DNA of 64,000 nt from Fibrobacteria bacterium. GTDB taxonomy: Bacteria > Fibrobacterota > Fibrobacteria > UBA11236. Each line of letters begins with the position of its first letter. Positions within the stretch are counted from its first letter, which is position 1. Positions 1 through 64,000 of this stretch are shown here, in pieces. Where the stretch lies: positions 5,875 to 69,874 of the forward strand of contig DATENA010000338.1 in assembly GCA_035275285.1 (NCBI GenBank), written 5' to 3'. The notes below the pieces were generated by a model. It saw only the letters and a list, made by a program, of their open reading frames with translations, did not search any database and had not been told where the DNA came from. The position numbers were made by a program, and so were the translations under genes.

Positions 1-117
1 TCCGGAAGGGGCTGAAAAAGGGGAGACTCTCTTCACGCACTCGGGAGGGAGTGCCGGCTTCGGCTGGGGCGGTACGTCCACCACCCGGATCCTGCCCGGG
101 AGCGCGGGCGATGGCGG

Positions 118-152
118 TATGTGAAAAGGGCGCCTCCGGGAGGCGCCCTTTT
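118..152. terminator. GC-rich perfect hairpin (AAAGGGCGCCTCC-GG-GGAGGCGCCCTTT) with flanking T/A run; terminator for the minus-strand HU/IHF gene
   Basis: Inverted repeat read directly from the sequence immediately 3' of the 160..531 minus-strand CDS, followed by TTTTCA on the transcribed strand. Confidence 0.6.
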
Positions 153-159
153 CAGGGCC

Positions 160-531
160 TTATCTTCCGGCCAGGGAGGAAGTGTCGGCCCGCACGTTGG
201 AGACCGACGCCTGGGCGGATTGGGACAGGACCTCGGTCAGCTCCGGAACGTCCCGGATCTGAGTCTTCATGTCCGCTGAAAACCGGAACAGGGCCACCTT
301 GCGACGCCCCAGGGGGCAAATTTCCCCGGTGCGGGGGTTCCGGGCGGGCCGGGGCTTGCGGACCTTCGTGTAGAAGGTGCCGAATCCTCGTATCTCGATG
401 GTCTTTTCCTGGGCCAAGTATTCGCCGACCAGCCGCATAAACTGCTCGGCGACTTCCTTGATTTCCAGTTGAGGATGACCGCTTGATTTGGCCGCTTCCT
501 GAACCAGGTCCTGCTTGGTCACATTCTTCAA
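160..531 (-). CDS. HU/IHF-family nucleoid-associated DNA-binding protein
   Basis: Translation MKNVTKQDLVQEAA...IEIRGFGTFYTKVRKPRPARNPRTGE..V.L..RRKVALFRFSADMK is the canonical HU/IHF fold signature (beta-arm RNPRTGE). Confidence 0.8.
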   Translation of the reverse strand: MKNVTKQDLVQEAAKSSGHPQLEIKEVAEQFMRLVGEYLAQEKTIEIRGFGTFYTKVRKPRPARNPRTGEICPLGRRKVALFRFSADMKTQIRDVPELTEVLSQSAQASVSNVRADTSSLAGR

Positions 532-720
532 ATTAACCTCCTCAACCGCTAGATGTTGTGGTTAACACCCTGAAGATAACAACGGACGGTGGAGACTTGC
601 AAGCCTATTTTGAGGAATTTTACGGAAGGTCGGGTTCAGGGAAAACCCCCGCAGGCCCGACCGTTGCGGGCGCGGGCGGGAGGGGATGCTTTCAACCGTC
701 AAAGATGGAGCGGACGGCAT

Positions 721-1089
721 TCACAGGGATTGGGTTTCCGCGTTCATGGAGGCCATGCTCTGCGGCAGGCGGTGATCGGGGCCGTAGGAAAGGATTTTCG
801 AGCACACCGTTTCGCAATCGGACCGGGTGCCGTAGAACACGATCGTCCTTCCCGTCATGTCCACTTCCACCGCGCAACGGAACGCGTTTTCGCGTGACAG
901 TTTGCACGCGGCGGTGAGCATCTCGACGACGTAATCATAGGTGTGCTCCTCATCATTGAAAAGCACGACCTTCCAGTTCAGGGCGGGTTTGGCGAGGGTC
1001 TCGGTGCCGGTTTCGCCTTCTTCCTGGGGGGACGTTTTGCCGGGCTCGTCGCTCATCGCGCCCTCTTCCCCCGCCTTTTCGCGGGTCAT
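721..1089 (-). CDS. clpS: ATP-dependent Clp protease adaptor ClpS
   Basis: Translation contains ...KVVLFNDEEHTYDYVVEMLTAACKLSRENAFRCAVEVDMTGRTIVFYGTRSDCETVCSKI, typical ClpS core. Start may be the downstream Met (MSDEP). Confidence 0.85.
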   Translation of the reverse strand: MTREKAGEEGAMSDEPGKTSPQEEGETGTETLAKPALNWKVVLFNDEEHTYDYVVEMLTAACKLSRENAFRCAVEVDMTGRTIVFYGTRSDCETVCSKILSYGPDHRLPQSMASMNAETQSL

Positions 1090-1592
1090 TTCTCCATGAC
1101 CTTTCCCCAGAAATATTCCCAGGCCGACTGCTGTTCCCCCGGCCCGAAATGGTGCTTGCTGCGGAACGCCCCGTCCAGGTACTCGTTGATGGTGTCGATG
1201 GTCTGCCGCAGGAAGAACCCCTGGCGGCTCTGCACGAAGGCGAGATCGTCGAAGGTGTGGGTGGGCAGGTAGACTTCCAGGGGGTTGAAGTTCTCCCCTT
1301 CCTGGACGTTGGAGAGGACCACTTTCAGATAGCGGGAGAAGAAGGCGTCCACCAGGGCACGGTTCTCCTCCTCGTGATCCCCCATGAGCTTTTCGAAGAG
1401 GCGATCGCCCGATTCGGAACTCTTCAAGAGCTGTACGAACAGGCCCAGGGCCGAGTCGTCCACCTTTTGCGAGAGCTGGAGCAGCTCATGCGAGCTGAGG
1501 CGGTTGAGCTCCTCGGTCTTGCGGAACCCCGGCCCTTCCACGAGCCCGGACAGGTAGATCAGCATCATCTTTTCGTAGTCTTCGGAGAGCAT
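1086..1592 (-). CDS. hypothetical protein (168 aa), co-transcribed with clpS by ATGA overlap
   Basis: Intact ORF whose stop overlaps the clpS start codon by 4 nt. No recognisable motif. Confidence 0.5.
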   Translation of the reverse strand: MLSEDYEKMMLIYLSGLVEGPGFRKTEELNRLSSHELLQLSQKVDDSALGLFVQLLKSSESGDRLFEKLMGDHEEENRALVDAFFSRYLKVVLSNVQEGENFNPLEVYLPTHTFDDLAFVQSRQGFFLRQTIDTINEYLDGAFRSKHHFGPGEQQSAWEYFWGKVMEK

Positions 1593-1739
1593 AAGAGGCT
1601 GACGCTCCGGGCTTGAGTTTAAACGCCCTGCGCCGCGATGAGGCGTCTTTGCACGTTTTTTAATATAACTATTGGCCCATCCCTGAGCGGCGGTCTTTCT
1701 TTGATTACTGCCATTCTTGGCGGCACCAGGATTGCTTGT

Positions 1740-3149
1740 TCATATTCCCGCCACCAGCTTCTTGAAGGCTTTTCCCCGTTCCTTGTAGTTTTCGAACATC
1801 CCGAAGGAGGCGCAGGCGGGCGACAGGGCGATGGCGCCCTTCCCAATCTCGGCCATGAGGAATTCCACGGCCGTTTCCAGGCTGGGGCATTGGCGCAAGG
1901 TCCGCGCCCCGGAGGCGTCCGGGAACCCGGCCGAGGCGTCTGCAAAGCCGGCCGAGGCCAGTTCTTCCCGGAGGCGGTCGGCCGTCTGGCCGATCAGGGC
2001 GATGGCCCGCACGTGGCCCGCGGCGGCGATGGCGGAGGCCAGTTCCGAAAAGTCCGCGTGCTTTTCCGACCCCCCCAGGATCAGCCCCAGGGGAGCTTCC
2101 CGCAGGGCCTGCACCGCGCCGAGGGTGGCTTCCGGCCGCGTGGCGTAAGAATCGTTGTAAAAGGATACGCCGTTGCGATCGCGCACGAATTCCAGGCGGT
2201 GTTCCAGGCCGCGGAAGGCCATGGCCGCGGCCACCACGTGCCGGGGCTCGGCTCCCGCTTCCAGGGCCAGGATCCCGGCCGCGGCGATGTTCTCCAGGTT
2301 GAACCGGCCCTTGAGGCGCGTCGCGGCCAGGGGGACGGCGAACTTGAGGCCGGTCCAGCGCGCCTCCTTGTCGTCGATGACCACTTCGCTCGCGGCTCCG
2401 CCGGTTCCGAAGGAGCCGCTGGAGCCGTAGGCGGTTTTGCGGGCGGGGCTCCGGCCGGCTATCCAGGCGCTGCCTTCGGCGTCCGCGCAGTAGGCGAGCG
2501 CGTCCCCGGGCGCTTGGTGCGCGGCCAGGTTGGCCTTGTGCAGCCAGTATTCGTCCCGGGTGGGATGCCAATCGAGGTGTTCGGTGGTGGTGCGCAGGAC
2601 CGCGGCCAGGGCGGGGCTTTGCGCCAGGGTGGAGAGCTGGAAGCTGGACAGCTCCAGGATCAGCTTCCCGCCCGGAGGCAGGGAAGAGGCCAGATCCAGG
2701 GCCGGAACTCCGATGTTACCCCCCAGGCCGGCGGGGATCTCCGCTTCCTCCAGCATGGCGTGGAGCAGGGAGCAGCAAGTGCCTTTGCCGACCGTGCCCG
2801 TAACCCCGATGATGCGTTCGCGCCCGGCCAGGGCGAAAGCCAGTCCCGTTTGCGAAGTGAGAACGCCGCCGTTGCGGATGAACGCGGCGAGGGCGGGGAG
2901 ATCCGGCCGCACGCCCGCGGAACGGAACACGGTGCGCATGCCGGCGAGGCCGGCGAGATAGTCCCCGGAGCCGGGAGCCGCCGCGTACCGCAAGCGCGGG
3001 TCGAGATGCGTAGGCTGCTTGCGATCGAATACGGTGATGTCCGCGAAGCCCCGATCGAGGAGGTAACGGCACGTGCTGGCGCCTTCCACTCCATATCCCA
3101 GCACTCCGATGGGTGGCTCGATTTCCGGTTGCGCCTGTTCCTGGATCAT
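1740..3149 (-). CDS. murD: UDP-N-acetylmuramoylalanine--D-glutamate ligase (MurD-type Mur ligase)
   Basis: N-terminal Rossmann IGVLGYGVEGAS..., P-loop GVTGTVGKGT, Mur ligase middle and C-terminal regions. Start set at the internal Met (MIQEQ) rather than the track's 3260, because the upstream part is low-complexity. Confidence 0.8.
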   Translation of the reverse strand: MIQEQAQPEIEPPIGVLGYGVEGASTCRYLLDRGFADITVFDRKQPTHLDPRLRYAAAPGSGDYLAGLAGMRTVFRSAGVRPDLPALAAFIRNGGVLTSQTGLAFALAGRERIIGVTGTVGKGTCCSLLHAMLEEAEIPAGLGGNIGVPALDLASSLPPGGKLILELSSFQLSTLAQSPALAAVLRTTTEHLDWHPTRDEYWLHKANLAAHQAPGDALAYCADAEGSAWIAGRSPARKTAYGSSGSFGTGGAASEVVIDDKEARWTGLKFAVPLAATRLKGRFNLENIAAAGILALEAGAEPRHVVAAAMAFRGLEHRLEFVRDRNGVSFYNDSYATRPEATLGAVQALREAPLGLILGGSEKHADFSELASAIAAAGHVRAIALIGQTADRLREELASAGFADASAGFPDASGARTLRQCPSLETAVEFLMAEIGKGAIALSPACASFGMFENYKERGKAFKKLVAGI

Positions 3150-3376
3150 CCGTTCCGCCGCCCCTGTCCGGCAAAGGGCGCACCGCGCGCCGTTCGCCGA
3201 GGGAAACCGCTTTCGAGGGCAAAAATAGCAACCCCCGCGGGTTGGAGCCCCAAATCCCAAATTTTATATTCACAATCGTTTTTCGGATACACGATCCGGC
3301 CGCCGGCCGGAGGATCTGCGGACCCGGTGGAGTACGGCGCGCTTTTCAGGCGCGGGTGCCGCCGCCGGGCCGGAGA

Positions 3377-4085
3377 AGGAGAGCCGATGAAAAACGACCT
3401 GATGCTGCTCACCCTGCTGTACGCGGTGGCTTTCACTGCCTTCATAGGCGCCATCAATTCGCGGGGGCCGGCGCGCGTCGCCCTTTCCTACTTCCTGGCC
3501 ATCCTCACGCTCTGCGCGGCGGTTTTCCATACCAGCCAGTTCCTGGCCGGGGACGGGCTGCACGGGGACGATGCCGTGGTGGTCGCGCCGCCTCCGCAGC
3601 CCCTGGCGCCTCCCGAGCCCGTGGCGCCCCCGCCCCCGGACACCGCCGCCCTGGCCGCCTCCCAGAACGAAGCCGCCATCGCCGAAGGCAAGAACGAACT
3701 CAAGGGAGTCCTGGAGGCCGCGCGCCGCGTGGCCCGCAGCATGTCCTCCCTGAGCCTGGGCGCCGTGGCGGACATCTCGGACGAGGAATACGAGTCCCTG
3801 CAGAACCGGGCCGTGGGATACCTGGCCGAGGCCCGCCGCGCCAAGGACCGGCTCGCCGCCGCCGCCTCCAAAATCCCGCCCCAATTGAAGGACCCGCAGG
3901 ATCAATTGGCCAAGGGGCTGGAATCGCTGGTCTCCTCCGCGTACAACGCCGAGCGTTTTTTCAAATCGGAAAACGACACCGAAGAGAAACAGCATGCCGC
4001 GGCCTTCCGCAAGGGCCTGCAGGACGCCAATGCTTCGTTCAAGAAAGCCGGGACCGCGCTCGGTTCCGAGGAAGCCGGGGAATGA
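3377..4085 (+). CDS. hypothetical membrane protein (236 aa) with Pro/Ala-rich linker and coiled-coil-like C-terminus
   Basis: Start at MKNDLMLL. Has 2-3 hydrophobic helices, then a PPPQPLAPPEPVAPPPP linker. The upstream part of the 1638..4085 ORF is antisense to murD and was rejected. Confidence 0.5.
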
Positions 4086-4137
4086 CTTCCGCGGCCGTCA
4101 GGACTCACAGCCCGCAGCGCGGGCATATTAGGAGGAC

Positions 4138-4515
4138 ATGATGTCCCTTGTTCCGGATGGTTTGAAGTACACCAAGGATCACGAATGGGCGAAGCTCGAA
4201 GGCGCCGTCGCAACCGTCGGCGTCACCGACCACGCCCAACGGGAGCTCGGTGACATCGTCTTCGTGGAATTGCCCAAGGTCGGCGCGAACGTCCAATCGG
4301 GCAAAAGCTTCGGCACCATCGAAGCGGTGAAGACCGTGGCCGAACTGTACGCTCCGGTAACCGGCACGATCACGGAAGTCAACACCGCCCTTTCGGCCGA
4401 CGCCGGGGTGATCAACCAGGATCCCTACGGGACCGGCTGGATCATCAAGGTGAAGGTGGACAAGCCTACCGAAGAAGGCTTGATGGAGCCGGCGGCCTAT
4501 AAAGCCTTGATCTGA
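4138..4515 (+). CDS. gcvH: glycine cleavage system H protein
   Basis: KYTKDHEWAKLEG...VGVTDHAQ..LGDIVFVELP.VG.....G..FG.IEAVK is the lipoyl-lysine motif of GcvH. Confidence 0.9.
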   Translation: MMSLVPDGLKYTKDHEWAKLEGAVATVGVTDHAQRELGDIVFVELPKVGANVQSGKSFGTIEAVKTVAELYAPVTGTITEVNTALSADAGVINQDPYGTGWIIKVKVDKPTEEGLMEPAAYKALI

Positions 4516-4517
4516 TG

Positions 4518-4556
4518 GCCTGAGCGCGCCTGGGGGGCCGGGTGGCTCAGGGCGCG
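4518..4556. terminator. bidirectional hairpin between convergent gcvH and gcvP
   Basis: AGCGCGCC ... GGCGCGCT, an 8-bp GC stem with a roughly 20-nt loop, in the 120-bp convergent intergenic gap. Confidence 0.45.
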
Positions 4557-4635
4557 CTTTCCGGCGACGGCAGCCTGGGGCGGTTCCCCGCCGCCCGATA
4601 TCGGGAGAGAATGGGACGGCGGGCCGGGAAACGGT

Positions 4636-7539
<2,904 letters not shown>

Positions 7540-7703
7540 CTGTGTGCAAAACCCCTATTGTCCGGTCGGGGATAGGCCCCCGTACGGTTGGGAGCACCGG
7601 GAACAATTTTACTAATTTTCGTGCGATACCTACAGTCATGGGCCCGGCCGGCGCAAGACGACGGTGGCGGTTGCGGGACTTCAATGCGCAAAGGGAATGG
7701 ATT

Positions 7704-8711
7704 ATGGGAATCAAGGTCGCGATAATGGGCGCCACCGGGGCGGTGGGAACGGAACTTTTGGACATCCTCGCCGATCGGAAATTCCCGATTTCCGAGCTGA
7801 GGCTGCTGGCTTCCGCCCGTTCCGCCGGAAAAACCCTGCAATTCCAGGACGAGGATATCAAGGTCCGGGAATTGACCCATGATTCCTTCAAGGGCATCGA
7901 TTTGGTGCTGGCCTCCGCCGGCGGCAAGATCAGCAAGGAATTCGCGCCCTCGGCCGTAAAAGCGGGCGCCGCGGTGGTGGACAACACCTCCCATTTCCGC
8001 ATGACGGAAGGGGTGCCGCTGGTGATCCCGGAGATCAATCCCGAGGACATCTTCAAACACAAGGGCATCATCGCCAATCCCAATTGCTCCACCATCATCA
8101 TGGCCCTGCCCCTGTGGCCGTTGCACAAGCGTTACAAGATCAAGCGCATCGTGGCCGCCACCTACCAGGCCGCCAGCGGCGCCGGCGCCGTGGCCATGGA
8201 CGAACTGGTGAGCGAAACCGCCGCCTACCTCAAGGGGGAGGAGTTCAACCGCACCGTGATCCCCCATCCCTATGCCTTCAATCTCTTCCCCCACAACTCG
8301 CCCATGACCGAGAGCGGGTATTGCGAGGAAGAGATCAAGATGGTCAAGGAAACCCGCAAGATCTTCCACGACGAGGCGATCCGCGTGACCGCGACCTGCG
8401 TGCGCGTGCCCGTGCTGCGCGCCCATTCGGAGGCCCTCAACGTGGAGTTCGAGCAGGAACCGGACCTCGAAGAGGTTTACAAGCTCCTGGCGGCCGCGGA
8501 AGGCGTGGAGGTGATGGAAGACCGCGCCAAGAACCGCTGGCCCATGCCCCTGGACGCCTCCGGCCGTGACCCGGTGCTGGTGGGCCGCGTGCGCAGGGAC
8601 GATACCCAACCCAGGACCCTGGACATCTGGGTGGTGGGGGACCAGATACGGAAGGGGGCGGCGTTGAACGCGGTGCAGATTGCGGAGAAGCTGTTCAAGA
8701 CAGGGAAATAA
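7704..8711 (+). CDS. asd: aspartate-semialdehyde dehydrogenase
   Basis: MGIKVAIMGATGAVG NAD-binding N-terminus, catalytic Cys in NPNCSTI, and Asd dimerisation domain. Start chosen at the internal Met of the 7542 ORF. Confidence 0.9.
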   Translation: MGIKVAIMGATGAVGTELLDILADRKFPISELRLLASARSAGKTLQFQDEDIKVRELTHDSFKGIDLVLASAGGKISKEFAPSAVKAGAAVVDNTSHFRMTEGVPLVIPEINPEDIFKHKGIIANPNCSTIIMALPLWPLHKRYKIKRIVAATYQAASGAGAVAMDELVSETAAYLKGEEFNRTVIPHPYAFNLFPHNSPMTESGYCEEEIKMVKETRKIFHDEAIRVTATCVRVPVLRAHSEALNVEFEQEPDLEEVYKLLAAAEGVEVMEDRAKNRWPMPLDASGRDPVLVGRVRRDDTQPRTLDIWVVGDQIRKGAALNAVQIAEKLFKTGK

Positions 8712-8824
8712 GAAGCGGACGGAGAGACGGCTCCGGAGGCAGACGCCGGAGCACATTTCATGTGCATCCCGTCGGGGGTACAGGCTTATCCCCCGCCGCC
8801 GCGGCTTCGCCCTTCGGAGTCGGG

Positions 8825-8889
8825 GGTCAAGAAAAGAAGAATCCAGCCATTCTTCTTTTCTTAACTCCCGACCCCCGACTCCCTACTCC
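8825..8889. terminator. long imperfect inverted repeat downstream of asd (GAGTCGGGGGTC..AAGAAAAGAAGAAT / ATTCTTCTTTTCTT..GACCCCCGACTC)
   Basis: A 26/33-nt arm pairing with a 6-nt loop, read directly from the sequence. Probable terminator or REP-like hairpin. Confidence 0.4.
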
Positions 8890-8995
8890 CGACGGGACGC
8901 CGCCCCGAGCACCATCACGTCGGATTCCACCCCCCCTTGCCCGATCGCCTCTTAGTCTTATTGCCCCCCGCGTTCCGAAACGCTATACTCCCCCC

Positions 8996-9211
8996 ATGTC
9001 CATCATCCTCGGCCTCTTCATTTTCGTCCTCGGCCTGTATTTCCTGAGCCTGTTCTTCCAGGTGGCCCGGCTGGAAAAGGTCATGTCGGAATCGGTGACT
9101 TTGCTGGAGCGCTACATGATCCTGAAATACTCCCTGGGAGACAAGAAAGCCGCGGCCGAAGACGGGGACGCAATCGCAAATCCGGAACCTCATTCTCCAA
9201 AACCAGGCTGA
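8996..9211 (+). CDS. small hypothetical membrane protein (71 aa)
   Basis: MSIILGLFIFVLGLYFLSLFF.. is a single TM helix. It sits just before the low-GC island and its codon usage is intermediate. Confidence 0.35.
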   Translation: MSIILGLFIFVLGLYFLSLFFQVARLEKVMSESVTLLERYMILKYSLGDKKAAAEDGDAIANPEPHSPKPG

Positions 9212-9289
9212 GCACCGCATCACTGTATTTCCGTGACGGCCATCCGGAAAAGAATCGACCTTTTCTGAACTCCGAAATAACTTATTGTC

Positions 9290-10207
9290 GTGACAAAAAT
9301 TAAGTTTCGAAAACGCTTCATAAGATTAGCGCGATCACCTCTCACTTATGTGGAATGGCTTGGTTCCACAATTGCGACGGCTCTCGGAACTGTTTCGGCA
9401 ATATACGGTCTCCTTCCAGCCGAACGGGACAAGGTTATTTTATGGCTAGTCGGTGCGCTTGTCTTTTTTGCGCTCATCAACCTAGCCCTCATCACTCTTT
9501 TTAATGCTTACAAGGTGAGATATCGTCGGGGTCAGCGAACTTATGAAGCAATTCATCGTATTGTAGAGGAAGCGCGAAATTGCCGTAACACCCTGACATC
9601 TGAGAACTGTAACCGAGCCATTCGCGAGATATGTTTCAATCATATCGCCAAGGTGCTCGGTGATTTTTTTGGTCCCACGCCAAAAATCACATTAAAATAT
9701 GTTCAAAACGATCTGCTTCAATCAATGAGGTCAGGGGACCAATTCGGACGGCTTACCACACCAGAAAAGGTGAAGGAAAACGAAGTCTTTGAAAAATTGG
9801 TCAAGCATCCCGATAAATTCGGCGCTCTTTACATAAAGGATATCCGAGATAAACAGGAAGTTTCGCAAATATTCGGAGTCGAGGGCGAGCGCCTCGGACA
9901 ACGTGCCGAAGGCAAATATCGTACATTTATGGCCATTCCCCTTCGTTCCTCAAGATATCAGGATGGACCATTGCCGGTTAAGAACACAATTGGTATGTTA
10001 GGCTTCGATTCTATGAAGCCTGGGTCCTTTGAGGATCTTGAAGAAGAAGATTATCAGGCGCTTTATGCCATCGTAGACATTCTCTCGGAATGCGTTATAT
10101 ACTGGCAGCACAACTCTGGAGCGAATAATGGAGAGTCCCAAAGCGGCGGCAACGGTCAGCTACAACCTGACTCTGCCCGAGAGCAAAGTCCTTCTGGCGT
10201 TCTTTGA
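9290..10207 (+). CDS. N-terminal 2-TM membrane anchor with about 230-aa cytoplasmic GAF-like domain; encoded in an AT-rich island
   Basis: Two hydrophobic helices (residues ~22-45 and ~50-72), then a domain ending ...TFMAIPL..GPLPVKNTIGMLGFDS...YQALYAIVDILSECVIYW, reminiscent of a GAF fold. Local GC is far below the flanks. Confidence 0.6.
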   Translation: MTKIKFRKRFIRLARSPLTYVEWLGSTIATALGTVSAIYGLLPAERDKVILWLVGALVFFALINLALITLFNAYKVRYRRGQRTYEAIHRIVEEARNCRNTLTSENCNRAIREICFNHIAKVLGDFFGPTPKITLKYVQNDLLQSMRSGDQFGRLTTPEKVKENEVFEKLVKHPDKFGALYIKDIRDKQEVSQIFGVEGERLGQRAEGKYRTFMAIPLRSSRYQDGPLPVKNTIGMLGFDSMKPGSFEDLEEEDYQALYAIVDILSECVIYWQHNSGANNGESQSGGNGQLQPDSAREQSPSGVL

Positions 10208-10358
10208 GGAAAAGGCCGATGAGTTCAGGAAAATGATGGCTCATGGTCCCATCTCGATTGAAATGCAATCTGGAAAGATCATTTCCATTTTCACCTATAG
10301 TGATTTTCTGGATTGCTTGGTTCAATTGCGCTCTGGCGCCACTTCTATAAAGCTGTAA
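10128..10358 (+). CDS. small protein, possible YezD/DUF2292-like (start 10128 or 10233)
   Basis: ...HGPISIEMQSGKIISIFTYSDF.. resembles the G.I.I..Q.GK.V.IE pattern of YezD-like small proteins. If the start is 10128 it overlaps the upstream gene by 80 nt in another frame. Same AT-rich island. Confidence 0.4.
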   Translation: MESPKAAATVSYNLTLPESKVLLAFFEEKADEFRKMMAHGPISIEMQSGKIISIFTYSDFLDCLVQLRSGATSIKL

Positions 10359-10488
10359 CTCTTCGAGATCTGCTCAGGGAACCGGCCTGAAGCGCCCCGT
10401 CGGCGGGCCTCGGCCGATGAGGCGCCGGGACGCGAAACGCCGTGTTCCCATTGTTTGTTAACTTTCCTCTCCGGAGGAGTCCCCGCTC

Positions 10489-11760
10489 ATGAAGAATCTG
10501 GTTTCCCATATCGGCCCGCTGCCGGTTGAACAATTGGCCAAGGATTTCGGCACGCCCGCCTTCATCTACGAAAAGGCCGTGATCGAGGCGCGCATCGCCG
10601 AACTGAAAGCGTTCGAGGTGATCCGTTTCGCCCAGAAGGCCTGTTCCAACCTGGCCATCCTCGCCTTGATGCGCAAGAACGGGGTGGTGGTGGACGCGGT
10701 TTCGGCCGGGGAAATCCACCGGGCCCTGAAAGCGGGCTACAAGGGGCATTCCGCCGAAGGCGGATCGGTTCCCGGGATCGTCTTCACCGCCGATCTGTTC
10801 GACGAGGACGCGGCCAAGATGATCAAAGAGCACCGCATTCCCGTGAACGTGGGATCGCCGGACATGATCGCCCAGCTCGGCAAGTTCCATCCGGGCGCGG
10901 AAGTGACCTTGCGCATCAACCCCGGCTTCGGCCACGGGCATTCCCGCAAGGTGAACACGGGCGGCAGCTATTCCAAGCACGGGATCTGGCATGCGGACCT
11001 GGAAGAGTGCCTGCGCTTGGGCGCGGAGGCGGGCGTGCACATCCAAGGCCTGCACATGCATATCGGCTCCGGAAGCGATTACCACCATCTGTCCACCGTG
11101 TGCGACGCGATGGTGAAGGCGGCCAAGCGCATGGGGCCCCAACTCAAGGTGATCAGCGCCGGCGGCGGCCTGCCCATTCCTTATCGCAAGGAGCAGGCGC
11201 GCATCGACATCGCCGCCTATCATGGGCTGTGGGACAAGGCCCGCAAGGCCATCGAAAAGGAGGTGGGCCATCCCGTGGCGCTGGAAGTGGAGCCGGGGCG
11301 CTACCTGGTCGCCGAATCCTGCTCCTTGCTGACCCAGATCCGGTCGGTGAAGAATTCCGGCGGCAACCGCTTCTACCTGGTGGACGCGGGCTTCGACACC
11401 CTGGTCCGGCCCGCCATGTACGGCGCGTACCACGAGATTTCCATCTGCCCGGCGGACGGCCGCACGGTGGACAATGCGCTCGACACCATCGTGGCCGGCC
11501 CCCTGTGCGAATCCGGGGACGTGTTCACCCAGGAAGAAGGCGGAGTGGTCACCACCCGCAAACTGCCCGAGGCGGTGGTGGGGGATTACCTGATCCTCCA
11601 CGATGCGGGCGCGTACGGCGCGGCCATGTCCTCGAACTACAATACCCGCAAACTGGCGGCGGAAGTCCTGATCCAAGAGCACGGGACGGACGTGATCCGG
11701 GAACGCCAGACATTCGACGCCATCCTGCAATTCGAGCGGGTGCCGGCGAACCTGTCCTGA
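10489..11760 (+). CDS. lysA: diaminopimelate decarboxylase
   Basis: The 423-aa translation has fold-III PLP decarboxylase motifs (..FAQKAC.N..., GGGLPIPY, ...CESGD...). It is syntenic with asd. Confidence 0.9.
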   Translation: MKNLVSHIGPLPVEQLAKDFGTPAFIYEKAVIEARIAELKAFEVIRFAQKACSNLAILALMRKNGVVVDAVSAGEIHRALKAGYKGHSAEGGSVPGIVFTADLFDEDAAKMIKEHRIPVNVGSPDMIAQLGKFHPGAEVTLRINPGFGHGHSRKVNTGGSYSKHGIWHADLEECLRLGAEAGVHIQGLHMHIGSGSDYHHLSTVCDAMVKAAKRMGPQLKVISAGGGLPIPYRKEQARIDIAAYHGLWDKARKAIEKEVGHPVALEVEPGRYLVAESCSLLTQIRSVKNSGGNRFYLVDAGFDTLVRPAMYGAYHEISICPADGRTVDNALDTIVAGPLCESGDVFTQEEGGVVTTRKLPEAVVGDYLILHDAGAYGAAMSSNYNTRKLAAEVLIQEHGTDVIRERQTFDAILQFERVPANLS

Positions 11761-12121
11761 CCCGCTTTCCCCGCCCGGTCCGGGAGGGGTCCAGTAACGG
11801 GTACGTTACCTGCAAGGCGGTTTTCCGGGGAAACGGCTTCCCGGCGCGCCGGAGGCCCCTTCGCATCCCCTGGCCGCTTCCCGTAACGCGCGGAGGACCG
11901 AGGCGCAAGCGGTTTCGTTTTTATTTGCACCCTCGCGTTTCTTGGGAGCCGGGGCCGGGGATTCCTCCGGCTCCCCCGGCAATTCTCCGGATTCCCGCAA
12001 CGGGAATCCGGGCGGTGGATCCATGCGCGGATCGGTGCGCATCCCCGGGCCGCTTCCGAAGGACCAAAGAGGGAGGAAAGTTCCCGTTGAGTTTTGCCCG
12101 CGGTTCCCTATTATAAGGTCC

Positions 12122-12514
12122 ATGCTCACCTTGACCATCACCTTCGCCGCCTTCTGCCTGATCCTGGGGCTCAGCTTCTACCGGAAATACGAGGCGCGCC
12201 TGCGCTCGGAAGCCCAGAACACCTTGCGCTACAGCCGCATCGCGGACTATTTCGGCCGCCCGATCCTGCTGACCTTCGAATACCGGCTGTATGAGAACCA
12301 GGCTCCCTCCCTGATGGAGGCCGACGTGGACGAAATCTACCATTACGGCCGCGATTATTTCCTCAAGGGCTATTCGCCCGACGGGAAGCGTTGCCGGATC
12401 TACAAGTGGAGCCGCATTTCCAATCCGCGGATCCGCTACGATGGACGATACCTGGATTCCCTGGAAGCCTTGTTCCTGGCGGCCGAGAATGGCGGTCCCC
12501 GGGCCGCGGCTTGA
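12122..12514 (+). CDS. hypothetical membrane-anchored protein (130 aa)
   Basis: Start at MLTLTITFAAFCLILGLSFY (TM helix). The rest of the 11942 ORF upstream is low-complexity. Confidence 0.4.
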   Translation: MLTLTITFAAFCLILGLSFYRKYEARLRSEAQNTLRYSRIADYFGRPILLTFEYRLYENQAPSLMEADVDEIYHYGRDYFLKGYSPDGKRCRIYKWSRISNPRIRYDGRYLDSLEALFLAAENGGPRAAA

Positions 12515-12691
12515 GCGGATTTTGGCAATGCCAAATCCAACCAAGTCGGGATAATAGTTGACAATCCCTTGACGCCGGCGCGGATTGGCGCCGAATCGAG
12601 GCGCTTGGTTTTGGGATCGTAAATTGCTTGTATCTCCCGTTACGGTACCGGGTAAAGGTACCCGGACCGGCGTCCCGGTCGAGGAGGGTCC

Positions 12692-12892
12692 ATGGAAAAC
12701 GAAGATCAGGAGTTCTGGAAAGCCCTGCTGATGAACCGGAACCTGCGTTCCAGGTTCATCCGGGACCTGGAGATCCAGTCCATCGTGAGCCGGTCGGCCG
12801 AGGATCTGGCCATCCGGTATCATGAAGAGGAAATGCTGCCCCGCAAGGCCGCCATGACCGCTCAAAGGGCCGCTACCAGCCGCAGCTGGTAA
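12692..12892 (+). CDS. small hypothetical protein (66 aa)
   Basis: GAGGAGG Shine-Dalgarno 5 nt upstream of the ATG. Its 3' end converges on and overlaps the 12862..14658 minus-strand gene by about 30 nt. Confidence 0.35.
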   Translation: MENEDQEFWKALLMNRNLRSRFIRDLEIQSIVSRSAEDLAIRYHEEEMLPRKAAMTAQRAATSRSW

Positions 12893-14658
12893 CCCATATC
12901 GCTTGCCGCCCCCTCCCGGGTCCAAGGCAAGCGCAGGGTCTGCTCCACCTTGACCCCCTTTTCCGCCCACCATCCGTGCCTTACGTCCAGCCTTAGGTAA
13001 CGCCCGGGTTTCCGCACGTCCCCGGCCAGGATTTCCGCCGCCCAGGCCGCCGTCCCCTTGCGTTCGCAGGTCAGGCTCAGAGGCGCGGGCCGGGATCCGG
13101 AATAGCCCCCGCCCTTCCAGGTGAACGCCGCCTTGGCAAGCCAGGGCCCCGACCGCCGGGTCAGGCTCTGGCCCCAGCCGCCCCATCCCCCGTCTTCGCC
13201 GTCATGCGGCAATCCCATGCTTCCGGGCGGTCCGGGCCGGCGGAAGGCCACCGTGCTCCCGGCCTCGTGGGTCCATTCTTCCAGGGTCTGGATCCACGCC
13301 AGTCCCCCCTCCCCGGCCAGCAATCCCCGGTTCAGGGACCATCCGGCCGCGCCGCTTCCCTGTACGTCCGCGCGAAAACCGGCCAGGGAAACCACGGGCA
13401 GGCGGGAGCGGACCGAAAGGCCGCCTTCCCCGCGGCCAGGCAGGATCCAGCGGCCCTCCAGGGTATCGCGCAGGTAACCCCTGGGGGATTGCAGGGGGTT
13501 GGCCCAGGCCGCGCTGGCCTGCCGGGCCTGCAGCCGCCACCCGCCGGAATCGGGATCCCGGGCGGATAGGAAGGCGTCCAGGTAGGCCCCTACCGCGGCA
13601 TTGCGGGAGGGGGAATGGGTCCAGGATCCGGCCGCGCCCAGCTTCCAGAGGATCCCGTCCTCCCCCCGGCCCTGCAGGCCCGCTCCCGCCACCTTCACTT
13701 CCATAGGGGCGCCGGAGGCGGGCTCGAAGCGCTGGAAGGCCGTCTGCAGGCGGAAATCGGAGCGGCTTCCGCGCCTGGCCAGGCCGGCGGTAAAGAGCGA
13801 GGCATCCCGTCTTTCCCCGGCCGCGGAGCCGCCGCGTTGCAAGCGGTTCCAGGTCCCCGCCGCCTCCAGGGTCCAAGCGCCCGCCCGGCCGCGCAGTCCC
13901 AGGCCGTCCAGGGCGGCTTGCGGGGAAAAGAACGCCCCGTCCGCTCCGGAGGTTCCCGACCACCCGGCGTAGAAACGGTTGCCGGCCACGAAAGCCAGGC
14001 GCGTATCCGTAAGGGAGGCATGGAGGTGCCCCGCATGGACGGAAAACCTGCCGTTGCCCAGGCTCGCATAGCGCAAGTAGGGACGATAGTCCCGCAGGGA
14101 AAGGCGCGCGGCCGCGCCCGGCAGCGAGCCTTCGCCTTGGAACAGGGGCGCCGGCGCGCCGGCGCCGGGATCCTGCCTGGGCCGCACGGATTGGGCGGCC
14201 AGCAAACGGGCCCGGGGAGCCCCCCGGCCCTTTCCGGCGCCGGGTCCGGGCGGCGGAAGGGCGTCAAGAGTATCCTGCAGGTTACCTTGGCTCCCTTCCC
14301 CTCCCCGCCTCCCGCCTCCCTCCGCCCCGGGCGGTTCCGGGCAGGCCTCCGCCAGGGCTTCCCGCACGTCCCGCCAGCGCGGCTCGGCGTCCGGAAAGCC
14401 TGCTTCCCGGAGTTCCGGCAGCTCCCGCCAAGCCTCGCACCCCCCGTCGCCCCCCTCCGCGAGCAGGTCCAGCAAGGCGTCGTAGGCTTCCTGCCCCGCC
14501 AATCCGGAGGATATCCGGTCCCGGAGGATTTCCAGGGCCGCTTCCGCTTCCGGCGAATAGGCCCGCGCGGCCGGGGACAGGAACAGAATCCCCAGGCCCG
14601 AAAGACGGAGAATCAGGCGCAAAACCGGGAGTATTTGAGGTTTGTGGGAATTATTCAA
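12862..14658 (-). CDS. secreted beta-rich protein, probable outer-membrane beta-barrel (about 598 aa)
   Basis: TTG start giving (M)NNSHKPQILPVLRLILRLSGLGILFLSPAARA-YS, a signal peptide with an AxA cleavage site. This is followed by alternating-hydrophobic, Gly/Ala/Ser/Trp-rich strands typical of outer-membrane proteins. The upstream 2 kb of the 12862..16695 track ORF is antisense to the kinase-like gene and was rejected. Confidence 0.5.
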   Translation of the reverse strand: MNNSHKPQILPVLRLILRLSGLGILFLSPAARAYSPEAEAALEILRDRISSGLAGQEAYDALLDLLAEGGDGGCEAWRELPELREAGFPDAEPRWRDVREALAEACPEPPGAEGGGRRGGEGSQGNLQDTLDALPPPGPGAGKGRGAPRARLLAAQSVRPRQDPGAGAPAPLFQGEGSLPGAAARLSLRDYRPYLRYASLGNGRFSVHAGHLHASLTDTRLAFVAGNRFYAGWSGTSGADGAFFSPQAALDGLGLRGRAGAWTLEAAGTWNRLQRGGSAAGERRDASLFTAGLARRGSRSDFRLQTAFQRFEPASGAPMEVKVAGAGLQGRGEDGILWKLGAAGSWTHSPSRNAAVGAYLDAFLSARDPDSGGWRLQARQASAAWANPLQSPRGYLRDTLEGRWILPGRGEGGLSVRSRLPVVSLAGFRADVQGSGAAGWSLNRGLLAGEGGLAWIQTLEEWTHEAGSTVAFRRPGPPGSMGLPHDGEDGGWGGWGQSLTRRSGPWLAKAAFTWKGGGYSGSRPAPLSLTCERKGTAAWAAEILAGDVRKPGRYLRLDVRHGWWAEKGVKVEQTLRLPWTREGAASDMGYQLRLVAAL

Positions 14659-14742
14659 ATCTTGCCGCTTTCGGTATCCAGCCTCTAAGATTGGGAAAGT
14701 TAAGCCCGGCCTTCCGCGCGAACTGGAACGGTTGTCACAGAG

Positions 14743-16053
14743 ATGTCGAAGATCATCCATAGCCTTCGCTTCCAGCTGCCCGCGGTGGTCATGAGCGTGT
14801 TCGTGGGCATCCTGTTCCTGCTGATGTTGTTCTTCCATGAGATGACCATCATCCTGGTCAAGACCCGGCAACTTGCGGAATCGGCCGAAGTCAACGATTA
14901 CGTGGCCAGTTGGCTCACCAACCTCTCCTCCAGCGCCCGCGAACGGACCAAGCTGATGTCCCTGGGGAACGAAAGCTATCTGCGCACCTTCCAGGTCACC
15001 CTGAACGAAGTCAACGATCTCTATCGCGAGATCGAGCGCATAGGCCCGGATTCGGCGGCGATCTCCACCCAGCAATTGCGCGGCCTCCACGACGAGCACC
15101 AGGAATACATGGAACTGCTGGACGGCTTCGCCAAGGAGCAGACCATCCGCATGCTCGCCAACCGCTCCCGGGCCGCGGCCGCGCGGGTGCATTCCCAGGC
15201 CCCCAGGCAGATCCCCAGGCAGATCGATTCCAGGAAGCGGACCGCCCGGACGCCGGGCAAGCGCGCCGCGACCGGCGGCAGGAAGGCCGGCCGGCAACCC
15301 GGCAAATCCGCCGCCATCGCTTCCAAATCCGGGAAGCGGAAAGCCCCCCTGCCCGCGCCGGCTTCGCCGGAAGCGATGAAGCAGATAGAACTGGATTCCT
15401 CCACCAACGAAACCTTCAAGGCCTATGAGCAGACCCTGCGGGAAGGCCTGTACATGGCGCAGGAAACCATGCGCGCGGAACGCAAGGACAAGCTCAACAG
15501 CCTGCGGAACTCCGTGGGCCGCGCCAAGGACCGCCTCATCTATTCCCTGCTGCTGCTGCTCGCCATGGTGGGCTACGTGGCCGTCATCCTGAAATGGAAG
15601 ATCCTCGATCCCATGAAGAGCCTGAAGCAGGGGGCCATGGAGATCGGCAAAGGTTCCCTGGGCTACCAGGTGAACGTCGCCTCCCGCAACGAAATCGGCG
15701 AACTGGCGGACGTGTTCAACCGCATGTCCGTGCAGCTGGACCAGAAGCGCAACGCGGAAATGCGCCTTAAGCGCCTGGAAGCCATCGAACAGATAGTGCG
15801 CAGCGTGAACCATGAGATCAACAATCCCCTGATGATCATCAGCGGCAATGCCGAGTACATGCTGGCCATCATGGAAGGCGCGGACGAGAGCCTCAAGGCC
15901 AAGCTGAACGCCATCGTCTCCGAAGTGCGCCGGATCTTCATGGTGACCCAGCGTCTCAAGGAGATCAAGGAACCGGTGACCGAGGATTACATAGGCACCC
16001 AGGACCAGATGATCGATCTGCTCCGGTCCAGCCAGATCCACTTGAGGGACTGA
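14743..16053 (+). CDS. membrane HAMP + HisKA (DHp) protein lacking an HATPase_c domain (truncated histidine-kinase-like)
   Basis: N-terminal TM, a highly basic K/R-rich segment, a second TM, a HAMP-like region (..NEIGELADVFNRM..), and an H-box (RSVNHEINNPLMIISGNAEYM). Only about 85 aa follow the H-box and no N/G1/G2 boxes are seen. Confidence 0.7.
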   Translation: MSKIIHSLRFQLPAVVMSVFVGILFLLMLFFHEMTIILVKTRQLAESAEVNDYVASWLTNLSSSARERTKLMSLGNESYLRTFQVTLNEVNDLYREIERIGPDSAAISTQQLRGLHDEHQEYMELLDGFAKEQTIRMLANRSRAAAARVHSQAPRQIPRQIDSRKRTARTPGKRAATGGRKAGRQPGKSAAIASKSGKRKAPLPAPASPEAMKQIELDSSTNETFKAYEQTLREGLYMAQETMRAERKDKLNSLRNSVGRAKDRLIYSLLLLLAMVGYVAVILKWKILDPMKSLKQGAMEIGKGSLGYQVNVASRNEIGELADVFNRMSVQLDQKRNAEMRLKRLEAIEQIVRSVNHEINNPLMIISGNAEYMLAIMEGADESLKAKLNAIVSEVRRIFMVTQRLKEIKEPVTEDYIGTQDQMIDLLRSSQIHLRD

Positions 16054-16646
16054 TGACGGCCCGACTGATGACGGCCCCTTTCCGCCCTCGTCTTGCCCGG
16101 CTTCCGCGTCTTTCCCGCCTCGGCGCCCTGCTGTCCGCCGCGCTCCTGGCCGCCTGTGCGCCCACCCGGCAACCGACCGTGGCGGAAGAATCGGTCCGGA
16201 CCCCCATGGACAAGGTCCTGGCGCGCCTGGTCTCCAGAGGGGAACTGGACAAGGCCATGCGGACGGCCGACAGCCTGAGCGCGTCCCGGGAGTCCTCGGA
16301 CCGCGAGATAGCCGCCTACTGGAAGATGGTGGCCTGGCTGTACCGCGACGAACCCGATTCGGCCCTGGTCGTCCTGGAAGCGGGCCAAGGCAAATGGACC
16401 GGCGGCTTGCGCAAGGTGCACGCCTCGCTCTTCCTGGGGATGGCCCGCGAAGCCAACCGGAACCGCATGGCCGCGCGCGCGCGCCACGATGAATCGGCTC
16501 CCTGCGCGCCCGCCGACAAGTCCGTCCAGGACAGGTTGGAGTCCCTCCAGAAGGAAACCGGGGACCTGCGCGCGGAGAATGCGCGCCTGGAAACCGAAAA
16601 GGAAAAGTACCAGAAGCTTTTGAAGGACCTGGAAACCATCCGCTGA
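16053..16646 (+). CDS. lipoprotein with C-terminal coiled coil (197 aa)
   Basis: Lipobox LLAAC|A. C-terminal heptad-like LESLQKETGDLRAENARLETEKEKYQKLLKDLE. The start overlaps the upstream stop (TGATG). Confidence 0.55.
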   Translation: MTARLMTAPFRPRLARLPRLSRLGALLSAALLAACAPTRQPTVAEESVRTPMDKVLARLVSRGELDKAMRTADSLSASRESSDREIAAYWKMVAWLYRDEPDSALVVLEAGQGKWTGGLRKVHASLFLGMAREANRNRMAARARHDESAPCAPADKSVQDRLESLQKETGDLRAENARLETEKEKYQKLLKDLETIR

Positions 16647-16660
16647 GGCCGTTTGGATAG

Positions 16661-16782
16661 AAGTCAAAGTGCAAAAGGCAAAAGGCAAAGTGCAAAATGG
16701 AAGAAGTGGGGAACCTCCCCTAGAAGGCGCGGGACCGAGTCCTGATTTTGCACTTTGCATTTTGAACTTTGACTTTTGAACT
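16661..16782. repeat. composite palindromic intergenic element, copy 1 (arms built of AAGTCAAAGTGCAAAAGGCAAA subrepeats)
   Basis: Left arm 16661-16701 (AAGTCAAAGTGCAAAAGGCAAAAGGCAAAGTGCAAAATGG) is the near reverse-complement of right arm 16745-16782 (GATTTTGCACTTTGCATTTTGAACTTTGACTTTTGAAC). A second copy lies at 19971..20116. Confidence 0.7.
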
Positions 16783-17960
16783 CTCTCTCTCTTTTGAAAT
16801 CCCCCCGCGGTCTACCTACCTTTCCCCCCGTGGACGACATACGCAAAGACCTGTTCCAATCCCTGCACCGCCTGGTCATCAAGGTGGGCACCAAGATCCT
16901 CGTGGGCGAGGACAACGCGCCTTCCTGGGACCAGCTCAACCATCTGGTGGCGCAGCTTTCCCTGCTGCATGACGAGGGCTACGCGGTGGTGCTGGTCACC
17001 TCCGGCGCCGTGGGCGTGGGGATGAGCACCCTCGGCTATGCAACCCGCCCCAAGGAGCTTCCGGAGAAGCAGGCCTGCGCGGCCATCGGCCAGATCCGCC
17101 TGATGCACATGTACTCGGAATCCTTCGCCAAACGCGGCAAGACCGTGGCGCAGATCCTCCTTTCCGGGGACGATTTCCGGGACCGCGCCCGCTTCAACAA
17201 CATCCGCAAGACGGTGGGCACCCTGTTGGAGAAGCGCGTCATCCCCATCATCAACGAGAACGACACCATCACCACCGAAGAGATCAAGGTCGGGGACAAC
17301 GACAAGCTGAGCGCCGATGTGGCCCATTTCCTGGAGGCGGACCTGCTGGTCATCCTCTCGGACGAGGACGGCCTGTTCACCAAGAACCCCAAATCCCATC
17401 CGGACGCGGAGGCCATTTCCGTGGTGCCGCGCATCACGCCGGACATCCTCAAGCTGGCGGAAGAGAAGCCGGGCTCCAAGGTGAGCGTGGGCGGGATGAA
17501 GGCGAAGCTGCTGGCCATCCGCCAGGCGACGGAAGCCGGCACCCCGGCGGTGCTGACCCGCGGGCATGGGGCGCGCCTGCTGGACCTGGTCAAGGGCAAA
17601 CCCCTGGGCACCCTGTTCCTGCCCAACCCGGACAAGATAGGGCGCAACAAGCGCTGGCTGGCCTTCGTGTCCAAGGCGCGCGGCCAGCTCTTCCTGGACG
17701 AAGGCGGCGTGAAGGCGATGCGCACGCGCAAGTCCAGCCTCTTGCCCGCGGGCATCCGCGACAGCAAGGGGACGTTCAAGTCCGGGGATTTCGTGGAAGT
17801 GTGCAGCCTGGAAGGCGACGTGATCGGCCGGGGCCGTTCGGCCTATTCGGCGGCGGAGGTCCAGCTGATCCGGGGGCACAAGAGCAACCGCATCCCGGAA
17901 CTCCTCAACCGCAAGGGACCGGACGAGGTGATCCACCGGGATCAATTGGTCATTTTCTAA
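16776..17960 (+). CDS. proB: glutamate 5-kinase with C-terminal PUA domain
   Basis: ..VIKVGT..L, AVVLVTSGAVG, IINENDT, and PUA C-terminus. The track start is a TTG inside the repeat element; a GTG at 16830 (VDDIRK) is an alternative. The start is uncertain. Confidence 0.85.
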   Translation: MNSLSLLKSPRGLPTFPPVDDIRKDLFQSLHRLVIKVGTKILVGEDNAPSWDQLNHLVAQLSLLHDEGYAVVLVTSGAVGVGMSTLGYATRPKELPEKQACAAIGQIRLMHMYSESFAKRGKTVAQILLSGDDFRDRARFNNIRKTVGTLLEKRVIPIINENDTITTEEIKVGDNDKLSADVAHFLEADLLVILSDEDGLFTKNPKSHPDAEAISVVPRITPDILKLAEEKPGSKVSVGGMKAKLLAIRQATEAGTPAVLTRGHGARLLDLVKGKPLGTLFLPNPDKIGRNKRWLAFVSKARGQLFLDEGGVKAMRTRKSSLLPAGIRDSKGTFKSGDFVEVCSLEGDVIGRGRSAYSAAEVQLIRGHKSNRIPELLNRKGPDEVIHRDQLVIF

Positions 17961-17984
17961 GGCCGTCCGCGCCCGGCCGGGCCT

Positions 17985-18161
17985 TCAGATGATGGAGCGC
18001 CGGCGGCGGCCGAAAATGTCCATCGGCCCCCGGTTGCGCAGGAGATCGTGGCGGGAGCCCCAGCCTCCGGCATTGCGCCTCAGGGCGAATCCGCGGTTCC
18101 GGCGGTTGAGCATCTTGAAGGCCGTTCCCGCCAGCAGCAGCATGAATATGCGTTTGATCAT
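17985..18161 (-). CDS. small hypothetical protein (58 aa), hydrophobic N-terminus and Arg-rich C-terminus
   Basis: ATG preceded by GGGAGGGA Shine-Dalgarno at -6. MIKRIFMLLLAGTAFKMLNRRNRGFALRRNAGGWGSRHDLLRNRGPMDIFGRRRRSII. It lies in the 366-bp gap between proB and proA, on the opposite strand. Confidence 0.4.
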   Translation of the reverse strand: MIKRIFMLLLAGTAFKMLNRRNRGFALRRNAGGWGSRHDLLRNRGPMDIFGRRRRSII

Positions 18162-18326
18162 GGATCCCTCCCGGTAACCGTCCATTCTTCCAAAATAAAT
18201 TCGCTTGGGAGCGGTTGATACGCCGGCGGCCGGGTCCGGAGCCGCCCGGTGCGGGTACGTGGCCGGCGCGCGCGTCCCCCCGCACGCTTTGCGGCCGCGC
18301 CATTCCTGTATACATTTACCAGAAGT

Positions 18327-19586
18327 ATGGACGATATCACCTCTTACGCCCGGGTTCTGGGCGAAAACGCCCGGGAAGCCTCCCGGCAATTGCGGGCCCT
18401 GCCCCGCGCCAAACGCGACGGCGCCCTCAAGGCGCTGGCCAAATCCCTGATCGCCTCCCAGGCGGAAATCCTGGCCGAGAACGACAAGGACATGGAGGAA
18501 AGCAAGGAGCGGGGGCTGAGTCCCTCCATGCTCGACCGCCTGCTGCTGACGCCCGCCCGCATCCAGGGCATCGTCGAAAGCGTGGACTCGATCGCCGCCT
18601 TCCCCGATCCCCTCGGCAAGTCCCTCGGCAGCCGCAAGCGCAAGGACGGCCTCAAGATCGCCCGGGTCACGGTCCCCATCGGCACCATCCTGTTCATCTT
18701 CGAATCGCGCCCCAACGTGACCATCGACGGCGGCGCCCTCTGCCTCAAGAGCGGCAACGCCGTGATCCTGCGCGGCGGCAAGGAAGCGGCCCGCACCAAC
18801 GCCGTCTTCGCCCGCCTGTTCCAGGCGGCCCTCAAGTCCAAGGGCATCGACGAGCGCGCGGTGCAATTGGTGAACAAGCCCGATCACGGCCTGGTGGATC
18901 TGCTGCTCACGGACGTCAAGCACGTGGACCTGGTGATCCCCCGCGGCGGCGAGCGGCTGATCCATTCCGTGGTGGAGAAGGCCCGCATCCCGGTCATCAA
19001 GCATTACAAGGGCGTCTGCCACACCTACGTGGACAAGACCGCGGACCTCAAGGCCGCGGAGCGCATCGTCGTGAACGCCAAGGCCCAGCGCCCCAGCGCG
19101 TGCAACGCCATGGAGACCCTGCTCATCGACGGGCACATCAAGCCCGCCGCGGTCAAGCGCATCCTGGACAGCCTGGTGGAGCATAACGTGGAATTGCGCG
19201 GGGACGAGTTCATCCGCAACCTGCATCCCAGCGTCAAGCCCGCCGTGGAAGCGGATTGGGGCGAGGAGTTCTCCGATCTGAGGCTGGCCGTGAAGATGGT
19301 GGACGGCGTGGATGAGGCGGTGGAGCACATCAACAAATACGGCACCGGGCACACGGACGCCGTGCTGGCCAAATCGCCCAAGGTGCAGAAGGCCTTCCTG
19401 GCGGGCGTGGACAGCGCCTCCCTGATGGTGAACGCTTCCACCCGGTTCGCCGACGGCGGGGAATACGGCCTGGGGGCGGAAGTGGGCATCAGCACGGACA
19501 AGCTGCACGCGCGCGGGCCCATGGGCCTGGACAGCCTCACCACCTACCGCTGGATCGTGGAAGGGACGGGACATGTCCGCAAATGA
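18327..19586 (+). CDS. proA: gamma-glutamyl phosphate reductase
   Basis: Aldehyde dehydrogenase-superfamily ProA motifs (..FESRPNVT.D...LKSGNA.ILRGG.EA..., catalytic Cys in ..[12 protein letters not shown]). Start at MDDITSY. Confidence 0.9.
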
Positions 19587-19968
19587 CGCCATCGAACCCC
19601 TGCTGGGCCAGGTCAGGTTCGGCGCGGACGGCCTGGTCACCGCCGTGGCCGTCGACGAGGGCGACGGGCAGGTGCTCATGCTGGCCCACATGAACCGGGA
19701 ATCCCTGGGGCTGACCCTCGCCACCGGCTACATGACCTACTGGTCCCGCTCCCGGAAAAAGCTCTGGCTCAAAGGCGAGACGTCCGGCAACCGCCAACGG
19801 GTGGTGAGCGCCAGCCTGGACTGCGACGGCGACGCGCTGCTGTTCCGGGTGAAGCCGGAAGGCAACGGCGCCGCCTGCCACGAGGGGTACCGCAGTTGTT
19901 TCTTCCGCCTGCGCAAGGACGGGGAATGGGAGATCCAGGGGAAGCCGGTTGGGCGGTCTTCCGGGTAG
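19573..19968 (+). CDS. hisI: phosphoribosyl-AMP cyclohydrolase (monofunctional HisI)
   Basis: ...[13 protein letters not shown]...G...YWSRSR.KLW.KGETSGN.Q.V.....DCDGDALL..V...G.ACH.G..SCF. It overlaps the proA 3' end by 14 nt. Confidence 0.85.
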
Positions 19969-19970
19969 AA

Positions 19971-20116
19971 GGCAAAAGTCAAAGTGCAGAAGTCAAAGTT
20001 CAAAATTTGAATACGGGAAACCTTTCCAGAAGTCTTTCCAGGCTCATGGAACCCCGGCTTAGGCGATGAGTCTCTTCAATTTTGCACTTTGCATTTTGAC
20101 TTTTGCACTTTGAACT
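19971..20116. repeat. composite palindromic intergenic element, copy 2
   Basis: Left arm 19971-20011 (GGCAAAAGTCAAAGTGCAGAAGTCAAAGTTCAAAATTTGAA) pairs with right arm 20078-20116 (CAATTTTGCACTTTGCATTTTGACTTTTGCACTTTGAAC). It starts 3 nt after the hisI stop and ends 6 nt before the tilS ATG. Confidence 0.7.
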
Positions 20117-20121
20117 CTCCC

Positions 20122-21666
20122 ATGGCTGACACCACCGAACAGGCCCTAGACCTCTGGGACCAAACAACCCGGTCCTTCCTCGCCTCCCAAGGCTGGCATC
20201 CCGCCGGCTCCTCCCTTCTCCTGGCCGTATCCGGCGGGGCCGATTCCGTGGCCTTGCTGCATTGGGCGCGCCGGACCGTCTCCCGCCGGGGCGGCCGCCT
20301 CGCCGTGGCCCACGTCAACCACGGTCTGCGCCCCGCGGCCGCCGCGGAGCGGGACTTCGTCTCCGCGCTGTGCCGCGATCTGGGCATCCCCTGCCATCTG
20401 CGCGACCTGGATCCGGGCCGCCGCCCGGCGCGCGAATCCGTGGAAATGTGGGCGCGGCGCGAGCGCTACGGTTTTTTCGCCGCGGCGGCCCGGCTTGCCG
20501 GGGCCGACTGGATCCTGACCGCCCATCACCGTGACGACCTGGTCGAGACCGTGTTCCAGCGCCTGGGGCGGGGGACCGGCCCGCGCGGCCTCCGGGGCAT
20601 CCCTTTCCGGCGAGCGGGCATCGTCCGGCCTTTGTTGAGCCGCAGCCGGGCCGAAATCCTGGCTTACCTCGGTTTGTGCGGCGCGTCATGGCGCGAGGAC
20701 GAATCCAACGCCGACGTGCGCCTCGATCGGAACTGGTACCGGCACCGCTACCTGCCCTCCCTCCGGCGCGGGGATCCGGGACTGGACGCGCGCGTCTTCG
20801 CCCTGGCCATGCAAGTGCAATCGCTCGGGAAGGGTGTCGACGCCCTGGAGGAGGAGGCCGCCCTGCTCCGGGCCGACGGCGAAGGGATGCCGTATCTGGA
20901 CCGCGCAGGCATCGCCGAACGGGTGGCGGAGGAAGATCTGGAATCCCTGGGCTTCTGGATGCGCAGGTTGACGCGGGCCGCGGCTCCCGGACTGGGCCGG
21001 CAAGCGGCCGCCCGCCCACTACCGGTTACAAAAGAGATACTCTTGGAGTTTTGCCGCCAATGGAAATCGGAATCCGGGCCCGGACGCTTGCAGGTGCCTT
21101 TGAACGCCGCGATCGCGCTGAAATGCCGAAATGGGGGTGTTTACTGCGCGTTTTCATCCCCGGGCGCTTCCGCGGAACGGCGGGCGGCAAAAAAAAGCTG
21201 CTCCCTGCGGGCCCAAAGGGTTATACTGATCGAAGGCTTTTGCGAGGTTTCCTGGCGTTGGGGAGATCTCGCCTACACACTGGCGGCGCGCCGGTTTCCC
21301 AGGCCGGAAAACCTGGAATATCCCGCGTCGGGGGAGGAAAGGGCGATCTTTGATGCAGACCTCTTTTCGTGTACATTACTTATACGAACTCGGAAGGACG
21401 GCGATCGCTTTTCCCCTTTGGGGGTACAAAGCCGTTCGCGCAAATTGAAAACTTTTTTCAACGAGGAGAAGGTTCCGATCGGCAAGAGGGAAATGCTCCC
21501 CATCGTCTTCGCAAGCGGGCCGCCTTTGGACGGCTCGCCCGCGGATGAAGCATCGGGCGGTGGAAGCGCCGCCTGGGTGCCCGGTCTAGGAATATCCGAT
21601 TTCTTCAAGGTCAGCGGATCGACTTCTCACATCCTTGAGTTGGTGCTTAAATGCGAGAACCCCTAG
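20122..21666 (+). CDS. tilS: tRNA(Ile)-lysidine synthetase
   Basis: PP-loop [18 protein letters not shown], and TilS C-terminal domain. Start at MADTTEQ; the track's 20089 start lies inside the repeat. Confidence 0.85.
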
Positions 21667-23861
21667 AAGACAAAAAGAACAACCTCGTGGAAGACAAGAA
21701 GAACGCCCCGGTCAACCGGAAGCTGCCTGAGTCCAAGCAGGCCATGCCTCCGGGCAACAAGTGGAAGCGGAAGAATCTTTCCCTGATCCTGGCGATGGTG
21801 CTCGTCTCCATTTTCCTGGTGCAGCTCCTGGACTCCCAGAACCCGGTGGAGGAAAAGACCTACTCCGAGTTCCGGAACATCATCGCGGACACCAGCCTGG
21901 CCATCACCTCCATCGAACTGCAGCGGATAGGCGAAGGCTACATATTGGTGGGCGAGCGCAAGCTGACCCCGGACGAACAGGCCAAGCGCAAAGAGACCCA
22001 CAGCGCCTTCTCCTCGCGCACGGTGAAGTTCAAGACCCTGCTCCCGGACATCGACGGGCCCATCCAGCAATTGCTCGACAACCTCATGGCCCGCGGCGTG
22101 AAGGTGGAGTTCGTGAAGGAAACGCGCTGGCTCAGCTACCTGAGCACGCTGTTCCCGTTGTTCCTGTTGATCGGCTTCTTCTGGTTCATGATGGCGCGCC
22201 AGGGCGGCGGCATGGGCGGCACCCGGGGGATTTTCTCCTTCGGAAAGATCAAGGGCAAGCTGATGGACGAGAACCGGCCCAAGATCACCTTCCGCGACGT
22301 GGCCGGCGCGGACGAAGCCAAACAGGAACTCGAGGAAATCATCGCCTTCCTGAAGGACCCCAGCAAGTTCAGCAAGCTGGGCGGGCGCATCCCCAAGGGC
22401 GTGCTGCTGCTGGGCCCTCCGGGCACCGGCAAGACCCTGCTCGCCAAGGCCGTGGCCGGCGAGGCGGAAGTCCCCTTTTTCAGCATGTCGGGATCGGATT
22501 TCGTGGAAATGTTCGTGGGCGTGGGCGCCTCGCGCGTGCGCGACCTGTTCGAACAGGGCAAGAAGAACGCCCCCTGCATCATCTTCATCGATGAGATCGA
22601 CGCGGTCGGGCGCCATCGCGGCGCCGGCCTGGGCGGCGGGCACGATGAACGCGAGCAGACCCTGAACCAGCTCCTGGTGGAGATGGACGGGTTCAACAGC
22701 AACGACGGCGTGATCCTCATCGCCGCCACCAACCGTCCCGACGTGCTGGATCCCGCCCTGCTGCGCCCCGGGCGTTTCGACCGCCAGGTGGTGGTGGACC
22801 TGCCCGATTCCCGCGGCCGCGAAGGCATCCTGCGCGTGCACCTGGAAAAGCGCAAGGTCCCCGTCCGCGACGACGTGGACGTGGCCAAGATCGCCAAGGG
22901 AACGCCCGGGCTTTCCGGCGCGGACCTGGAGAACCTGGTCAACGAGGCCTGCCTGCTGGCGGCCCGCTTCGGCGGCAACCAGGTGGCCATGATCGATTTC
23001 GAAGAGGCCAAGGACAAGATCATGATCGGGTCCGAGCGCTTCTCCCGCATCCTGACGGAAGAGGAGAAGAAGACCACGGCCTACCACGAGGCGGGCCATG
23101 CGGTGGTCTCCCTGCTGGTCAAGTACTCGGATCCGCTGCACAAGGTGACCATCATCCCGCGCGGCCGCGCCCTGGGCATCACCTTCCAGCTCCCGGAGAA
23201 GGACAATTACACCGTGGATTCGCGCTTCGTCCTGGACAAAATAGCCATCCTCATGGGCGGCCGCGGCGCCGAGCTCCTGCTCTTCGGGCAGAAGAACACG
23301 GGCGCGTCCAACGATATCGAGAAGGCCACGGAGCTGGCCCGCAAGTACGTCTGCGAATGGGGCATGTCCGACCTGGGACCGCTCTCGTACGGCAAAAAGC
23401 AGGAGGAGATCTTCCTGGGCCGCGAAATCAGCCAGCACCGCGATTATTCGGAGGCCACCGCCATCCAGATCGACCGCGAAGTGCGCAAGATCGTGGACGG
23501 CCAGATGGAGCGCGTGACCAACCTGCTCTCCGAGAACAAGCAGAAGCTCGTCAACCTGGCGGAGGCCTTGCTGGTGCACGAAGTGCTCGAGGCCGATGAA
23601 ATTATCAAGGCCATGACAGGCGAACTGCTGACCGATACCCGCAAGAGCCGCTCCTATCTCAAGGGCCGCCCGGACCGCCGCTCCCGCGCCGGAACCGACT
23701 CCGCCGCCGGCATCGCCGAGGGTGAAATCACCGTGGCGGGCCTCTCGGCCGACAAAGCCGAGGACGAAGGCAAGCCCGGGGTGGAGGATGGCGACAAGGG
23801 CGGCGAAGGCGGCAGGGGTAACGTCGCCGGCAGAGGTAACCGTTTCGACGCCACCGTCTGA
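21651..23861 (+). CDS. ftsH: ATP-dependent zinc metalloprotease FtsH
   Basis: N-terminal TM pair, AAA+ Walker [18 protein letters not shown] zinc site, and a Gly/Glu-rich C-terminal tail. It overlaps tilS by 16 nt. Confidence 0.9.
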
Positions 23862-23862
23862 C

Positions 23863-24735
23863 GTGGCCTCCTGGGGCCATCCCCTGAAATCCGTCCGGCC
23901 GCGCCCCTGGCGGGCGGGCGACCGCGTCCTGGGCGGGGACCGTCCCCTGATCATGGGTATCCTCAACGTGACCCCGGATTCCTTCCACGACGGCGGGCTC
24001 CACTCCACGGCGGACCAGGCCTTGCGCCATGCCGAGGCCATGCTGGAAGCCGGCGCGGACATCCTCGACGTGGGCGGGGAATCCTCCCGGCCCGGGGCGG
24101 AACCGGTCCCGGAGGCCGAGGAGCTGGCCCGCACCCTGCCCTCGGTGCGCGGGATCGTGAAACGCTTCGATTGCCCCGTCTCCATCGACACCGTGAAGGC
24201 CAACGTGGCCCGCGCGGCCCTGGCGGAAGGCGCCTGCATCGTCAACGATATCAGCGCCATGACCTTCGACCCGATGATGCTGGAGGTCCCCCTGGGCTTC
24301 CGCGCCGGCGTGGTGCTGAACCATATCAAGGGCACGCCCAAGGACATGCAGCAGGCCCCCGCCTACGCGGACGTGTCCGCCGAGGTGGCGGAATTCCTGA
24401 AAGGCCGCATCCAAGTACTGGCGGCCATGGGGGTGGCCAAGGACCGCATCGCCGTGGACCCGGGCATCGGCTTCGGGAAGCGTTTGGAGGACAATTACGG
24501 CTTGATCGGCCGCATGGAGGATCTGGACGCCCTCGGCTGCCCGATCCTCCTGGGAATGTCCCGCAAATCCTTCATCGGCAAGACCGCGGGCCTGGAACAC
24601 TCGGATCGCCTCTTCCCCAGCGTGGCCCTGGCGGTGCTGGCGGCCCTCAAGGGCGCATCCATCCTGCGCGTCCACGACGTGCGGGAAACCCGCGAAGCCC
24701 TGGCCATGGTGGCCGCCGTGCGCGCCGCGCTTTGA
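23863..24735 (+). CDS. folP: dihydropteroate synthase
   Basis: IMGILNVTPDSFHDGG.., DVGGESSRPGA, GFGK. Start is uncertain: a GTG 2 nt after the ftsH stop is proposed, and an ATG at 23788 inside ftsH is the alternative. Confidence 0.8.
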   Translation: MASWGHPLKSVRPRPWRAGDRVLGGDRPLIMGILNVTPDSFHDGGLHSTADQALRHAEAMLEAGADILDVGGESSRPGAEPVPEAEELARTLPSVRGIVKRFDCPVSIDTVKANVARAALAEGACIVNDISAMTFDPMMLEVPLGFRAGVVLNHIKGTPKDMQQAPAYADVSAEVAEFLKGRIQVLAAMGVAKDRIAVDPGIGFGKRLEDNYGLIGRMEDLDALGCPILLGMSRKSFIGKTAGLEHSDRLFPSVALAVLAALKGASILRVHDVRETREALAMVAAVRAAL

Positions 24736-24807
24736 CCCAACCGCCGGCGCCGCGCCCGGCGCGATTTTGGGATCGGGCGATACGGGGAAAAATGGTATAA
24801 TGAAGGC

Positions 24808-25611
24808 ATGCCCCGCGCCGTTGGATGGATGGAAGAATACTGGGAGCGGGGCTTCGCCCGCGTGCCCGGCGTGTTCCCGGCCGAAGAGGTCGCGGCGCTC
24901 TCCGGATACTTCGACGAGATCCTGGCCCTGGGCGCGGGGCTGAAGCGGACCACCAAGCAAGGCCTGGCCGAATTCCGCGTGATCCCCATCGAGGGGAAGC
25001 CCACCCTGAAATTCGCCAAGTGGGCCTCCTCCATGCACGCGGGGCTGGACCGCGTCCGCACTTCGCCGCGCCTGTTGTCCCTGGTCATGCAGGTGCTGGG
25101 CCCGGACCTCAAGCAGATCACCAACCAGATGCATTACAAGAATCCCGGCGACGGGGTGAGTTTCCAGATGCACCAGGATTGCACCTTCCGCAAACCGGAT
25201 GCGGCCTACCGCGATCTGTACGGCGGCTTCCTCCAGGCCGCCATCGCGGTGGATCCGGCCACGGCGGAGAACGGCTGCCTGCAATTGGTGCCCGGCTCGC
25301 ACCTGGAACGCAAGGCCCTGCTGACGGGCGGCTACGATGGATGGGAAGCGAACGGGGCCAACGGCCAGGTGCTGGCGCGGTTCCCGGCCGCCGTCGACGC
25401 GTTGATGGATCCGGGAGACGTCCTGATCTGGAATCCCTTCACCATCCACGGCTCCCAGCCCAACCGCAGCCCGCGCAGCCGGCGCGTCTACATCAACGGC
25501 TTCGCCCGCGCCCGGGACTGCGACCATGGCGTGCCCGTCACCGTGGACGGCAAAGCGATCCCCCTGGCCTGGGGTCCGGAAACCCGCTGGGACGTGGTGG
25601 AAGAGCGTTGA
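24808..25611 (+). CDS. phytanoyl-CoA dioxygenase (PhyH) family Fe(II)/2-oxoglutarate-dependent oxygenase
   Basis: HxD iron ligands (MHQDCTF) and distal His (TIHGSQPNRS) in a PhyH-like arrangement. Confidence 0.7.
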   Translation: MPRAVGWMEEYWERGFARVPGVFPAEEVAALSGYFDEILALGAGLKRTTKQGLAEFRVIPIEGKPTLKFAKWASSMHAGLDRVRTSPRLLSLVMQVLGPDLKQITNQMHYKNPGDGVSFQMHQDCTFRKPDAAYRDLYGGFLQAAIAVDPATAENGCLQLVPGSHLERKALLTGGYDGWEANGANGQVLARFPAAVDALMDPGDVLIWNPFTIHGSQPNRSPRSRRVYINGFARARDCDHGVPVTVDGKAIPLAWGPETRWDVVEER

Positions 25612-25666
25612 CGGGAATCCGTTCCGCGTCCGGCCATCCGGTCTTCCGCCCCTTCCGGTCCTCCGC

Positions 25667-26584
25667 CTATTGGATGCGCATCGGGGATTCGGCATGGGAC
25701 AGGGGCCGGTTATCGGCGCCGTCGCCTTCCTTGTCCCATCCCGTCGCGTGGATCCATTCCCCGAAAGTCTTGAGGAAGGAGTAACTCCTGTGTAACGCCG
25801 GGACGTCGACCTCGTACCCTTTGTCCCGGAGCCAGGAAAAGGTCTTCCATGCCTCCGGGGCGGTTTCCCGCAGCGGATCCAGGGGCGCCTCCTCGAAGCG
25901 GACCTCGCGTTCCAGGCCTTCGGAGAACAGCTCCGCCGCCTGGGCCGGGGACAGTTCCGCTCCCGCGATTTCCAGGGTCTTGCCGAGAAAGGCCAGGGGG
26001 TCGGTGAAGGCCAGCGCCGCGAACGCGCCGATGTCGTCGGCCGCGATCATCTGCACCTTGCGGTCCGGCGGCAGGGGCATGCGGAGGCGGCCTTGCAGGA
26101 TCTCCTGCCGGTCGGCGTCGAAGTTGTCCATGAAGAACACCGGCCTCAGGATGGTATAAGGCAGGCCGGATGCTTTCAGGTGAGCCTCGATGACGCGCTT
26201 GCCCTCGAAATGGGAAAGCCCCGTATCCTTGTCCGCCGAGGCCACGGAGGTATACACGAAATGCTTCACCCCCGCCTCCTTGGCGGCGTCGATGAGCAGC
26301 CGTCCCTCGCGGATCTCCCCTTCTCCTCCATGCTCCCAGAAGTTCTGCACGGCGAAGACGCCGTCCGCCCCCTTCAAGGCCCGTTCCAGGCTGGAACGAT
26401 CGTCCATGTCGCCGGTTACGATGCGCGCGCCCTTGCGGGCCAGCAGGTGGGCGGAAGCCTTGTCCGGATTGCGGGTGAAGGCGTCGACCGGGAATCCCTG
26501 GGAGAGCAGGTGCCGGGCGGCGGCGCCGCCCTGGCGCCCCGTGGCTCCCGTGACCAGGATGGTTGCGTTCTTTTTGAGTGCCAT
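25667..26584 (-). CDS. NmrA-like NAD(P)-binding protein (atypical SDR)
   Basis: ILVTGATGRQGG Rossmann motif followed by an NmrA-like fold. Start moved to MALKKNAT; the track start at 26800 adds 72 low-complexity residues. Confidence 0.75.
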   Translation of the reverse strand: MALKKNATILVTGATGRQGGAAARHLLSQGFPVDAFTRNPDKASAHLLARKGARIVTGDMDDRSSLERALKGADGVFAVQNFWEHGGEGEIREGRLLIDAAKEAGVKHFVYTSVASADKDTGLSHFEGKRVIEAHLKASGLPYTILRPVFFMDNFDADRQEILQGRLRMPLPPDRKVQMIAADDIGAFAALAFTDPLAFLGKTLEIAGAELSPAQAAELFSEGLEREVRFEEAPLDPLRETAPEAWKTFSWLRDKGYEVDVPALHRSYSFLKTFGEWIHATGWDKEGDGADNRPLSHAESPMRIQ

Positions 26585-27269
26585 GCATGCCTCGGGGATT
26601 TTCGTGTCCGGGCATCCCATCGCGTTTCCCGGTAGGGGAAGTGCCAGCGCGCTGGAGCCGCTACCTTTAAAATATTCGTCCCTTGGGAGCCTCACAATGG
26701 AAAAGGCCGGCCCGCCGGCCGCGCGCCGAGGTGTCGAAGGGGTTTCCATGTGACGGATTTCACGGTTTCCGCCGGCCCTTCGTCTACATTCCCCATTCAA
26801 TGAATGGACTTTTCCAGGAAACGGGTGGGATGCAAATGGGTGGGATGCATAGAGGGCCCCGGTAGGAGAAAATCTTCTCCTACCTGTACCTGGACGTCAT
26901 ATGCGCCGCCGATTCGGCTTCCCAAGTCAAGGCGGAAAGCCATTTCAACGCGCTGCTGCGCCTCTCGCCCCATATCGAACCCACCAATATGTACTTGCCG
27001 CCCCCCATCCAGGATTCCGCCCTTGCCGCTCCGGCCGGAAAGGCGCCCAAGCCTGCCGGGAACCAGCCCGTCAAACCGCAGCCGGGGGTGGAGGAAGGCA
27101 AAAGCCACGCCTGGCTCTGGTGGGCGGCGGGTTCCGCGGCTTTGATCCCTTCCCAGGGAACCGCGAAAAGACGGGCCCCCTTCAAACCGTGCATGCGATT
27201 TTCCCGCACGCGGCTTATCGAAGAACTTTCCTGATGCCGCATTATACGCTCTCCGGATAGCGAACCGTA

Positions 27270-27360
27270 CCTTTGGGGCGGTGCAACTCCAATTTGGGAA
27301 AGTATTCCCTGTCCGAAAGTAGTTTCCCCAATCGCGTAGTACGGGATTCAACTCCAACTT
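27270..27360 (-). pseudogene. possible fragment of a group II intron / retron-type reverse-transcriptase maturase (X/thumb) domain
   Basis: Minus-strand frame reads (stop)VGLNPEKLELNPVLRDWGNYFRTGNT, matching the ..LNPIIRGW.NYY.. hallmark of group II intron-encoded proteins. It is bounded by a stop immediately upstream, sits in an AT-richer stretch, and only about 50 aa survive. Confidence 0.3.
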
Positions 27361-27508
27361 TTCCGGATTTAGTCCAACTTAGCCAGACTTATTCTATGCG
27401 CAAAAGTACGCAAGTAGAGGTCGTGTCGTCAAACTTTCCTACGGCAGGACAATTCTCAAGGTCTGGTTTCCCGGGGACAGGGAAAGGACGGTATCGGTCT
27501 GTTGACCC

Positions 27509-28483
27509 TTATGATAAAGGGAAAAACGGTGCTCCCCGGCCGGCAGAGAAAGATGAATCAGGGGAGTTACACCCAGAAACTCCCCCTCCCTGGCGCTGAG
27601 CAGCACGGGAGTTCCCTACGTCGCGTATCGGGATGCAAGCAGTGGTGGTGAGTTGCCGCAGCATCCGCATCAGGTCCTCTTGCTTCATGGGGCTGCCGTT
27701 GTCCGAGTGGACGCTGAGAAGCGAAGGATCCGAAACCCATCGTCCGATGGCATCCGCCAAAACGTCGCGCGCCAGGAGGCCATCCTCCCGGATCTCCACG
27801 GTCCAAGCCACAAGCTTACGGCTGAACAGATCCATGAAAGCGTAGAAGAAGCAGAATCGGCCGCCTAGGCGCAGGCGCATCGGCGTGACATCCCAGCACC
27901 ACACGGTGTTGACGCTTTCGGCGCGAAGTTCACGGCGTCTCCTACGCTTCATCATCAGGGGAGGCCGAGAGTCCACGGGTGCCATGCGCTTCTGCAGCCT
28001 GTAAAGAGCAGCAGGGGAGCAGACGTAGTACCCCTTGTCCAGATGCTCGGCGTAGACGCTACGCAGAGGCTTCTGAGCCTGTTGGGCTTCCTGGATAAGG
28101 ACTTCGGCGGCCTGCTCCTCCAAAGGGCTCAGGCGTTGCCCCTTGGCCCGGTAACCGCCCACGCGGCGGTCCTCGGACTCCACGCGCCAGCGTTGCAGGC
28201 GCCGCTCGCACAGAGAAAGGGTCTCGCAGCAAGAGTGCTGACTCGCACCCGTCTTGACGGCCACCTCGACAGTTTGAACCAATTCCCGTCTATTCGAGGC
28301 GGTCATTTTTCCTCTTCGAAGAGACGGGAGACTTTTTTTGAAAGGACCAACAGGGCCGAAAGCTCCGCCAAGGCTTCGTCCTTGCGGGCCAGCTCCTTTT
28401 CCAGGTCCTTCACCTGCTCGCGGGGCACAAGGCCCTGCGGCGAATCGGCCGTCTCCAATCCGGAAAGAGCCTGGTCCCGCCAA
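27509..28483 (-). pseudogene. IS3-family transposase OrfB (rve integrase core), C-terminally degraded
   Basis: ..VWCWDVTPMRL.GG..FFYAFMDLFSRKLVAW (first D) and ..VHSDNGSPM (second D) are present. The region where the catalytic Glu and C-terminus should be reads as unrelated low-complexity sequence, implying a frameshift or deletion. Confidence 0.65.
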
Positions 28484-28797
28484 GCCATCGCCTCGCTGAG
28501 GAGGAAGTTATTGTCCCGGCAGAACCGGGCCAGCGCCTCCCCTTCCAGTTCCAGTGACTTGGCCAAAAGCTTCAGCTTCTGGCTTGGGGAGCGCTTTTTC
28601 CCCTTGGAGCTTTTGCCCATCTTCACGTCCTCATCGGCACTTTCGGCGGAACGGCCGCCCGCCAAACGAAGCCAGGCATACAAAGTAGCTTTCGGAACCC
28701 CGGTTTCTTCGCTGAGCACCCCGATGCTGGGGGCTCCAGGCTGCCTCATGCGAGCGACGACTTCCTCACGGTTATGGTATTTGCAACGACGACCCAC
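28303..28797 (-). CDS. IS3-family transposase OrfA (HTH / leucine-zipper)
   Basis: ..GVPKATLYAWLR.. HTH and ..LEKELARKDEALAELSALLVLSKK coiled coil. It ends in the AAAAAAG frameshift window. Confidence 0.8.
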   Translation of the reverse strand: MGRRCKYHNREEVVARMRQPGAPSIGVLSEETGVPKATLYAWLRLAGGRSAESADEDVKMGKSSKGKKRSPSQKLKLLAKSLELEGEALARFCRDNNFLLSEAMAWRDQALSGLETADSPQGLVPREQVKDLEKELARKDEALAELSALLVLSKKVSRLFEEEK

Positions 28798-28876
28798 GAC
28801 ATCTATTCTCCTCCGCCCTCACACCAGGTTTTTAAGAAAACCTACCCGACATTTTGACCTGAGACGGAAGGAGGAT

Positions 28877-31800
28877 TTATCCGTAATACCGCTTCCTTAA
28901 GGTGACCGTCCGGATGCCTTTCTCGAACCCGGCGTCCAGCAGATCGTCCATGTAGGGGCTGCCCGCCACGGGCTCCCCGTTCACCGTTTCCACCTCCAGG
29001 GCCTTGACCGGCAGGAACGTGCGGTCCACCAGTTGGCGCAGGGCGCCCAGGTAACCGGGAAGGTACTGATGCCGCGGGGGCACCCGTATGGCCAGATCGC
29101 GGCCCAGGCGCCGCGAGGTCAGCGCCAGCTCCGATCCATGGAACACCAGGTGGGTGGACCCCAGGCGCGGCGGCAAGGCATAGGGCAGGCCTTCCAGCCC
29201 CAGGGCGCACGGCGAAGCGGGGTCCGCGGCGGACATCCAATAGACGGCCTCTCCGGGCAGGCCGCTTTCGATCAGGCGCAGGGCCTGGGGGGAGATGAAT
29301 TGCAGGCCGGGAATGCCCGCGAAGAAATGCCCGGACAACGCTTCCCCGGAAAGTTCCAGCAGGCGCAGGGACCGGAACAGGGCCGGCCATTGCAGGGCGG
29401 GAAGCTCATGGGCGAGCAGTTCCCGGAAGAGCAGGCCGTAGCGCCGCAGCGCCTGCCGCACGCGGTCCTTGGCCAGTTCTTCCTGCTCCAGCGCATCGGC
29501 CGCGCCCCCGGCGCGCGTGTCCGGGGCCCGGTTCAGCGCCTGCCACGATCCGGCCATGGGCCGGACCGCCTTCCAGCGCTGGAAGCGGCGGCGGGGAGAG
29601 GCCCCCCCGGATTCCCCCGCGGCCGGCGGGAGCGCGGTCTTGAAGCCGGTCTCCACGCCCTTGCGCAAGGCGGCGAAGGTATCGTTGCTGATGAGCCCCA
29701 GCCAGGCCAGGTCCCACAAGGCCGCGCCGATGCGGTCCGAGGGCAGCGGGCAGCGGGCGGCGATGGCCTGGAAGTCCAGGCGGCCGGGAGCGGCGGCCCG
29801 CAGGATTTCCAGGACCTGGCGCCGGTCCGGGGAAAGCGGCGGCGCCTCCTCTCCGGCGGGCGGGGGGAACAGCTCCAGGTCTTCCGGAAAGGCGAAGGCG
29901 GTCTTTTCCTTGCCCGCGCCGAACCAGAGCAGGTCGCTGTCCCGGAACAGCTCGTCCAGGCGGGAAGGCAGGTACGGCATCGCCCGGGCGGGCAGGATGT
30001 CGGTCTCCCAGGCCGCGGCCGGGGCGGGGTAGCCCAGGAGCTTCTCCAGGGCCGCTTGCATCCCTTCCACGTTCCGGGCCGGGTCCGCCGGGCCCTGCCA
30101 GGCCGCCAGGAACAAGGGCAGGTTTTCGGCGGGCAGGGTCTTGAAGGCGGGGCGGGAGCGCCGCCGCATCAGGCGCAGGAGGATCTCCACGTTGGCCGCA
30201 TCGCAGATCTCCGTCCCGGCGGCATCCTCGCTCAGGGCGTCCAGGACCACGCGATCGCCTTCCGCCAATTCCCGCAAGGCCTCCTCCACCGCCGGGAAGG
30301 CGCTTCCGAAGAGGCGGCGGGGAAACTCCGGGGTTACCGGGCCGTACGCGCGCAACCATTGGGAAAGCGCCGGCGCCAGGGCCGGCCCTTCCGCCTCCTT
30401 CCCGTCCTCTTCCTCCCCGTCCTCTCGCCCGGACGGCGCGTTCCGCTCCAGCCGGGCGCGGGACAGCCTGGCCAGGTGGTCCAGGGCTTCCCGCGAAGCC
30501 GTTTCCAGGGTGCGCGGATCCTCCGGCGCTTCGGCGGAGGCCGCGTCCAATCCGGCCGCGGCGCCTTCCGGGATCCGTAACCGGAAGGGTACGGAAATGC
30601 GCGCATGTCCGGCCCCGGTTCCCGCCTCGCATCCCAGGGCCGCCAGCACCCGCGGCAGGGTCTCCACGGCGGCCACCGCCCCCAGCTCCGCCCCGGGCAG
30701 GATCACGCCCAGCAAACGGGATCCCAGATGCCGGAAATGGGCCGCGCGCGCCTCCCCCTCCGGGGGCGCGCCGCACCCGGGCAGCAGGGCGCGCCATTCG
30801 TCCCAGGGGATGAGCAGCCTTTCCTTGGCCCACTCCACCAATTCCCCCGCGTCCTGCGGGGCGTAGCCGGGGGCCAGGCGCCGGGCCTTGGCTTCGAACC
30901 CGGCGATCACGGCGCGCGGGATCCGGGGGCGCAGGGGCGACGAGAAGGCTATCTCCCGGAGCAGGTCCTCGCGCCCCGGGACCGGGCCTTCCGCGGGTCT
31001 GTCCCGCTCGTACATGTACTGGTTGGTCTGTTTCCATGCCAGCCCGCCCGCGAACGGCGAGGGCTCCCCGGTGCGGGTCTCGGAGACGCGGATGGCTCCC
31101 GAGTGGACCTCCTCCAGCATGGCCTTGAGGGCAGGCAGATCGAATTCGTCGCGCAGGCATTCGCGCCAGGTCTCCAGCGCCACGGGGAAATCCGCGAAGC
31201 CGGAAACGGCTTGCAGCAGGGTCTGGGAACGCAGGCGGTTCAGCCACAGCGGGATCCGCACGCGCGCGGTGGAGCGGGGCAGCAGCAGGGCGCGCGCCGC
31301 GTTCTCGCGGAAGTGGGCGGCGAAATACCCGGTCCGTTCCAGGCGCTTGCGCAACAGGGCCTCCAGGTTGTCCGGATGGACCAGGTCCAGCAGGCCGGCC
31401 GCCGGTTCCCCCGCGGGCAGGCGCACCAGCAGGCAATCGTCCCCGGTCAGGATCTCCAGGGCCCGGCCCGTGCGTTCTCCGTAGGCGGCCGCCATGGCAT
31501 AGGCCCAGGGCCGGTTGAGGCGTCCGCCCCATACGGCATGCAAAAGGATCTGCCGGTGCGGTTCCAGGCCCTGCGCTTCATCCCCGACCGCTTCTCCCGC
31601 GTCCTCGATCAGCAGATGGCGGCGATGGGGAAGGGCGGCCCGCGTCGCCTCTTTCTGCCGGCGCAGGTATCCGATCAGGGCGGCCGCGCTCGGCGCCTCC
31701 AAGCCGCGTTCCCGGATCAGTTCCTCCGCCAGGGCGGGATCGTCCAGGCGGCCGTCCGCGGCCTCCAGGAACTCTCCCAGGCGGCGGGAGAAGTGGAAGC

Positions 31801-33541
31801 CGCGATCCCGCTCCTCCGCGCGCCAGAAGGGAGCCATCTGCGCCTCGCGGGCGGCCTGCGTCGCTTCCACCTCGTTGGCGGTGATGCGGACTATTCGCCA
31901 GCTCTGGTTGCCCAGGGCGAAGGTGTCCCCCTCGCGCCGTTCCCAGACGAACTCTTCGTCCAGCTCGCCCACCTTGGCGCGGGACTCGGCGTGGCGGAGC
32001 GTGTAGAGGCCGCGATCGGGGATGGTGCCGCCGGAGAGGCCCGCCAACAGGGCGGCGCCCTTGCCCGGCGTGATGCGCCCGTCCACGGCGTCCACGGAAA
32101 GGCGGGGCTTGAGTTCGCGGATGCGGGAATCCTGGAACCGGCCGGCCAGCATCTCCATCACCAGGTCGAAATGGGCGCGGGGCAGGTTGCGGTAGGGATG
32201 GCTGGTGCGCAGGAAGGCATACAGCCGGTCCAGGGTCCAGTCCCCGGACGCGGCCATGGAGACGAGGATTTGGGCGAGCAGATCCAGGGGCCCCTCCACG
32301 ATGCGGGTCTCCTCCAGATCGCCCGTCAGCACGCAGCGCACGGCCGTGGCCGCGTCCAGCAGATCCTTGCCGTGGGAGGCGAAGAGCAGGCCCCGGCTGG
32401 TCTCGCCGACCCCGTGGCCCGCCCGCCCGATCTTCTGCAGGGCGGAGGAGATGGAGAACGGCGTCTGCACCAGGATCACCTGGTCCAGGGCCCCGATGTC
32501 GATGCCCAGCTCCAGGGAGTTGGTGGCCACGATGGCGGGCAGCTTGCCTTCCTTCATGCGCGTTTCCACCACGTTGCGGATCTCCCGGGACAGGGAACCG
32601 TGATGCGCGTAGGCGAGGGGCCGTTCCTCGCCTTCGTTGAGGAGGCGGGACATGCGCTCGGAAAGCCGGCGGCTGTTGGTGAAGATGAGAGTGGAACGCG
32701 CCTGGGCGATGCATCCCTTGATCTCCCGGGCCATGGCGGTCCAGATGTCCTGTTCCCCCTCGGAGTGCCCTTCCGGATAGCGGACCCGCAGTTCATAGCG
32801 CTTGGGAACCCGCGAGGCGATGCATTCGACCCGGCGGGGCACGTACCCGGTTTCCCCCAGGATGTAGCCTCCGGCCCAGGCCGCCACGGTTTCCAGCGGC
32901 CGCACCGTGGCCGACAAGGCGATGCGCTGGAATTCCCCCGCCAGGGGGACCAGCCGGTCCACCGCCGTGATGAGGTGGGTGCCCCGCTTGGCGCCGGCCA
33001 CGGCGTGGATTTCGTCCAGGATCACCACTTCCAGATCGCGCAGGGAGTCCCGGCCCGCTCCGGAAAGCAGCATCAGGTTGAGGCTCTCGGGAGTCGTGAT
33101 GAGGATCTCGGGAGGATGCTTGAGCATCCGCCGGCGCTCCGTGGCCGGGGTATCCCCGCTGCGCACCAGCACGCGCACTTCCGGAAACGGCACGCCCGCC
33201 TCCGCGAACCGGCCGCGTAGGGCCTCCAGGGGCGAAAGCAGGTTCTTCCGGATATCGTTGTTGAGGGCCTTCAGCGGGGAAACGTACAGGATCCGGGTGG
33301 CCCCGACGGCCCAGGCGCCCGTTGCGAAACGGTCCAAGGCCCATAGGAAGGCGGTCAGGGTCTTGCCGCTGCCCGTGGGCGCGGTGAGAAGCACATGCCT
33401 GTTTTCGGCGATGCGCGGCCATGCCTGGCGCTGGATGTCGGTGGGCGTTCCGATTTTCTCCCGGAACCAGTCCTGGATGAGGGGGTGGAACAGGGTCAGC
33501 GGATCGATCATGCGGAGCTGCACTTTGCCTTCCCGGCGCAT
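28877..33541 (-). CDS. lhr: large ATP-dependent helicase Lhr (superfamily 2, DEAH)
   Basis: 1554 aa. Walker A TAPTGSGKT, DEIH box, helicase C-terminal motifs, then the long Lhr-type C-terminal extension. Start could be Met1 (MRREGK) or Met11 (MIDPLTL). Confidence 0.85.
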   Translation of the reverse strand: MRREGKVQLRMIDPLTLFHPLIQDWFREKIGTPTDIQRQAWPRIAENRHVLLTAPTGSGKTLTAFLWALDRFATGAWAVGATRILYVSPLKALNNDIRKNLLSPLEALRGRFAEAGVPFPEVRVLVRSGDTPATERRRMLKHPPEILITTPESLNLMLLSGAGRDSLRDLEVVILDEIHAVAGAKRGTHLITAVDRLVPLAGEFQRIALSATVRPLETVAAWAGGYILGETGYVPRRVECIASRVPKRYELRVRYPEGHSEGEQDIWTAMAREIKGCIAQARSTLIFTNSRRLSERMSRLLNEGEERPLAYAHHGSLSREIRNVVETRMKEGKLPAIVATNSLELGIDIGALDQVILVQTPFSISSALQKIGRAGHGVGETSRGLLFASHGKDLLDAATAVRCVLTGDLEETRIVEGPLDLLAQILVSMAASGDWTLDRLYAFLRTSHPYRNLPRAHFDLVMEMLAGRFQDSRIRELKPRLSVDAVDGRITPGKGAALLAGLSGGTIPDRGLYTLRHAESRAKVGELDEEFVWERREGDTFALGNQSWRIVRITANEVEATQAAREAQMAPFWRAEERDRGFHFSRRLGEFLEAADGRLDDPALAEELIRERGLEAPSAAALIGYLRRQKEATRAALPHRRHLLIEDAGEAVGDEAQGLEPHRQILLHAVWGGRLNRPWAYAMAAAYGERTGRALEILTGDDCLLVRLPAGEPAAGLLDLVHPDNLEALLRKRLERTGYFAAHFRENAARALLLPRSTARVRIPLWLNRLRSQTLLQAVSGFADFPVALETWRECLRDEFDLPALKAMLEEVHSGAIRVSETRTGEPSPFAGGLAWKQTNQYMYERDRPAEGPVPGREDLLREIAFSSPLRPRIPRAVIAGFEAKARRLAPGYAPQDAGELVEWAKERLLIPWDEWRALLPGCGAPPEGEARAAHFRHLGSRLLGVILPGAELGAVAAVETLPRVLAALGCEAGTGAGHARISVPFRLRIPEGAAAGLDAASAEAPEDPRTLETASREALDHLARLSRARLERNAPSGREDGEEEDGKEAEGPALAPALSQWLRAYGPVTPEFPRRLFGSAFPAVEEALRELAEGDRVVLDALSEDAAGTEICDAANVEILLRLMRRRSRPAFKTLPAENLPLFLAAWQGPADPARNVEGMQAALEKLLGYPAPAAAWETDILPARAMPYLPSRLDELFRDSDLLWFGAGKEKTAFAFPEDLELFPPPAGEEAPPLSPDRRQVLEILRAAAPGRLDFQAIAARCPLPSDRIGAALWDLAWLGLISNDTFAALRKGVETGFKTALPPAAGESGGASPRRRFQRWKAVRPMAGSWQALNRAPDTRAGGAADALEQEELAKDRVRQALRRYGLLFRELLAHELPALQWPALFRSLRLLELSGEALSGHFFAGIPGLQFISPQALRLIESGLPGEAVYWMSAADPASPCALGLEGLPYALPPRLGSTHLVFHGSELALTSRRLGRDLAIRVPPRHQYLPGYLGALRQLVDRTFLPVKALEVETVNGEPVAGSPYMDDLLDAGFEKGIRTVTLRKRYYG

Positions 33542-33570
33542 CGGCCGCAGGGAAAAGCTAGTTTATTGGC

Positions 33571-35277
33571 ATGGAGGCATTTTTCCAACAGGGACCCGTC
33601 CTCGGAAATCCTTTCGCCGCCGATCCCCTGCTTCAGGCTTTCCTGCGCTGGCGCCTGCCGGCGGATCTGCAGGAAACCCTCGCGCCCGGGCTGCTCGCCT
33701 TCGGCCGCCGCATCGTGGACGAGGTCCAGGAACTGGGCCCGCAAGCCGAATCCCACCCTCCGCGCCTCATTCCTTACAGCCCCTGGGGCGAACGCATCGA
33801 TCAGATCGAGGTGAGCGGGGCCTGGCAGCGCTTGCAGGACATCGCGGCCCGGGAAGGCCTGGTGGCCATCGGCTATGAGCGCGCCGAGGGCGCTTTCTCC
33901 CGCTTGCACCAATTCTCCCGTTTGTACATGTTCCATCCCGACGCCGCCTGGTTCACCTGCCCCCTGGCCATGACCGACGGGGCGGCGCGCGCCCTGGAAC
34001 TGCACGGGGACGATGCCCTGAAGGACCGGGCCCTGGCGCATCTGCTGTCCCGGGACCCGGCCGAGTTCTGGACCGCGGGCCAATGGATGACCGAGCGGGG
34101 AGGCGGATCGGACGTGGGCCACGGCACGGAAACCACCGCCAAGAAGCATGGCGGGGAATACCTGCTGCACGGCGACAAATGGTTCACCTCCGCCACCACC
34201 TCGCCCGTGGCCCTGACCCTGGCCCGCATCGAAGGCGCGCCCGCGGGCGGTTCCGGGCTGAGCCTCTTCTTCGTGGAACTGTTCGACGAAACCGGCCGCC
34301 TGCGCAACATCCGCATCAACCGGCTCAAGGACAAGCTGGGCACCCATGCGCTGCCCACCGCGGAGCTTTCCCTGCAGGGCACGCCGGCGCGCCTGGTGGG
34401 CGACAAGGCCCACGGCATCCGCAAGATGTCCTCCCTGTTCAACCTCACGCGCATCCACAATTCCGTCTACGCGGTCTCCTACATGCGCCGCGCCCTGGCC
34501 CTGGCCAAGGACTACGCGTCCAAGCGCAAGGCCTTCGGCAAGCCCCTGGCCGAGCTTCCCGCCCATGCGGAGACCCTTTCGGAAATGCAGGTGGAATGGG
34601 AGGGGTGCTTCCACCTCACCTTCCACCTGACCCTGCTGCTGGGGCGCGAGGAGACGGGCGAATCCGCCGAAGGGGAAGCGGCCCTGCTGCGCCTGCTCAC
34701 CCCGGTCGCCAAGCTGTTCACCGCCAAGCGGGCGGTTTCCGGGGTGGCGGAAGCCATGGAATGCTTCGGCGGAGCGGGTTACGTGGAGGATACGGGCCTG
34801 CCCGCGCTGATGCGCGACACCTTGGTCCTGCCCATCTGGGAAGGCACCACCAACGTGCTGGCCATGGACGTGCTGCGCGCCATGGAAAAAGAGGGCGCCT
34901 TCGAGCCCTTCGCGGACGACGTGGCCGCGCGCCTGCGCAAGGTCAAGGGGGACGCCCTTTCGGAAAGCGTGCGCCGGGTGCGCAAGGCCCTGGAAACCCT
35001 GCAGGAGGGCCGCCGGCGCATGGACGGCTTCGAATCCGAATTCGCGGAAGCCATCGCCCGCCCCTTCGCCTACGGATTGGCGCGCACCTACATCGGCTCC
35101 CTGCTGCTGGAGTTCGCCTCCTGGATGGCCAACGAGGGCGGGCCCGCTCCCGATCCCAACCAGCTCCGTTCCGCCGCCGTGGCCGTCCGCTGGTGCCGGG
35201 AACCCCTGGTTTCCCTGCCGGACGCGGACTCCGTCCACCGCCGCGTCTCCTCGGACATCCTCAAGGAAAAACCGTAA
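33571..35277 (+). CDS. AidB-like acyl-CoA dehydrogenase family protein
   Basis: The 568-aa translation has an AidB-type N-terminal extension, an ACAD middle beta-barrel (..TERGGGSDVG..), and C-terminal helical domains. Confidence 0.8.
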   Translation: MEAFFQQGPVLGNPFAADPLLQAFLRWRLPADLQETLAPGLLAFGRRIVDEVQELGPQAESHPPRLIPYSPWGERIDQIEVSGAWQRLQDIAAREGLVAIGYERAEGAFSRLHQFSRLYMFHPDAAWFTCPLAMTDGAARALELHGDDALKDRALAHLLSRDPAEFWTAGQWMTERGGGSDVGHGTETTAKKHGGEYLLHGDKWFTSATTSPVALTLARIEGAPAGGSGLSLFFVELFDETGRLRNIRINRLKDKLGTHALPTAELSLQGTPARLVGDKAHGIRKMSSLFNLTRIHNSVYAVSYMRRALALAKDYASKRKAFGKPLAELPAHAETLSEMQVEWEGCFHLTFHLTLLLGREETGESAEGEAALLRLLTPVAKLFTAKRAVSGVAEAMECFGGAGYVEDTGLPALMRDTLVLPIWEGTTNVLAMDVLRAMEKEGAFEPFADDVAARLRKVKGDALSESVRRVRKALETLQEGRRRMDGFESEFAEAIARPFAYGLARTYIGSLLLEFASWMANEGGPAPDPNQLRSAAVAVRWCREPLVSLPDADSVHRRVSSDILKEKP

Positions 35278-35355
35278 CCGCAAGGTTTCCCCTGGGACGG
35301 GCGCGCCCTCCGCGCGCTTTCCGCGCGGGCGGATAGTTGCTAATTTACCCGGACC

Positions 35356-35640
35356 ATGGCCCGCGATGCGAACGATTGGGTGGCATGCCCCCATTGCGGG
35401 GAGCGCATCGACCGCACCGCCAAGTCCTGCCGCCATTGCGGTTCGGACGACAATACCGGCTGGTCCGAGGCCACCTACCTGGACGGCCTCGATCTTCCCG
35501 AGGAAGGGGAATACGAAGACGGCCTGGAGGCGGAAGGGTTCAAGAAACCCGCCCCGGCCCCCAACCGGGTGCTCATGGGGGCGGTTTCCGTGGGGATCCT
35601 GCTGGTCTTCGCCCTGTGGCTCCTGCGCGGGATGTTCTGA
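35356..35640 (+). CDS. double zinc-ribbon protein with C-terminal TM helix (94 aa)
   Basis: CPHCGERI...CRHCGS, then an acidic linker and LMGAVSVGILLVFALWLL. Confidence 0.45.
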   Translation: MARDANDWVACPHCGERIDRTAKSCRHCGSDDNTGWSEATYLDGLDLPEEGEYEDGLEAEGFKKPAPAPNRVLMGAVSVGILLVFALWLLRGMF

Positions 35641-35647
35641 GCGGGAA

Positions 35648-36601
35648 TCAAAACTCCAGTCGTCCCGCCCGGGACCCCACCAAGTCCAGATAGGCTTTTT
35701 TCATGGTCGCCGGCAGGAAACCCGCGGCCAGCACCTTCCGCGCGCGCTCCGGGGTTTTGGCCGCCTGGGCATACGCATTCTCCCGGGTTTTGGCGGGCAG
35801 TCCCAGGCTCTCCGCCAAGGCGTCGAAATCCTTCCGGCGCAGGGTCTTCTTTTTGCCGTTCAGGGCCAGCGCGGTTTCTTCCGGATCCTTGGGAAGCAGG
35901 AGCTTGGTGGCCACCAGATCATAGGCGGGCGAAAGCTGGATTTCATCGGCGAAGGGGCGCCATAGGGAAAAGTTTTTCAGATGCATGTCCGCATTGCCGG
36001 TCAGGAAACAGAACAGGGCCAACTCGAAGAAATTGACCGCGTCCAATCCCGGCTGTGTCGAATACCGCAGGATGGTTTTGCCGATCTGCTCCAGGGAGCC
36101 TTTGTACTTGTCCTCGGTAAGCCGGCCGGTCAATTGGCACATGTCCTCCATGGCGATTTTCGCGCCGTCCATGCGATCGATGCGCTTGGTGAGGTATGCC
36201 AGTTCGCCCGATTTCAACCGGATCAGGGCATGGGGCACCGTGCGTATGCCCCCCGCATCGGCCAAGCGCATGGTGGCGTTTTCCACTTCGGGCATGGCCG
36301 GATATTGTTTGGAAGGCGGCTTGAGGATGTATCGGCCCCAAAGTCCCACCAAGGTGAACCGTCCGGCTTTTCCGGACCCCCGGGAAGCTTCCAGGTCCAG
36401 GGAGATTTTCGCCTGGACTCCGGGGATGGCGGCATGGGCGCGGAGGATCCGGCCCGCCAGCGTTTCCATTTCATCCAATCCGTACTCCAAGCGGGGCGCG
36501 GCGGGGGTCCCGAAAAATTTCCGGCTGCAACGCGGATGGTAGTCTCCCGGTCCGTCCAATCGTTCCATGCAATACAGGCATGTGCCTTCCTTCGCGGTCA
36601 T
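35648..36601 (-). CDS. hipT: HipT-like Ser/Thr kinase toxin (HipA kinase core without N-subdomain 1)
   Basis: Start at MTAKEG, giving 317 aa. Motifs ..ILKPPSKQYPAMPEVENATMRLA.., ..FLTGNADMHLKNFSL.., ..LSPAYDLVAT.. match HipA/HipT catalytic and activation-loop regions. The track start at 36724 lies in the hipS frame overlap and was rejected. Confidence 0.8.
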   Translation of the reverse strand: MTAKEGTCLYCMERLDGPGDYHPRCSRKFFGTPAAPRLEYGLDEMETLAGRILRAHAAIPGVQAKISLDLEASRGSGKAGRFTLVGLWGRYILKPPSKQYPAMPEVENATMRLADAGGIRTVPHALIRLKSGELAYLTKRIDRMDGAKIAMEDMCQLTGRLTEDKYKGSLEQIGKTILRYSTQPGLDAVNFFELALFCFLTGNADMHLKNFSLWRPFADEIQLSPAYDLVATKLLLPKDPEETALALNGKKKTLRRKDFDALAESLGLPAKTRENAYAQAAKTPERARKVLAAGFLPATMKKAYLDLVGSRAGRLEF

Positions 36602-36930
36602 TCCGGCTTTCCCCCGGCCACGATGGAAACGTTCCCGATGCACTCGCGGCAGCATGCGAGCAGCAATCCCATGCGGTCCCTGGGATCGAGCTTCCAGGTT
36701 TTTTCCGCCACGGCCAGCAACCATCCCTCCGGAATCAACCCATCGAAGAACGGGAAGAGCACCTTGGACGTATACGGTTCGGCCCGCAACGGCATCGTCA
36801 AGCTGATGGGCTCGGCATCGCCCGCAGCCAGGTATTCGTGCGCGTATTCGAATCGATACCCTGAATCCGTTTCGCTGATGCTGCCGGCGAAGGTATTCCC
36901 CACCAGCACCCGGGCGCTTCGGAATTCCAT
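36598..36930 (-). CDS. hipS: HipS-like protein (stand-alone HipA N-terminal subdomain)
   Basis: 110 aa, ..VLVGNTFAGSISETDSGYRFEY...PISLTMPL......FPFFDGLIPEGW.. is the HipA_N (Couple_hipA) fold. Its stop overlaps the hipT start (ATGA). Confidence 0.75.
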   Translation of the reverse strand: MEFRSARVLVGNTFAGSISETDSGYRFEYAHEYLAAGDAEPISLTMPLRAEPYTSKVLFPFFDGLIPEGWLLAVAEKTWKLDPRDRMGLLLACCRECIGNVSIVAGGKPE

Positions 36931-36933
36931 GCC

Positions 36934-37206
36934 TTATTTCCGATTCCCGGGTGTGCGGGCATCCGCCGCGGGCCGGTCGATTTTGGCGCGGCGCACCGCT
37001 CCGGTTTCATGGCCGAACAGCCCCAGGATCTGGTTTACCTTGTCCAACCGCAAGGTGGTTTTGCCTTGCTCCAGATCCCGGACGAAGCGCAATCCCACCC
37101 CCGCCTTCAGCGCGAGTTCCTGTTGGGTCAGGCCGGCCTGACCCCTGCGTTCCTTGACGAATTCGGATAGTGTATTCAAATCTATACCCGATCTGGTATA
37201 ATTCAT
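36934..37206 (-). CDS. hipB: HipB-like XRE-family HTH regulator
   Basis: ..RGQAGLTQQELALKAGVGLRFVRDLEQGK.. helix-turn-helix. It ends 1 nt before the hipS start. Confidence 0.75.
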   Translation of the reverse strand: MNYTRSGIDLNTLSEFVKERRGQAGLTQQELALKAGVGLRFVRDLEQGKTTLRLDKVNQILGLFGHETGAVRRAKIDRPAADARTPGNRK

Positions 37207-37280
37207 AAAAAATGGACAGGTTTATACCCTTTCAGGTATACTTGGAATGAATATACGCTTTTTATACCCGATCTGGTATA
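37183..37280. promoter_or_regulatory. three TATACC-N6-GGTATA palindromic operators spaced exactly 40 bp apart (37183-37200, 37223-37240, 37263-37280) at the hipBST promoter
   Basis: Read directly from the sequence as TATACCCGATCTGGTATA, TATACCCTTTCAGGTATA, TATACCCGATCTGGTATA. The first overlaps the hipB start codon. The half-site pattern resembles known HipB operators. Confidence 0.6.
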
Positions 37281-37309
37281 AGTTTGCGAGGGATCAGCGC
37301 ATGCCGCGG

Positions 37310-38917
37310 TCAGTGTTCCTGAAGCGGGAAGAGAAAGGGGATGGTGATGAACCTGGGGCGGGAATCCGGGAAGGCGCGCAATCGCCAGTCCAGCACCCTG
37401 CGCAACAATTCCTGGTCGAACGCGTCCACGCCCGTGCTGCTGCTGACGATGGACCCTTCCAGGACGCGGCCGCCCGGATCCACGGTCAAGCCGATCAGCA
37501 CCTCGCCCGACAGGCCGGGAAAGCCGAGGGCGTAACGGTTGTACAGCTCCTGGAGATTGTCCGCGTCGATATTGGCGGCGGCCTGGACCGAGGCGCGCAG
37601 GATGATTTCCGCCAGGTTGGAGGCCTTGGGCGGCGCCTTGGCGGCCGCGGGCGCGGCGGCTTGCGCGGGAGGAGCGGCCTTCTTGGCGCGGGCCGGGGCA
37701 TCCGGGTTTTGCGCGGCCTTCACGGCCTTCGCGGCGGTCACCGCCGTGGCCGCTTGCGCGGAGGGAACGGGATGGGCGACCGGGACGACCGCGGGCTGGG
37801 TAACCGTAACGTTACTGGCCGGGCGCGCCGGCGCGGCGGAAGCCGCCGGTTTCGCGGACGGCCGGGCAAGCTGTTGCGGGGACATTTTGGGCCGCAGGAA
37901 GGGGACCCGGTTCTCCAAGCCGTCGAACAGGCCGGCCTGGGTGGCGGCGAACAGGCCCAGGCCCAGCACGCCGATGGCGACGATCACCACCGCCGCGATG
38001 GCGAAGTGGAGGGCGGAGCGTTCCGGAAGGCCGCCCCGCAACGCGACGGGGGCGGCTTCCCCGGAGGCTTCCGCGACCTTGCGCAACTGGGCCACCTTGC
38101 GCGTGAGCGCCTGTTCGCGCGTCATGGGCGCGGGGATCCGGTCCAGCCGGATTTCCCCGGAAGGATAGGGCTGCGCGGTCTGCCCGCGCGCGGTGGGCTG
38201 GGCCGGCGCGTCCAAGGTCAGGAATTGGTCCGCCGGCACCGAGAGGGTGGCCATGGGATCCGGGGGCGGCTCGGCGGCTTTGCGCGGCGCCTCGGAGAAA
38301 ACGGTCCCGTTCGGCGATTGCGCCAGGGTGTCCTCCCCCTGCGCGATGAGGGTCTTCTGCATTTCCGCCAACCGGTACAGGCTGGGAGAATGCTCCTTGC
38401 GGATGCGCGCGGAGGGGCCGGTCAGATCCGCGTCGGCCTTGAGCAGGCGGGCGCGGGCATTGGCCATCCATTGCTCCAGGCGTTCGCGCTGGGCGGCCTC
38501 CTCCTTCTCCGCTTCCTGCTTGGCCCGCCGTTCGGCTTCGGCTTCCGCCTCCATCTTGGAGCGGAGGCGGGAGAACTCGTCTTCCGGATTGCCGGTGCGG
38601 TCCGGTTCCCGCCATGCCGATCCGAAAGCGCCTTCCCCGCCGGAGACGGGACCGCGCGCGGCCATTTCCAGGGTGGGCGCGTTGAGGGTTTCCACCGGCG
38701 CGGAAGGGTTGGCCCGCTGGGGCATTTCCAGGGTCGCGTCATGGGCTTGCGCCAGGGCTTCGGACTCTTCGCGGGCGAGGATCTCCGAGCGCGCGCCGGG
38801 CAGGGACGTTGCGGCAGGGTCGGCCTGGGCGGGAAACTCCGGATCGATCAGGTCGAGAGGAACGGGATTGGAAAGGTTGTCCCAGTCCAGATCGTCTTGA
38901 TGGGATTTATCGATCAT
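37310..38917 (-). CDS. TonB-family protein with long N-terminal cytoplasmic region
   Basis: Single TM (..AIAAVVIVAIGVLGLGLFAA..), Pro/Ala/Lys-rich periplasmic linker, and C-terminal TonB_C-like ..LSGEVLIGLTVDPGGRV. Confidence 0.65.
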   Translation of the reverse strand: MIDKSHQDDLDWDNLSNPVPLDLIDPEFPAQADPAATSLPGARSEILAREESEALAQAHDATLEMPQRANPSAPVETLNAPTLEMAARGPVSGGEGAFGSAWREPDRTGNPEDEFSRLRSKMEAEAEAERRAKQEAEKEEAAQRERLEQWMANARARLLKADADLTGPSARIRKEHSPSLYRLAEMQKTLIAQGEDTLAQSPNGTVFSEAPRKAAEPPPDPMATLSVPADQFLTLDAPAQPTARGQTAQPYPSGEIRLDRIPAPMTREQALTRKVAQLRKVAEASGEAAPVALRGGLPERSALHFAIAAVVIVAIGVLGLGLFAATQAGLFDGLENRVPFLRPKMSPQQLARPSAKPAASAAPARPASNVTVTQPAVVPVAHPVPSAQAATAVTAAKAVKAAQNPDAPARAKKAAPPAQAAAPAAAKAPPKASNLAEIILRASVQAAANIDADNLQELYNRYALGFPGLSGEVLIGLTVDPGGRVLEGSIVSSSTGVDAFDQELLRRVLDWRLRAFPDSRPRFITIPFLFPLQEH

Positions 38918-39709
38918 AGAGAACCCGCTTTACCGACTTATCCGGGCAAAATAGGCAGCAATCCAGAAGGTATTAATCCGGAAAGGGGGCCGCAACATGA
39001 CCCCAATGAATTTAAATTTCCGAACCTCAAAACCCCGCAAAAATCACCAAAAAACCGTGTGAAATGACCAGGAATCCGCATGGATGGATTTTGCCATTGT
39101 CTACATGCGATTGGACGTGCGGGAGCCCGCGCGCGTAATCACCGGTAGGCGGGGTTCCCAGTTTGGTTACGCGTTGGGGGGGCGGGGCCGGAGTCATAAC
39201 CGGGCCGGCCGCTTCAGGAGGCGGGACTCCCGGGCTTGCCCGGCGGGAGCCGCATGAGGGCCCGATGGGAGGGGTAACCCGCATGTTAAACCATCCGGAG
39301 GCGACCGCGCTCCATCGACATTGAACCGAATTCCGCGATTTCTTCCAAATCAAAAGCGACGGCACGCGCGCCGCAGGGACCGCGCCCTCGGGGGCGGCCC
39401 GCATTCCTCCGGGTTGGGCCTTGATCGTTACGGAGGTCGACTGGCAATACGTCCATCCCGATGGCGGCGCTTTTTCCCCGGCCAGCGCATGACCTTGCGG
39501 TTGCTGTCGGACAACCTCTCGGACGAACCCTCGCGGCCTGGAGAGCGCGTTTTCGAATCGACCAGTTTCTCGTTTTCCTATCGCCTAAACCGCGCACTTC
39601 CAAGAGCAGGCCAGATCCGCTTGAGGAGTAAGGTTAGTTGAAGAGATAGTAGGTAAAAATGGCTAAAATCAATTAAAAAGACCATTTGCTATTCGGTTTT
39701 TTTTATGTA

Positions 39710-39727
39710 TACTCATACGTATGAGTA
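39710..39727. promoter_or_regulatory. 18-bp perfect palindrome TACTCATACGTATGAGTA overlapping the vapB start codon
   Basis: Self-complementary sequence read directly from the window in an AT-rich promoter region. Likely a VapB/VapBC autoregulatory operator. Confidence 0.5.
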
Positions 39728-39978
39728 AGTCAAAGCGAGCCCAAATTCCAATGCAGCCGGAAGAATATGCACAGCTTCAACGGTTGGCCGAACGCGAAGG
39801 GAAATCCGTGGCCGAATTGGTCCGCATCGCCGTGGCGGACCGGTATTTTATCCAGCCTGGAAAAGACCGTAAGCAAAAAGCATTGGCGAACCTGTTTTCC
39901 TTACAGCCAATCCCGGTCGAAGATTGGAGCATTATGAAAAAGGAATTGTCAGATCGTTATGGCGCCGCTCTTCCTTGA
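39721..39978 (+). CDS. vapB: VapB-type antitoxin (ribbon-helix-helix / CopG-like)
   Basis: 85 aa, ..PEEYAQLQRLAEREGKSVAELVRIAV.. RHH signature. It overlaps the downstream PIN gene by 20 nt. Confidence 0.7.
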   Translation: MSKSKRAQIPMQPEEYAQLQRLAEREGKSVAELVRIAVADRYFIQPGKDRKQKALANLFSLQPIPVEDWSIMKKELSDRYGAALP

Positions 39979-40378
39979 CGCGAACATCTTCTTATATGCA
40001 ATGGGGATCGAGCATCCGGAGAAGGCTCCCTGTCGGAAAGTGCTCGACATGGTGGCGCAAGGCCGCATTGAAGCGGTCACAAGCTCGGAAGTGATGCAAG
40101 AAGTGCTTTACGTTAGGCTTCGAAGAGGGACTCGGAGCGAGGCGTTATCGGCGGTCCGCAACCTCCAGGAAATGGTCGATGCGATACTTCCCGTAACGGG
40201 AGAAAACGTACTGGACGCGTGTGAGCTGCTTTCCCGGTATCCTTCACTGGATGCCCGAGATGCCGTGCATGCCGCTGTGGCCAAAGGGCACGGGATTTCC
40301 AGCATCGTTACGGTCGACAGGGATTTTGAAAGTATCAAGGGACTGCGCCGGCTTTCTCCGACTCAAGCCACTTCTTGA
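39959..40378 (+). CDS. vapC: VapC-type PIN-domain ribonuclease toxin
   Basis: LFLDANIFLY (first Asp), ..SSEVMQE.., ..LDARDAVHAA.., ..VTVDRDF.. are the PIN acidic residues. Confidence 0.8.
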   Translation: MAPLFLDANIFLYAMGIEHPEKAPCRKVLDMVAQGRIEAVTSSEVMQEVLYVRLRRGTRSEALSAVRNLQEMVDAILPVTGENVLDACELLSRYPSLDARDAVHAAVAKGHGISSIVTVDRDFESIKGLRRLSPTQATS

Positions 40379-40418
40379 GGATATCCGGAGCCGATGCCGG
40401 CTATCGAGCTGCGGTTCC

Positions 40419-42593
40419 CTACAGCTCCGTCGTCGCCGCCAACACCTGCTCGATGGTCGTCTCCCCCCGCAGCACCAGCTCGATGCCCGCCTGCCGCAAG
40501 GTCTTCATCCCTTCCTGCTCCGCGCAGGCCTGGATCTCCATGGTGGAGGCGTTCTTGAGGATGAGCTTCTTGACCTCGCGGGAACAGTTCAGCATCTCGA
40601 AAATGCCGATGCGGCCCTGGTAGCCCACGCCGTTGCAGGTCACGCAGCCTTCGCCCATGTGGAACTTCACCGCGGCCGCGTCCTCGACGCGCAGGTGGAG
40701 CTGTTCGATCATCTCCCGCGGCGGGGAATAGGGCACCTTGCAGCGCGCGCAGATCTTGCGGACCAGGCGCTGGGCCACCACCAGGTTCAGGGACGAGGCC
40801 AGCAACAGGGGCGGGATGCCGATGTCGACGAAGCGCGCGATGGCGCTGGAAGCGTCGTTGGTGTGCAGGGACGAGAACACCATGTGGCCGGTGAGGGCCA
40901 TCTTGACCGCGATGTCCGCGGTTTCGTTGTCGCGGATTTCCCCGATGAGGATGGTGTCCGGGTCCTGGCGCAGGATGGAGCGCAGGGCGTTGGCGAAGGA
41001 CATGCCGATGGCGGCGTTGACGTGCACCTGGGTCACGCCTTCCATGTGGTATTCCACCGGGTCTTCCACGGTGATGATGTTGGACGTGACGTCCTTGATC
41101 TGCTGGAGGGCGGAATAGAGCGTGGTGGACTTGCCGGAACCCGTGGGGCCAGTCACCACGATCATGCCGTGGGGCTTTCCGATGTTCTCGCGGAAGATCT
41201 TGAGCTCGTGGTCCGTGAAGCCCAGGTTGTACATGCTCTTTTCGTAGGCTTCCTTGTCCAGGATGCGCAGCACGCATTTCTCGCCGAAGATGGTGGGCAG
41301 GATGGAGACCCGCACGTCCACTTCCTTGAGGCCTATCTTGACCACCATGCGCCCGTCCTGGGGCAGGCGGCGCTCGGCGATGTTGAGGTCCGAAAGGATC
41401 TTGATGCGGGTGACGATGGCCTGGTGGGAGTGGCGCGGCGGGGACATGACCCGGCGCAGCTCGCCGTCGATGCGGTAGCGCACCGACAGCTCCTTCTCCA
41501 TCGGCTCGATGTGGATGTCGCTGGCGCGGTCGCGCACGGCGTTGGCGATGAGCATGTTCACCAGCTTGATGATGCCCAGCTCGGCGCCTGCGCTGGCGGC
41601 CTCCTCGACGCCCATCTCCTCTTCGACCTTCTTGATGTACTGCACCTCGGTCGCGAGGTCGGCCATCAGGTCGGAGGCGCTCCGGTGGGAGGCGATGTCC
41701 CGGTAATAGCGGTCGATGGAGACGGTGATGTCTTCCAGCGTGCCCAGGATGGGCGTGATGCGCAGATCGGTCTGATCGCGCAGGTTGTCCAAAAGGCGCA
41801 GGTTGGACGTGTCCAGCATGGCCACGATGAGTTCGTCTTCTATCTTCTCCAGGCCGATGCAATGGTATTCCCGGGCCACGCGCTCGGGGATCAGGGCCAC
41901 CACGTTCAGGTCCGCGGAGGCGAATTGCTTGGGGGTGGCCACGGGCACGCCCAACTGGCTGGCCAGGAAATGCGTCTTCTGGAATTCGTCGATGAAGCCG
42001 AGGGAGACCAGGGCATCTCCCAGCCGGAGGTTGGTGGTCTCCTTCTGGAAGTCCAGGGCCTTCTTCAATTGCACGGAGGTGATGATGCCGTTCTCGACCA
42101 GGATGGCGCCCAGGGCCTGGGCTTTCCTGGTGAAGTCCATGCGCTGGGACTTCTTCTTGTGCTCGATGCGCAGGGACGCGACGTAGGTCTTCAGGATCTT
42201 GCCCAGCTCCTGGGGAGGCAGGGGCAGGTAGAGGATGTCGTCCGCGGCGAGTTCGGTCCTGGCTTCGGACACCTGGGCCATGCCGCCTTCGTTGACCACG
42301 GCCAGCAGGCAGGGGACCTTGGCGATGAGCTTGAGGGTGGCCACGTCATGGACGAAGGTTTCCAGGGAGTCCCCGGGGCTGAAAATGGCCAGGGCCATTT
42401 CGCATTGGAGCTTGTCCGAATGCCCGAAGTTGCCCGCGAACAGTTGCAGGAACTGTCCTACTTCCGCCGCTTTCAGGAGCTGCGCGAATTGCTGCAAGGA
42501 CTCTTTGCGGTACGCCAGCAGGGTGGTCTTCAGAGGCGCAAGGTTTTCCACGGCGGGTCCTGATTCGGATGCGGTTCTGGCCAAAGTCGTCAT
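40419..42593 (-). CDS. type IV pilus / T2SS assembly ATPase of the MshE/GspE type with N-terminal c-di-GMP-binding MshEN-like domain
   Basis: Walker A VTGPTGSGKSTTLY, Asp/His boxes, and tetracysteine CARC...CVTCNG. The N-terminal region has RLGDALVSLGFIDEFQKTHFLASQLGV, matching the MshEN RLGxx(L)(V/I)xxG(I/F)xxxxLxxxLxxQ c-di-GMP motif. An extra roughly 130-aa N-terminal segment has unknown function. Confidence 0.85.
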   Translation of the reverse strand: MTTLARTASESGPAVENLAPLKTTLLAYRKESLQQFAQLLKAAEVGQFLQLFAGNFGHSDKLQCEMALAIFSPGDSLETFVHDVATLKLIAKVPCLLAVVNEGGMAQVSEARTELAADDILYLPLPPQELGKILKTYVASLRIEHKKKSQRMDFTRKAQALGAILVENGIITSVQLKKALDFQKETTNLRLGDALVSLGFIDEFQKTHFLASQLGVPVATPKQFASADLNVVALIPERVAREYHCIGLEKIEDELIVAMLDTSNLRLLDNLRDQTDLRITPILGTLEDITVSIDRYYRDIASHRSASDLMADLATEVQYIKKVEEEMGVEEAASAGAELGIIKLVNMLIANAVRDRASDIHIEPMEKELSVRYRIDGELRRVMSPPRHSHQAIVTRIKILSDLNIAERRLPQDGRMVVKIGLKEVDVRVSILPTIFGEKCVLRILDKEAYEKSMYNLGFTDHELKIFRENIGKPHGMIVVTGPTGSGKSTTLYSALQQIKDVTSNIITVEDPVEYHMEGVTQVHVNAAIGMSFANALRSILRQDPDTILIGEIRDNETADIAVKMALTGHMVFSSLHTNDASSAIARFVDIGIPPLLLASSLNLVVAQRLVRKICARCKVPYSPPREMIEQLHLRVEDAAAVKFHMGEGCVTCNGVGYQGRIGIFEMLNCSREVKKLILKNASTMEIQACAEQEGMKTLRQAGIELVLRGETTIEQVLAATTEL

Positions 42594-42793
42594 ATTATCG
42601 TGCCTGATGGTTGTAAAAGCCCGGAAAAGGCGCGCCCGGAGGGATGCCTAAACATAGAATGATTCCCGTTTTGGGCTCAACGGCAAATTCCTCAATTCCC
42701 GTGTCCATAAAGAAGCAAATTTCCACGAAGCAAAAATAAACTGGAAATCTCCTGCGGTGGGCCTGATAATCCCTATATTTACGGCAAATCGCC

Positions 42794-43633
42794 ATGGTCG
42801 ACCTGTATCAATATACCGATTACCGAAAGTATCTTCGGGATTATTACGAAGCAAAAAGAGCCTCCCAAAAGGAGTTCACCCACCGGTATATCGCCCAGGC
42901 CATCGGGTTCAAATCCACGGGCACCTTCGCCCAGATCCTGCAGGGCAAAACCAACATCTCTCCGCAGACCATCCTGCATTTCGTGCGCTTTCTGGCCCTG
43001 AAAAAGGACGAAGCGGATTATTTCGAATTGCTGGTGCTCTTCAACCAGGGCAAAAGCCATGCGGAAAAGAAGCGCTATTTCGAGAGGATCATTTCCTTTC
43101 CCAAATCGAACCTCAAGCAGGTGGACTCCACCCAGTACGCCTTCTATGAGAAATGGTATTACAGCGTCATCCGCGAAACCCTGGCGTTCCATCCCTTCGT
43201 GGACGATTTCCGGGAGCTGGCGCGCCTGCTCATGCCCCCCATCGCCACCTCCGAAGCCCAGAAGGCCATAAGGCTCCTGGAAGAGCTGGGGCTGATCCGC
43301 AAGAACGAAGGCGGCGTCTACGAAAAATCCGATCCGGTGATCACCTCGGGATACGACACCCGCTCCCTGGCGGTCAACCAATTCATCATCGAGACCCTGG
43401 ACCTGGCCAAGGTGGCCCTGGACGAGCTGCCGCGGGACGAGCGCAGCCTGTCGGCCCTGACCCTGAGCCTGCCCGAGGACGGCTATGCCATGATCGAGGA
43501 AAAAGTCAAAAACTTCCGCCGCGAGCTGTTGGAGCTGGCGCGCAACTGCGCGGAACCCAAGCGGGTCATCCAAGTCAATTTCCAGATCTTCCCGGTGACG
43601 CGGAAGCCCGACGAGGGGAAACATGAAGCCTAA
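42794..43633 (+). CDS. DUF4423/TIGR02147-like putative regulator with N-terminal HTH
   Basis: ..FTHRYIAQAIGFKSTGTFAQILQGKTNIS.. is HTH-like. The family assignment is from memory and tentative. Confidence 0.45.
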   Translation: MVDLYQYTDYRKYLRDYYEAKRASQKEFTHRYIAQAIGFKSTGTFAQILQGKTNISPQTILHFVRFLALKKDEADYFELLVLFNQGKSHAEKKRYFERIISFPKSNLKQVDSTQYAFYEKWYYSVIRETLAFHPFVDDFRELARLLMPPIATSEAQKAIRLLEELGLIRKNEGGVYEKSDPVITSGYDTRSLAVNQFIIETLDLAKVALDELPRDERSLSALTLSLPEDGYAMIEEKVKNFRRELLELARNCAEPKRVIQVNFQIFPVTRKPDEGKHEA

Positions 43634-45320
43634 ACCGATCTCCGCCCGCCTCGCCCGAGCCCTGCTCGGAAGCCTGGCGATCCTGGCCGGGACCCATTGC
43701 ACGGAAAGCCCCACGGAAGCGCTCCAAGGCGGCGGCGGGTCGGAAGCCGTGGCCCTGGTCGGATCCTTCGAGTACCCCGATCACAAGCCCGCCATGCAGG
43801 CCAGCGTGCGCCTGCGCCCCCGGCTGTTCCTGTCCGACACCGCCGCGGGAGCCGCCCCGGCCGCCGGTTCCGGGACCGTGCTGGACGCCGTGACCGATTC
43901 CCAAGGCGCCTTCCGCATGGATTCGGTGAAGCGCGGCGATTATTTCCTGGAGATCCGCGACAGCGCCTCGCACGGGCTGCTCATCCCCTGTACCCTGACG
44001 GGGGATTCCACCGTGGTCAGGCTGGAGGCGGCCGCCCTGCGGCCCACGGGAGCGGTGACCGGATCCATCGTGGCGCCGGAAGGCTTCGCGGGCCGCACCT
44101 ATGTCCAGGTGTACGGCCTGGATCGCCAGGTCAAGACCGATTCCGCCACGGGCCGGTTCCGCATGGACGGGCTGCCCCAGGGGACCTACACCCTCCGGGC
44201 CGTGTACAGCGCTCCGGCGGTGGACCCGCGCGAGATAGACAGCGTGGCGGCCTACGCCGCCGACACCACCGACATCGGGGCCGTGCGCCTGGCCTCCTTC
44301 GAGAACGAGAACTACGCGGCCTGGCCCCGATCCCGGCGCCTCTACGTGAACACCACCGCCTCCGGCGCCAACGTGGCCGGCAACGTGGACGACTTCCCCC
44401 TGCTGGTCCGCCTCACCAAGGACAATTTCGACTTCTCCGCCGGCCGGGGCGGCCGCGACGTCCGCTTCGCGGACGCCAAGGGGAAACGTCTGCGTTACGA
44501 GGTGGAACGCTGGGACTCGGCCGCCGCGGTCGCGGAGCTGTGGGTGCGCCTGGACCGCGTGAACGGGAACTCCAACTCCCAGTTCATCACCATGCATTGG
44601 GGCCTGCCCGGCGCGGAGGACATCGCCGATTCCCGCATGGTGTTCGGCGCGGACGCGGGTTTCGCGGGCGTCTGGCACCTGGGCGAAAGCGAACCGGACA
44701 CCGTCTCGGCGGATCTCTACCGGGATGCCGTGGGATACGATCCGGCGGCCGACCGGGTGGCCTCCTCCGGCCGGGACGGCGTGGTGGGCTACGGCGCGGC
44801 CTTCGAAGGCGACGACTACATCGCCGTGCCCGTGGCCAATCCGCTCTTGCAGCCCAACGCCATGGTCTCCGTGTCCGCCTGGATGAAGGCCTCGCGCACC
44901 TCCGTCCTGGGCGGGAACATCCTGTCCATGGGCGACAGCTATACCCTGCGCGTCAATCCGAACGGCACCGGCCGCTTCTCCTTTTTCAACGGGGAAATGA
45001 TCGGGGTGGAAACCCCCAAGACCGTCAACCTGCTCGACTCGGCCTGGCATCACCTGGCGGCCACGTACGATGGATCCGCCCTGTCCCTCTACGTGGACGG
45101 AAAGCTCTCGGCCAGGGCCGCGGCCAAAGGATCCCTCGACTACCGCTTCTGGCCCGCCTTCGTCATGGGCCGGCACGGCAACCGCAAGCCGGGATACGAT
45201 TTCCACGGCAGCCTGGACCAGGTGGAGGTTTCCGGCGAAACGGCCCGGTCGGCGGATTGGATCAAGCTGGCGTACGAGAACCAGCGGACCGGCTCCAAGC
45301 TGGTGGAGTTCCGGCCTTAG
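43623..45320 (+). CDS. lipoprotein with carboxypeptidase-regulatory-like, DUF2341 and LamG (concanavalin-like) domains
   Basis: Lipobox LAGTHC. Tandem beta-sandwich-like repeats (..GDYFLEI.., ..GTYTLRAV..). DUF2341-like ..DFPLLVRLTKDNFDFS..RFAD..G..L.YEVERWD... C-terminal LamG-like ..ALSLYVDGKL... Confidence 0.55.
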   Translation: MKPKPISARLARALLGSLAILAGTHCTESPTEALQGGGGSEAVALVGSFEYPDHKPAMQASVRLRPRLFLSDTAAGAAPAAGSGTVLDAVTDSQGAFRMDSVKRGDYFLEIRDSASHGLLIPCTLTGDSTVVRLEAAALRPTGAVTGSIVAPEGFAGRTYVQVYGLDRQVKTDSATGRFRMDGLPQGTYTLRAVYSAPAVDPREIDSVAAYAADTTDIGAVRLASFENENYAAWPRSRRLYVNTTASGANVAGNVDDFPLLVRLTKDNFDFSAGRGGRDVRFADAKGKRLRYEVERWDSAAAVAELWVRLDRVNGNSNSQFITMHWGLPGAEDIADSRMVFGADAGFAGVWHLGESEPDTVSADLYRDAVGYDPAADRVASSGRDGVVGYGAAFEGDDYIAVPVANPLLQPNAMVSVSAWMKASRTSVLGGNILSMGDSYTLRVNPNGTGRFSFFNGEMIGVETPKTVNLLDSAWHHLAATYDGSALSLYVDGKLSARAAAKGSLDYRFWPAFVMGRHGNRKPGYDFHGSLDQVEVSGETARSADWIKLAYENQRTGSKLVEFRP

Positions 45321-45345
45321 TACTAGAGGGTGTTATCGGCCCGGG

Positions 45346-46764
45346 CTATCTGGCCCCGGCCGGATCCTTGGTCCCGCCCGTTTCGAAAATCAGGTCCGAC
45401 GATTTGCGGACGATCTTGGGCTTGACCTCGATGATGAGGTTGGTCCTGCGCTTGACGCTCAGGCGATGGGTGAACAAGGCGCCGATCAGGGGGATTTGCC
45501 CCAGTATCGGCAGCTTCCGCAACTCTTCCGTATCCTCTTCCGAAAGCAACCCCGCCAGGAACACCGTCTGGCCGTCGGCCACGCGCACGGTGGTCTTGGT
45601 GGTGCGCACCTTCACCAGGGGCAGGTCCGAATTGGGGCCCTTGAAGCCGGTGATGGAGCTGACCTCCGGTTCCAGGTTCAGGGTGATTTCCGCGTCTTCG
45701 TTGACGTGGGGCATCATCTTGATCTTCACGCCCACGTCTTCGTGCTGGACCTGCTGGTTGGCGCCGCCGCCCGCAAGGGCCGCGGAGTTGTAGGTCTGGA
45801 TGACGTACGGGATCTTCTCGCCGATGTGCAGGCTCGCCTCCCGGTTATTGGTGGTGGTGAGCTTGGAGTTCATCAGCACGCGGGCGTCGCCGTTCTGGAT
45901 GAGCATGTCCAGGAGCAGGTTGAGGCTGATGGGCGAGCGGGTTCCGCTTTTGAGCAGATAGCCTTCGCTGACCGGGGCGGCGGGGAAGCCGATACCGGTG
46001 GAGACGGGGGAAAGGGCGCCCCAGTCGATGCCGTATTTATCCTGGTTGTCCACGGTGACTTCGATCAGCCGCGTCTCGAGAAGCACCTGGGTATGGGGAT
46101 GATCGATGGAGCGCACGATGCGCTCGATTTCGTTGATGACGCGCGGGCTGGCATAGGCGATGAGGCGGTTGCCGCCGCGATCCACCTTGACGTTCTTGCT
46201 GAAGTCCGCGAGCAGGGTGGCGACTTCCTCCGCATCGGCGTAGTTGAGGGCGATGACGTAGCCGGATTGGCCCACCTCGTCCTTGAGCTTGCCCGGTTCG
46301 CCGATGAGCACGGAGTTGCCGATGATTTCGTAAGAGAGGCCCGCGGCGCGCACGATGAGATCGATGGCTTCGGATACCGGAGTCTTGTTGAGGATGATGG
46401 AGATCTTCGCCTTCTGCACCCCTTCTCCGGCCACGAAGTTCATGCTGGAGCGATCGGCCATGACCTTGAGGATCTCGGAGAGATTGGCGTCCTGGGCGTT
46501 CAGGGAAATGGTCATGCGCAGCAGGGGATTGGGATCCTTGGTGATGATGGGCGACTCGGTCTTGAGTTCCACGGAGGCGGCGGGGGCGGACCCTTGCGGC
46601 CCGGAAGAGAGGGATTCCGCCATGACGGCCGTTCCGGTCAAGCCCAGAAAGGCGAGCACGAGGAAAGCGCGGGTCGCCGCAGCCGATTCTTGGACACGGG
46701 CGGGCGGCAAATCGGCCTGGAAGCGATAATCGTGGCCGCGGGAATGGATTCGTTTGGTCTGCAT
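45346..46764 (-). CDS. pilQ: type IV pilus / T2SS secretin (PilQ/GspD family)
   Basis: Signal peptide, N0/N1-like domains, and C-terminal secretin domain (..VTVDNQDKYGIDWG.., ..VADGQTVFLAGLL...LPILGQIPLIGALF). Start moved to MQTKRI because the upstream track ORF overlaps pilP in another frame. Confidence 0.8.
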   Translation of the reverse strand: MQTKRIHSRGHDYRFQADLPPARVQESAAATRAFLVLAFLGLTGTAVMAESLSSGPQGSAPAASVELKTESPIITKDPNPLLRMTISLNAQDANLSEILKVMADRSSMNFVAGEGVQKAKISIILNKTPVSEAIDLIVRAAGLSYEIIGNSVLIGEPGKLKDEVGQSGYVIALNYADAEEVATLLADFSKNVKVDRGGNRLIAYASPRVINEIERIVRSIDHPHTQVLLETRLIEVTVDNQDKYGIDWGALSPVSTGIGFPAAPVSEGYLLKSGTRSPISLNLLLDMLIQNGDARVLMNSKLTTTNNREASLHIGEKIPYVIQTYNSAALAGGGANQQVQHEDVGVKIKMMPHVNEDAEITLNLEPEVSSITGFKGPNSDLPLVKVRTTKTTVRVADGQTVFLAGLLSEEDTEELRKLPILGQIPLIGALFTHRLSVKRRTNLIIEVKPKIVRKSSDLIFETGGTKDPAGAR

Positions 46765-46778
46765 GTCTTCGTCCCGCC

Positions 46779-47366
46779 TTATTTTTTCTGGTAATTCCGG
46801 TTTCCGGACAAGTCGTAGCTGTATACGGCGGAATCGTTTTCCATCGTGATGTCTTTGCCGGTGATCCGGGTTACCTTGCGCGGACCCACCATGTCTCCCA
46901 CGTCCACGGACAAGGAGCGTTCCCCGTCCATGACGATGGCGGTGTGCTGGCCGTAATCGTCCGCGATGATGGCGGTCAGCTTGACCTGGTCGGTGGGCGC
47001 GGCCGGGGCCGCGGGAACTTTTCCCGAATCCGGTTTGGCGGCCGCAGCGTTTTTCGAAGCCGGGGCGGACCGGGCCGTGACCGCACGGCGCGGGGCCGGT
47101 TCGGATATCGGGGTGGCCATTTCGCGGCGGCGGCCGGTCATCGGATCCTTGCCGCCGGGATAGGAAAAGCTGGCGCGGAAGGCAAGCACCTGCTCCAGAT
47201 GGTCGACCAGATCGATGAATTTCTGGTCGTAGCCTTCGGTGGTGGCCAGGGATTGGTTCACTTCCAGGCGGAACCCGCTGTTCTGGGAGAAGACCCGCAG
47301 GGCCAGGCCCAAGGCCATGACCATGGAGAGGATGGCCGCGGCGGTGAATGGATTGAAACGCATCAT
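46779..47366 (-). CDS. pilP: PilP-like pilus assembly lipoprotein
   Basis: N-terminal TM/signal, Ala/Pro-rich linker, and C-terminal beta-domain ..KLTAIIADDYGQHTAIVMDGERSLSVDVGDMVG... The position between pilO and pilQ also supports the call. Confidence 0.55.
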   Translation of the reverse strand: MMRFNPFTAAAILSMVMALGLALRVFSQNSGFRLEVNQSLATTEGYDQKFIDLVDHLEQVLAFRASFSYPGGKDPMTGRRREMATPISEPAPRRAVTARSAPASKNAAAAKPDSGKVPAAPAAPTDQVKLTAIIADDYGQHTAIVMDGERSLSVDVGDMVGPRKVTRITGKDITMENDSAVYSYDLSGNRNYQKK

Positions 47367-47953
47367 CAGCCTTTCTTGACCCGGAACGTATCGAGGTGGA
47401 GCTTGATGGAAACGCCCTTGCGGCCGGGGGCGGTCGGCGCGGCAAGCCCTTTATTCTTGGACGGGGACGTCGCCGCGGGTGCAGGGGATTCCCGGGAGGT
47501 TTCCGAAACGTCGAAAGACGTCATGGCCATGACCCGGCGGCTGTTTTCCAGTTTGGAGCACAGTTCTCCGAAGCTGAAGAAATCTCCTTCCAGTTGGATG
47601 TCGTAGCCATAGGTGGTTACCCTTCCCGTGACGGTGGGAGGGAAGGGCCGGACCGACACCAGGTGCATCTTCAGATCGCCGACGCAGGAGGTCAGGAAGT
47701 CGAAGAGGATGGACTCATGGGAGACGGAATCCTCCTGGGCCGCGAAGTCGATGTTGCTGTACACCAGGTCCCGCACGTGGTTCAGGTTTTCGGAAACGAT
47801 TTTGGCCGTGGCGAGCTGGTTGGAGGTGATGATGCGTTGTTTTTCCAGATCCTTGAAGCGCGTTACGAACCGCGACGTATAGAACAAGTCCGCCGGGATC
47901 AGGCATACGGCGACCACGGTCATGGCAACGAGCAGGGTTTCGCCGGATTTCAT
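47366..47953 (-). CDS. pilO: PilO-like pilus assembly protein
   Basis: Bitopic, with a single TM after a short N-terminus. Start taken at MKSG, which gives an ATGA overlap with the pilN stop. The position also supports the call. Confidence 0.55.
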   Translation of the reverse strand: MKSGETLLVAMTVVAVCLIPADLFYTSRFVTRFKDLEKQRIITSNQLATAKIVSENLNHVRDLVYSNIDFAAQEDSVSHESILFDFLTSCVGDLKMHLVSVRPFPPTVTGRVTTYGYDIQLEGDFFSFGELCSKLENSRRVMAMTSFDVSETSRESPAPAATSPSKNKGLAAPTAPGRKGVSIKLHLDTFRVKKG

Positions 47954-48540
47954 AGGGGCTTCCATTTGGAGGTAAAGGCGGAAAAATCGAAAGACACCCG
48001 GCCGCTCTCATCCTTGCGTTCGGCGGAGTTCAATTGGATCTTCGAGAACGTATCCGAGAACGTGGTATCTTTCCGCAACCGGTTGAGGTATTGATCCAGC
48101 ACGAGCAGCTGGTCCTGCTGCGAATTCGCAAACCCGTAGCCTTTGACGTTCATGACGTTATTGTTGAAGGAGAAGCTCGTGATCCAATAATTGTCCGGAA
48201 GATGCTTGGCCATGGAGGCGAGCTTCTTGGTCCAGAACACACCTCTGGCCTGGAGATCGTTCAGGAGCTCGATATCCGACTTGTCCACGATCAGCTTGGC
48301 GGACGTGTATTTCCGGTACTCCCGCTGCAAGCGTTGGACCTTGTCCTTCTCGTTGGTCAGCACACGCTCCATCTGCATGATAGTCAGTCCGGAATACAAC
48401 AGGGAAAGGAGGAAGAACCCGAAGCAACCTGCCCCGAGGATCACGGCCAGGCGATGCTGCCTTTCGGATTTGATCTCCCTTTCCCGCAGGTCCCGGATCA
48501 GGTTCAGCCGGTACAGGGACATTCCCGATTTGGCGATCAT
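47950..48540 (-). CDS. pilN: PilN-like pilus assembly protein
   Basis: ..LYRLNLIRDLRERE.. followed by a TM helix and a periplasmic domain, which is the classic PilN layout. ATGA overlap with the pilM stop. Confidence 0.6.
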   Translation of the reverse strand: MIAKSGMSLYRLNLIRDLREREIKSERQHRLAVILGAGCFGFFLLSLLYSGLTIMQMERVLTNEKDKVQRLQREYRKYTSAKLIVDKSDIELLNDLQARGVFWTKKLASMAKHLPDNYWITSFSFNNNVMNVKGYGFANSQQDQLLVLDQYLNRLRKDTTFSDTFSKIQLNSAERKDESGRVSFDFSAFTSKWKPL

Positions 48541-49487
48541 GCTTCACCTCTTAACGCCAATGCCACGGCCAGGTCGAAACGGCCGGCCGCCGATTCGCGC
48601 ATGGATCCGAGCTTGCCCGCCAAATCCATCTTCTTGAGGGAAAGTCCCGTGGCATGGCCGACTTGGGCTAGCAGCGGCTCCTGGTCCAGGTAATCGCCCA
48701 ATAGGAGGATTTCCTGGAAGCCGGTGACCTGCGAATTCTTCTCGTAGAAGATCAGGGAACGGGAAATCTCGTCGGCCAGGGACCGGAGCCGTTTGTCCCT
48801 ATCCCCTTGGGACGCGTTCGGCCCGAAAACGTCTTCGGCCGCGAAGTAGATGTTGCGGTTGAAGAAAGGCGAATGTTCGCCGTCGATGACGATGGTGGAT
48901 ATCTGCGGACCCATGTGCATGGCCACCAACGGGTGGTCCCCCTCGCTTCCCCCTTTCCATGCCCAAATCGCGTTCGCCACCGCCACGGGAAGCACGTCCA
49001 CGGCGATGGCCTTGAGGCCGGCCTTTTCCAGCAGGGCCAAATGACGGTTGAGCAGGGAGTTGGCGGCCAATGCCACCATGACTTGTGCAAGTCCTCCGGT
49101 GGACCCCTGGTCCTCGTCCAGGACTTCGAAATCCAGGGTGGACGTAGCCACTTCGAAGTGGACCGTTTTCCTGAGCTCCAAGCGCAGGGCCTGCTCCATT
49201 TCCTCGGGGGCGAGCTTCCGGAACGGGAGCTGGCTGGCGAATACCTGTTTTCCGGACAAGCAGGCCACGACCGGATCCCGGGAGCCGATATTCAAGAGGC
49301 CTTTCACTTTCCGGAATCCGTCCAGCAATCCGAGGTCTTCCGAGAAATCGCCTTTCACCTCTTCCAGGCGATCCACGGAATAGATGCCCCGGCCGTCGGA
49401 AGAGATCCGGGCGGATCGGATCGTTTGATGATCCTGTTCGATGCCGAAGATGAAGCCCGGCTTGGAAGTCTGTATGCTGCGCTTCAT
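48537..49487 (-). CDS. pilM: PilM-like actin-fold pilus assembly protein
   Basis: Start at MKRSIQT, giving 316 aa. PilM/FtsA-like architecture (..FIFGIEQDHQTIRSARI.., ..LAVDVLPVAVANA..). The upstream part of the track ORF is low-complexity. Confidence 0.7.
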   Translation of the reverse strand: MKRSIQTSKPGFIFGIEQDHQTIRSARISSDGRGIYSVDRLEEVKGDFSEDLGLLDGFRKVKGLLNIGSRDPVVACLSGKQVFASQLPFRKLAPEEMEQALRLELRKTVHFEVATSTLDFEVLDEDQGSTGGLAQVMVALAANSLLNRHLALLEKAGLKAIAVDVLPVAVANAIWAWKGGSEGDHPLVAMHMGPQISTIVIDGEHSPFFNRNIYFAAEDVFGPNASQGDRDKRLRSLADEISRSLIFYEKNSQVTGFQEILLLGDYLDQEPLLAQVGHATGLSLKKMDLAGKLGSMRESAAGRFDLAVALALRGEA

Positions 49488-49537
49488 CGTGAGCCGCACG
49501 GGGTATGGGATTTCGGTAGGTGCATTGGATTCCGGTT

Positions 49538-50032
49538 CTAGGGGGATCGCCAATTGGTGAGGGAAAGATAACGAAGACCGTCGGTGGCGATGCCGTCGTT
49601 CGCGGGACCGCCGACGTCCGGGGCACCCACGTCCCAGGAGGCCTGGTAGGTTGCACTCCCCTTGACCGCCAGGGAGATCACGGTTTTGGTCGGCGCGGGG
49701 AAATTGTCGACCACCGTTACGGTAACCACGGACCCGTTCTCGAAAGTCTGGCCGGGAATGATGATCTGGGTGGCCCCGGCCCAGCCCTGGTTGCCCGTGA
49801 TGAACGCTTTGGCGTCCGCCTGATTGCGCAGCCATCCGACTCCCATCATGAGGCCCGATTCCGCGTCGTTGAAACATTGCATGCGAAAATAACTGTTGTC
49901 CTCATCGTTCCGCGCGTTCCCCGCCACGATCATCAAGCTGGCCGCGGCCATGGACAGGATCACCGAGAAGCCCAGGACGGCGACCAGAATCGATCCCTTC
50001 TGGCTTAAAGATGGCTGGCGGCATTGCGGCAT
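49538..50032 (-). CDS. pilus-associated hypothetical protein with N-terminal TM (minor-pilin-like)
   Basis: Start at MPQCRQ. The ..KGSILVAVLGFSVILSMAAASLMIVAG.. hydrophobic segment lacks a canonical G|F(T)L(I)E prepilin site. Confidence 0.4.
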   Translation of the reverse strand: MPQCRQPSLSQKGSILVAVLGFSVILSMAAASLMIVAGNARNDEDNSYFRMQCFNDAESGLMMGVGWLRNQADAKAFITGNQGWAGATQIIIPGQTFENGSVVTVTVVDNFPAPTKTVISLAVKGSATYQASWDVGAPDVGGPANDGIATDGLRYLSLTNWRSP

Positions 50033-50616
50033 ATGACGGATTCGGTTTGCATGGATAAAGTGGAAGAAACGCCCGCGAAGGTCATCCGGTAGCGGAAGTT
50101 GAACCACGTGAACTGGCCGTTCGGCAGCAAGCCGAACACCCCGCCGGACTTGGTGGTGTAGCCATTGGGGTTCATATCGACCATGACGGTATCCGCTCCT
50201 ATGGTAAAGGTCCGCCATCCGTTCCCTGCGGGATTGCAGGCTCCCCATGCGGGAATGCATTCCTCCAGCTTGCCGATGCCGCCGCCCACGGCGGCGACCC
50301 TGAATCCCTTGATGATCGCTCTCGCGGCGTCGCAGAAGACGACTCCGCTCTGGTCCAAGGCTGTAGGGACGCCTCCTGGACAGGCGTTTGCCAAAACCAC
50401 TTCCGAGCTGCCGAACACCCAGGTCGCCGAAGCCGCGTTGCGCTGGAAGTCTTCGGAAACCAGGTTCGAGATTTGCGTCAGGCGAAGCTGGTCGGAATTC
50501 GCCGCTAATTCCGTGTTGCTGACCCTCAGCAGAGTGATCACTACACCGGGTATGATCACGGAAATGACGCCTGCGACCATGGCTTCGATCAAAGTAAAAC
50601 CGCGCTGGCCCTTCAT
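50005..50616 (-). CDS. prepilin-type N-terminal cleavage/methylation domain protein (minor pilin / pseudopilin)
   Basis: MKGQRG|FTLIEAMVAGVISVIIPGVV.. is a class III signal with Glu5. Confidence 0.65.
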   Translation of the reverse strand: MKGQRGFTLIEAMVAGVISVIIPGVVITLLRVSNTELAANSDQLRLTQISNLVSEDFQRNAASATWVFGSSEVVLANACPGGVPTALDQSGVVFCDAARAIIKGFRVAAVGGGIGKLEECIPAWGACNPAGNGWRTFTIGADTVMVDMNPNGYTTKSGGVFGLLPNGQFTWFNFRYRMTFAGVSSTLSMQTESVICRNAASHL

Positions 50617-51053
50617 CGGACTTTCGTGACCCTTTTGGCCATGGTTACGGTGAAATTCTGACCGTTCTCGGACCAGGAAACGTTGGATGCCATGGTTTTG
50701 AAGGGAACGAGGGTTCCTGCGATGGTTTGCGTTTGGACGCTGAGGGTAAGGTTTCTGAAGGCGGGAGTGGGGGCCTGGGCCGGTTCGTTGAAGTCTAGGG
50801 AGATTGCGCCGTTCACGATTGATCCCAGGCCATCGTAGTTGAAGTAATGGTGTACCGGATCCTCGAGTTCTTCTTGGGCGATGATGCGGGCCTGCCGGAA
50901 ATGATCGTTGACCAACCGCATGACGGAGGCGTTCACGATCATGATCGCCACGGCCGATACCGTAAGGCCGAGCAGAACGGACGCCACCATGAGTTCGATC
51001 AGGGTGAAGCCCATTTGCGGAAGCGGACGTAGCGGTTGAGCGGACAAGGTCAT
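50613..51053 (-). CDS. prepilin-type minor pilin / pseudopilin
   Basis: ..PQMG|FTLIELMVASVLLGLTV... The leader length is uncertain. Confidence 0.6.
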   Translation of the reverse strand: MTLSAQPLRPLPQMGFTLIELMVASVLLGLTVSAVAIMIVNASVMRLVNDHFRQARIIAQEELEDPVHHYFNYDGLGSIVNGAISLDFNEPAQAPTPAFRNLTLSVQTQTIAGTLVPFKTMASNVSWSENGQNFTVTMAKRVTKVR

Positions 51054-51066
51054 TCGCAGCGCCCCT

Positions 51067-51447
51067 TCAGAATTGCGCCGCGGCCATGGCCGTATCGGGC
51101 GCGGGACGCGACTGTTCCGTAACGACCACGAAATTCAGGCCGCCGGAACTCGATACGGCCACGGCGAATTGCGAAGCATTCGGCAGAACCAGGGCCGCAT
51201 TTAATTGGGCGCTCGTGACCAGGACGCCAGTCCTTCTGGTTATCGAAGCCGCCGTGATGGCGGCTGTTTGCGCCAGCGCCAAGGCGGCCTGCCGCTTTTG
51301 ATTCTTGATGTAGCCGTTGTAAATGGGCACGGCTACCGCGGCCAGGATGGCCACGATCACTGACACCACTAATATTTCCACCAGAACGAAACCCGAGCGG
51401 TTCCGGCCCCGGCCGCCCGGATTTCCTGGAGGCGCCTTTGCCTTCAT
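51067..51447 (-). CDS. prepilin-type pilin (126 aa)
   Basis: Start at MKAKAPPG. ..NRSG|FVLVEILVVSVIVAILAAVAVPIYNGYIKNQ.. Confidence 0.6.
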   Translation of the reverse strand: MKAKAPPGNPGGRGRNRSGFVLVEILVVSVIVAILAAVAVPIYNGYIKNQKRQAALALAQTAAITAASITRRTGVLVTSAQLNAALVLPNASQFAVAVSSSGGLNFVVVTEQSRPAPDTAMAAAQF

Positions 51448-51452
51448 GGCGG

Positions 51453-51839
51453 CTAGTAGTTGTAGGTCTGGGCGTTTCCGCCGCCGGTATGGGTGGCCGT
51501 CACCGTGCCCGTGCCGATTAGGCTGGAAATGTTGATGTCGATCCCGATGGGAAGCTGCATGGTGGCCCCGCCCGCGCTGCAAAGCAGGGATGCGGCCAGA
51601 CCGGTGGTGGGAATCACCCCGGTGGGGACGGTTACCTTGCCGCCTTGGTTGATGCAGGCTCCCATGTAGGAAGCCACCGAACCCGCCGCGTTTGCGGCTG
51701 CGTTCTGCCGGGAACTGGTGACATAGCTGGTATACATAGGCACTGCGACGGCCGCAAGCGCCGCCACGATGATCGCGACCACGATGACTTCGACCAAGGT
51801 GAAACCTTCCTGGCCTTCGAAGTTCTTGGGATTTTTCAT
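51453..51839 (-). CDS. type IV pilin, candidate major subunit (128 aa)
   Basis: MKNPKNFEGQEG|FTLVEVIVVAIIVAALAAVAVPMY.. is a canonical T4 pilin N-terminus. It is small, and first in the pilin run after pilC. Confidence 0.75.
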   Translation of the reverse strand: MKNPKNFEGQEGFTLVEVIVVAIIVAALAAVAVPMYTSYVTSSRQNAAANAAGSVASYMGACINQGGKVTVPTGVIPTTGLAASLLCSAGGATMQLPIGIDINISSLIGTGTVTATHTGGGNAQTYNY

Positions 51840-51915
51840 TTTCTCTCTCCTGAAGTGAAATGGATGTCACATTGCCGACGCACACGAAAGCCTTTGCATG
51901 ACCGCATCCCCCGCC

Positions 51916-53154
51916 TCAATGGATGTATTTCCCGATCATGAAAATGGGCAGATACAGCGAAAAGAGGATACCGCCCACGATACTGCCCAGGGTCACGATC
52001 AGGATCGGTTCGATGATGGAAGACAGGGAATCCACCACGCTGCGGACTTCCCGTTCGTAGAATTCGGCGGCCTTGGCCAACAGTTCGTCCACGCGCCCGC
52101 TGGACTCGCCCGTGGCCACCAATTGCACGACCAACACCGGGAAAAGCCCGCTGGCCTCGAGCGCTTCGCTGAGCAGGTCACCCTTCCGGAGACTGCCGAA
52201 AATGCCTTCCAGGCTCTTTCCGAAATAGCGATTGTTCACCGCCGCGCCCGCGATCTCGGTCGCCTTGAGAATGGGGGTTCCCGCCCCCAGGAGCAGGGAC
52301 ATGGTGCGGCAATAAGTGGCCCAGATATTCTTCTGCAGAATGCCGCCGAATACGGGAATCCTCAGGACGTTTTTCTGATAAGCGATTTTGAACTCATCGC
52401 GGGTCATCAGGTATTTGAACAGGACAAAGAGCAGTCCGGTCGCGATGAAGCAAAGTATGGTGTTCTGCCGTACCAGGCGGGAGATGAAAATCAGCATCTG
52501 GGTAGGAGGCGGAAGCACGGCGTTCATGCTCCTGTAGATGGTCTCGAAGGTAGGCACCAGCTTCCACATGATCCCCAGCATCATCACGCTCACGAACCCG
52601 CCGATGAAAACGGGATAGCGCATCGCGGTCTTGATCTTCCCGCGCATGATCTCCACGCTCTCCATGTAATCGGCCAGACCTTCAAGCACCTTGTCCAAGG
52701 CGCCCGCCACTTCGCCCGAATTCACCACGGCCACGTACATGGGGCTGAACGCGCCGGGATGCCGGGCCACGGCGTCGGACAGGGTGAACCCGGTCGAGAT
52801 GTCGTCGGCGATTTGCTGGATAATGGCCTTGAAAACGGGTTTCTCGCCCTTGGTGAGCTGATCCAGGGCTTTGGAAAGAGGAACGCCTTGCCCGACCATG
52901 GTCGATAACTGGCGGGTGAAGAACACCACGTCCCGGAAAGGCACCTTGTTCCGGCGGTTCTTCACGCCTTCCCTGAAGAACTCCGAAAGGGTTTTGCGGG
53001 GCCGGATTTCGTCTCCGCTCAGCTCCTTGACCATGATGGGCAGGAAATCCTTCTGCGTCAGGCGCTCCAGGACCTCATCGGCCGTGACGCCGTCCATGGT
53101 GCCCAGCACCACGCGATCTTCCCTGTCCCTGACCTTGTAGCTGAACTTCGCCAT
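51916..53154 (-). CDS. pilC: type IV pilus platform protein PilC / GspF family
   Basis: Start at MAKFSYKV, giving 412 aa. Two T2SSF repeats, three TM segments, and a ..GESSG.. motif. Confidence 0.85.
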   Translation of the reverse strand: MAKFSYKVRDREDRVVLGTMDGVTADEVLERLTQKDFLPIMVKELSGDEIRPRKTLSEFFREGVKNRRNKVPFRDVVFFTRQLSTMVGQGVPLSKALDQLTKGEKPVFKAIIQQIADDISTGFTLSDAVARHPGAFSPMYVAVVNSGEVAGALDKVLEGLADYMESVEIMRGKIKTAMRYPVFIGGFVSVMMLGIMWKLVPTFETIYRSMNAVLPPPTQMLIFISRLVRQNTILCFIATGLLFVLFKYLMTRDEFKIAYQKNVLRIPVFGGILQKNIWATYCRTMSLLLGAGTPILKATEIAGAAVNNRYFGKSLEGIFGSLRKGDLLSEALEASGLFPVLVVQLVATGESSGRVDELLAKAAEFYEREVRSVVDSLSSIIEPILIVTLGSIVGGILFSLYLPIFMIGKYIH

Positions 53155-53159
53155 GGCCG

Positions 53160-53966
53160 TTACTCCGCGTCCCCCGCCATCTGCTTCAGCCTTTCCCTCA
53201 TGGAAGGGAAGTCCGGGAAGTATTTCGAGGAGTCCTGGCCGGCATCGGCGCCGCTCCGGCGCCAGCCCAACAGGGCCCCGAAGGACACACCGATCTGCGC
53301 CTCGCGCGGACCGCGGGACCAATCCGAGTCCAGGCCGGGGGAGACATCCGCATCCAGGCTGAGGAAGGCGCGCTCCCGGGGGGACTTCACGGTAAAGCCC
53401 AGGTAGCCTCGCAGGGATTCCCGATTGGAGAACGGCCGCTGGAGACCGGCGGGACCGCGCATGGTCCCGTCGATGTGGTGGGCGCGCACGCCGGCTTCGC
53501 AATCGAAAAAACCGGAGGGCGAGAGCACCGCCCCCAGGAACGGGTTGGTGATCAGCCCGGAATAGCGGAAACCCGCCGCATCCCCGCTGTTGAGGTACAG
53601 GAAGCGCGACCCCGCGGTGAAGCGCAGCCATTCCGAGAAAAAGTGCGGGGAGGCCAAGATGAGGCCGAAGGTGGGCGCCACTCCGAACTCGCCGTGGAAT
53701 TGCGCGGACTTGCCCCCCGCCACCCTGAGCTGATCCAGGCCGATCCCGGCCTCGATCGCCGCGTAAGGCACGGGCGCATAGGCCAGGTTGAGGGTATGGA
53801 TGGTCTCATAGGAAGGGATGTCGGCCTGGGTGATGTTCTGGCCCCGAAAGGAAAGGCCGTATTGGATTCCCAGGCTGCGGGAATCCATGTCCTCGATGGG
53901 AAAGGCCGCGTGGGCCGCCGCGGCAAAAGCCAGGAGGCAGGCTGACAACCACAGGACGGATTTCAT
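53160..53966 (-). CDS. outer-membrane beta-barrel-like protein with signal peptide
   Basis: MKSVLWLSACLLAFAAAAHA|AFP, then alternating aromatic/Gly-rich strands. It ends 6 bp upstream of the pilC start. Confidence 0.5.
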   Translation of the reverse strand: MKSVLWLSACLLAFAAAAHAAFPIEDMDSRSLGIQYGLSFRGQNITQADIPSYETIHTLNLAYAPVPYAAIEAGIGLDQLRVAGGKSAQFHGEFGVAPTFGLILASPHFFSEWLRFTAGSRFLYLNSGDAAGFRYSGLITNPFLGAVLSPSGFFDCEAGVRAHHIDGTMRGPAGLQRPFSNRESLRGYLGFTVKSPRERAFLSLDADVSPGLDSDWSRGPREAQIGVSFGALLGWRRSGADAGQDSSKYFPDFPSMRERLKQMAGDAE

Positions 53967-53988
53967 GTCGCTTCGTATTCCCATTCCG

Positions 53989-56900
53989 TTACGGCTTGAG
54001 CTGCGGGAGCAGGAAGCGCTCTCCGTCCTTGTCCCTGATACCGTTTACTTCCGCATTCACCGTGACGAAGAGGCGGTTCGCGAACTGCCTGGGATACCGC
54101 AGCCGCGCTTTGGCGAAACCACCCTTCGTGACCGCGGAAACCTCGATGGCGACGGCGAAATCGTTGTCCGTGAAGGGGAGGTCGGACAGGAATTCGCGGA
54201 TTTCCCATTCGTGGTAGGGATAATCCCCGCTCGCGGGAAGATGGCAGCCCGGGCCCACCAGAGTCGAAGTCGACGGACGGGAAATGACCTCGCTGGTATT
54301 GGTCTTGCCGTCCTGATTTACGTCTATCCCGATACGGACGCTGTCCACGACGATCGACGTTTCCCCGCTGTCGATGTCGCATTTTCCGTTCCCGTTCAAA
54401 TCGAACCATTCGTCGTGCTGCAAGGGATCATAGTCGAAAACCCCGTCTCCGTTGCGATCTTCGCCCCGCCTCAGGATGCTGGGATTGCCGTCCAGATCGA
54501 TGTCGATCCCCGGATCGAATCTCAAGTTCTGGTTGATGTCCTCATAGGGAAGCATGTCCTTTACGACCAGGCGATACACGACCTTGACCGCTTCCGAATC
54601 GGAGCCGAGTCCGGTGAAATGGTCGAAAACCAGCCTGCCGATCCCCATTCCGGTCACCACCGCACTGAAATGCACCTCCGTGCCGTCCGCTACGGCATTG
54701 CCGTTGACGTCCTGCACCACGGCCCCCTGGAAAAACTCGAAAGTGGCCTCATTGGTGGTTCCGGCGTTCCGGACGGAAATGGAATCGTCCTCCGGGCGCG
54801 CCACCGTCACGATATGCGCGGGACCCGAAATGGTCAGCTTGGAGGTATCCGCCAAGGCGCCCACGCTCGCCACCACCAAGGTCCCCCGGTATCCGCTCGC
54901 GATGCTCCCCGCCAGGAGTTGGCTCACCGCAATACCCATCTGAGTCTGCACCACGGGCTTGGCGATCGCCTCGCCCCCGCCAGGCCCCTTGAGGATCCGG
55001 AAGTTCACACTCTCTCCTGTGACCAGATTCCCCCCCGCATCCGCGACTACCGCGCGCAAGGTGGCTACACCCCCGTTGATGCCGATATTGTCCGCCGTGA
55101 TGGTGAGCTTGACCGATGCGGCCGTGGTCGCATTGAAGGCGATGTTGATCTGGGCCGATCCCGCGGACGCATTCGCCTGCACCGTGGCCGTTCCGGAGAA
55201 GGACGCGCTCCGGAGGTAGGTGGCTGCCCTGCCGTTCCCGTCGGTGACGACCGTGGCGTTGGAGATGGAGCCCGCATTGGTCGCGAAGGTGACGGTTTTT
55301 CCCGCAATGGGCGCGTTGGAGCCATTCACGTAGGTCGCCGTCACCAGGGTGGAATCCGCCCCGCCCACCGCCAGGCTCCCTTTGGAAACCGCCAGGATCA
55401 AACTGTTATTGCTGAACGTAAGACCCAGGGAATCCGACGTATTGAGCGCCGCGCTCCTCACCCGCACGCTTCCCGAAGACGCGGCGGTCACCCGCACCAA
55501 GGCCCGCCCGTTCGGGTTCAGCACCGTGGAATAGGACGTGTTGCCATTGTCGAAAACGCCCGGACCGGCCAACGTGAAAGCGATGTCATCCCCGGCGATG
55601 GGATTGCCGGACGCGTCCTTGAGGAAGGCTTCCACGTTCGCGACTTCCCCTATCTTGAGGTCCGTGATATTGGAGGTGAGCTGCAGGGTGACGCCGCTGA
55701 ACAGCACTTCCGTGGAGGCGGTCAGGCTGCGGCCCACGGCGGTGGCTTCCACCTTGCACACGCCGTTGACCGGGGCGCTGCGTAGGATGACGCCGGCGCG
55801 GCCGGCGCTGTCCACGACGGCGGTCTGGCCGATGATGCCCAGATCGCTCGTGAACTTGACGATCTCGCCCGCGGCGGGATTGTTGTTCTCGTTGGTGAGG
55901 ATGACGGAGATGACCGCGAAGTCCGAGTTGTCCGCCCGGAGCTGGGAGCGGGAGGAGAAGATGCGCATCTTGCGGATGGACCCGACCGTATTGTCGCCTT
56001 TGTTGGGCAGCACGCTCCAGAAGTCCACGAAATTGCTGTCGGTGGCGCCCAGGGCCTTGGCGGTGACGGTCACGCGCCGCTGGGTGCCGCTGGTGACGGC
56101 GGTGCGGAAAACGCCTTCGCCGTCCGTGGTGCCTTGGCCCGGGCTGCCGTTGAAGAGGACGGTCGCGTCCGGGACCGGGTTGCCCGCGCCGTCCAGGATC
56201 TTGATGGCCACGGGGACGGTGCGGTTGAGCAACGCGTCCGAGGAAGCGGGGACCACGTCGATCTTCAGGCCCGAAAGGGTGATGGTGGTGACCACGGAGA
56301 GGGAGGAATCCTCGATGATCATGGATGCGGTGACGCGGGCGTCCACGTTGATGGGCACGGCGCGGTAGGTGGCGGAGGCCTCGCCCCGGGAATCGGTGGT
56401 GTCCGAGGAGGCGATGATGCCCTGGTTGGCGGTGAAGCGCACCGGCCGGCCGGCCAGGGGATTGTTGAACTTGTCGAAGGCCACCACCCGGACCGTGGTC
56501 TGGTCGGTGTTGCTGGCGCGCAGGTTGGACTTGTCCACGAAGATGCGGAGGTTGCCCACGGTGGGATTCGCGGCGGAATCGGAGAAGGGCAGTTTGGTGA
56601 GGTAGACGACCTTGGCGCTGTCCGCCGCGCCCAGGGCGGAGGCGGTGAGGACCAGGACCTTCTCGCCCGGGCTCACCACCGTGGCGGTGGCGATGCCGGA
56701 GGGGTTGGTGGTCAGGGACGCTTGCAGGGCGCCTTTCAGGGCCACCTTCACGTCCGAAAGCGGGCGGTCCTGGGCGTCGCGCACGCGGATGGAGACGGGA
56801 ACGGTGTCGTTCAGGACGGCTTCGCCCCTGGCGGGCTTCACTTCGATGCGGATGCCGGCCAGGGTGATGGTCGCGCTGGCGCGGCGCGTGGAATCGCCTT

Positions 56901-57936
56901 GCCGGTAAGAGGCGGTGATGACCGCTTCCGCGTTCTGGGCCAGTCCCTGGAACACCGCCTGGGCCTCGCCGTTCGCGTCCGTGGTATCGTCCGGCGTGAT
57001 GATGCCATGGCTGGCGGAGAAGGCCACGCGCTTGCCGGGAACGGGGTTGTGGCTGTCGTCGTAGAGGATGGCCCGCACCTTGGAGGTTTCCCCGGCGGCG
57101 GCGGCGATGCGGGACGGGTCGGCGAAGATGAGCAGGGTGCGGGTGCGGGATTCCGGGGGCGTGGTCCAGAACCCGACGGTGACGTCCGCGGCGGCGCCCA
57201 GGGCCGAGGCGGTGACCTTCACCTGCGCTTCCTTGTCGCTCTTCACGCTGGTGCGGAAGCTGCCGGAACCGTCGGTGACCCCTTCCGGGGCGGCCGCGCC
57301 TTGCAGCTTGACGAGGGTGGCGGCCACGGGTTCGCCTTCGCCGTCCGTCACGGAAACGGTGAGCGGCACGCTCCGGTCCACCAGGGTGTCCGGGGACAGC
57401 GGGGTGACGCGGACGGTGAGGCCTTGCAATTGCAGGGAGGTCCCCACCACGGCCATGGAATCGCCCACGTCCGCGGAGGCGAGGATGCGCACCTCCCCGT
57501 TGCGGGGGACGCCGGCGTAGACCGCGGTGGCCACGCCGTCGCCGTCGGTGGTGTCCTTGCCGGTGATGGTGCCCAGGGAAGCGGCGAAGGCGACCGGCCT
57601 GTTCCTCAGGGGATTATGGTTCGCGTCGAAGACCAGGGCGGTGACGATGGCGCGGGCCTTGTTGCCGGCCTTCAGGGTTTGCGGGGTGGCGTAGAGCCGC
57701 ATGTTGCTGGCCACGGAATCCCTGACCCAGCCTCCGCTGGTGTCCAGGCCTCCTGCGCTGCCGCCGGGGCCGATGGGCGCGTCCCCCAAGTCCCGATCAT
57801 TGACGTTGCAGGAAAGCAGACATGCGGACAGGCAGAGGCTGAGCACGGCCGACGTTGCGGAAAGAAACGGACGCCGGGACGGAAATCGTCCCGCATGCGA
57901 CAATTGGTACGACCCGCAACCTTTGTTTTCCGGCAT
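53989..57936 (-). CDS. giant surface lipoprotein with about 10 bacterial Ig-like (Big_1, invasin/intimin-type) repeats and C-terminal Ca-binding Dx[DN]xDG repeats
   Basis: Lipobox LLSC|N. Repeated ..A..VTA.V.D..GNP..G..V.F..S.G.I......TD..G.A...Y.. modules every roughly 95 aa. C-terminal DIDLDGNP / DRNGDGVFDYD / DLNGNGKCDID. Start chosen at MPENKG; the upstream Met (MKMRIS) is possible. Confidence 0.7.
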   Translation of the reverse strand: MPENKGCGSYQLSHAGRFPSRRPFLSATSAVLSLCLSACLLSCNVNDRDLGDAPIGPGGSAGGLDTSGGWVRDSVASNMRLYATPQTLKAGNKARAIVTALVFDANHNPLRNRPVAFAASLGTITGKDTTDGDGVATAVYAGVPRNGEVRILASADVGDSMAVVGTSLQLQGLTVRVTPLSPDTLVDRSVPLTVSVTDGEGEPVAATLVKLQGAAAPEGVTDGSGSFRTSVKSDKEAQVKVTASALGAAADVTVGFWTTPPESRTRTLLIFADPSRIAAAAGETSKVRAILYDDSHNPVPGKRVAFSASHGIITPDDTTDANGEAQAVFQGLAQNAEAVITASYRQGDSTRRASATITLAGIRIEVKPARGEAVLNDTVPVSIRVRDAQDRPLSDVKVALKGALQASLTTNPSGIATATVVSPGEKVLVLTASALGAADSAKVVYLTKLPFSDSAANPTVGNLRIFVDKSNLRASNTDQTTVRVVAFDKFNNPLAGRPVRFTANQGIIASSDTTDSRGEASATYRAVPINVDARVTASMIIEDSSLSVVTTITLSGLKIDVVPASSDALLNRTVPVAIKILDGAGNPVPDATVLFNGSPGQGTTDGEGVFRTAVTSGTQRRVTVTAKALGATDSNFVDFWSVLPNKGDNTVGSIRKMRIFSSRSQLRADNSDFAVISVILTNENNNPAAGEIVKFTSDLGIIGQTAVVDSAGRAGVILRSAPVNGVCKVEATAVGRSLTASTEVLFSGVTLQLTSNITDLKIGEVANVEAFLKDASGNPIAGDDIAFTLAGPGVFDNGNTSYSTVLNPNGRALVRVTAASSGSVRVRSAALNTSDSLGLTFSNNSLILAVSKGSLAVGGADSTLVTATYVNGSNAPIAGKTVTFATNAGSISNATVVTDGNGRAATYLRSASFSGTATVQANASAGSAQINIAFNATTAASVKLTITADNIGINGGVATLRAVVADAGGNLVTGESVNFRILKGPGGGEAIAKPVVQTQMGIAVSQLLAGSIASGYRGTLVVASVGALADTSKLTISGPAHIVTVARPEDDSISVRNAGTTNEATFEFFQGAVVQDVNGNAVADGTEVHFSAVVTGMGIGRLVFDHFTGLGSDSEAVKVVYRLVVKDMLPYEDINQNLRFDPGIDIDLDGNPSILRRGEDRNGDGVFDYDPLQHDEWFDLNGNGKCDIDSGETSIVVDSVRIGIDVNQDGKTNTSEVISRPSTSTLVGPGCHLPASGDYPYHEWEIREFLSDLPFTDNDFAVAIEVSAVTKGGFAKARLRYPRQFANRLFVTVNAEVNGIRDKDGERFLLPQLKP

Positions 57937-58355
57937 TTTCCTCTTGGTTCTCGTCTGGATTCCGGTGCCTTCCGGGGGATGCGGGAAGCAATCCGAAGGC
58001 CGTCCCGTCGAGAAGCCGGGACCTCTGGAAAAGTAGTAAAGGGGCCTTCCAATCCGCGCCAACGCCGCCCTTAACCCCTTGGAAATCCTCATCTTCAATC
58101 GCCTCGCCCCTCAAAAACCTTCACGGAGTGTAAATTTTTCCGGCGGAGCCGCCCGTTTTCCGACACTCAGGATAATCCACGCAAGGCTGCGGGGCGCATC
58201 CTGGCCTGCGGAGGCGGTTCTATCGCGTGGGGAAACGGGTGGCCGGCGGTCCGGGAGGGCGTCCGGCCGCGCCCTAGGTAACCTGTATGTTACTTGTCCC
58301 GGCAAAAACCATTCCCGGGGGACCGGTTTTGCATTTATTTTAGAACGGGATCGCG

Positions 58356-61300
58356 ATGCACAAGTGGATTAAAAGGATATTGGCGGCATTGGGGATCCTG
58401 GCTCCGGTCCTGTTCGCGGCCGTCTATTTCGGCGGCCGCTGGGCGGCGCAGAAATACCTGGCGGAGGAAATCAAGGTGGGGGAGGGCCGCGTGCGCCTGG
58501 TCTCCCCGCGATTCCGCTGGAGCCTGGACTTGAGCGCGGACTCGGCGCTGTACTTAAGCCCCACCCTGGACGTGGCCGCCGGCCGCACCGTGGTGTCCGC
58601 GAACCTGTTCAGGAGCCTGCTGCGTTTCGGGCCGTCGGTCACCCTGGACGTGGATACCCTGACCCTGCGCATCGCTCCCGGCCCCGATACGGTCAAGCCC
58701 AAACGGGATTCGATCCCCTTTCCGGAAGTGCGCATCCCGGCCGCGGTCCTGGTGCGGGCGGGCCGGATCCTGGTCTCGGACACGGCGGGTCTGCTGGTCC
58801 GCTGCGACGGCCTGGTGCTGGAGACCCAGGGCCCCCAAGGCGCGAGGCTGGCCATCCGCGAGGCGGAGGCGCGGCCCCTGGGCGGTCTCAGGCAATCGCT
58901 GGCGGCCTCCGCGGCCTGGGACGATTCCACGCGCGTGCTGGCCCGCCTGGCCTGGAGGCGCGCGGGCGACAGCATCTCCCTGGACGTGCGAATGCCGAAG
59001 GCGAACCTGTTGCGCGCGGCCGCGGAGTTGCGCGTGCACCTGGCCTCTTCCCGGCCCTACGCGGAGGCGCTCAAGCTGCCTCCGGCGCCCCGGGCGGAAG
59101 GCTTCGACGCCGCGTTCCGCGCCACCCTCGGCAGGACCTTGAGCTTCGAAGGCGGGTTGGACGCGCGCGTGTCCGGATTCCCCGATTCGCTGCCCCTGAA
59201 GCTGGGACCGCAGAAGCTGGCCGTGCGCCTGGCCTTCAAGGACAGCGCCGGCACCTGGTCGGTGAAAAGCCGCGGGGACGGGGGCGAGGACGTGGATCTG
59301 GGGGGTACCCTGTACGTTACCAAGGCGGATTCCCTCGCGGATCCGGCCTGGCTGGCCCGCCACGCGGGGGCGACCGCCAAGGGGCATCTGCGCGGGTTCA
59401 CCGTGGTGGCGGGCGGCAAGCGGGGCCAGGCCAATCTGGAGGTGGCGGGGTTGCGCGCCTCCGGAGAGGCCATCCAGGCGGACATCGCCACCGGGGATGG
59501 TTCCCGCATCGCCGCGGACCTGCGCCTGGCGGCCGCTGCGAAGCCGGCGACCCGCGCGGCCAAGACGATAAAGACGGCCAACAGGGCCAAAGGCAGGCAG
59601 CCGGCCTCCCAGCCCGGCTTACCGGATTGGAACGGCACCTTCTCCGTCCGCATCGCTCCGGGGGAGCGCTGGATGGTGGCCTTCACGGATACCAATGTCG
59701 TGTTCAAGAAGGCGCAGGTGAACGGCCGCATCGCCGGGGGCGAGGTGACGGCGCTGGTGGAGGCCTCGGGCTTGAAAGCCTACGGGCTGATGGCGGACTC
59801 CCTGCGCCTGGTCAACCGCTACGGCAAGGGCGGGTACGTGTTGGAACCTTCCCATCTGGTCTGGCGCGGCGTCGATTGGGAACTTGCGGGCCGGGTGGGA
59901 TTGGACAAGCCCGGGCGGCCGATGGAGTTCCGGATGGGGAATCCGAAATACGGTTCCGTGGAAGCGGCCATGCCCCGTCCGGACGTGATGGAGGCGCGCG
60001 TGCGCGGCCTGGCCCTGGAGCAATCGCCGTACAAAGGCCTCGACACCCTCAGGGCCAACCAACCGCGCGTGACCGCGGATTTCCAATGGGACAAGCCCAA
60101 GCGCACCGGCACGGCCTCGATCAAGGTGGATGGCCGCTACAAGAACGAAACGCTGCAGGCCGTGGCCCGGGCCGAGTGGGACGCGCAGACCCTGACCGTG
60201 AGCGAAACCCGGGCCTCCCTGTCCGGCAACGAGATCCACGCTTCCGCCAAGGTGAACCTGCGCGGGCGCCAGTTCTACGAGCTGGCCAAACTGGCCAAGG
60301 AGGACGTGGAAGAGGCGAGCCTGGGGGCGGACCGTTTCGATCTGGCCAAGGCCATGGCCGTGGCCATGCCGGAGCCGCCCCTCAAGTCCGGGGTGGCCAT
60401 CGGGAGGCTCGGTTACGGTTCCGCCGGGGGATTTTCGGGCGCCTGCAAGCTGGAGAACATCCACCTGAGCGGGGAAGAGGAGAAGGTCGCGATCAAGGAA
60501 CTGGCCGTGGCCGGCAAGGGGGACACCCTGGTTATCAAGGCGGTTACCGTATCCGAGGAGGAACCCTTGCTCCGGGATTCCGCCACCTTGGCGGTGGCCG
60601 GCATCCTGACCCCCACCCAGACCCTGACCCTGGACGCGCGGGCCGGCCAGGGCGTGTTCCTGGATTTCCGCGGCACCGTCAAGGACTTCAAGGACCTGAA
60701 GGGGCGGCTCGGCATCCGCGGGGACATGGCGCTGCCGAAATCCTCCGGGGAGCTGAAGAACGTGAAGGTGCGGGCCGACATCGTCATGCCCTTCAAGGAC
60801 GGCATCAAGGGCCTGCGGGTGGAGGCGGATACCTTGGGCGGGGTATACGTGGTGGCGGGGCTGGACACGCAGACCTTCTCCGCGCCGGTCAAGATGGAAG
60901 GCGGCAGGATCACCATCCCCCGATTGACCGTCAAGTCGGCGGGCGGGGCGGAGCTGCGCGGCCGCTTCGAGCTGGATCCCGCGACCAAGCGCATGTCCGG
61001 CTCCTTGACGGGCAACAGCTTCGCGGCCCAGTTCGGTCCCGGGGACCGCATCAAGCTCCGCGACCTCAAGCTGGATCTGCGCGGGGATTCCACCGTCCTC
61101 GATCTCCAGGCTTCCATCGGGTCCGGATCGGCCGAACACATCAAGGCGCCCATGCGCGCGGCGGGGGATTTCTCCCGGGTGTCCGTGACCTACCGGGCGC
61201 CCTTGGGCAAGGACGCGCTGGGCGCGCCGGGCGGCGGGCGCATCCCCTACGTGCGGGTGGACGCGGTCCTGGACAGCTCCGAACTCCGCTACCGCTTGCG

Positions 61301-62354
61301 CAGCATGGAGACCCTGCAGAACCTGTTCAAGCGGACCCCGGAGAAGCGCGCGGCCAAGCGCAGCCAGGCCATGCAGGTCCAGATCAACGTGGAGACTTCG
61401 GGCCGGGGCAACAGCATCGAGACCGACATCCTGCGCCTGAACTACGTGGGGAACTTCTCCATGGCGGGCACCTATCCGTACGCGCTGGTCCAGGGGCGCA
61501 TCTCTTCCCAAAAAGGCGAGCTCGGAGTCAAGAAGCAGGCCTATGCCATCCGCCGCATGGACCTGAAATGGCTGAACACGCCCATGGAGGAGGGCAAGGT
61601 GGAGCTGGAGGCGCAGAAACGCCTCGCCCGCAACTGCGAAGCCGGCACCCTGGACTCCTGCAACATCACCACGCGCCTCACCGGCGAGCTGTCCGATCTG
61701 CAGTTCACCTACGACAGCGATTGCGAGGGCGCCAGCGGGGCCGGCGTGGAAGTCTCGGCCCTGGTCTATTCCGTGCGCCGCGGATGCTATTCCTCCGCCA
61801 TGCGGGGCGGCGGCTCGGGCCTGTCCTACGAGGAGCAGGCCCTGGGCCTGCTCGAACCCCTGGCCAGCGGCTACCTCTCGGATGCGTTCGGGAAGCTGTC
61901 CGGCCATTGGATCTCCAACGTCCAGGTCTCGGGCCTGGGATCCCTGGCCTCGGACAAGAAGAAGGCCGACACGGCGGGAACGTCCACGGCCCAGGAGGCG
62001 ATAGCGCTGGAACTACTCAGCAAGGAGTTCTGGCGCACGCGCCTGCGCGTCAAATCCGCGTACGCTCCCGAGAACGACGAGTCCAGCAATCCCTGGAACT
62101 ACCGCGTGGGCCTGGAGTGGCGGCCGCCCACCCCCGGCTTCATCGAGGATCCCAAGTGGAGGGAGCGGCTCAAGAACAACGTGAACGTGGAAGCGGCCAT
62201 TTTCACCGATCCGGACAGGACCCAGGAGAACCGGGAAGACGAGTCCCTCCGCAAGAGGCTGGGACTCAATTACACCTATGATTTCTGGGGGAGCTGGTGG
62301 GCCAAGAAGCGTGAGAACCTCAAGACCGCCCAAGCCCCGGACAGCACGCGATGA
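58356..62354 (+). CDS. tamB: TamB / AsmA-family translocation and assembly module protein (1332 aa)
   Basis: N-terminal signal-anchor ILAALGILAPVLFAAVYF, a long beta-rich body, and a DUF490-like C-terminal region (...LGLEWRP....). Coupled to the next gene by ATGA overlap. Confidence 0.7.
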   Translation: MHKWIKRILAALGILAPVLFAAVYFGGRWAAQKYLAEEIKVGEGRVRLVSPRFRWSLDLSADSALYLSPTLDVAAGRTVVSANLFRSLLRFGPSVTLDVDTLTLRIAPGPDTVKPKRDSIPFPEVRIPAAVLVRAGRILVSDTAGLLVRCDGLVLETQGPQGARLAIREAEARPLGGLRQSLAASAAWDDSTRVLARLAWRRAGDSISLDVRMPKANLLRAAAELRVHLASSRPYAEALKLPPAPRAEGFDAAFRATLGRTLSFEGGLDARVSGFPDSLPLKLGPQKLAVRLAFKDSAGTWSVKSRGDGGEDVDLGGTLYVTKADSLADPAWLARHAGATAKGHLRGFTVVAGGKRGQANLEVAGLRASGEAIQADIATGDGSRIAADLRLAAAAKPATRAAKTIKTANRAKGRQPASQPGLPDWNGTFSVRIAPGERWMVAFTDTNVVFKKAQVNGRIAGGEVTALVEASGLKAYGLMADSLRLVNRYGKGGYVLEPSHLVWRGVDWELAGRVGLDKPGRPMEFRMGNPKYGSVEAAMPRPDVMEARVRGLALEQSPYKGLDTLRANQPRVTADFQWDKPKRTGTASIKVDGRYKNETLQAVARAEWDAQTLTVSETRASLSGNEIHASAKVNLRGRQFYELAKLAKEDVEEASLGADRFDLAKAMAVAMPEPPLKSGVAIGRLGYGSAGGFSGACKLENIHLSGEEEKVAIKELAVAGKGDTLVIKAVTVSEEEPLLRDSATLAVAGILTPTQTLTLDARAGQGVFLDFRGTVKDFKDLKGRLGIRGDMALPKSSGELKNVKVRADIVMPFKDGIKGLRVEADTLGGVYVVAGLDTQTFSAPVKMEGGRITIPRLTVKSAGGAELRGRFELDPATKRMSGSLTGNSFAAQFGPGDRIKLRDLKLDLRGDSTVLDLQASIGSGSAEHIKAPMRAAGDFSRVSVTYRAPLGKDALGAPGGGRIPYVRVDAVLDSSELRYRLRSMETLQNLFKRTPEKRAAKRSQAMQVQINVETSGRGNSIETDILRLNYVGNFSMAGTYPYALVQGRISSQKGELGVKKQAYAIRRMDLKWLNTPMEEGKVELEAQKRLARNCEAGTLDSCNITTRLTGELSDLQFTYDSDCEGASGAGVEVSALVYSVRRGCYSSAMRGGGSGLSYEEQALGLLEPLASGYLSDAFGKLSGHWISNVQVSGLGSLASDKKKADTAGTSTAQEAIALELLSKEFWRTRLRVKSAYAPENDESSNPWNYRVGLEWRPPTPGFIEDPKWRERLKNNVNVEAAIFTDPDRTQENREDESLRKRLGLNYTYDFWGSWWAKKRENLKTAQAPDSTR

Positions 62355-64000
62355 AGGCTTGCATCCGAAGCATCGCCGGGGAGCGCGCCGTTCCCTGGTT
62401 CCGGGCGGCGGCCGCGGTGCTGGCCTTTCTGGGGCCGGCAGGCGCGGGCATCAACGTGAAGGTCACGGGCAATTCCTTCCTGCGCGATCGCCAGATCAAG
62501 GAGGTCCTGACCCCGGATCCCGAATCCTACAACAAGGACGGCATCCTCACCTGGCAGGAAGACGCGCAGTTCTACGCCGCCGACCTCTATCGCCGCAACG
62601 GCTTCTTCGACGCCAAGGTGGACGTGGACATCCGCCCGCGCGAAGGCGGGGGCAAGGAGGATTGGGACGCGCTCCTGACCATCCGGGAAGGCGAGCGTTA
62701 CCTGTACGATACCGTGCGGGTGGTGGTGGCGGAAGACACGTCCGCGGTGGACACCGTCAAGCTCGCCCCGCCGCAGACGGCCCTGATGGTGGATTCATCC
62801 GACCTGGAGGCCAGGAGGGGCGAACCCTACAAGGAGGAGCTGATCTTCCAGGATCGCCGTTTCCTGCTGCAACGGTACGGCAATTCCGGGTACGTGCGCG
62901 CCAAGGTCGACGACAAGGTGACGGTGAAGCCCGAATCCCGCACCGTGAAGGTGGACTACCTGGTGGAGCCCTCCTATCCCGTGATCTTCGACACCCTCAT
63001 CATCCGCAACCAAAGGGCCGAGCCCGCCGACAGCCTGGAGGGCATCACCCGCGACAAGCTGCTCCGCTCCCTGGTCAAATACGACAAGGGCGACACCGTG
63101 CGCATCTCCGGCACCGATCGGCTGATCGAGAAGCTCCAGTATACCGGGGCCTACAACTACGCGCGGATCAAGGACACCTTGCTGCCGGGCCCGGCCCATG
63201 CCAGCGGCCTCATCCTGCAACTGGAAGAACGGGTGCCCGGGAATTTCCGCACCTCGACCTTCTACGAAACCTATTCGGGGTTCGGCGTGTCCGCGGACGC
63301 GCGCCACAGCAATTTCGCCGGCAGCCTGAACGAGGTGCGCGGCGGCGGGGCCCTGGCCTCTCTGCGCCAATCCGTATACGCCGGCTACGGATCCCCGCTC
63401 GTCTTCGGCTACCTGATCCGGTTCGACGACGATTTCAGCATCAATTGGTACCAGGACCAGGACGTCCACAACCAGGGCACGGATTCCGCCGAAGGCCTGT
63501 TCGCGGGGGACTTCCGCGCCGTCAACAGCGCCAGGCTGACCTGGCCCTGGTCCTATTGGCTGCGGCTGGTGGGGAACGCGGAAGTGGAGGCGAAAAGCCG
63601 GATGCTCACCCAGGACAGACGCGAACGGTCCCTCAACCTCAACTTCATCGAGACCGCCTATTTCGCCTTCCTCAACCAGGCGCTGGACCCCACGCGCGGC
63701 GTCCGCTTCGCTCCCAGTTGGGGCAACGGCGGACCCCTGATCGAAGACAACCGTTTCCGGTTCACGGAATTCCGCCACAACTGGCTGGAGATCCAGACGG
63801 GCTATTACTACTACTACCCGCCGTTGAACCAGGTCAAGATCGCCCTGCGGCTGGACGGGGGGCGTTTTTTCGGGGAAGGCGGAACCAATTCCGATCGGTT
63901 CTTCCTGGGCGGAGGCCGGAGCGTCCGCAGTTACGGCTTCCGGGAGCTTTGCCCTGAAGTGGAAATCGATGAGAAGACGAAAGACGAGGTCTGTTCCACC
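62351..64000 (+). CDS. tamA: Omp85-family outer-membrane protein (TamA/BamA-like), 3' partial at window end
   Basis: Signal peptide, POTRA-like INVKVTGNSFLRDRQIKEVL, then beta-barrel strands (..YYYYYPP.., ..RSVRSYGF..). Runs off the window. Confidence 0.7.
   Translation, partial: MKACIRSIAGERAVPWFRAAAAVLAFLGPAGAGINVKVTGNSFLRDRQIKEVLTPDPESYNKDGILTWQEDAQFYAADLYRRNGFFDAKVDVDIRPREGGGKEDWDALLTIREGERYLYDTVRVVVAEDTSAVDTVKLAPPQTALMVDSSDLEARRGEPYKEELIFQDRRFLLQRYGNSGYVRAKVDDKVTVKPESRTVKVDYLVEPSYPVIFDTLIIRNQRAEPADSLEGITRDKLLRSLVKYDKGDTVRISGTDRLIEKLQYTGAYNYARIKDTLLPGPAHASGLILQLEERVPGNFRTSTFYETYSGFGVSADARHSNFAGSLNEVRGGGALASLRQSVYAGYGSPLVFGYLIRFDDDFSINWYQDQDVHNQGTDSAEGLFAGDFRAVNSARLTWPWSYWLRLVGNAEVEAKSRMLTQDRRERSLNLNFIETAYFAFLNQALDPTRGVRFAPSWGNGGPLIEDNRFRFTEFRHNWLEIQTGYYYYYPPLNQVKIALRLDGGRFFGEGGTNSDRFFLGGGRSVRSYGFRELCPEVEIDEKTKDEVCST

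Follow-up and report, generated by a model that had tools for sequence, protein, structure and literature searches.

What is the AT-rich segment that lies between asd and lysA in this Fibrobacterota genome, and what could the two genes that it carries be doing? We examined the segment within the window (the whole stretch of DNA analysed, 64,000 nt), for which a sequence-only reading had proposed a horizontally acquired island that splits the asd-lysA neighbourhood. The features that define the site are the following.

7638–8711 (start at 7638 or 7700), forward strand: asd, aspartate-semialdehyde dehydrogenase, the left flank (Pfam Semialdhyde_dh/dhC, E 1e-35 to 1e-49)
8996–9211, forward strand: native ORF of 71 aa with a single TM segment, conserved in relatives; left border of the island and not part of it
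9212–10445, no strand: inserted segment, delimited by comparison with the empty site of relatives and by the GC profile
10427–10448, forward strand: hairpin resembling a terminator, with a T-rich run after it, 3' of the small partner gene and 5' of lysA (consensus scan; RNA fold)
10489–11760, forward strand: lysA, diaminopimelate decarboxylase, the right flank (Pfam Orn_Arg_deC_N and Orn_DAP_Arg_deC)

The asd gene call was taken from an identical contig (L005), and more than 100 close homologues of the lysA product carry the name diaminopimelate decarboxylase. Pfam confirmed both genes of the split neighbourhood, with the nuance that the native order is asd, a TM ORF of 69–71 aa and lysA, and that the cassette follows the TM ORF. 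This small ORF was kept between asd and lysA in four relatives (L021, L022, L023 and L024; 69–103 aa as called), its region showed nucleotide homology to relatives across 8984–9147, and its GC and GC3 were 0.546 and 0.72, respectively. We considered it as a member of the cassette and rejected it, as it is native and present in the relatives with an empty site.

The GC content of 9290–10358 was 0.456, compared with 0.654 (5000–8711) and 0.658 (10489–14000) in the flanks: the marked contrast that had been reported by eye was confirmed, while the estimate of about 68% for the flanks was slightly too high. Windowed GC, which the sequence-only reading had suggested computing, placed this segment as the minimum among all 1,069-nt windows of the 64 kb (mean 0.642, sd 0.048, z = -3.9), and GC3 was 0.44 in gene 1 and 0.58 in the small ORF, far under the 0.85–0.90 of asd, lysA and gcvP. 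In two close relatives (L021 and L023, with LysA 91% and 89% identical) we found asd, a 69-aa TM ORF and lysA without the cassette: the stop of the TM ORF was followed by the lysA start within 49–66 nt, and homology to the window was picked up again at about position 10451. Because these relatives hold the same three genes without the cassette, approximately 9212–10445 represents an insertion. Its AT-rich core spans about 9212–10380, while the GC-rich stretch 10381–10445 is of uncertain origin within the inserted segment. The site combines a compositional outlier with presence/absence at a conserved position, as genomic islets do, and about 1.2 kb of AT-rich foreign DNA was acquired horizontally between the native small TM ORF and lysA, as had been proposed.

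The flank repeat search around the cassette yielded no convincing target-site duplication or terminal inverted repeats, the ORF list held no integrase or transposase within 9212–10445, and the flanks on either side, when aligned, showed no conserved non-coding ends between loci. By eye, about 10381–10399 resembles the end of the TM ORF (about 9199–9217) at 15/19 positions; this imperfect similarity was judged not significant. The RNA fold of 10340–10490 was not exceptional (z = -1.8), and the Rfam search of 8000–12500 gave only spurious miRNA-type matches, on a hairpin at 8816–8875.

The inserted segment carries two genes, with the following features.

9290–10207, forward strand: gene 1 as present here, 305 aa with a GTG start, an ORF identical to NCBI VJ385_22515 ("Fibrobacteria bacterium")
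9356–9505, forward strand: N-terminal TM hairpin (TM1 at about residues 23–43, outside loop 44–49, TM2 at about 50–72)
9599–10132, forward strand: cytoplasmic GAF-fold domain, residues 104–281, from the predicted structure
10139–10207, forward strand: read-through tail of 22 aa, QSGGNGQLQPDSAREQSPSGVL, produced by a lineage-specific loss of the stop codon
10128–10358, forward strand: partner gene, 76 aa, soluble, pI 5.7, conserved directly 3' of gene 1

According to the family alignments, the conserved gene 1 protein comprises residues 1–283 only (9290–10138). The low-complexity N/G/S/Q tail that had been described is present in the sequence and is not a feature of the protein family: positions 10139–10141 read CAA here and the equivalent codon is TAA in the closest relative (L010), a change that is synonymous in the frame of the small ORF (CCT to CCC). 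All gene 1 homologues terminate 11–14 nt past the partner ATG and none has the tail, which arose by read-through after loss of the stop codon in this genome alone and is predicted to be disordered (pLDDT of about 50).

Kyte-Doolittle peaks were found at residues 24 and 50 of the gene 1 protein, and 35 out of 36 other family members also showed two hydrophobic peaks (3 N-terminally truncated sequences were left out). Residues 1–22 contain 7 K+R and residues 73–100 contain 8, so that the positive-inside rule points to an N-in/C-in topology. For the fold we used an AF2 model built from 39 sequences (pLDDT 88.2, pTM 0.81), which replaced an earlier, weak one from 5 sequences (pLDDT 60.6); in this model, helices span residues 17–44 and 48–100. 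The C-terminal domain is predicted to have the arrangement of GAF domains (an antiparallel beta-sheet with the N- and C-terminal helices against one face and a helical/loop lid over the other) and significant structural similarity to solved ones. Four of its residues are invariant (K136, Y210, G235 and D240), and H89, R96, R147, E159, R205, A215, P217 and D263 are near-invariant in the family. By sequence, gene 1 had no match to Pfam GAF (PF01590) at E<=1, only 2 out of the 39 family members reached E 0.038, under the threshold, and a PDB sequence search with the family profile gave no match. The paired TM helices and GAF-like cytoplasmic domain that had been read from the sequence were borne out, by the conserved hydrophobic segments and by the predicted structure, respectively. 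Gene 1 is predicted to encode an inner-membrane protein in which an N-in 2TM hairpin leads through a helical stalk to a cytoplasmic GAF fold, and the architecture includes no enzymatic output domain. Canonical GAF domains (PF01590; PDB 3k2n, PDE2A/5A, CyaB2, NifA, phytochromes) share only 7–17% sequence identity with it and sit in multidomain enzymes and regulators, unlike the GAF fold of gene 1, which stands behind a 2TM anchor without an output domain.

An N-terminal TM hairpin joined to a cytoplasmic ligand-binding domain is also the architecture of Pycsar PycTM, CBASS 2TM-SAVED/Cap14 and the TM-Macro ThsA of type II Thoeris. Gene 1 could accordingly be an orphan membrane effector of this kind, activated by a second messenger, whose GAF domain binds the cyclic nucleotide product of a cyclase with its gene at another site. 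The likeness extends to the lack of an enzymatic domain and to mobile AT-biased islands; the ligand domains differ (cNMP-binding, SAVED or Macro versus GAF). To our knowledge, those effectors are always encoded beside the cyclase or TIR protein that produces their signal, whereas we found no signal-enzyme gene in the loci with flanks: none of the 13 loci described below has a cyclase, CD-NTase or TIR gene beside the pair, and the sole conserved neighbour is the partner of 70–78 aa. Among the family members there was no Pfam match to SLATT or cNMP-binding domains, and a PADLOC effector matched 1 out of 39 members, over the TM segment only (E 0.0065). We consider this explanation improbable.

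The small ORF had been read as 41–76 aa, possibly overlapping gene 1 out of frame. The 76-aa form is conserved (70–78 aa across the family) and the 41-aa reading was not supported; the overlap is real, 80 nt here and only 11–14 nt in close homologues. In close relatives the partner ATG lies within the 3' end of gene 1, an arrangement that implies coupled translation of the two. A likeness to YezD/DUF2292 had also been put forward. The partner is similar in size, and close partners show a helix followed by a beta-hairpin-like pattern, G-x-[IV]-x-I...G-K-[IV]-[IV]; in the distant partners of L012 and L013, however, the G..I.I..Q.GK motif is lost. None of 10 partners had any Pfam match at E<=10, and we rejected membership of the YezD/DUF2292 family (PF10055). 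The PDB profile search with the partner profile gave nothing relevant, and no DNA-binding motif was found in the partner (no Pfam match; pI 5.7).

Both genes are under purifying selection: pN was well below pS in gene 1, and the pN/pS values of the partner ORF were 0.07/0.78 against L010 and 0.17/0.93 against L001, while the other two frames showed the reverse. That the two are over-called or decaying foreign ORFs is therefore largely refuted and, in our view, highly improbable: the gene 1 stop codon was lost here and the gene callers on the identical ENA and Logan contigs omitted gene 1, but neither ORF is disrupted, both are conserved with a pN much lower than the pS, the stop loss adds nothing more than a disordered tail and is silent in the partner frame, and the deep alignment gives a confident fold.

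We then asked how the pair is distributed, since its co-occurrence across unrelated genomes had been suggested as a check. The partner ORF lies directly downstream of gene 1 in 13 out of 13 distinct loci (Fibrobacterota and one Bacteroidota), with an overlap of 1–14 nt or a spacing within 60 nt (distant relatives are 1–60 nt apart). The family is rare, sparse and patchy (47 clusters in 1.84 billion representatives), and a metagenome scan added one more locus only. Cassette GC was under flank GC in every locus with flanks: 0.456 vs 0.65 in the window, 0.487 vs 0.69 in L002, 0.459 vs 0.55 in L011, 0.345 vs 0.40 in L012, and 0.285 vs 0.33 in L013. The flanking genes differ from locus to locus (asd/lysA; aryl-polyene-like KS and DUF3175; BrxC-like thioredoxin; T2SS ATPase; glycosyltransferase), and no third gene is conserved besides the pair among the 13 loci. 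The pair forms an operon of two genes that is self-contained and is transferred from genome to genome as one unit, so the expectation that it travels across unrelated contexts held. A coupled bicistronic operon with constant co-occurrence and a patchy, mobile distribution is also what characterises type II toxin-antitoxin (TA) modules.

Three of the loci have a conflict-type context, which is suggestive and anecdotal. In L011 the pair is found between Mu-like terminase/portal/F/G genes and the Mu c/ner/A/B left end, in L013 it adjoins a HepT-like HEPN protein, a DUF5131 protein and a type I HsdM, and in L015 it adjoins an HNH_2 protein, between core genes. Approximately half of the about 8 informative contexts are ordinary metabolic neighbourhoods. 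The L011 position, directly behind the Mu-like head genes F and G and adjoining the c/ner/A/B module, would fit a prophage-derived moron for superinfection exclusion or lysis control, with the membrane protein and its regulator as remains of a degraded prophage, and BFVD contains phage proteins of similar size annotated as GAF-domain (weak Foldseek match, E 1.2e-4). However, no phage genes lie near the pair in the window, L002, L015 or L019, no relative was found in 2.9 million IMG/VR contigs (searched with two different profiles) or, by tblastn with two family members, in the 50,697 INPHARED phage genomes, and PHROGs gave no match for the family; a moron origin thus seems improbable too. The tblastn search of PLSDB plasmids with the same two members also gave no match.

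No match in Pfam or NCBIfam named the pair as a known system. In PADLOC-DB v2, the window proteins had 0 matches at E<=1, and the 39 family members had four single-member matches (E 0.0016–0.0065), all of the TM-segment type and none credible. The view that the pair is not a described system agrees with these searches of Pfam, PADLOC, PHROGs and NCBIfam.

We propose, tentatively and with a probability of roughly 0.45, that the pair is a candidate conflict module of the toxin-antitoxin or abortive-infection type. This proposal draws on the empty sites, the low GC at each locus with flanks, the change of flanking genes from locus to locus, the 13/13 pairing, the purifying selection, the 2TM and GAF architecture with no further domain, the conflict-type contexts, the rarity of the family and an experimental precedent (toxFtsL_D9, below); against it stand the lack of a convincing PADLOC or PHROG match and of any match in IMG/VR, INPHARED and PLSDB, and the share of ordinary metabolic neighbourhoods among the contexts. 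The toxin-first order and the small acidic partner would fit a TA module and do not prove it. The membrane-anchored GAF protein would act as the effector at the cytoplasmic membrane, and its target may be the divisome, as for the TM and GAF toxin toxFtsL_D9, or membrane integrity. The role of cognate neutraliser or regulator would fall to the small co-translated protein, and the GAF domain could serve as a regulatory surface for binding of the partner, of a small molecule or of a cue derived from a phage. Once the partner is lost or titrated away, or a ligand is bound, the effector would be freed and the cell arrested or killed, by which the cassette would be stabilised and/or phage infection aborted.

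GAF domains are typical of sensors, and for this reason the anatomy of the pair would suit signalling without toxicity equally well. The GAF domain may sense a cytoplasmic metabolite, with the small protein, retained at the membrane or set free from it, as a signalling output or chaperone, the whole being a horizontally acquired regulatory module. Such a sensor-adaptor is possible, though we lean against it: the pair lacks an output domain, the partner shows no DNA-binding motif, no third gene is conserved with the two, a regulator without a fixed target is hard to square with unrelated insertion loci and a sparse, patchy distribution, and the strong AT bias, together with the neighbouring prophage and defence genes, speaks for a conflict element.

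The closest precedent for a conflict module is toxFtsL_D9:PanA of Gelidibacter mesophilus, a TA pair of the NetFlax node D9 (WP_027127282.1/WP_027127283.1; Ernits et al. 2023, PMC10440598). Its toxin, a Bacteroidota protein of 281 aa described as "GAF; FtsL; transmembrane", was experimentally validated and is neutralised by the neighbouring antitoxin; it causes filamentation, FtsZ delocalisation and delayed lysis, and its action is on cell division and not through depolarisation (PMC10440598). The two modules are alike by description: a membrane helix with a GAF domain, 281 aa there and a 283-aa core here, in a two-gene module of the FCB group. They differ in that the antitoxin there is a Panacea-domain protein (PanA), whereas the partner here has 70–78 aa and no Pfam match, and in that toxFtsL_D9 is described in the paper with an FtsL-like helix, whereas the gene 1 family has a clear 2TM hairpin. 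No Panacea gene was called adjoining the pair in any locus, and no Gelidibacter protein was present among the 20 family clusters looked up.

A more specific version, which we regard as unlikely, is that the pair is a new immunity or addiction system of Fibrobacterota and Bacteroidota, in which the membrane GAF protein would directly sense a nucleotide or a ligand derived from a phage, or else that its partner has been lost, and then act at the membrane or divisome to kill or arrest the cell. Such a system would bring a new toxin family, a new antitoxin family and a mode of sensing absent from the catalogued defence systems. As a TA or defence module in general, the pair would represent a new family of 2TM-GAF toxins or effectors and a new family of small neutralisers, outside Pfam, PADLOC and PHROGs, from a phylum in which mobile and defence genes have been little studied. 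It would then stand beside toxFtsL_D9, the only membrane GAF toxin with experimental support, and would suggest that GAF domains have been taken up repeatedly to regulate toxins that act at the membrane. At only about 1.1 kb and self-contained, the cassette is easily synthesised and tested, and the presence/absence polymorphism between asd and lysA provides a natural isogenic comparison.

The sliding GC profile of the window drops to 0.43–0.50 between ~9100 and 10400, against 0.60–0.70 in the flanks. The two coding regions of the cassette, gene 1 and its small partner (9290-10358), have a GC of 0.456, compared to 0.654 and 0.658 in the 3.5 kb on each side, and no 1,069-nt window anywhere in the 64 kb goes lower (mean 0.642, sd 0.048, z = -3.9). 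GC3 was 0.44 in gene 1 and 0.58 in the small ORF, relative to 0.85–0.90 in asd, lysA and gcvP; the AT-rich segment and its coordinates, as proposed in the sequence-only reading, were thus borne out. Pfam identified the flanking genes as aspartate-semialdehyde dehydrogenase (asd) and diaminopimelate decarboxylase (lysA).

Genes in the asd-lysA interval
8996-9211, + strand, single-TM ORF of 71 aa (MSIILGLFIFVLGLYFLSLFF...), kept between asd and lysA in the lineage, without family assignment
9290-10207, + strand, gene 1, 305 aa
10128-10358, + strand, small partner, 76 aa

Three further assemblies of the same genome were 100% identical to the window, the identity covering 7401-12600. We compared the site with two cassette-free relatives, L021 (GCA_039926685.1, LysA 91% identical) and L023 (GCA_025360005.1, LysA 89%). 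In both, the gene order was gcvP(-), asd, a one-TM-helix ORF (69 aa in L021 and 103 aa in L023, as called) and lysA, with just 49–66 nt between the one-TM ORF and lysA. Nucleotide homology with the window covers asd and the small TM ORF (8984-9147) and resumes at ~10451, which places the insert at ~9212-10445. The foreign composition and horizontal acquisition suggested earlier are therefore supported by both the GC outlier and the empty sites. The claim that the insert splits asd and lysA also stands, with the nuance that the 71-aa TM ORF, which is native and lies outside the insert, forms part of that interval; it has the same orientation as the lysine-pathway genes. We saw no integrase or transposase at the insert, and neither a tRNA, a target-site duplication nor terminal inverted repeats. 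Flank alignments across loci showed that between-locus homology ends at the CDS borders.

An ORF of 70–78 aa lies directly 3' of gene 1 in every readable locus (L001-L004, L008/9, L010, L011, L012, L013, L015/16, L017/18 and L019/20; L011 and L012 are Fibrobacterota MAGs and L013 is a Prolixibacteraceae contig, Bacteroidota). The small ORF had been given as 41–76 aa, and it is the whole 76-aa reading that can be aligned across partners. Between the window and L010, the closest relative, this frame shows pN 0.07 and pS 0.78, while the two alternative frames have an inverted pattern and contain stops, so that the small ORF is a real coding gene. Its product is soluble, with a mildly acidic pI of 5.7, and its sequence pattern suggests a helix, beta-hairpin, helix arrangement. 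The likeness to YezD was not upheld: none of 10 partners matched Pfam, including DUF2292/YezD, at E<=10, the G..I.I..Q.GK pattern fades in distant partners, and we do not regard the partner as a YezD member.

All homologues of gene 1 stop 11–14 nt past the partner ATG, and in close relatives the small ORF appears to be translationally coupled to gene 1. At window 10139-10141 the codon is CAA, whereas L010 (81% nucleotide identity) keeps TAA; this stop loss is a single T-to-C change, synonymous in the partner frame, that adds 22 residues (QSGGNGQ...), predicted to be disordered. The low-complexity N/G/S/Q tail previously read as a feature of gene 1 is thus a stop-loss extension absent from homologues and not a family feature. 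The out-of-frame overlap of the two ORFs does exist here (80 nt), though it comes from the same stop loss, and both tail and overlap arose recently and by accident in this lineage. The gene calls were discordant: ENA and Logan (L005, L006 and L007) kept the 76-aa partner and omitted gene 1, and NCBI included the 305-aa gene 1 without the partner. The 80-nt same-strand overlap is the likely cause. For this genome, the pairing would thus escape searches of gene catalogues.

We found no match for the 305-aa gene 1 in Pfam, NCBIfam or PADLOC. A word-indexed search of 5.8 billion proteins recovered only four relatives (54–75% identity), and a HMMER profile built from them identified 47 family clusters among 1.84 billion cluster representatives, 37 of them at E<=1e-10; nearly all were 280–320 aa with end-to-end matches. 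The family is real but rare. In a 39-sequence alignment, K136, Y210, G235 and D240 were invariant and H89, R96, R147, E159, R205, A215, P217 and D263 near-invariant, with the motifs TLKY, Y(R/K)TFIALPIR and LG(x)LGFD. The AlphaFold2 model from this alignment (pLDDT 88.2, pTM 0.81) has an N-terminal hairpin of two long helices, the second running on as a stalk to residue 100, followed by an alpha/beta domain (residues 104-281); a lower-confidence earlier model gave the same ranking. Two hydrophobic peaks were present in the window protein and in 35 of 36 other members (3 N-terminally truncated sequences excluded). Since the N-terminus and the segment after TM2 are basic, both termini would be cytoplasmic. 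The description of gene 1 as a 2TM, GAF-like protein therefore holds for the predicted fold, while the sequences do not match the Pfam GAF model above threshold, which leaves gene 1 a GAF protein by structure outside the Pfam family. Weak matches to 8xMP (PF24838, octameric membrane protein family; E 8e-4) occurred in 2 of the 39 members, presumably at the TM hairpin, and may hint at an oligomeric ring assembly or reflect mere similarity of TM composition. Given the selection on both genes and the fold of gene 1, it is very improbable that the segment is non-functional DNA.

In all loci the GC of the cassette lies below that of its flanks, and the flanks of different loci are mutually unrelated.

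Neighbours of the pair in different loci
Window: asd and lysA
L002: aryl-polyene-type ApeP/KR/KS genes and DUF3175
P0002 contig: BrxC-like thioredoxin
L011: immediately before the pair, Mu-like terminase, portal, F and G; after it, Mu-type repressor/ner/MuA/MuB block
L012: T2SS ATPase
L013 (7116-12463, 3' of the pair): HepT-like HEPN, GMT-wHTH, DUF5131, type I HsdM
L015: HNH_2 protein, between core genes
L019: glycosyltransferase and panB

With the partner 3' of gene 1 in all readable loci, the suggestion that the two genes travel together is confirmed, and what they form is a two-gene operon that is self-contained and moves horizontally. Where hosts are named, they belong to Fibrobacterota (Fibrobacter sp., Chitinispirillaceae, 'Fibrobacteres/Fibrobacteria bacterium'), with one Bacteroidota in addition. 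In L011 (1-12822; JAYUVP010000077), the Mu-like genes end abruptly at the cassette, and three minus-strand genes (one DUF4468) separate it from the Mu-type left end; this layout would fit two Mu-like elements in tandem or a single truncated one. A role as a prophage moron, in exclusion or lysis control, seems improbable to us, and no relatives were found in IMG/VR, INPHARED phages, PLSDB plasmids or PHROGs. The L013 run (OY782875) resembles a defence island, with a HEPN protein of 328 aa and HsdM as a type I R-M methylase. In L015, three ORFs of 240, 297 (with an HNH_2 endonuclease domain) and 52 aa sit 5' of the pair (5972-7787), amid macB-like, gyrA and clpB, and perhaps form a further small module for accessory functions or defence.

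The analysis shows the first product to be a membrane-anchored cytoplasmic GAF-fold protein without an output domain, and the second to be a small soluble protein whose production is firmly coupled to it. An orphan second-messenger effector has little likelihood, as a cyclase was never adjacent in the loci; no signal generator accompanies the pair, which therefore does not count as a CBASS, Pycsar or Thoeris effector. The closest precedent is toxFtsL_D9 of Gelidibacter mesophilus (281 aa, annotated 'GAF; FtsL; transmembrane'), an experimentally validated toxin that its neighbour PanA neutralises; the toxin leads to filamentation, loss of FtsZ localisation and delayed lysis, while the membrane is not depolarised (PMC10440598). 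By its published description it has the same architecture and size as gene 1, but the partners differ. Obligate pairing and minimal size, patchy distribution, AT bias and insertion at arbitrary sites, the three conflict-type neighbourhoods (L011, L013 and L015) and this experimental precedent lead us to propose, with a probability of about 0.45, that the pair is a module of the toxin-antitoxin or abortive-infection type. By analogy with toxFtsL_D9, the membrane or the divisome would be where the 2TM-GAF protein acts, the GAF domain could offer a regulatory surface, and the small partner would keep the protein in check. A non-toxic sensor-adaptor pair is a less likely alternative. As the sequence-only reading had suspected, the pair is not a described system (gene 1 lacks Pfam, NCBIfam and PADLOC matches and the partners Pfam matches), nor is it represented among PADLOC systems, and we rate it as an uncharacterised and unclassified two-gene module of toxin-antitoxin/abortive-infection type with a putative membrane GAF effector. 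It is a clean and cheap candidate for experiment, and would be a conceptual surprise only if the GAF domain directly senses a phage or nucleotide cue.

Several other features were observed in the window. Just 3' of asd, a strong GC-rich inverted repeat (8816-8875; 27-nt arms, 89% complementary, 6-nt loop), enclosed by a second 17-nt inverted pair (8764-8780 / 8884-8900), most likely represents the asd terminator or else a REP-like element; in Rfam it drew only spurious miRNA-type matches. A 130-aa ORF (12122-12514, +) matches the WYL domain below threshold (E 8e-4, 19.8 bits vs a cutoff of 21.8) and is conserved in L021 and L023, hence native and outside the island. Between lysA and this ORF, L021 (7366-9186) and L023 (7441-9255) carry a ~605-aa gene of native GC, with a signal-peptide-like N-terminus and no Pfam match; the window genome lacks it entirely, with no remnant by tblastn (site 11761-12121), a second presence/absence difference adjoining the cassette region. 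Finally, milder GC dips occur at ~38850-40700, 42050-43700 and 47500-48800 (1-kb windows of 0.54–0.56 vs a mean of 0.64), where the ORFs still have high GC3 in one frame.

Follow-up and report, generated by a model that had tools for sequence, protein, structure and literature searches.

Paired inverted heptanucleotide-repeat arrays upstream of proB and tilS, and a possible link to PF05635 genes

Heptanucleotide arrays and intervening sequences in other bacteria

Paired arrays in Xanthomonas, Geobacter and cyanobacteria have been noted for 15-35 years, and no explanation has been given for them. To our knowledge, no function has been assigned since the early 1990s to the intervening sequences (IVS) of 23S rRNA or to the S23p protein. 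In Xanthomonas, convergent heptamer pairs of the form (GGGAATC)n ... (GATTCCC)n occur at 70-75 pairs per genome; the length of the arrays varies between related genomes while their type (single or paired) is kept, and the report neither links the pairs to a gene family nor mentions S23 (Rehm et al., 2015; PMC4692102). The same work states that heptameric repeats are over-represented in many bacterial genomes, and it refers to Calothrix PCC 7601 as a cyanobacterium in which STRR heptamers have been reported (PMC4692102). In Geobacter metallireducens, paired 'global regulator binding sites' of classes 1-3 amount to tens of pairs per genome and are absent from the sister species; the spacer between proB and proA holds one of them, and the authors read the pairs as putative sites for IHF/HU-type proteins (Aklujkar et al., 2009; PMC2700814).

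Other heptamers have been described at the level of RNA. The 23S IVS of Coxiella burnetii contains an S23p ORF and is cut out of the transcript by RNase III. Its terminal stem measures 28 bp, and tandem heptamers, in a copy number that depends on the strain, lie in the 5' part of this stem, where RNase III cuts (Warrier et al., 2016; PMC4990558). In the hmw1A 5'UTR of H. influenzae, RNase III processes the hairpin that an (ATCTTTC)n array forms with a G-rich arm, and both this hairpin and the enzyme influence expression and the change in repeat number (Rapun-Araiz et al., 2025; PMC12721329). Finally, TAACTGA direct repeats are found in Beggiatoaceae, Cyanobacteria and Bacteroidetes, in genomes poor in Shine-Dalgarno sites (MacGregor, 2015; PMC4679880). 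A literature search with the repeat strings of the elements analysed here returned no relevant paper.

Two composite palindromes in a 64-kb window

The window, i.e. the whole stretch of 64,000 nucleotides that was analysed, belongs to an uncultured member of the Fibrobacterota. It contains two composite palindromes, at 16656-16787 (copy 1) and 19966-20121 (copy 2), and no others with TTTGMMY-type heptamers in the 64 kb. Both are intergenic, hairpin-forming elements of 130-150 bp, with arms made of a repeated 7-base unit that reads NNNCAAA on the 5' side and TTTGNNN on the 3' side. These elements, the genes that flank them and a third palindrome are the following:

8806-8895: third palindrome, alike in architecture, with another heptamer: CGGAGT CGGGGGT ... 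ACTCCCG ACCCCCG ACTCCCT ACTCCCG
16053-16646, plus strand: 197-aa ORF upstream of copy 1, with a lipobox-like LLAAC; TGA stop at 16644-16646
16656-16702: copy 1, 5' arm; terminal motif GGATAGA, then the A-rich array AGTCAAA GTGCAAA AGGCAAA AGGCAAA GTGCAAA
16703-16744: copy 1, centre; GC-rich and variable, with the small hairpins GGGGA-ACC-TCCCC and GGGAC-CGA-GTCC
16745-16787: copy 1, 3' arm; T-rich array TTTGCAC TTTGCAT TTTGAAC TTTGACT TTTGAAC, then terminal TCTCTC
16830-17960, plus strand: proB (glutamate 5-kinase); likely start GTG 16830, 376 aa
19573-19968, plus strand: hisI (PRA-CH); its TAG stop (19966-19968) forms the first three bases of the copy 2 motif TAGAAG
19966-20008: copy 2, 5' arm; TAGA, then the A-rich array AGGCAAA AGTCAAA GTGCAGA AGTCAAA GTTCAAA
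20009-20078: copy 2, centre; variable, 35% identical (about chance) to the centre of the orthologous element in the relative L304
20079-20121: copy 2, 3' arm; T-rich array TTTGCAC TTTGCAT TTTGACT TTTGCAC TTTGAAC, then TCTCCC; abuts the tilS ATG
20122-21666, plus strand: tilS; likely start ATG 20122, 514 aa

In copy 1, the inverted repeat consists of two arms of 43 nt (16656-16698 and 16745-16787), which are 77% complementary and 46 nt apart, with sub-stretches of 29 nt at 86% and of 12 nt at 100% complementarity. In copy 2, the arrays occupy 19970-20004 and 20081-20115, and the terminal motifs span from the TAG at 19966 to 20121. TRF detected a period of 7, with 4.4-5.1 copies, in all four arms. 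The right arm of copy 1 is composed of TTTGCAC/TTTGCAT/TTTGAAC/TTTGACT and the left arm of the reverse complement; an exact match to four consecutive TTTGMMY units is present. Terminal inverted repeats were also observed, each end reading G-R-K-AGA and then RKTCAAA when the ends are compared as inverted repeats, with a GRTAGA motif at one end of the element. The centre is variable (46 nt in copy 1, about 72 nt in copy 2), and the two centres are unrelated in sequence. The order of the heptamer variants is not exactly mirrored between the arms, and it is chiefly the CAAA/TTTG cores that make them complementary; they could therefore be a pair of independent arrays instead of a selected stem. The third palindrome, which lies downstream of asd, contains a perfect AT-rich inner hairpin.

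An earlier note on this DNA had described an element of about 120 bp with near-reverse-complement arms of about 40 nt, and a second, diverged copy before tilS; the coordinates above agree with both. Its subrepeats of 10-12 nt are not the unit, which is 7 nt as shown by the TRF period, and its 43-nt loop is a centre of 46 nt in copy 1; the centre of copy 2 is about 72 nt long. It had also called the gene upstream of copy 1 a lipoprotein gene, which is plausible given the lipobox-like LLAAC of the 197-aa ORF, and had placed a TTG start of proB inside the right arm. An in-frame TTG is indeed present at 16776; the true start, however, is likely to be GTG 16830. In identical DNA from other assemblies, gene calls put the ProB start at GTG 16830 and the TilS start at ATG 20122, and nearly all ProB relatives are 373-378 aa long. 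The proB TTG at 16776 is probably a false start produced by the gene caller, and the tilS TTG at 20089, in the 3' arm of copy 2, is probably a false start as well. The overlap between the element and proB is most likely an artefact, because every TTTGNNN unit supplies a TTG and because the gene calls in the other assemblies and the lengths of the ProB relatives point to GTG 16830. In practice, TTTGNNN arrays provide a TTG every 7 nt, and gene callers are thereby drawn to false upstream starts, as for proB and tilS. No Shine-Dalgarno-like sequence was found in the proB and tilS leaders.

The two elements stand out from the rest of the window. With up to two mismatches, CAAAGTGCAAAA was matched 15 times versus 2.7 expected, 12 of the 15 matches falling inside the elements; four consecutive TTTGMMY units, with up to three mismatches, matched only the two elements (15 overlapping matches versus 0.00 expected). 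RNA structure prediction, which the earlier note had proposed as a check, gave -48.7 kcal/mol for copy 1 (z -2.9) and -53.8 kcal/mol for copy 2 (z -4.5), both being more stable than shuffled sequences, and all members of the family described below have long predicted stems (z -2.9 to -6.5). The stop codon is 1-12 nt away from the base of the predicted stem, and the tilS start 3-8 nt away in copy 2 and about 4 nt away in L304. Sense and antisense strands fold with about equal stability, so that a role of the sense strand at the RNA level is not favoured over a role at the DNA level.

Scanning 16000-20500 for the intrinsic terminator consensus detected a single site, at 20451, and none within either element, and a scan for the sigma-70 promoter consensus detected no site at either of them. 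Rfam gave no match in the whole window at gathering scores and none in 16600-20200 at E<=1; according to Rfam and to gene content, the window contains no rRNA, and the elements lie between protein-coding genes. The terminator-antiterminator envisaged in the earlier note is thus unsupported, no terminator-like site, promoter-like site or Rfam match (E<=1) being present; it is also disfavoured by the position of copy 2 within a string of genes before tilS and ftsH, and by the lack of a spacer at this position in relatives. Two further candidates were rejected: a proline or amino-acid leader or riboswitch before proBA, because Rfam was empty and because this type of element also precedes tilS and unrelated genes, and an integron attC site, the flanking genes being core housekeeping genes in conserved synteny. 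The ends of the elements presumably do not match attC core sites.

Gain and loss among relatives, and association with PF05635 genes

The elements fill spacers between co-directional genes and are absent from most relatives. At the hisI-tilS junction, four relatives (L318, L319, L303 and L321) have 3 nt or an overlap, and the element is present in the window and in L304, the closest relative (ProA 86%, HisI 88%), as an insertion of 143-153 nt where relatives have at most 3 nt. Between the window and L304, identity is 74-75% in the arms and 35% in the centre. Since an alignment of any two CAAA arrays reaches about 70%, the identity of the arms indicates that the type of array was retained and not individual positions; array length and unit order differ between orthologues. 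Comparison of the filled sites (window, L304) with the empty ones (TAG-GTC-ATG in L318, TAG-GAA-ATG in L319) revealed no target-site duplication. Upstream of proB, the CAAA/TTTG element was found only in the window and in two assemblies that are identical to it over the aligned 201 nt, and the other relatives carry different arrays or a short spacer at this site; the generic period-7 detector used on the relatives' loci was too strict for degenerate arrays. The centre does not correspond to an ancestral spacer, as the relatives' spacers resemble the sequence that follows the element and not the centre. The element is not the source of a new HisI C-terminus either, the tails being equal in length with and without it.

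The earlier note had left room for these being the only two copies. Elements with the termini GRTAGA-AGTCAAAG ... TTTGAAC-TCTCYC and unrelated centres are present at other loci, in five metagenome contigs (L125, L198, L183, L133 and L153). The class has the layout A-rich (NNNCAAA)n, variable centre, complementary T-rich (TTTGNNN)n, and the paired architecture was seen in Acidobacteriota, Bacteroidota, Cyanobacteriota, Planctomycetota, Verrucomicrobiota, Clostridia and others; the sequence of the heptamer is wholly different between lineages, the architecture being constant. G-rich/C-rich heptamers occur in the same architecture in the third palindrome of the window (8806-8895), in L304 and in L312, from Nostoc punctiforme pNPUN01, and the heptamer CTCCTGA/CTTCTGA, which is related to the Geobacter units, adjoins TTTGAAC arrays at three metagenome loci (L136, L151 and L169). 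Inverted pairs of neighbouring arrays were in the A...T order in 42 of 44 cases and in the T...A order in two. In addition, 31 direct (same-orientation) pairs were found, and many of the TTTGNNN arrays detected elsewhere have no detectable partner. Of the paired elements, about 18 have co-directional genes on either side, 4 have convergent ones and at most one has divergent ones; these counts, obtained from crude offline gene calls corrected by hand, are approximate because crude calling misassigns strands in GC-rich contigs (copy 1 was called 'divergent'). A 78-aa ORF in the centre of L127/L162 matched no significant Pfam family.

Longer members of the class carry in their centre a gene of the PF05635 family ('four helix bundle / 23S rRNA intervening-sequence'). 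The 360-400-nt centres of L049, L088 and L099 encode PF05635 proteins (E 7e-19 to 2e-29). Conversely, the flanks of PF05635 genes bear inverted, lineage-specific heptamers: around 12 plasmid PF05635 genes, picked without regard to repeats, 7 was the top periodicity in 12/12 upstream and 11/12 downstream flanks, and all seven period-7 arrays in the 50 kb surrounding a Treponema PF05635 gene lie within 270 nt of that gene. The TAACTGA unit flanks the PF05635 gene of Chondrinema. On contig L088, a gene-carrying cassette is found together with a gene-less palindrome; their left arms are identical at 24/24 positions and their right arms at about 52/56, and their flanks are unrelated. No PF05635-like ORF was found in the 64-kb window and no PF05635 remnant in short centres (40-330 nt). 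By analogy with the PF05635 cassettes of other phyla, the elements of the window look like the gene-less form. Searching the literature for a four-helix-bundle protein together with heptameric repeats returned no description of the association. S23p (PF05635) is itself distantly related to Avd, an accessory protein of DGRs.

These observations tie the puzzle of the heptamer arrays to that of the IVS and S23p: PF05635 genes are almost always bracketed by inverted heptamer arrays and located between operon genes, and gene-less palindromes with matching arms exist beside PF05635 cassettes. The link between heptamers and PF05635 makes concrete experiments possible in cultivable carriers.

Possible nature of the elements and comparison with known systems

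We consider the chances about even that the two elements belong, in gene-less form, to a widespread class of paired inverted heptanucleotide arrays and are IVS- or REPIN-like insertions, which are co-transcribed, form a fold in the operon RNA and are probably cleaved by RNase III. The element would be co-transcribed with the flanking co-directional genes, and its arrays would pair in vivo into an interrupted stem of 25-35 bp, looping out the centre and bringing the stop codon of the upstream gene back next to the start region of the downstream one. Because the centre would be looped out, and stop and start brought together, such an insertion could be tolerated within an operon, as an IVS is in 23S rRNA. 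The long stem is a likely substrate for RNase III, and cutting by this enzyme may therefore split the operon transcript; the step by which copies arise is one that we infer. The class resembles a selfish or semi-domesticated insertion that enters transcribed spacers. Close relatives differ through its gain and loss, and unrelated loci hold copies with the same termini.

A broader and more speculative reading, possible in our view and yet on balance doubtful, is that paired heptamer arrays are the ends of one phylum-spanning, previously unrecognised cassette, the full form of which carries PF05635, the elements of the window being gene-less (solo or non-autonomous). Such a cassette may insert into transcribed spacers, notably those of restriction-modification and CRISPR adaptation operons, and into 23S rRNA. 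It may be harmless at the RNA level, its arms pairing and RNase III cutting it out, and pentameric S23p may bind, maintain or spread the heptamer arrays. If true, this would provide a function for S23p, and an origin for rRNA intervening sequences, for cyanobacterial STRRs and for the excess of heptameric repeats in bacteria.

Alternatively, in line with the multi-site operator suggested in the earlier note, the arms could be tandem sites for a protein with a footprint of about 7 nt, bound either as single-stranded RNA (by a cold-shock-domain or S1-type OB-fold protein) or as DNA (by a regulator or nucleoid protein); pairing of the arms would then be secondary, and the T-rich array would act as a leader controlling proB or tilS. 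A cold-shock domain spans 6-7 nt, with a preference for T-rich heptamers, which counts in favour of such sites. So do the T-rich arrays that end 0-45 nt before start codons, here and at other loci (TTTGAACTCTCCC-ATG at tilS; TTTGAACTTac-ATG and TTTGAACTTaat-ATG in L123), the lack of Shine-Dalgarno-like sequence in both leaders, the frequency of unpaired arrays, the 31 direct pairs, and the other pyrimidine-rich arrays found at the same position before proB in relatives. There are also precedents: binding of S1, Csp or CsrA was proposed for TAACTGA repeats just before start codons (MacGregor, 2015; PMC4679880), the paired arrays of G. metallireducens, one of them between proB and proA, were read as IHF/HU sites (PMC2700814), and in the V. 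cholerae ctxAB promoter TTTTGAT heptad repeats are reported to recruit transcriptional regulators. We nevertheless regard a protein-site role as unlikely. No candidate binding protein was identified, and the downstream genes (proB, tilS and others in the metagenome copies) are functionally unrelated, which disfavours a regulon. A single conserved sequence-specific binder fits poorly with heptamers that differ wholly between lineages within a constant architecture, and a leader role alone does not explain the A...T order (42 versus 2) and the complementary array 50-150 nt away.

This order, nearly invariably A-rich tract, centre, T-rich tract, would suit a bidirectional intrinsic terminator or insulator that attenuates transcription between neighbours by means of an A-rich tract, GC hairpins and a U-rich tract, alike on both strands, and it is the layout that bidirectional intrinsic terminators have. 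Each of the two small GC hairpins in the copy 1 centre is followed by a T-rich array on its own strand, the L304 centre ends with GCCGC-AGTC-GCGGC before a T-rich run, and four of the paired elements lie between convergent genes versus at most one between divergent ones. However, the consensus scan was negative at both elements, the GC stems are 4-5 bp long and the U tracts are interrupted, and the versions with G-rich or C-rich heptamers (window 8806-8895, L304, L312) have no U tract. Moreover, copy 2 lies upstream of tilS and ftsH, which are essential genes, with no promoter-like site after it, so that an efficient terminator should be harmful there; we find a terminator improbable. It is also improbable that the arrays are functionless by-products, i.e. 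heptanucleotide microsatellites that arise by slippage in AT-rich spacers and are complementary because the unit expanded on both strands. The fast change in array length and unit order between orthologues, the constant flux of the spacer upstream of proB among relatives and the over-representation of heptameric repeats in many bacterial genomes (PMC4692102) speak for slippage. Slippage does not explain, however, the nearly fixed A...T order (42 versus 2), the common terminal motifs outside the arrays at unrelated loci or the tight association with one gene family, PF05635; it is further opposed by the retention of both arrays across the window-L304 divergence, with a randomised centre, and by the insertion of 143-153 nt where relatives have at most 3 nt.

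REP elements and REPINs, as reportedly described by Bertels and Rainey in 2011, are mobilised by RAYT transposases. REPINs have inverted conserved arms and a less conserved spacer, form a hairpin of about 100 nt and are intergenic, mostly after or between co-directional genes; each arm of a REP is a short, imperfect palindrome headed by a conserved GTAG, and REPINs need a RAYT gene. The REP/MITE-like nature suggested in the earlier note is right insofar as the window's elements are repeated intergenic hairpins, present or absent among relatives, with the same termini at unrelated loci. They are not REPs, because their arms are tandem heptamers and not short palindromes. They have the terminal inverted repeats of MITEs, but are not classic MITEs, since the centre is not conserved and no target-site duplication was found. 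No transposase was identified, and PF05635 is the only recurrent cargo.

The insertion that we favour shares features with several described systems. TAACTGA arrays are likewise intergenic tandem heptamers, often a few nucleotides before start codons and in distant phyla, but they are mainly direct, with a single inverted set in a Beggiatoa genome, and neither a cargo gene nor a hairpin role was proposed for them (PMC4679880). The hmw1A hairpin also combines transcribed pyrimidine-rich heptamers with a purine-rich arm just upstream of a gene; it differs in being a single locus, devoted to adhesin phase variation, with only one repetitive arm and no dispersed family (PMC12721329). An IVS has terminal inverted repeats, a long stem, predicted in the present elements, and a variable interior that is looped out and may hold a four-helix-bundle gene, and it is tolerated inside a transcribed unit (PMC4990558). 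IVS are located in helix 25 or 45 of 23S rRNA, whereas the elements of the window lie between protein-coding genes and contain no ORF; they thus share with IVS the terminal stem, as a prediction, but neither the 23S insertion nor the PF05635 ORF.

There is also a match with the paired arrays of Xanthomonas and Geobacter, and the elements of the window are paired inverted heptanucleotide-repeat arrays of this kind: their arms are tandem 7-nt repeats, the arrays are convergent with a variable spacer, and the elements are intergenic, multi-copy (two in 64 kb) and variable among relatives. As in Geobacter, where 3-5 tandem hepta-, octa- or nonanucleotide repeats lie on each of the opposite strands at a variable distance, the two arrays of a pair are on opposite strands, but the Geobacter units are different (GTTGCTYN, TCTCCGTS, MTYCTGA; PMC2700814). 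As in Xanthomonas, they are intergenic tandem heptamers with one array per strand, convergent and capable of forming a stem-loop; the Xanthomonas unit, from a gammaproteobacterium, is G-rich and was studied for its formation of G-quadruplexes, in contrast to TTTGNNN/NNNCAAA in Fibrobacterota (PMC4692102). The window adds a new phylum, Fibrobacterota, and a new unit, TTTGNNN, to the paired heptamer arrays.

Two heptamer-array palindromes and their setting

The earlier note described two composite palindromes, and these were confirmed, with corrections to their repeat unit and to the proB start. TRF gave a period of 7 in all four arms. The subunit is thus seven bases long, rather than 10-12 as first proposed, and combines a constant CAAA/TTTG core with three bases that vary. 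The 5' arms consist of A-rich NNNCAAA units and the 3' arms of T-rich TTTGNNN units, on either side of a variable centre:

16656-16787: copy 1, upstream of proB; GGATAGA, 5' array, 46-nt GC-rich centre, 3' array, TCTCTC
19966-20121: copy 2, hisI-tilS spacer; same plan, longer centre

In copy 1, GGATAGA is followed by AGTCAAA, GTGCAAA, AGGCAAA, AGGCAAA and GTGCAAA, and the 3' units TTTGCAC, TTTGCAT, TTTGAAC, TTTGACT and TTTGAAC are followed by TCTCTC. A repeat finder gave two 43-nt arms separated by 46 nt; their complementarity is 77% overall, rising to 86% over 29 nt and to 100% over 12 nt. The two copies have arms and terminal motifs in common and differ in their centres. In the 64 kb, a run of four TTTGMMY units, allowing three mismatches at most, was matched only by copies 1 and 2 (15 overlapping matches versus 0.00 expected; mean G+C about 64%); the 12-mer of the earlier note gave 15 matches versus 2.7 expected. 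Compared with shuffled sequence, copy 1 folds at -48.7 kcal/mol (z -2.9) and copy 2 at -53.8 kcal/mol (z -4.5). The antisense strands fold about equally well, so that energy is silent on which strand, or RNA versus DNA, matters. Rfam gave no match in the whole window at gathering scores, nor in 16600-20200 at E<=1, and promoter and terminator consensus scans found no site at either copy.

The genes are co-directional, in the order HAMP/HisKA kinase, 197-aa lipobox protein, copy 1, proB, proA, hisI, copy 2, tilS, ftsH, folP. Copy 1 starts 10 nt past the TGA of the preceding gene, and its end is 43 nt ahead of the proB GTG; copy 2 runs from the hisI TAG stop to the last base ahead of the tilS ATG. 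The TTG inside the right arm that had been taken as the proB start is present (16776), as is a similar one for tilS (20089), and ORF finders and gene callers extend both genes into the repeat. Both starts are probable artefacts, because each TTTGNNN unit offers a TTG (in-frame, every 7 nt). In the gene calls of two other assemblies, whose DNA is identical across the copy-1 region (201 nt aligned), ProB starts at GTG 16830 (376 aa) and TilS at ATG 20122, and nearly all ProB relatives are 373-378 aa long. Where homologues have a named source, it puts the organism in Fibrobacterota or Fibrobacteria. Such arrays are a general annotation trap for repeats of this class.

A third palindrome of the same architecture, with a GC-type heptamer, lies at 8806-8895, about 95 nt downstream of asd (-49.9 kcal/mol). 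It reads CGGAGT CGGGGGT, a perfect AT-rich inner hairpin (AAGAAAAGAAGAAT-ccagcc-ATTCTTCTTTTCTT), then ACTCCCG ACCCCCG ACTCCCT ACTCCCG. It adjoins a low-GC island (about 9230-10400; 47% versus about 64%) whose ORFs of 305 aa (9290-10207) and 76 aa (10128-10358) had no Pfam or PADLOC match. In the relatives L303 and L305, asd almost directly adjoins the Orn/DAP decarboxylase gene; the island is probably a recent acquisition.

Gain and turnover among relatives

The syntenic region was compared in eight relatives.

Junction between hisI and tilS
Window: 153 nt, CAAA/TTTG palindrome
L304: 143 nt, CAAA/TTTG palindrome
L318: TAG-GTC-ATG
L319: TAG-GAA-ATG
L303, L321: genes overlapping
L305: 26-nt spacer

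L304 is the closest relative of the window (ProA 86%, HisI 88%), and the simplest reading of these junctions is a single gain in their common ancestor. The HisI tail is equally long with and without the element, and no target-site duplication was seen at the element sites of the window and relatives. The two hisI-tilS elements are 74-75% identical in the arms and 35% in the centre; any two such arrays align well, so the arm value speaks for retention of array type and termini rather than of single positions.

Upstream of proB, the CAAA/TTTG element was found only in the window and the two assemblies identical across the aligned region.

Sequences upstream of proB in relatives
L302 (ProB 92% identical), 9925-9985: C-rich, telomere-repeat-like CCCCTAATCCTTAG array, three times
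L304: G-rich array (GGGGTTAGGGATCAGGGGCTGGGGGCTG), about 9560-9590, and complementary C-rich array, about 9930-9965
L318: other repeats
L319: 20-nt spacer
L303: 38-nt spacer

The C-rich array of L304 (CCCTAAC CCATAAT CCCTTGC CCCTAAC) is also telomere-repeat-like, and with the G-rich array, given as about 560 nt away, it brackets a centre of roughly 350 nt (about 9560-9965). The site is a hotspot where different heptamer arrays were gained and lost across lineages. The proB-proA spacer (17961-18326) is also unusually long: in L303, L305 and L319 it measures 23-55 nt, here about 290-365 nt according to which proA start is taken. Another assembly's gene caller reports an antisense ORF within it as a 58-aa gene. 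Insertions at this junction also occur in L304 and L321.

Related elements and the PF05635 gene

A metagenome scan with two heptamers and a following TTTGAACTCTC gave 81 stretches, many of them plain (TTTGAAC)n arrays. Elements with the window's termini, sharing up to 23 identical bases (GGATAGAAGTCAAAGTGCAAAAG), were present in L125/L201, L198, L183, L133/L195 and L153, with unrelated centres of 46-144 nt and different neighbouring genes. Compared as inverted repeats, the ends read G-R-K-AGA then RKTCAAA on both sides. The GRTAGA terminus adjoins the upstream stop codon, and in copy 2, L304 and L125 the stop codon appears to be the TAG of this motif itself; the GAGAGA terminus (TCTCTC on the top strand) adjoins the downstream start. 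All members have predicted interrupted stems of 25-35 bp (z -4.3 to -6.5). According to crude, manually corrected gene calls, the genes on either side are co-directional for about 18 paired elements, convergent for 4 and divergent for at most 1; the elements almost fill the spacer. Three metagenome contigs (L136, L151, L169) carry composite arrays in which purine-rich AAGAAGA-type units precede CTCCTGA/CTTCTGA heptamers, which fit the Geobacter metallireducens class 3 consensus MTYCTGA and run into (TTTGAAC)n ending a few bases ahead of a start codon.

Four TTTGMMY units matched at least 119 stretches in a genome collection; among the matches listed were Cyanobacteriota, Acidobacteriota, Bacteroidota, Planctomycetota, Verrucomicrobiota, Chloroflexota, Clostridia, candidate phyla and others, and many loci with an A-rich array and a complementary T-rich array 10-400 nt downstream. 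When adjacent arrays separated by 8-300 nt were counted over all array-selected loci, 42 cases were A...T, 2 T...A and 31 direct, an asymmetry (42 versus 2) not predicted by hairpin potential alone. In IMG/VR viral contigs (L203-L301), phage and giant-virus contigs included, the four-heptamer pattern matched 99 stretches; several giant-virus MAGs have long unbroken arrays, in which as many as three or more 28-nt matches adjoin, and only 5 A...T pairs were counted.

Centres of 360-400 nt in L049 (Stahlbacteria), L088 (a gammaproteobacterial MAG) and L099 (Oscillospiraceae) encode a PF05635 protein ('four helix bundle / 23S rRNA IVS', S23p; E 7e-19 to 2e-29), which also matches TIGR02436 and, weakly, DGR Avd. 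TTTG/CAAA arrays lie within 400 nt of 6 of the 9 PF05635 ORFs in array-selected loci, most of them abutting. To avoid selection bias, plasmids were searched with one PF05635 protein (31 records) and 12 diverse loci were taken. Period 7 was the top periodicity upstream in 12/12 and downstream in 11/12, with lineage-specific heptamers (TAGTGAT, GTGAAAG/CTCTCCG, CAGTGAG/TGGTCAC, GTAAAAA, CAGTTAA, GTCGGAG/CTCCGAC, CCCCAAT/ATTTACG, ATGAATT, TCTAAAA); the reverse complement of the flanking heptamer matched on the opposite side of the gene at 14/14 positions in five loci and 13/14 in four. As a control, 50 kb of Treponema pTS1 contained seven period-7 arrays, all within 270 nt of the PF05635 gene; in Chondrinema, one of two arrays was near the gene. 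The plasmid genes (L306-L317; PF05635/TIGR02436) lie between operon genes, often those of defence operons.

Position of plasmid PF05635 genes
hsdS/hsdR: Monoglobus
cas2/cas1: two Nostocales
ahead of cas1: Pseudanabaena
helicase/N6-methylase: Chlorohelix
DUF1156/Swt1-HEPN: Gloeocapsa
RND adaptor/RND permease: Chondrinema

L088 carries both a cassette with the gene (1321-1752) and a palindrome without it (5532-5639). Their left arms are identical (24/24), their right arms match at about 52/56 positions and their flanks are unrelated; in this genome at least, one element thus exists in both forms. No PF05635 gene was found in the 64-kb window and no remnant in the short centres, and by analogy the elements of the window's lineage may be linked to these cassettes.

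Two further arrangements were observed. In L127 (13505-13820), and with identical sequence in L162, a (GTTCAAA)5...(TTTGAAC)3 pair surrounds a 260-nt centre with a 78-aa ORF, probably coiled-coil, without significant Pfam family, so the cargo is not always PF05635. L123 (1947-2560) is nested: an empty palindrome, three T-rich arrays each ending CTCCCC, a PF05635 gene starting 2 nt past the last array, and a small palindrome; the next gene's ATG lies 3 nt past an array.

Interpretation and comparison with known systems

The best-supported reading, to which we give about an even chance, is that copies 1 and 2 are gene-less members of a heptamer-array class inserted in transcribed spacers between neighbouring genes. 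The arms would pair, the freely varying centre would loop out, and the upstream stop and downstream start would be returned to proximity. The predicted stem base lies 1-12 nt from the stop codon; its distance to the tilS start is 3-8 nt for copy 2 and about 4 nt for L304. Such rejoining would explain the tolerance of 143-153 nt where relatives have at most 3 nt. Long stems also make RNase III processing likely. We infer transcription, in vivo folding, cleavage and mode of spread throughout.

The REP/MITE, terminator or operator interpretation of the earlier note is partly supported. An unlikely explanation is that the arrays are leaders or operators made of 7-nt protein-binding sites in tandem; regulator sites were the authors' guess for the G. 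metallireducens arrays (PMC2700814). A bidirectional terminator or insulator would account for the A...T order of the AT-type unit, but leaves that of GC-type units unexplained and fits poorly with the tilS/ftsH context, and we consider it improbable. Neutral microsatellites are slightly more improbable still.

Paired heptamer arrays were known already, without explanation; new are the TTTGNNN unit, on which the literature search found nothing, and the phylum, Fibrobacterota. Xanthomonas has 70-75 convergent heptamer-array pairs per genome (PMC4692102), G. metallireducens has paired hepta-/octanucleotide arrays, one between proB and proA (PMC2700814), and TAACTGA arrays closely precede start codons in Beggiatoaceae, Cyanobacteria and Bacteroidetes (PMC4679880). 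RNase III cuts a transcribed H. influenzae heptamer array that is paired with a purine-rich arm; the hairpin is required for expression and repeat-number changes (PMC12721329). The Coxiella 23S rRNA intervening sequence contains an S23p ORF, is closed by a terminal stem of 28 bp, and has tandem heptamers, variable among strains, at the RNase III cut (PMC4990558). The search found no paper tying PF05635 genes in general to flanking heptamer arrays. This general association is the most interesting product of the analysis; it is directly testable, and could account jointly for rRNA intervening sequences, for S23p and for the over-representation of heptameric repeats.

Follow-up and report, generated by a model that had tools for sequence, protein, structure and literature searches.

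The spacer between hisI and tilS in the Fibrobacteria contig analysed here is filled exactly by an imperfect palindrome, each of whose inverted arms is made up of five tandem heptanucleotides, and another copy of the same element type lies upstream of proB. The element is old and conserved, being neither a recent nor an oriented insertion, and it belongs to a known, widespread class, that of the paired inverted heptanucleotide arrays of Xanthomonas, Geobacter and cyanobacteria. The preferred reading, to which a probability of roughly 0.4 is given, is that the element entered the hisI/tilS and proB-upstream junctions in the ancestor of one Fibrobacteria subclade, has been vertically inherited since, and works as a gene-less, co-transcribed intercistronic element controlling the translation of tilS and ftsH.

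Heptanucleotide repeats have been noticed repeatedly, in cyanobacteria (under the historical name of STRR), Xanthomonas, Geobacter and Beggiatoaceae, without an accepted function. What the earlier surveys lacked, and this locus offers, is a five-plus-five heptad palindrome that synonymously saturated relatives share at the same two junctions. With an essential downstream gene and natural half-element variants, it represents a clean system for testing what reads the heptads.

The features of both copies and the genes around them are reported in Table 1, where positions refer to the window, i.e. the whole 64,000-nt stretch of DNA analysed. The hisI-tilS copy (copy 2) covers positions 19963-20121, from the hisI stop codon, a TAG (19966-19968) falling within the left terminus, to the tilS ATG. 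It is composed, in this order, of GGGTAGAA, five NNCAAAR heptads (the left arm, GGCAAAAGTCAAAGTGCAGAAGTCAAAGTTCAAAA, having its first base at 19971), a G+C-rich core of about 60 nt, five YTTTGNN heptads and CTCTCCC; the right end, ...CTTTGAACTCTCCC, closes at 20121, and the tilS ATG is at 20122. A degenerate sixth unit, TTTGAAT, follows the A-rich arm at 20006-20012. Period-7 arrays of 4.4-5.1 copies were detected by TRF in all four arms, and a unit-by-unit parse gives five units per arm. The units within an arm differ from one another and are not identical copies. The first-pass annotation had described the arms as palindromic: they are indeed inverted, although not in a generic way, each consisting of exactly five tandem heptads. 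Terminal inverted repeats are present (GGRTAGAA followed by five heptads on the left, five heptads followed by YTCTCC on the right), and the arrays, according to inverted-repeat and arm coordinates, lie 48 nt apart in copy 1 and 74 nt apart in copy 2. The arms form A+T-rich islands, with about 43-49% G+C in DNA of about 65-70% G+C.

That the spacer exactly accommodates a second copy of one element type had been proposed from the start, and the sequence, the coordinates and a shared 19-mer all agree with it: allowing up to three mismatches, TTTGCACTTTGCATTTTGA has 6 matches in the window, all within the two copies, against 0.01 expected by chance. The extent originally given for copy 2 was correct as far as it went; the element is slightly longer, since GGGTAGAA and CTCTCCC (19963-19970 and 20115-20121) recur as termini in copy 1 and in the orthologues, and are therefore counted as parts of it. 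The cores of the two copies are unrelated, range in length between 41 and 59 nt and contain no ORF. No further copies were found in the 64-kb window and about 150 kb of relatives' flanks, together about 210 kb.

Table 1. Coordinates of the two heptad-armed elements and of the neighboring genes in the window. Heptad units are separated by spaces.
Feature	Position	Strand	Description
Copy 1, whole	16655-16787		upstream of proB
Copy 1, left terminus	16655-16662	.	GGATAGAA; 8 nt past the TGA stop (16644-16646) of an upstream 197-aa ORF
Copy 1, A-rich arm	16663-16704	.	GTCAAAG TGCAAAA GGCAAAA GGCAAAG TGCAAAA, plus degenerate unit TGGAAGA
Copy 1, core	16705-16745	.	two small G+C hairpins, GGGGAACCTCCCC and GGGACCGAGTCC
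Copy 1, T-rich arm and terminus	16746-16787	.	TTTTGCA CTTTGCA TTTTGAA CTTTGAC TTTTGAA, terminus CTCTCTC
proB (glutamate 5-kinase)	16830-17960	+	GTG start; NCBIfam TIGR01027, E 2e-122; gene call in L001; 42 nt past copy 1
hisI (phosphoribosyl-AMP cyclohydrolase, PRA-CH)	19573-19968	+	NCBIfam NF000768, E 5e-44
Copy 2, left terminus	19963-19970	.	GGGTAGAA; consensus GGRTAGAA in copy 1 and orthologues
Copy 2, A-rich arm	19971-20005	.	GGCAAAA GTCAAAG TGCAGAA GTCAAAG TTCAAAA
Copy 2, G+C-rich core	20013-20071	.	unconserved between the two copies or among orthologues
Copy 2, T-arm inner flank	20072-20079	.	CTCTTCAA; orthologue consensus GTCTTCAA
Copy 2, T-rich arm	20080-20114	.	TTTTGCA CTTTGCA TTTTGAC TTTTGCA CTTTGAA
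Copy 2, right terminus	20115-20121	.	CTCTCCC; abuts tilS ATG
tilS (tRNA lysidine synthetase)	20122-21666	+	NCBIfam TIGR02432/TIGR02433
ftsH	21651-23861	+	name confirmed by NCBIfam; 16-nt overlap with tilS

The genes flanking both copies are all located on the + strand, and both copies are intergenic and close to the end of the upstream ORF. Both had been reported to end immediately upstream of a + strand gene, which is the case for copy 2; copy 1 is placed less tightly, 8 nt after a stop codon and 42 nt before the proB GTG, as it ends at 16787 and the GTG is at 16830. The proA name was confirmed by NCBIfam, and the initial methionine of TilS (M1) is invariant in 15 homologues. The proA/hisI and tilS/ftsH junctions overlap, indicating that coupling is usual in the cluster.

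Relatives were evaluated at the same junctions, and seven other Fibrobacteria assemblies were found to carry the element between hisI and tilS. A full element is present between hisI and tilS in L129, L205, L206, L207, L208 and L122, and a degenerate one in L123; in L209 it is reduced to the T-arm. The T-arm also stands alone upstream of proB in both L209 and L206. The more distant L125-L128 are without the element, their hisI-tilS spacer being 33 nt long in L125 and roughly 50 nt in L126-L128. Element-bearing relatives show 56-73% TilS identity and 42-63% identity at four-fold sites, which means that synonymous sites are saturated; the finding of both copies at the same junctions over such distances argues for vertical inheritance and not for recent insertion.

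The two copies and all aligned orthologues with a full element have five heptads per arm and the same termini, and the cores of the orthologues are unalignable. In the T-arm, L206 is 96% identical to L209 and 94% identical to L207; the corresponding values for the first 300 nt of tilS are 71-76%. Because the final 15 nt or so of the core are retained in L209 along with the T-arm, this form is a deletion derivative, in which the A-arm was lost and the T-arm is still conserved. In 9/9 T-arm-bearing assemblies, the last TTTG precedes the tilS ATG by 8 nt, or by 9 nt in the window. The suggestion of a function carried by the element for the downstream gene is therefore kept in part: the gene-proximal T-rich half, which is retained alone in some relatives, better conserved than coding DNA and at a near-constant spacing from the ATG, does look functional, but no sigma-70-type promoter is detectable in the element (see below). 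Nor is the spacer of the relatives an ordinary conserved UTR, its conserved sequence having the repeat structure.

Oriented insertion, the other idea derived from the end shared by the two copies, was discarded. The CTCTC end is mirrored at the left by GGRTAGAA, so that it is merely the outer end of an inverted repeat; the A-arm comes before the T-arm whichever strand is read, and hence the arms give the element no orientation; and the same junctions are occupied in the synonymously saturated relatives. No direct repeats, such as those of a target-site duplication, were recognisable by eye at the ends of either copy, and the empty sites of L125-L128 are too diverged to place the insertion. As to other features of MITEs, many dispersed, near-identical copies with presence/absence variation were not seen in the 64 kb and about 150 kb of relatives' flanks, and a transposase-coding autonomous relative was not found, the full-length relatives detected carrying an IVP gene and not a known transposase.

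Whether the conserved object is a stem or an array was evaluated by comparing arm pairing among orthologues with that obtained after shuffling the partners. The fraction of paired cells was 75.2%, against 76.1% in the shuffled sets, 422/500 of which were at least as high; the covariation score was 0.126, against 0.140 in shuffles, and pairs with both sides changed were 5, against 8.8 expected. The arms of different orthologues pair as well as the arms of one orthologue, and pairing is mostly absent at the two variable positions of a heptad. Base pairs held by compensatory change, which would mark a structured RNA, were not found among the orthologues, and the lack of covariation indicates that the arms are kept as heptad arrays, not as a stem. 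Conservation of the arms above the coding level, randomisation of the core and absence of covariation, taken together, point clearly to the arrays themselves as the target of selection. The predicted RNA hairpin is moderately better than those of shuffled sequences (copy 2, -57.2 kcal/mol, z = -3.7; copy 1, z = -1.8). The + and - strands do not differ consistently in fold energy, and G.U pairs in the arms are not clearly commoner than A.C (28 vs 21): nothing, in folds or in mismatches, marks RNA over DNA as the selected molecule.

Searches for known signals were performed on the same region. No Rfam match at gathering score was obtained in the whole window, nor did 16500-20300 give any with E <= 1; genes for tRNA and tmRNA were not found either. 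Sigma-70 promoters (-35/-10, with a spacing of 16-18 nt) have no sites in 14000-24500, so that the promoter function first suggested for the element is not borne out for this type, those peculiar to the phylum lying outside the reach of the tool. Seven intrinsic terminators were predicted in 14000-24500, none in either copy, with a near miss in copy 1, where GGGAC-CGA-GTCC is followed by TGATTTTG. No Shine-Dalgarno sequence is present upstream of tilS, in the window and likewise in the T-arm assemblies aligned. Motifs of the Bacteroidetes (TTTG/TAnnTTTG) and sigma-32 types, compared by eye, were rejected, as the TA of TAnnTTTG is missing and the distances between motifs are not the right ones. 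Literature searches returned unrelated matches only for the exact heptad dimers, and nothing of use for Fibrobacter promoter motifs.

In the mechanism that we infer, the element is assumed to be transcribed within a proB-proA-hisI-tilS-ftsH messenger. The A-rich array, starting from the hisI stop codon, would fold in vivo onto the U-rich array that runs up to the tilS start codon, and the folded arms would form a long hairpin with periodic mismatches. The U-rich array, carrying YUUUG every 7 nt, would be the SD-less leader of tilS, and the A-rich array would mask it, making the translation of tilS and ftsH dependent on the opening of the hairpin. The opening might be due to the ribosome terminating at the hisI stop, in a coupling by unmasking, or to a single-strand-binding OB-fold protein, possibly of the cold-shock-domain or S1 type, taking 7 nt per monomer.

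The CspB protein of B. subtilis binds one heptanucleotide, with consensus GTCTTTG/T and preferably a C at position 3, and GCACTT is a bright spot on CspB arrays (PMC1904285). The T-arm units were compared with this preference, taken as pyrimidine-rich, with C at position 3, T at 2, 4 and 6 and G/T at 7: CACTTTG, CATTTTG and ACTTTTG match positions 3-7 of the CspB consensus GTCTTTG/T, a resemblance only, and to one Bacillus protein. A cold-shock protein specific for T-rich sequences cannot explain the whole class, given the quite different heptads found elsewhere (GGGAATC, TAACTGA, ACTGGTC and others). A cross-phylum scan of genome contigs for the heptad pattern detected at least 119 loci, with no Fibrobacteria among the matches listed. 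Among those matches, start codons are not enriched just downstream of T-arrays, and the leader role may consequently be local to the lineage.

Conservation of a motif array and not of pairing, lack of strand bias and the A+T-rich nature of the arms within G+C-rich DNA would also suit DNA-level operators, read through their T-rich heptads by a double-strand-binding regulator or a nucleoid protein and bracketing the regulatory regions of tilS-ftsH and proB. The TTTTGAT heptads of the Vibrio cholerae ctxAB promoter reportedly recruit transcriptional regulators (10.1101/2021.05.14.444153), and the heptanucleotide pairs of Geobacter were annotated as putative global regulator sites (PMC2700814). 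The operator interpretation is nevertheless regarded as unlikely. The T-arm ends 7 nt before the ATG, a distance into which promoter and leader do not fit unless the mRNA is leaderless, and the sigma-70 search was negative both in and near the element. Why an operator should begin at a stop codon is not obvious; this placement, which counts in favor of the intercistronic reading, is nevertheless enriched across phyla: among the matches listed, a long ORF ends within 10 nt before the array for 14% of A-arrays, against 4% in the T orientation and 1.5% at random positions. In addition, only two sites were seen in 64 kb plus about 150 kb of flanks from relatives, so that a regulon, if any, would be small.

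Heptad arms flank 23S_rRNA_IVP (Avd-like) genes in many phyla. The heptad-pattern loci, among the matches listed, contain 6 IVP ORFs in 835 kb, against 0 in 638 kb of control loci; a heptad array adjoins 6/6 of these ORFs and is found on both sides in 5/6. IVP genes taken from plasmids of different phyla have, in 9 cases out of 10, period-7 arrays in both flanks above the 95th percentile of controls. In L088, IVP-carrying and IVP-less elements share 54/60 nt of the T-arm plus inner flank, and in L050 (Ca. Stahlbacteria) an IVP gene is located between arms almost like those of the window. Avd, the homologue of the IVP protein in DGRs, is a pentamer. The literature search on this point yielded no paper connecting IVP genes with heptad arms.

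These associations speak in favor of a purely selfish element, a gene-less miniature of a mobile cassette coding for the Avd-like four-helix-bundle 23S_rRNA_IVP protein, with arms kept for its own maintenance and no host function. This was judged improbable for the present locus. By hmmsearch with the IVP profile, no PF05635 gene was detected in the window or in the Fibrobacteria loci, including the relatives' flanks; IVP proteins are not known transposases, and target-site duplications are not recognisable. Moreover, the same two junctions are occupied across synonymously saturated relatives, with no extra copies in about 210 kb, and the T-arm is 96% identical even where the A-arm is missing, which a selfish palindrome would not need. 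The selfish interpretation may be right on the origin of the element and yet wrong on its present function.

Among the matches listed in the cross-phylum sample, the A-arm precedes the T-arm in 37 cases and follows it in 3, and the flanking genes, where callable, are co-directional in 15 cases, convergent in 2 and divergent in none. This arm order, the gene arrangement and the start of A-arrays right after stop codons fit a bidirectional 3'-end element, either a terminator/attenuator or a REP-like stabiliser, in which an A-rich tract, G+C hairpins in the core and a U-rich tract are met in the same way from either side. In copy 1, GGGAC-CGA-GTCC is followed by TGATTTTGCACTTTG, and in Xanthomonas, too, the arrays lie close to where the upstream ORF ends and seldom separate divergent genes (PMC4692102). 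A 3'-end role is, however, quite unlikely here: the terminator scan was empty in both copies, the space between the element and the essential downstream genes tilS and ftsH is too short for a promoter, and the T-arm of L209 cannot form a hairpin by itself. Compensatory changes normally accompany the drift of terminator stems; here, instead, the primary sequence is kept and covariation is absent.

A neutral by-product of replication slippage and template switching, i.e. functionless heptad microsatellites inverted by chance, is already disfavoured and very improbable: in many bacteria no other long simple repeats are as over-represented as heptanucleotides, and slippage was proposed as their cause (Mrazek 2007, in the accounts given by PMC4679880 and PMC4692102), but each arm consists of exactly five units at either locus and in all the full-element orthologues aligned, the units are non-identical, and the arms are conserved above the coding level around a randomised core.

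The control of tilS-ftsH translation by a domesticated element could be part of a broader picture. It is conceivable, although rather doubtful, that a single cross-phylum cassette class exists, with full-length members coding for an IVP/Avd-like protein that would read the 4-5 heptads of each arm, and gene-less miniatures, such as the present one, domesticated by their hosts for control within operons. The decades-old question of the bacterial heptamer repeats (STRR and relatives) would, in that case, be linked to that of the function of the IVP family. The arm order of 37 to 3, the post-stop placement and the recurrence of IVP genes between arms provide testable hypotheses.

Several known systems resemble the element in part. 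REP/BIME, ERIC, Correia and RUP sequences and MITEs are imperfect intergenic palindromes of 100-160 bp, often co-transcribed, which can affect the stability, termination or translation of neighboring mRNAs. The element described here differs from them in its tandem-heptad arms and long-stable site, and in having no recognisable target-site duplication, no high-copy dispersal and no transposase or RAYT gene seen. The intervening sequences of 23S rRNA, whose stems are excised by RNase III, have in common with it the inverted repeats, the insertion in a transcribed region and an IVP gene (Pfam PF05635) that is optional; they sit in rRNA, whereas the window element is in an mRNA spacer and is devoid of an IVP gene. 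The TTTTGAT heptads of Vibrio cholerae ctxAB resemble the TTTTGAC and TTTTGAA units found here, both being tandem and upstream of a gene; unlike the present element, the ctxAB array is single, direct, upstream of a mapped promoter and variable in copy number, with no inverted partner (10.1101/2021.05.14.444153).

Closer similarities are found within the heptanucleotide class, with which the element shares a period of 7 over at least about four units, the arrangement as a close inverted pair and the intergenic location near the end of the upstream ORF, between co-directional genes. Cyanobacterial and Beggiatoaceae repeats, to which the TAACTGA repeats belong, include T-rich heptads identical or similar to the present ones, located no more than about 100 nt from start codons, such as (TTTTGAA)3 upstream of Nostoc recF, and binding of S1, Csp or CsrA was proposed for them (PMC4679880; 10.1101/2022.06.06.494920). 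They are mostly single, direct arrays, not known to be conserved at orthologous sites, in contrast to the five-plus-five inverted pairs with fixed termini of the present locus. In Geobacter metallireducens, multicopy elements are made up of four or five tandem heptanucleotides, mostly paired on opposite strands, and were annotated as putative binding sites of global regulators or as regulatory RNA elements (Aklujkar et al. 2009, PMC2700814); compared by description, their heptads are different (GGACCGG, MTYCTGA), and they occur in dozens of copies, some intragenic.

The (GGGAATC)n arrays of Xanthomonas contain tandem heptads, most often in four units; in 70-75 cases per genome two nearby arrays are in convergent orientation, the arrays being intergenic, nearer to the end of the upstream ORF and mostly between co-directional, rarely divergent, genes; the majority of these repeats are transcribed (Rehm et al. 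2015, PMC4692102). The A/T-rich units described here contrast with those of Xanthomonas, which are G-rich and form quadruplexes, and hundreds of copies are found per Xanthomonas genome, against the two seen here in 64 kb. Finally, array length and sequence vary between close Xanthomonas species, while in Fibrobacteria both unit number and sequence are kept across deep divergence.

The palindrome in the 153-nt hisI-tilS spacer, taken in the first-pass annotation for the second copy of a composite element, is indeed one of two copies of identical plan, in which a left array of A-rich heptads (A-arm, unit core CAAAR) and a right array of T-rich heptads (T-arm, unit core YTTTG) enclose a central core. 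A 19-mer common to both, searched with up to three mismatches, gave 6 matches, all within the copies, against 0.01 expected by chance, and TRF called a period of 7 in all four arms; the cores of the two copies are unrelated. The extent first assigned to copy 2 was short, as the termini are part of the element too; copy 1, described as lying immediately upstream of a gene, ends 42 nt before proB. Within the cluster, the proA/hisI and tilS/ftsH junctions overlap. The DNA is from a metagenome-assembled genome; TilS has 100% identity with a Fibrobacteria MAG protein at NCBI, and ENA assembly ERZ27257057 also contains the locus.

Coordinates of genes and repeat features in the window and of IVP (23S_rRNA_IVP family) loci in other genomes
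Feature	Position	Strand	Remarks
proB	16830-17960	+	name by NCBIfam
proA	18327-19586	+	name by NCBIfam
hisI	19573-19968	+	name by NCBIfam
tilS	20122-21666	+	name by NCBIfam
ftsH	21651-23861	+	name by NCBIfam
Copy 1	16655-16787		between 197-aa ORF and proB; plan as in copy 2
Copy 2 left terminus			GGGTAGAA; includes hisI stop codon TAG
Copy 2 A-arm	19971-20005		five heptads: GGCAAAA GTCAAAG TGCAGAA GTCAAAG TTCAAAA
Copy 2 core			~60 nt, G+C-rich, between A-arm and CTCTTCAA
Copy 2 inner flank			CTCTTCAA; directly before T-arm
Copy 2 T-arm	20080-20114		five heptads: TTTTGCA CTTTGCA TTTTGAC TTTTGCA CTTTGAA
Copy 2 right terminus			CTCTCCC, then tilS ATG
L027 IVP ORF	113-639		
L050 IVP ORF	2377-2815		
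L088 IVP ORF	1315-1751		
L088 gene-less element	5526-5645		
L099 IVP ORF	5485-5906		
L078 IVP ORF	6560-7000		
L109 IVP ORF	600-1125		

The A-arm of copy 1 (16659-16704) and the T-arm of copy 2 (20073-20118) are far more complementary to each other (41/47 Watson-Crick, 89%) than the arms within either copy (30-31 of 42-47). Through this complementarity of the outer arms, proB-proA-hisI is bracketed as one giant inverted repeat; the match could be due to chance, given the small heptad alphabet, to gene conversion or to long-range pairing.

Orthologous loci of related Fibrobacteria were retrieved via TilS homologues. In L129, L205, L206, L207, L208 and L122, the hisI-tilS spacer is filled by a full element with identical termini and exactly five heptads in each arm; L123 has a degenerate one, and L209 retains only the T-arm and the final ~15 nt of the core. 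No heptads were found in this spacer in the most distant relatives, L125 (33 nt) and L126-L128 (roughly 50 nt). At the proB-upstream site, a full copy is found in the window, a short one in L123 and the T-arm alone in L209. In L206 the A-arm (5445-5472) and T-arm (6126-6174) of this site enclose an opposite-strand gene of 173 aa with CHB_HEX_C_1 / Fn3_assoc domains, a layout which suggests that DNA can insert between the arms. Among the genomes compared, TilS proteins are 56-73% identical and four-fold degenerate sites 42-63%, which means that synonymous sites are saturated. The element is old and vertically inherited, and inheritance over such a divergence does not support oriented insertion, hinted at initially, as the reason for the common CTCTC end. 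With this motif the inverted repeat simply reaches its outer limit, GGRTAGAA being the counterpart on the left, and the order A-arm, T-arm reads identically on both strands.

Other variation was observed nearby. A gene related to the 173-aa one is located at the same place, without arms, in L207 and L122. L205 (6790-6980) and L208 (5800-5905) carry a palindrome of G-rich units (GGGGTTAGGGGCTAGGGTAA ... TTACCCTAGCCCC) instead of the copy 1 type, so that the proB-upstream junction hosts differing heptad-type elements according to lineage. The proB-proA spacer, compared in the window (17961-18326, 366 nt), L122, L123, L206, L207 and L208, is a variable spot: it contains opposite-strand small ORFs of 49-208 aa, without Pfam match, in four relatives, and an inserted 3keto-disac_hyd gene in L123.

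Identity over the 50 nt upstream of the tilS ATG is 96% for L206/L209, 94% for both L206/L207 and L207/L209, and 88% for the window and L129; over the first 300 nt of tilS these pairs reach only 71-78%. The cores of these spacers could not be aligned. The number of five units per arm is constant at both loci and among all full-element orthologues that were aligned. The last TTTG is 8 nt from the ATG (9 nt in the window) in all nine assemblies having a T-arm. The bases preceding this ATG are CTCC-like, hence tilS has no Shine-Dalgarno sequence; such sequences are present at other genes of the window, e.g. AGGAGG before the gene at 4138. The element is real and under selection.

Folding of copy 2 yielded -57.2 kcal/mol (z = -3.7), the z value of copy 1 being -1.8. 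When eight arm pairs were aligned, 75.2% of cells were paired in the best register; upon shuffling the 3' partners among sequences 76.1% were paired, and 422 of 500 shuffles were at least as high. Covariation measures for the eight pairs were lower than the means of the shuffles, most bases at the two variable heptad positions are unpaired, and arms of different orthologues pair as well as those of a single one. The shuffling, covariation and cross-orthologue results indicate that pairing is a by-product of inverted arrays sharing the CAAAR/YTTTG core; selection retains the arrays. No Rfam family was matched.

A tentative reading, to which we assign a probability of about 0.4, is that of a co-transcribed element in which the A-rich array masks a U-rich leader of tilS; all of it beyond anatomy and conservation is what we infer. 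The element would be transcribed together with the gene cluster, the U-rich array acting as a tilS leader devoid of Shine-Dalgarno sequence. The A-rich array, starting at the hisI stop codon, would mask this leader in a periodically mismatched hairpin. Either the ribosome that finishes translating hisI or a single-strand-binding OB-fold protein covering 7 nt might open this hairpin. Leader masking is favored because the element extends from the hisI stop to the tilS start codon, the T-arm-to-ATG distance is fixed, tilS lacks a Shine-Dalgarno sequence, neighboring gene junctions overlap, natural deletion variants keep the T-arm alone, and T-arm units (CACTTTG, CATTTTG, ACTTTTG) seem, judging by sequence, to fit the heptanucleotide that B. 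subtilis CspB prefers. The preferred sequence is GTCTTTG/T, with C favored at position 3, and GCACTT was a bright spot on the arrays of that study (PMC1904285). The ribosome-loading role hinted at in the first-pass annotation is plausible for the T-rich half; neither copy contains a sigma-70 promoter. Alternatively, the arms may be DNA operator arrays: the fold energies of the two strands do not tell RNA from DNA as the relevant molecule, and the G.U : A.C ratio (28 to 21) gives no sign either way.

Outside Fibrobacteria, ORFs of the IVP family (PF05635, Avd-like four-helix bundle) are located between the arms of four longer-cored elements of a cross-phylum sample (L027, L050, L088, L099; Pfam E 6e-19 to 2e-29). 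Among the matches listed, which amount to 835 kb of pattern-selected loci, a profile search revealed 6 IVP ORFs; the Fibrobacteria loci and 638 kb of control loci yielded none. The fifth (L078) has inverted heptads of other sequence on both sides, the sixth (L109) a T-array downstream. In an independent sample of ten plasmid IVP genes from different phyla (L210-L219), nine showed arrays of period 7 on both sides that exceeded the control 95th percentile. Heptads at IVP genes are lineage-specific (AGTGATT, ACTGGTC, AATCCCC/AATCGTA, CTCTCCG, ATTTTAG and others). Seven of the plasmid genes (L210, L214, L215, L216, L217, L218, L219) lie between operon genes, the neighbors being, for example, hsdS and hsdR, RND adaptor and permease genes, helicase and N-6 methylase, cas2 and cas1 (with the IVP gene antisense, L217), or DUF1156 protein and Swt1-HEPN protein; wedging within one functional unit is the behavior of an element inserting between operon genes. 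The gammaproteobacterial MAG L088 carries an IVP element and a gene-less one 4 kb apart, which have in common 54/60 nt of T-arm and inner flank as well as the initial 24 nt of the A-arm; the two resemble an autonomous full-length element and its miniature. No report of IVP genes flanked by heptad arms was found in the literature searched. These data suggest that the Fibrobacteria element originated as a gene-less derivative of IVP cassettes. It might be a purely selfish miniature cassette; such an origin by itself does not explain the conservation of the arms in Fibrobacteria.

A scan for four YTTTGMM units in a row, with each species represented by a single genome, detected at least 119 loci, those listed coming from cyanobacteria, Acidobacteriota, Planctomycetota, Verrucomicrobiota, Bacteroidota, Clostridia, Gammaproteobacteria, candidate-phyla-radiation lineages and others; in many of them an A-rich array is followed by a T-rich one, with a variable core (0-576 nt) between the two. 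Since loci were pattern-selected and gene calls are crude, the following figures, all for the matches listed, are indicative only. The order A-then-T prevails over T-then-A by 37 to 3 with a relaxed arm detector (binomial p ~2e-8, our own estimate); where a crude call of orientation could be made, flanking genes are co-directional in 15 pairs, convergent in 2 and divergent in 0; a long ORF ends at most 10 nt before the A-array in 14% of cases, versus 4% in T orientation and 1.5% at random positions; start codons are not enriched directly downstream of T-arrays. A bidirectional 3'-end element is a further alternative; no canonical terminator was detected in copy 1 or copy 2. Neutral slippage as the origin of the arrays is the weakest explanation, the fixed five-unit count being unlike a slipping microsatellite.

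The window element is a further case of a kind known piecemeal in the literature and so far unexplained. As summarised in PMC4679880, the survey of Mrazek et al. 2007 found that in most of its genomes no long simple repeats were more abundant than those of heptanucleotides. In Xanthomonas, GGGAATC arrays number about 185, with 70-75 as convergent pairs, near the upstream ORF end, rare between divergent genes and with no known function (PMC4692102); in Geobacter metallireducens, arrays of four or five heptanucleotides are "mostly found in pairs" (PMC2700814). Beggiatoaceae TAACTGA arrays are located immediately upstream of start codons without ribosome-binding sites, S1, Csp or CsrA being the proposed readers (PMC4679880). 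In Nostoc, (TTTTGAA)3 lies close to recF and to some 20 further genes (10.1101/2022.06.06.494920), and TTTTGAT heptads are reported in the Vibrio cholerae ctxAB promoter (10.1101/2021.05.14.444153).

A third palindrome, of another heptad type, is present in the window at 8818-8893, in the spacer after a gene ending at 8711. Its perfect 14-bp stem AAGAAAAGAAGAAT / ATTCTTCTTTTCTT, again with the A-rich side first, is nested in CGGAGTCGGGGGTC ... ACTCCCG ACCCCCG ACTCCCT ACTCCCG (TRF period 7, 4.3 copies). In L112 (Ca. Brocadiia, 2039-3504), three copies of one T-arm with conserved inner flank CCGCCGTTCATTTTTCATTTTCCACTTTGCACTTTGCACTTTGCAC occur within 1.5 kb, and in L109 (Acidobacteriota, 2300-2800) tandem ~105-nt units, each with an A-arm, are closed by one T-arm; the arms are thus part of dispersed or amplified families in some genomes. 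Inverted pairs of differing heptads, layered like an onion round one centre, were observed in L012 (3845-5011), L018 (Aerosakkonema, 3122-3200), L118 (2690-3200) and L037 (4835-5100), an example being GTCAAAA within CCTCCCT within CTAGCCC/CGACGCC.
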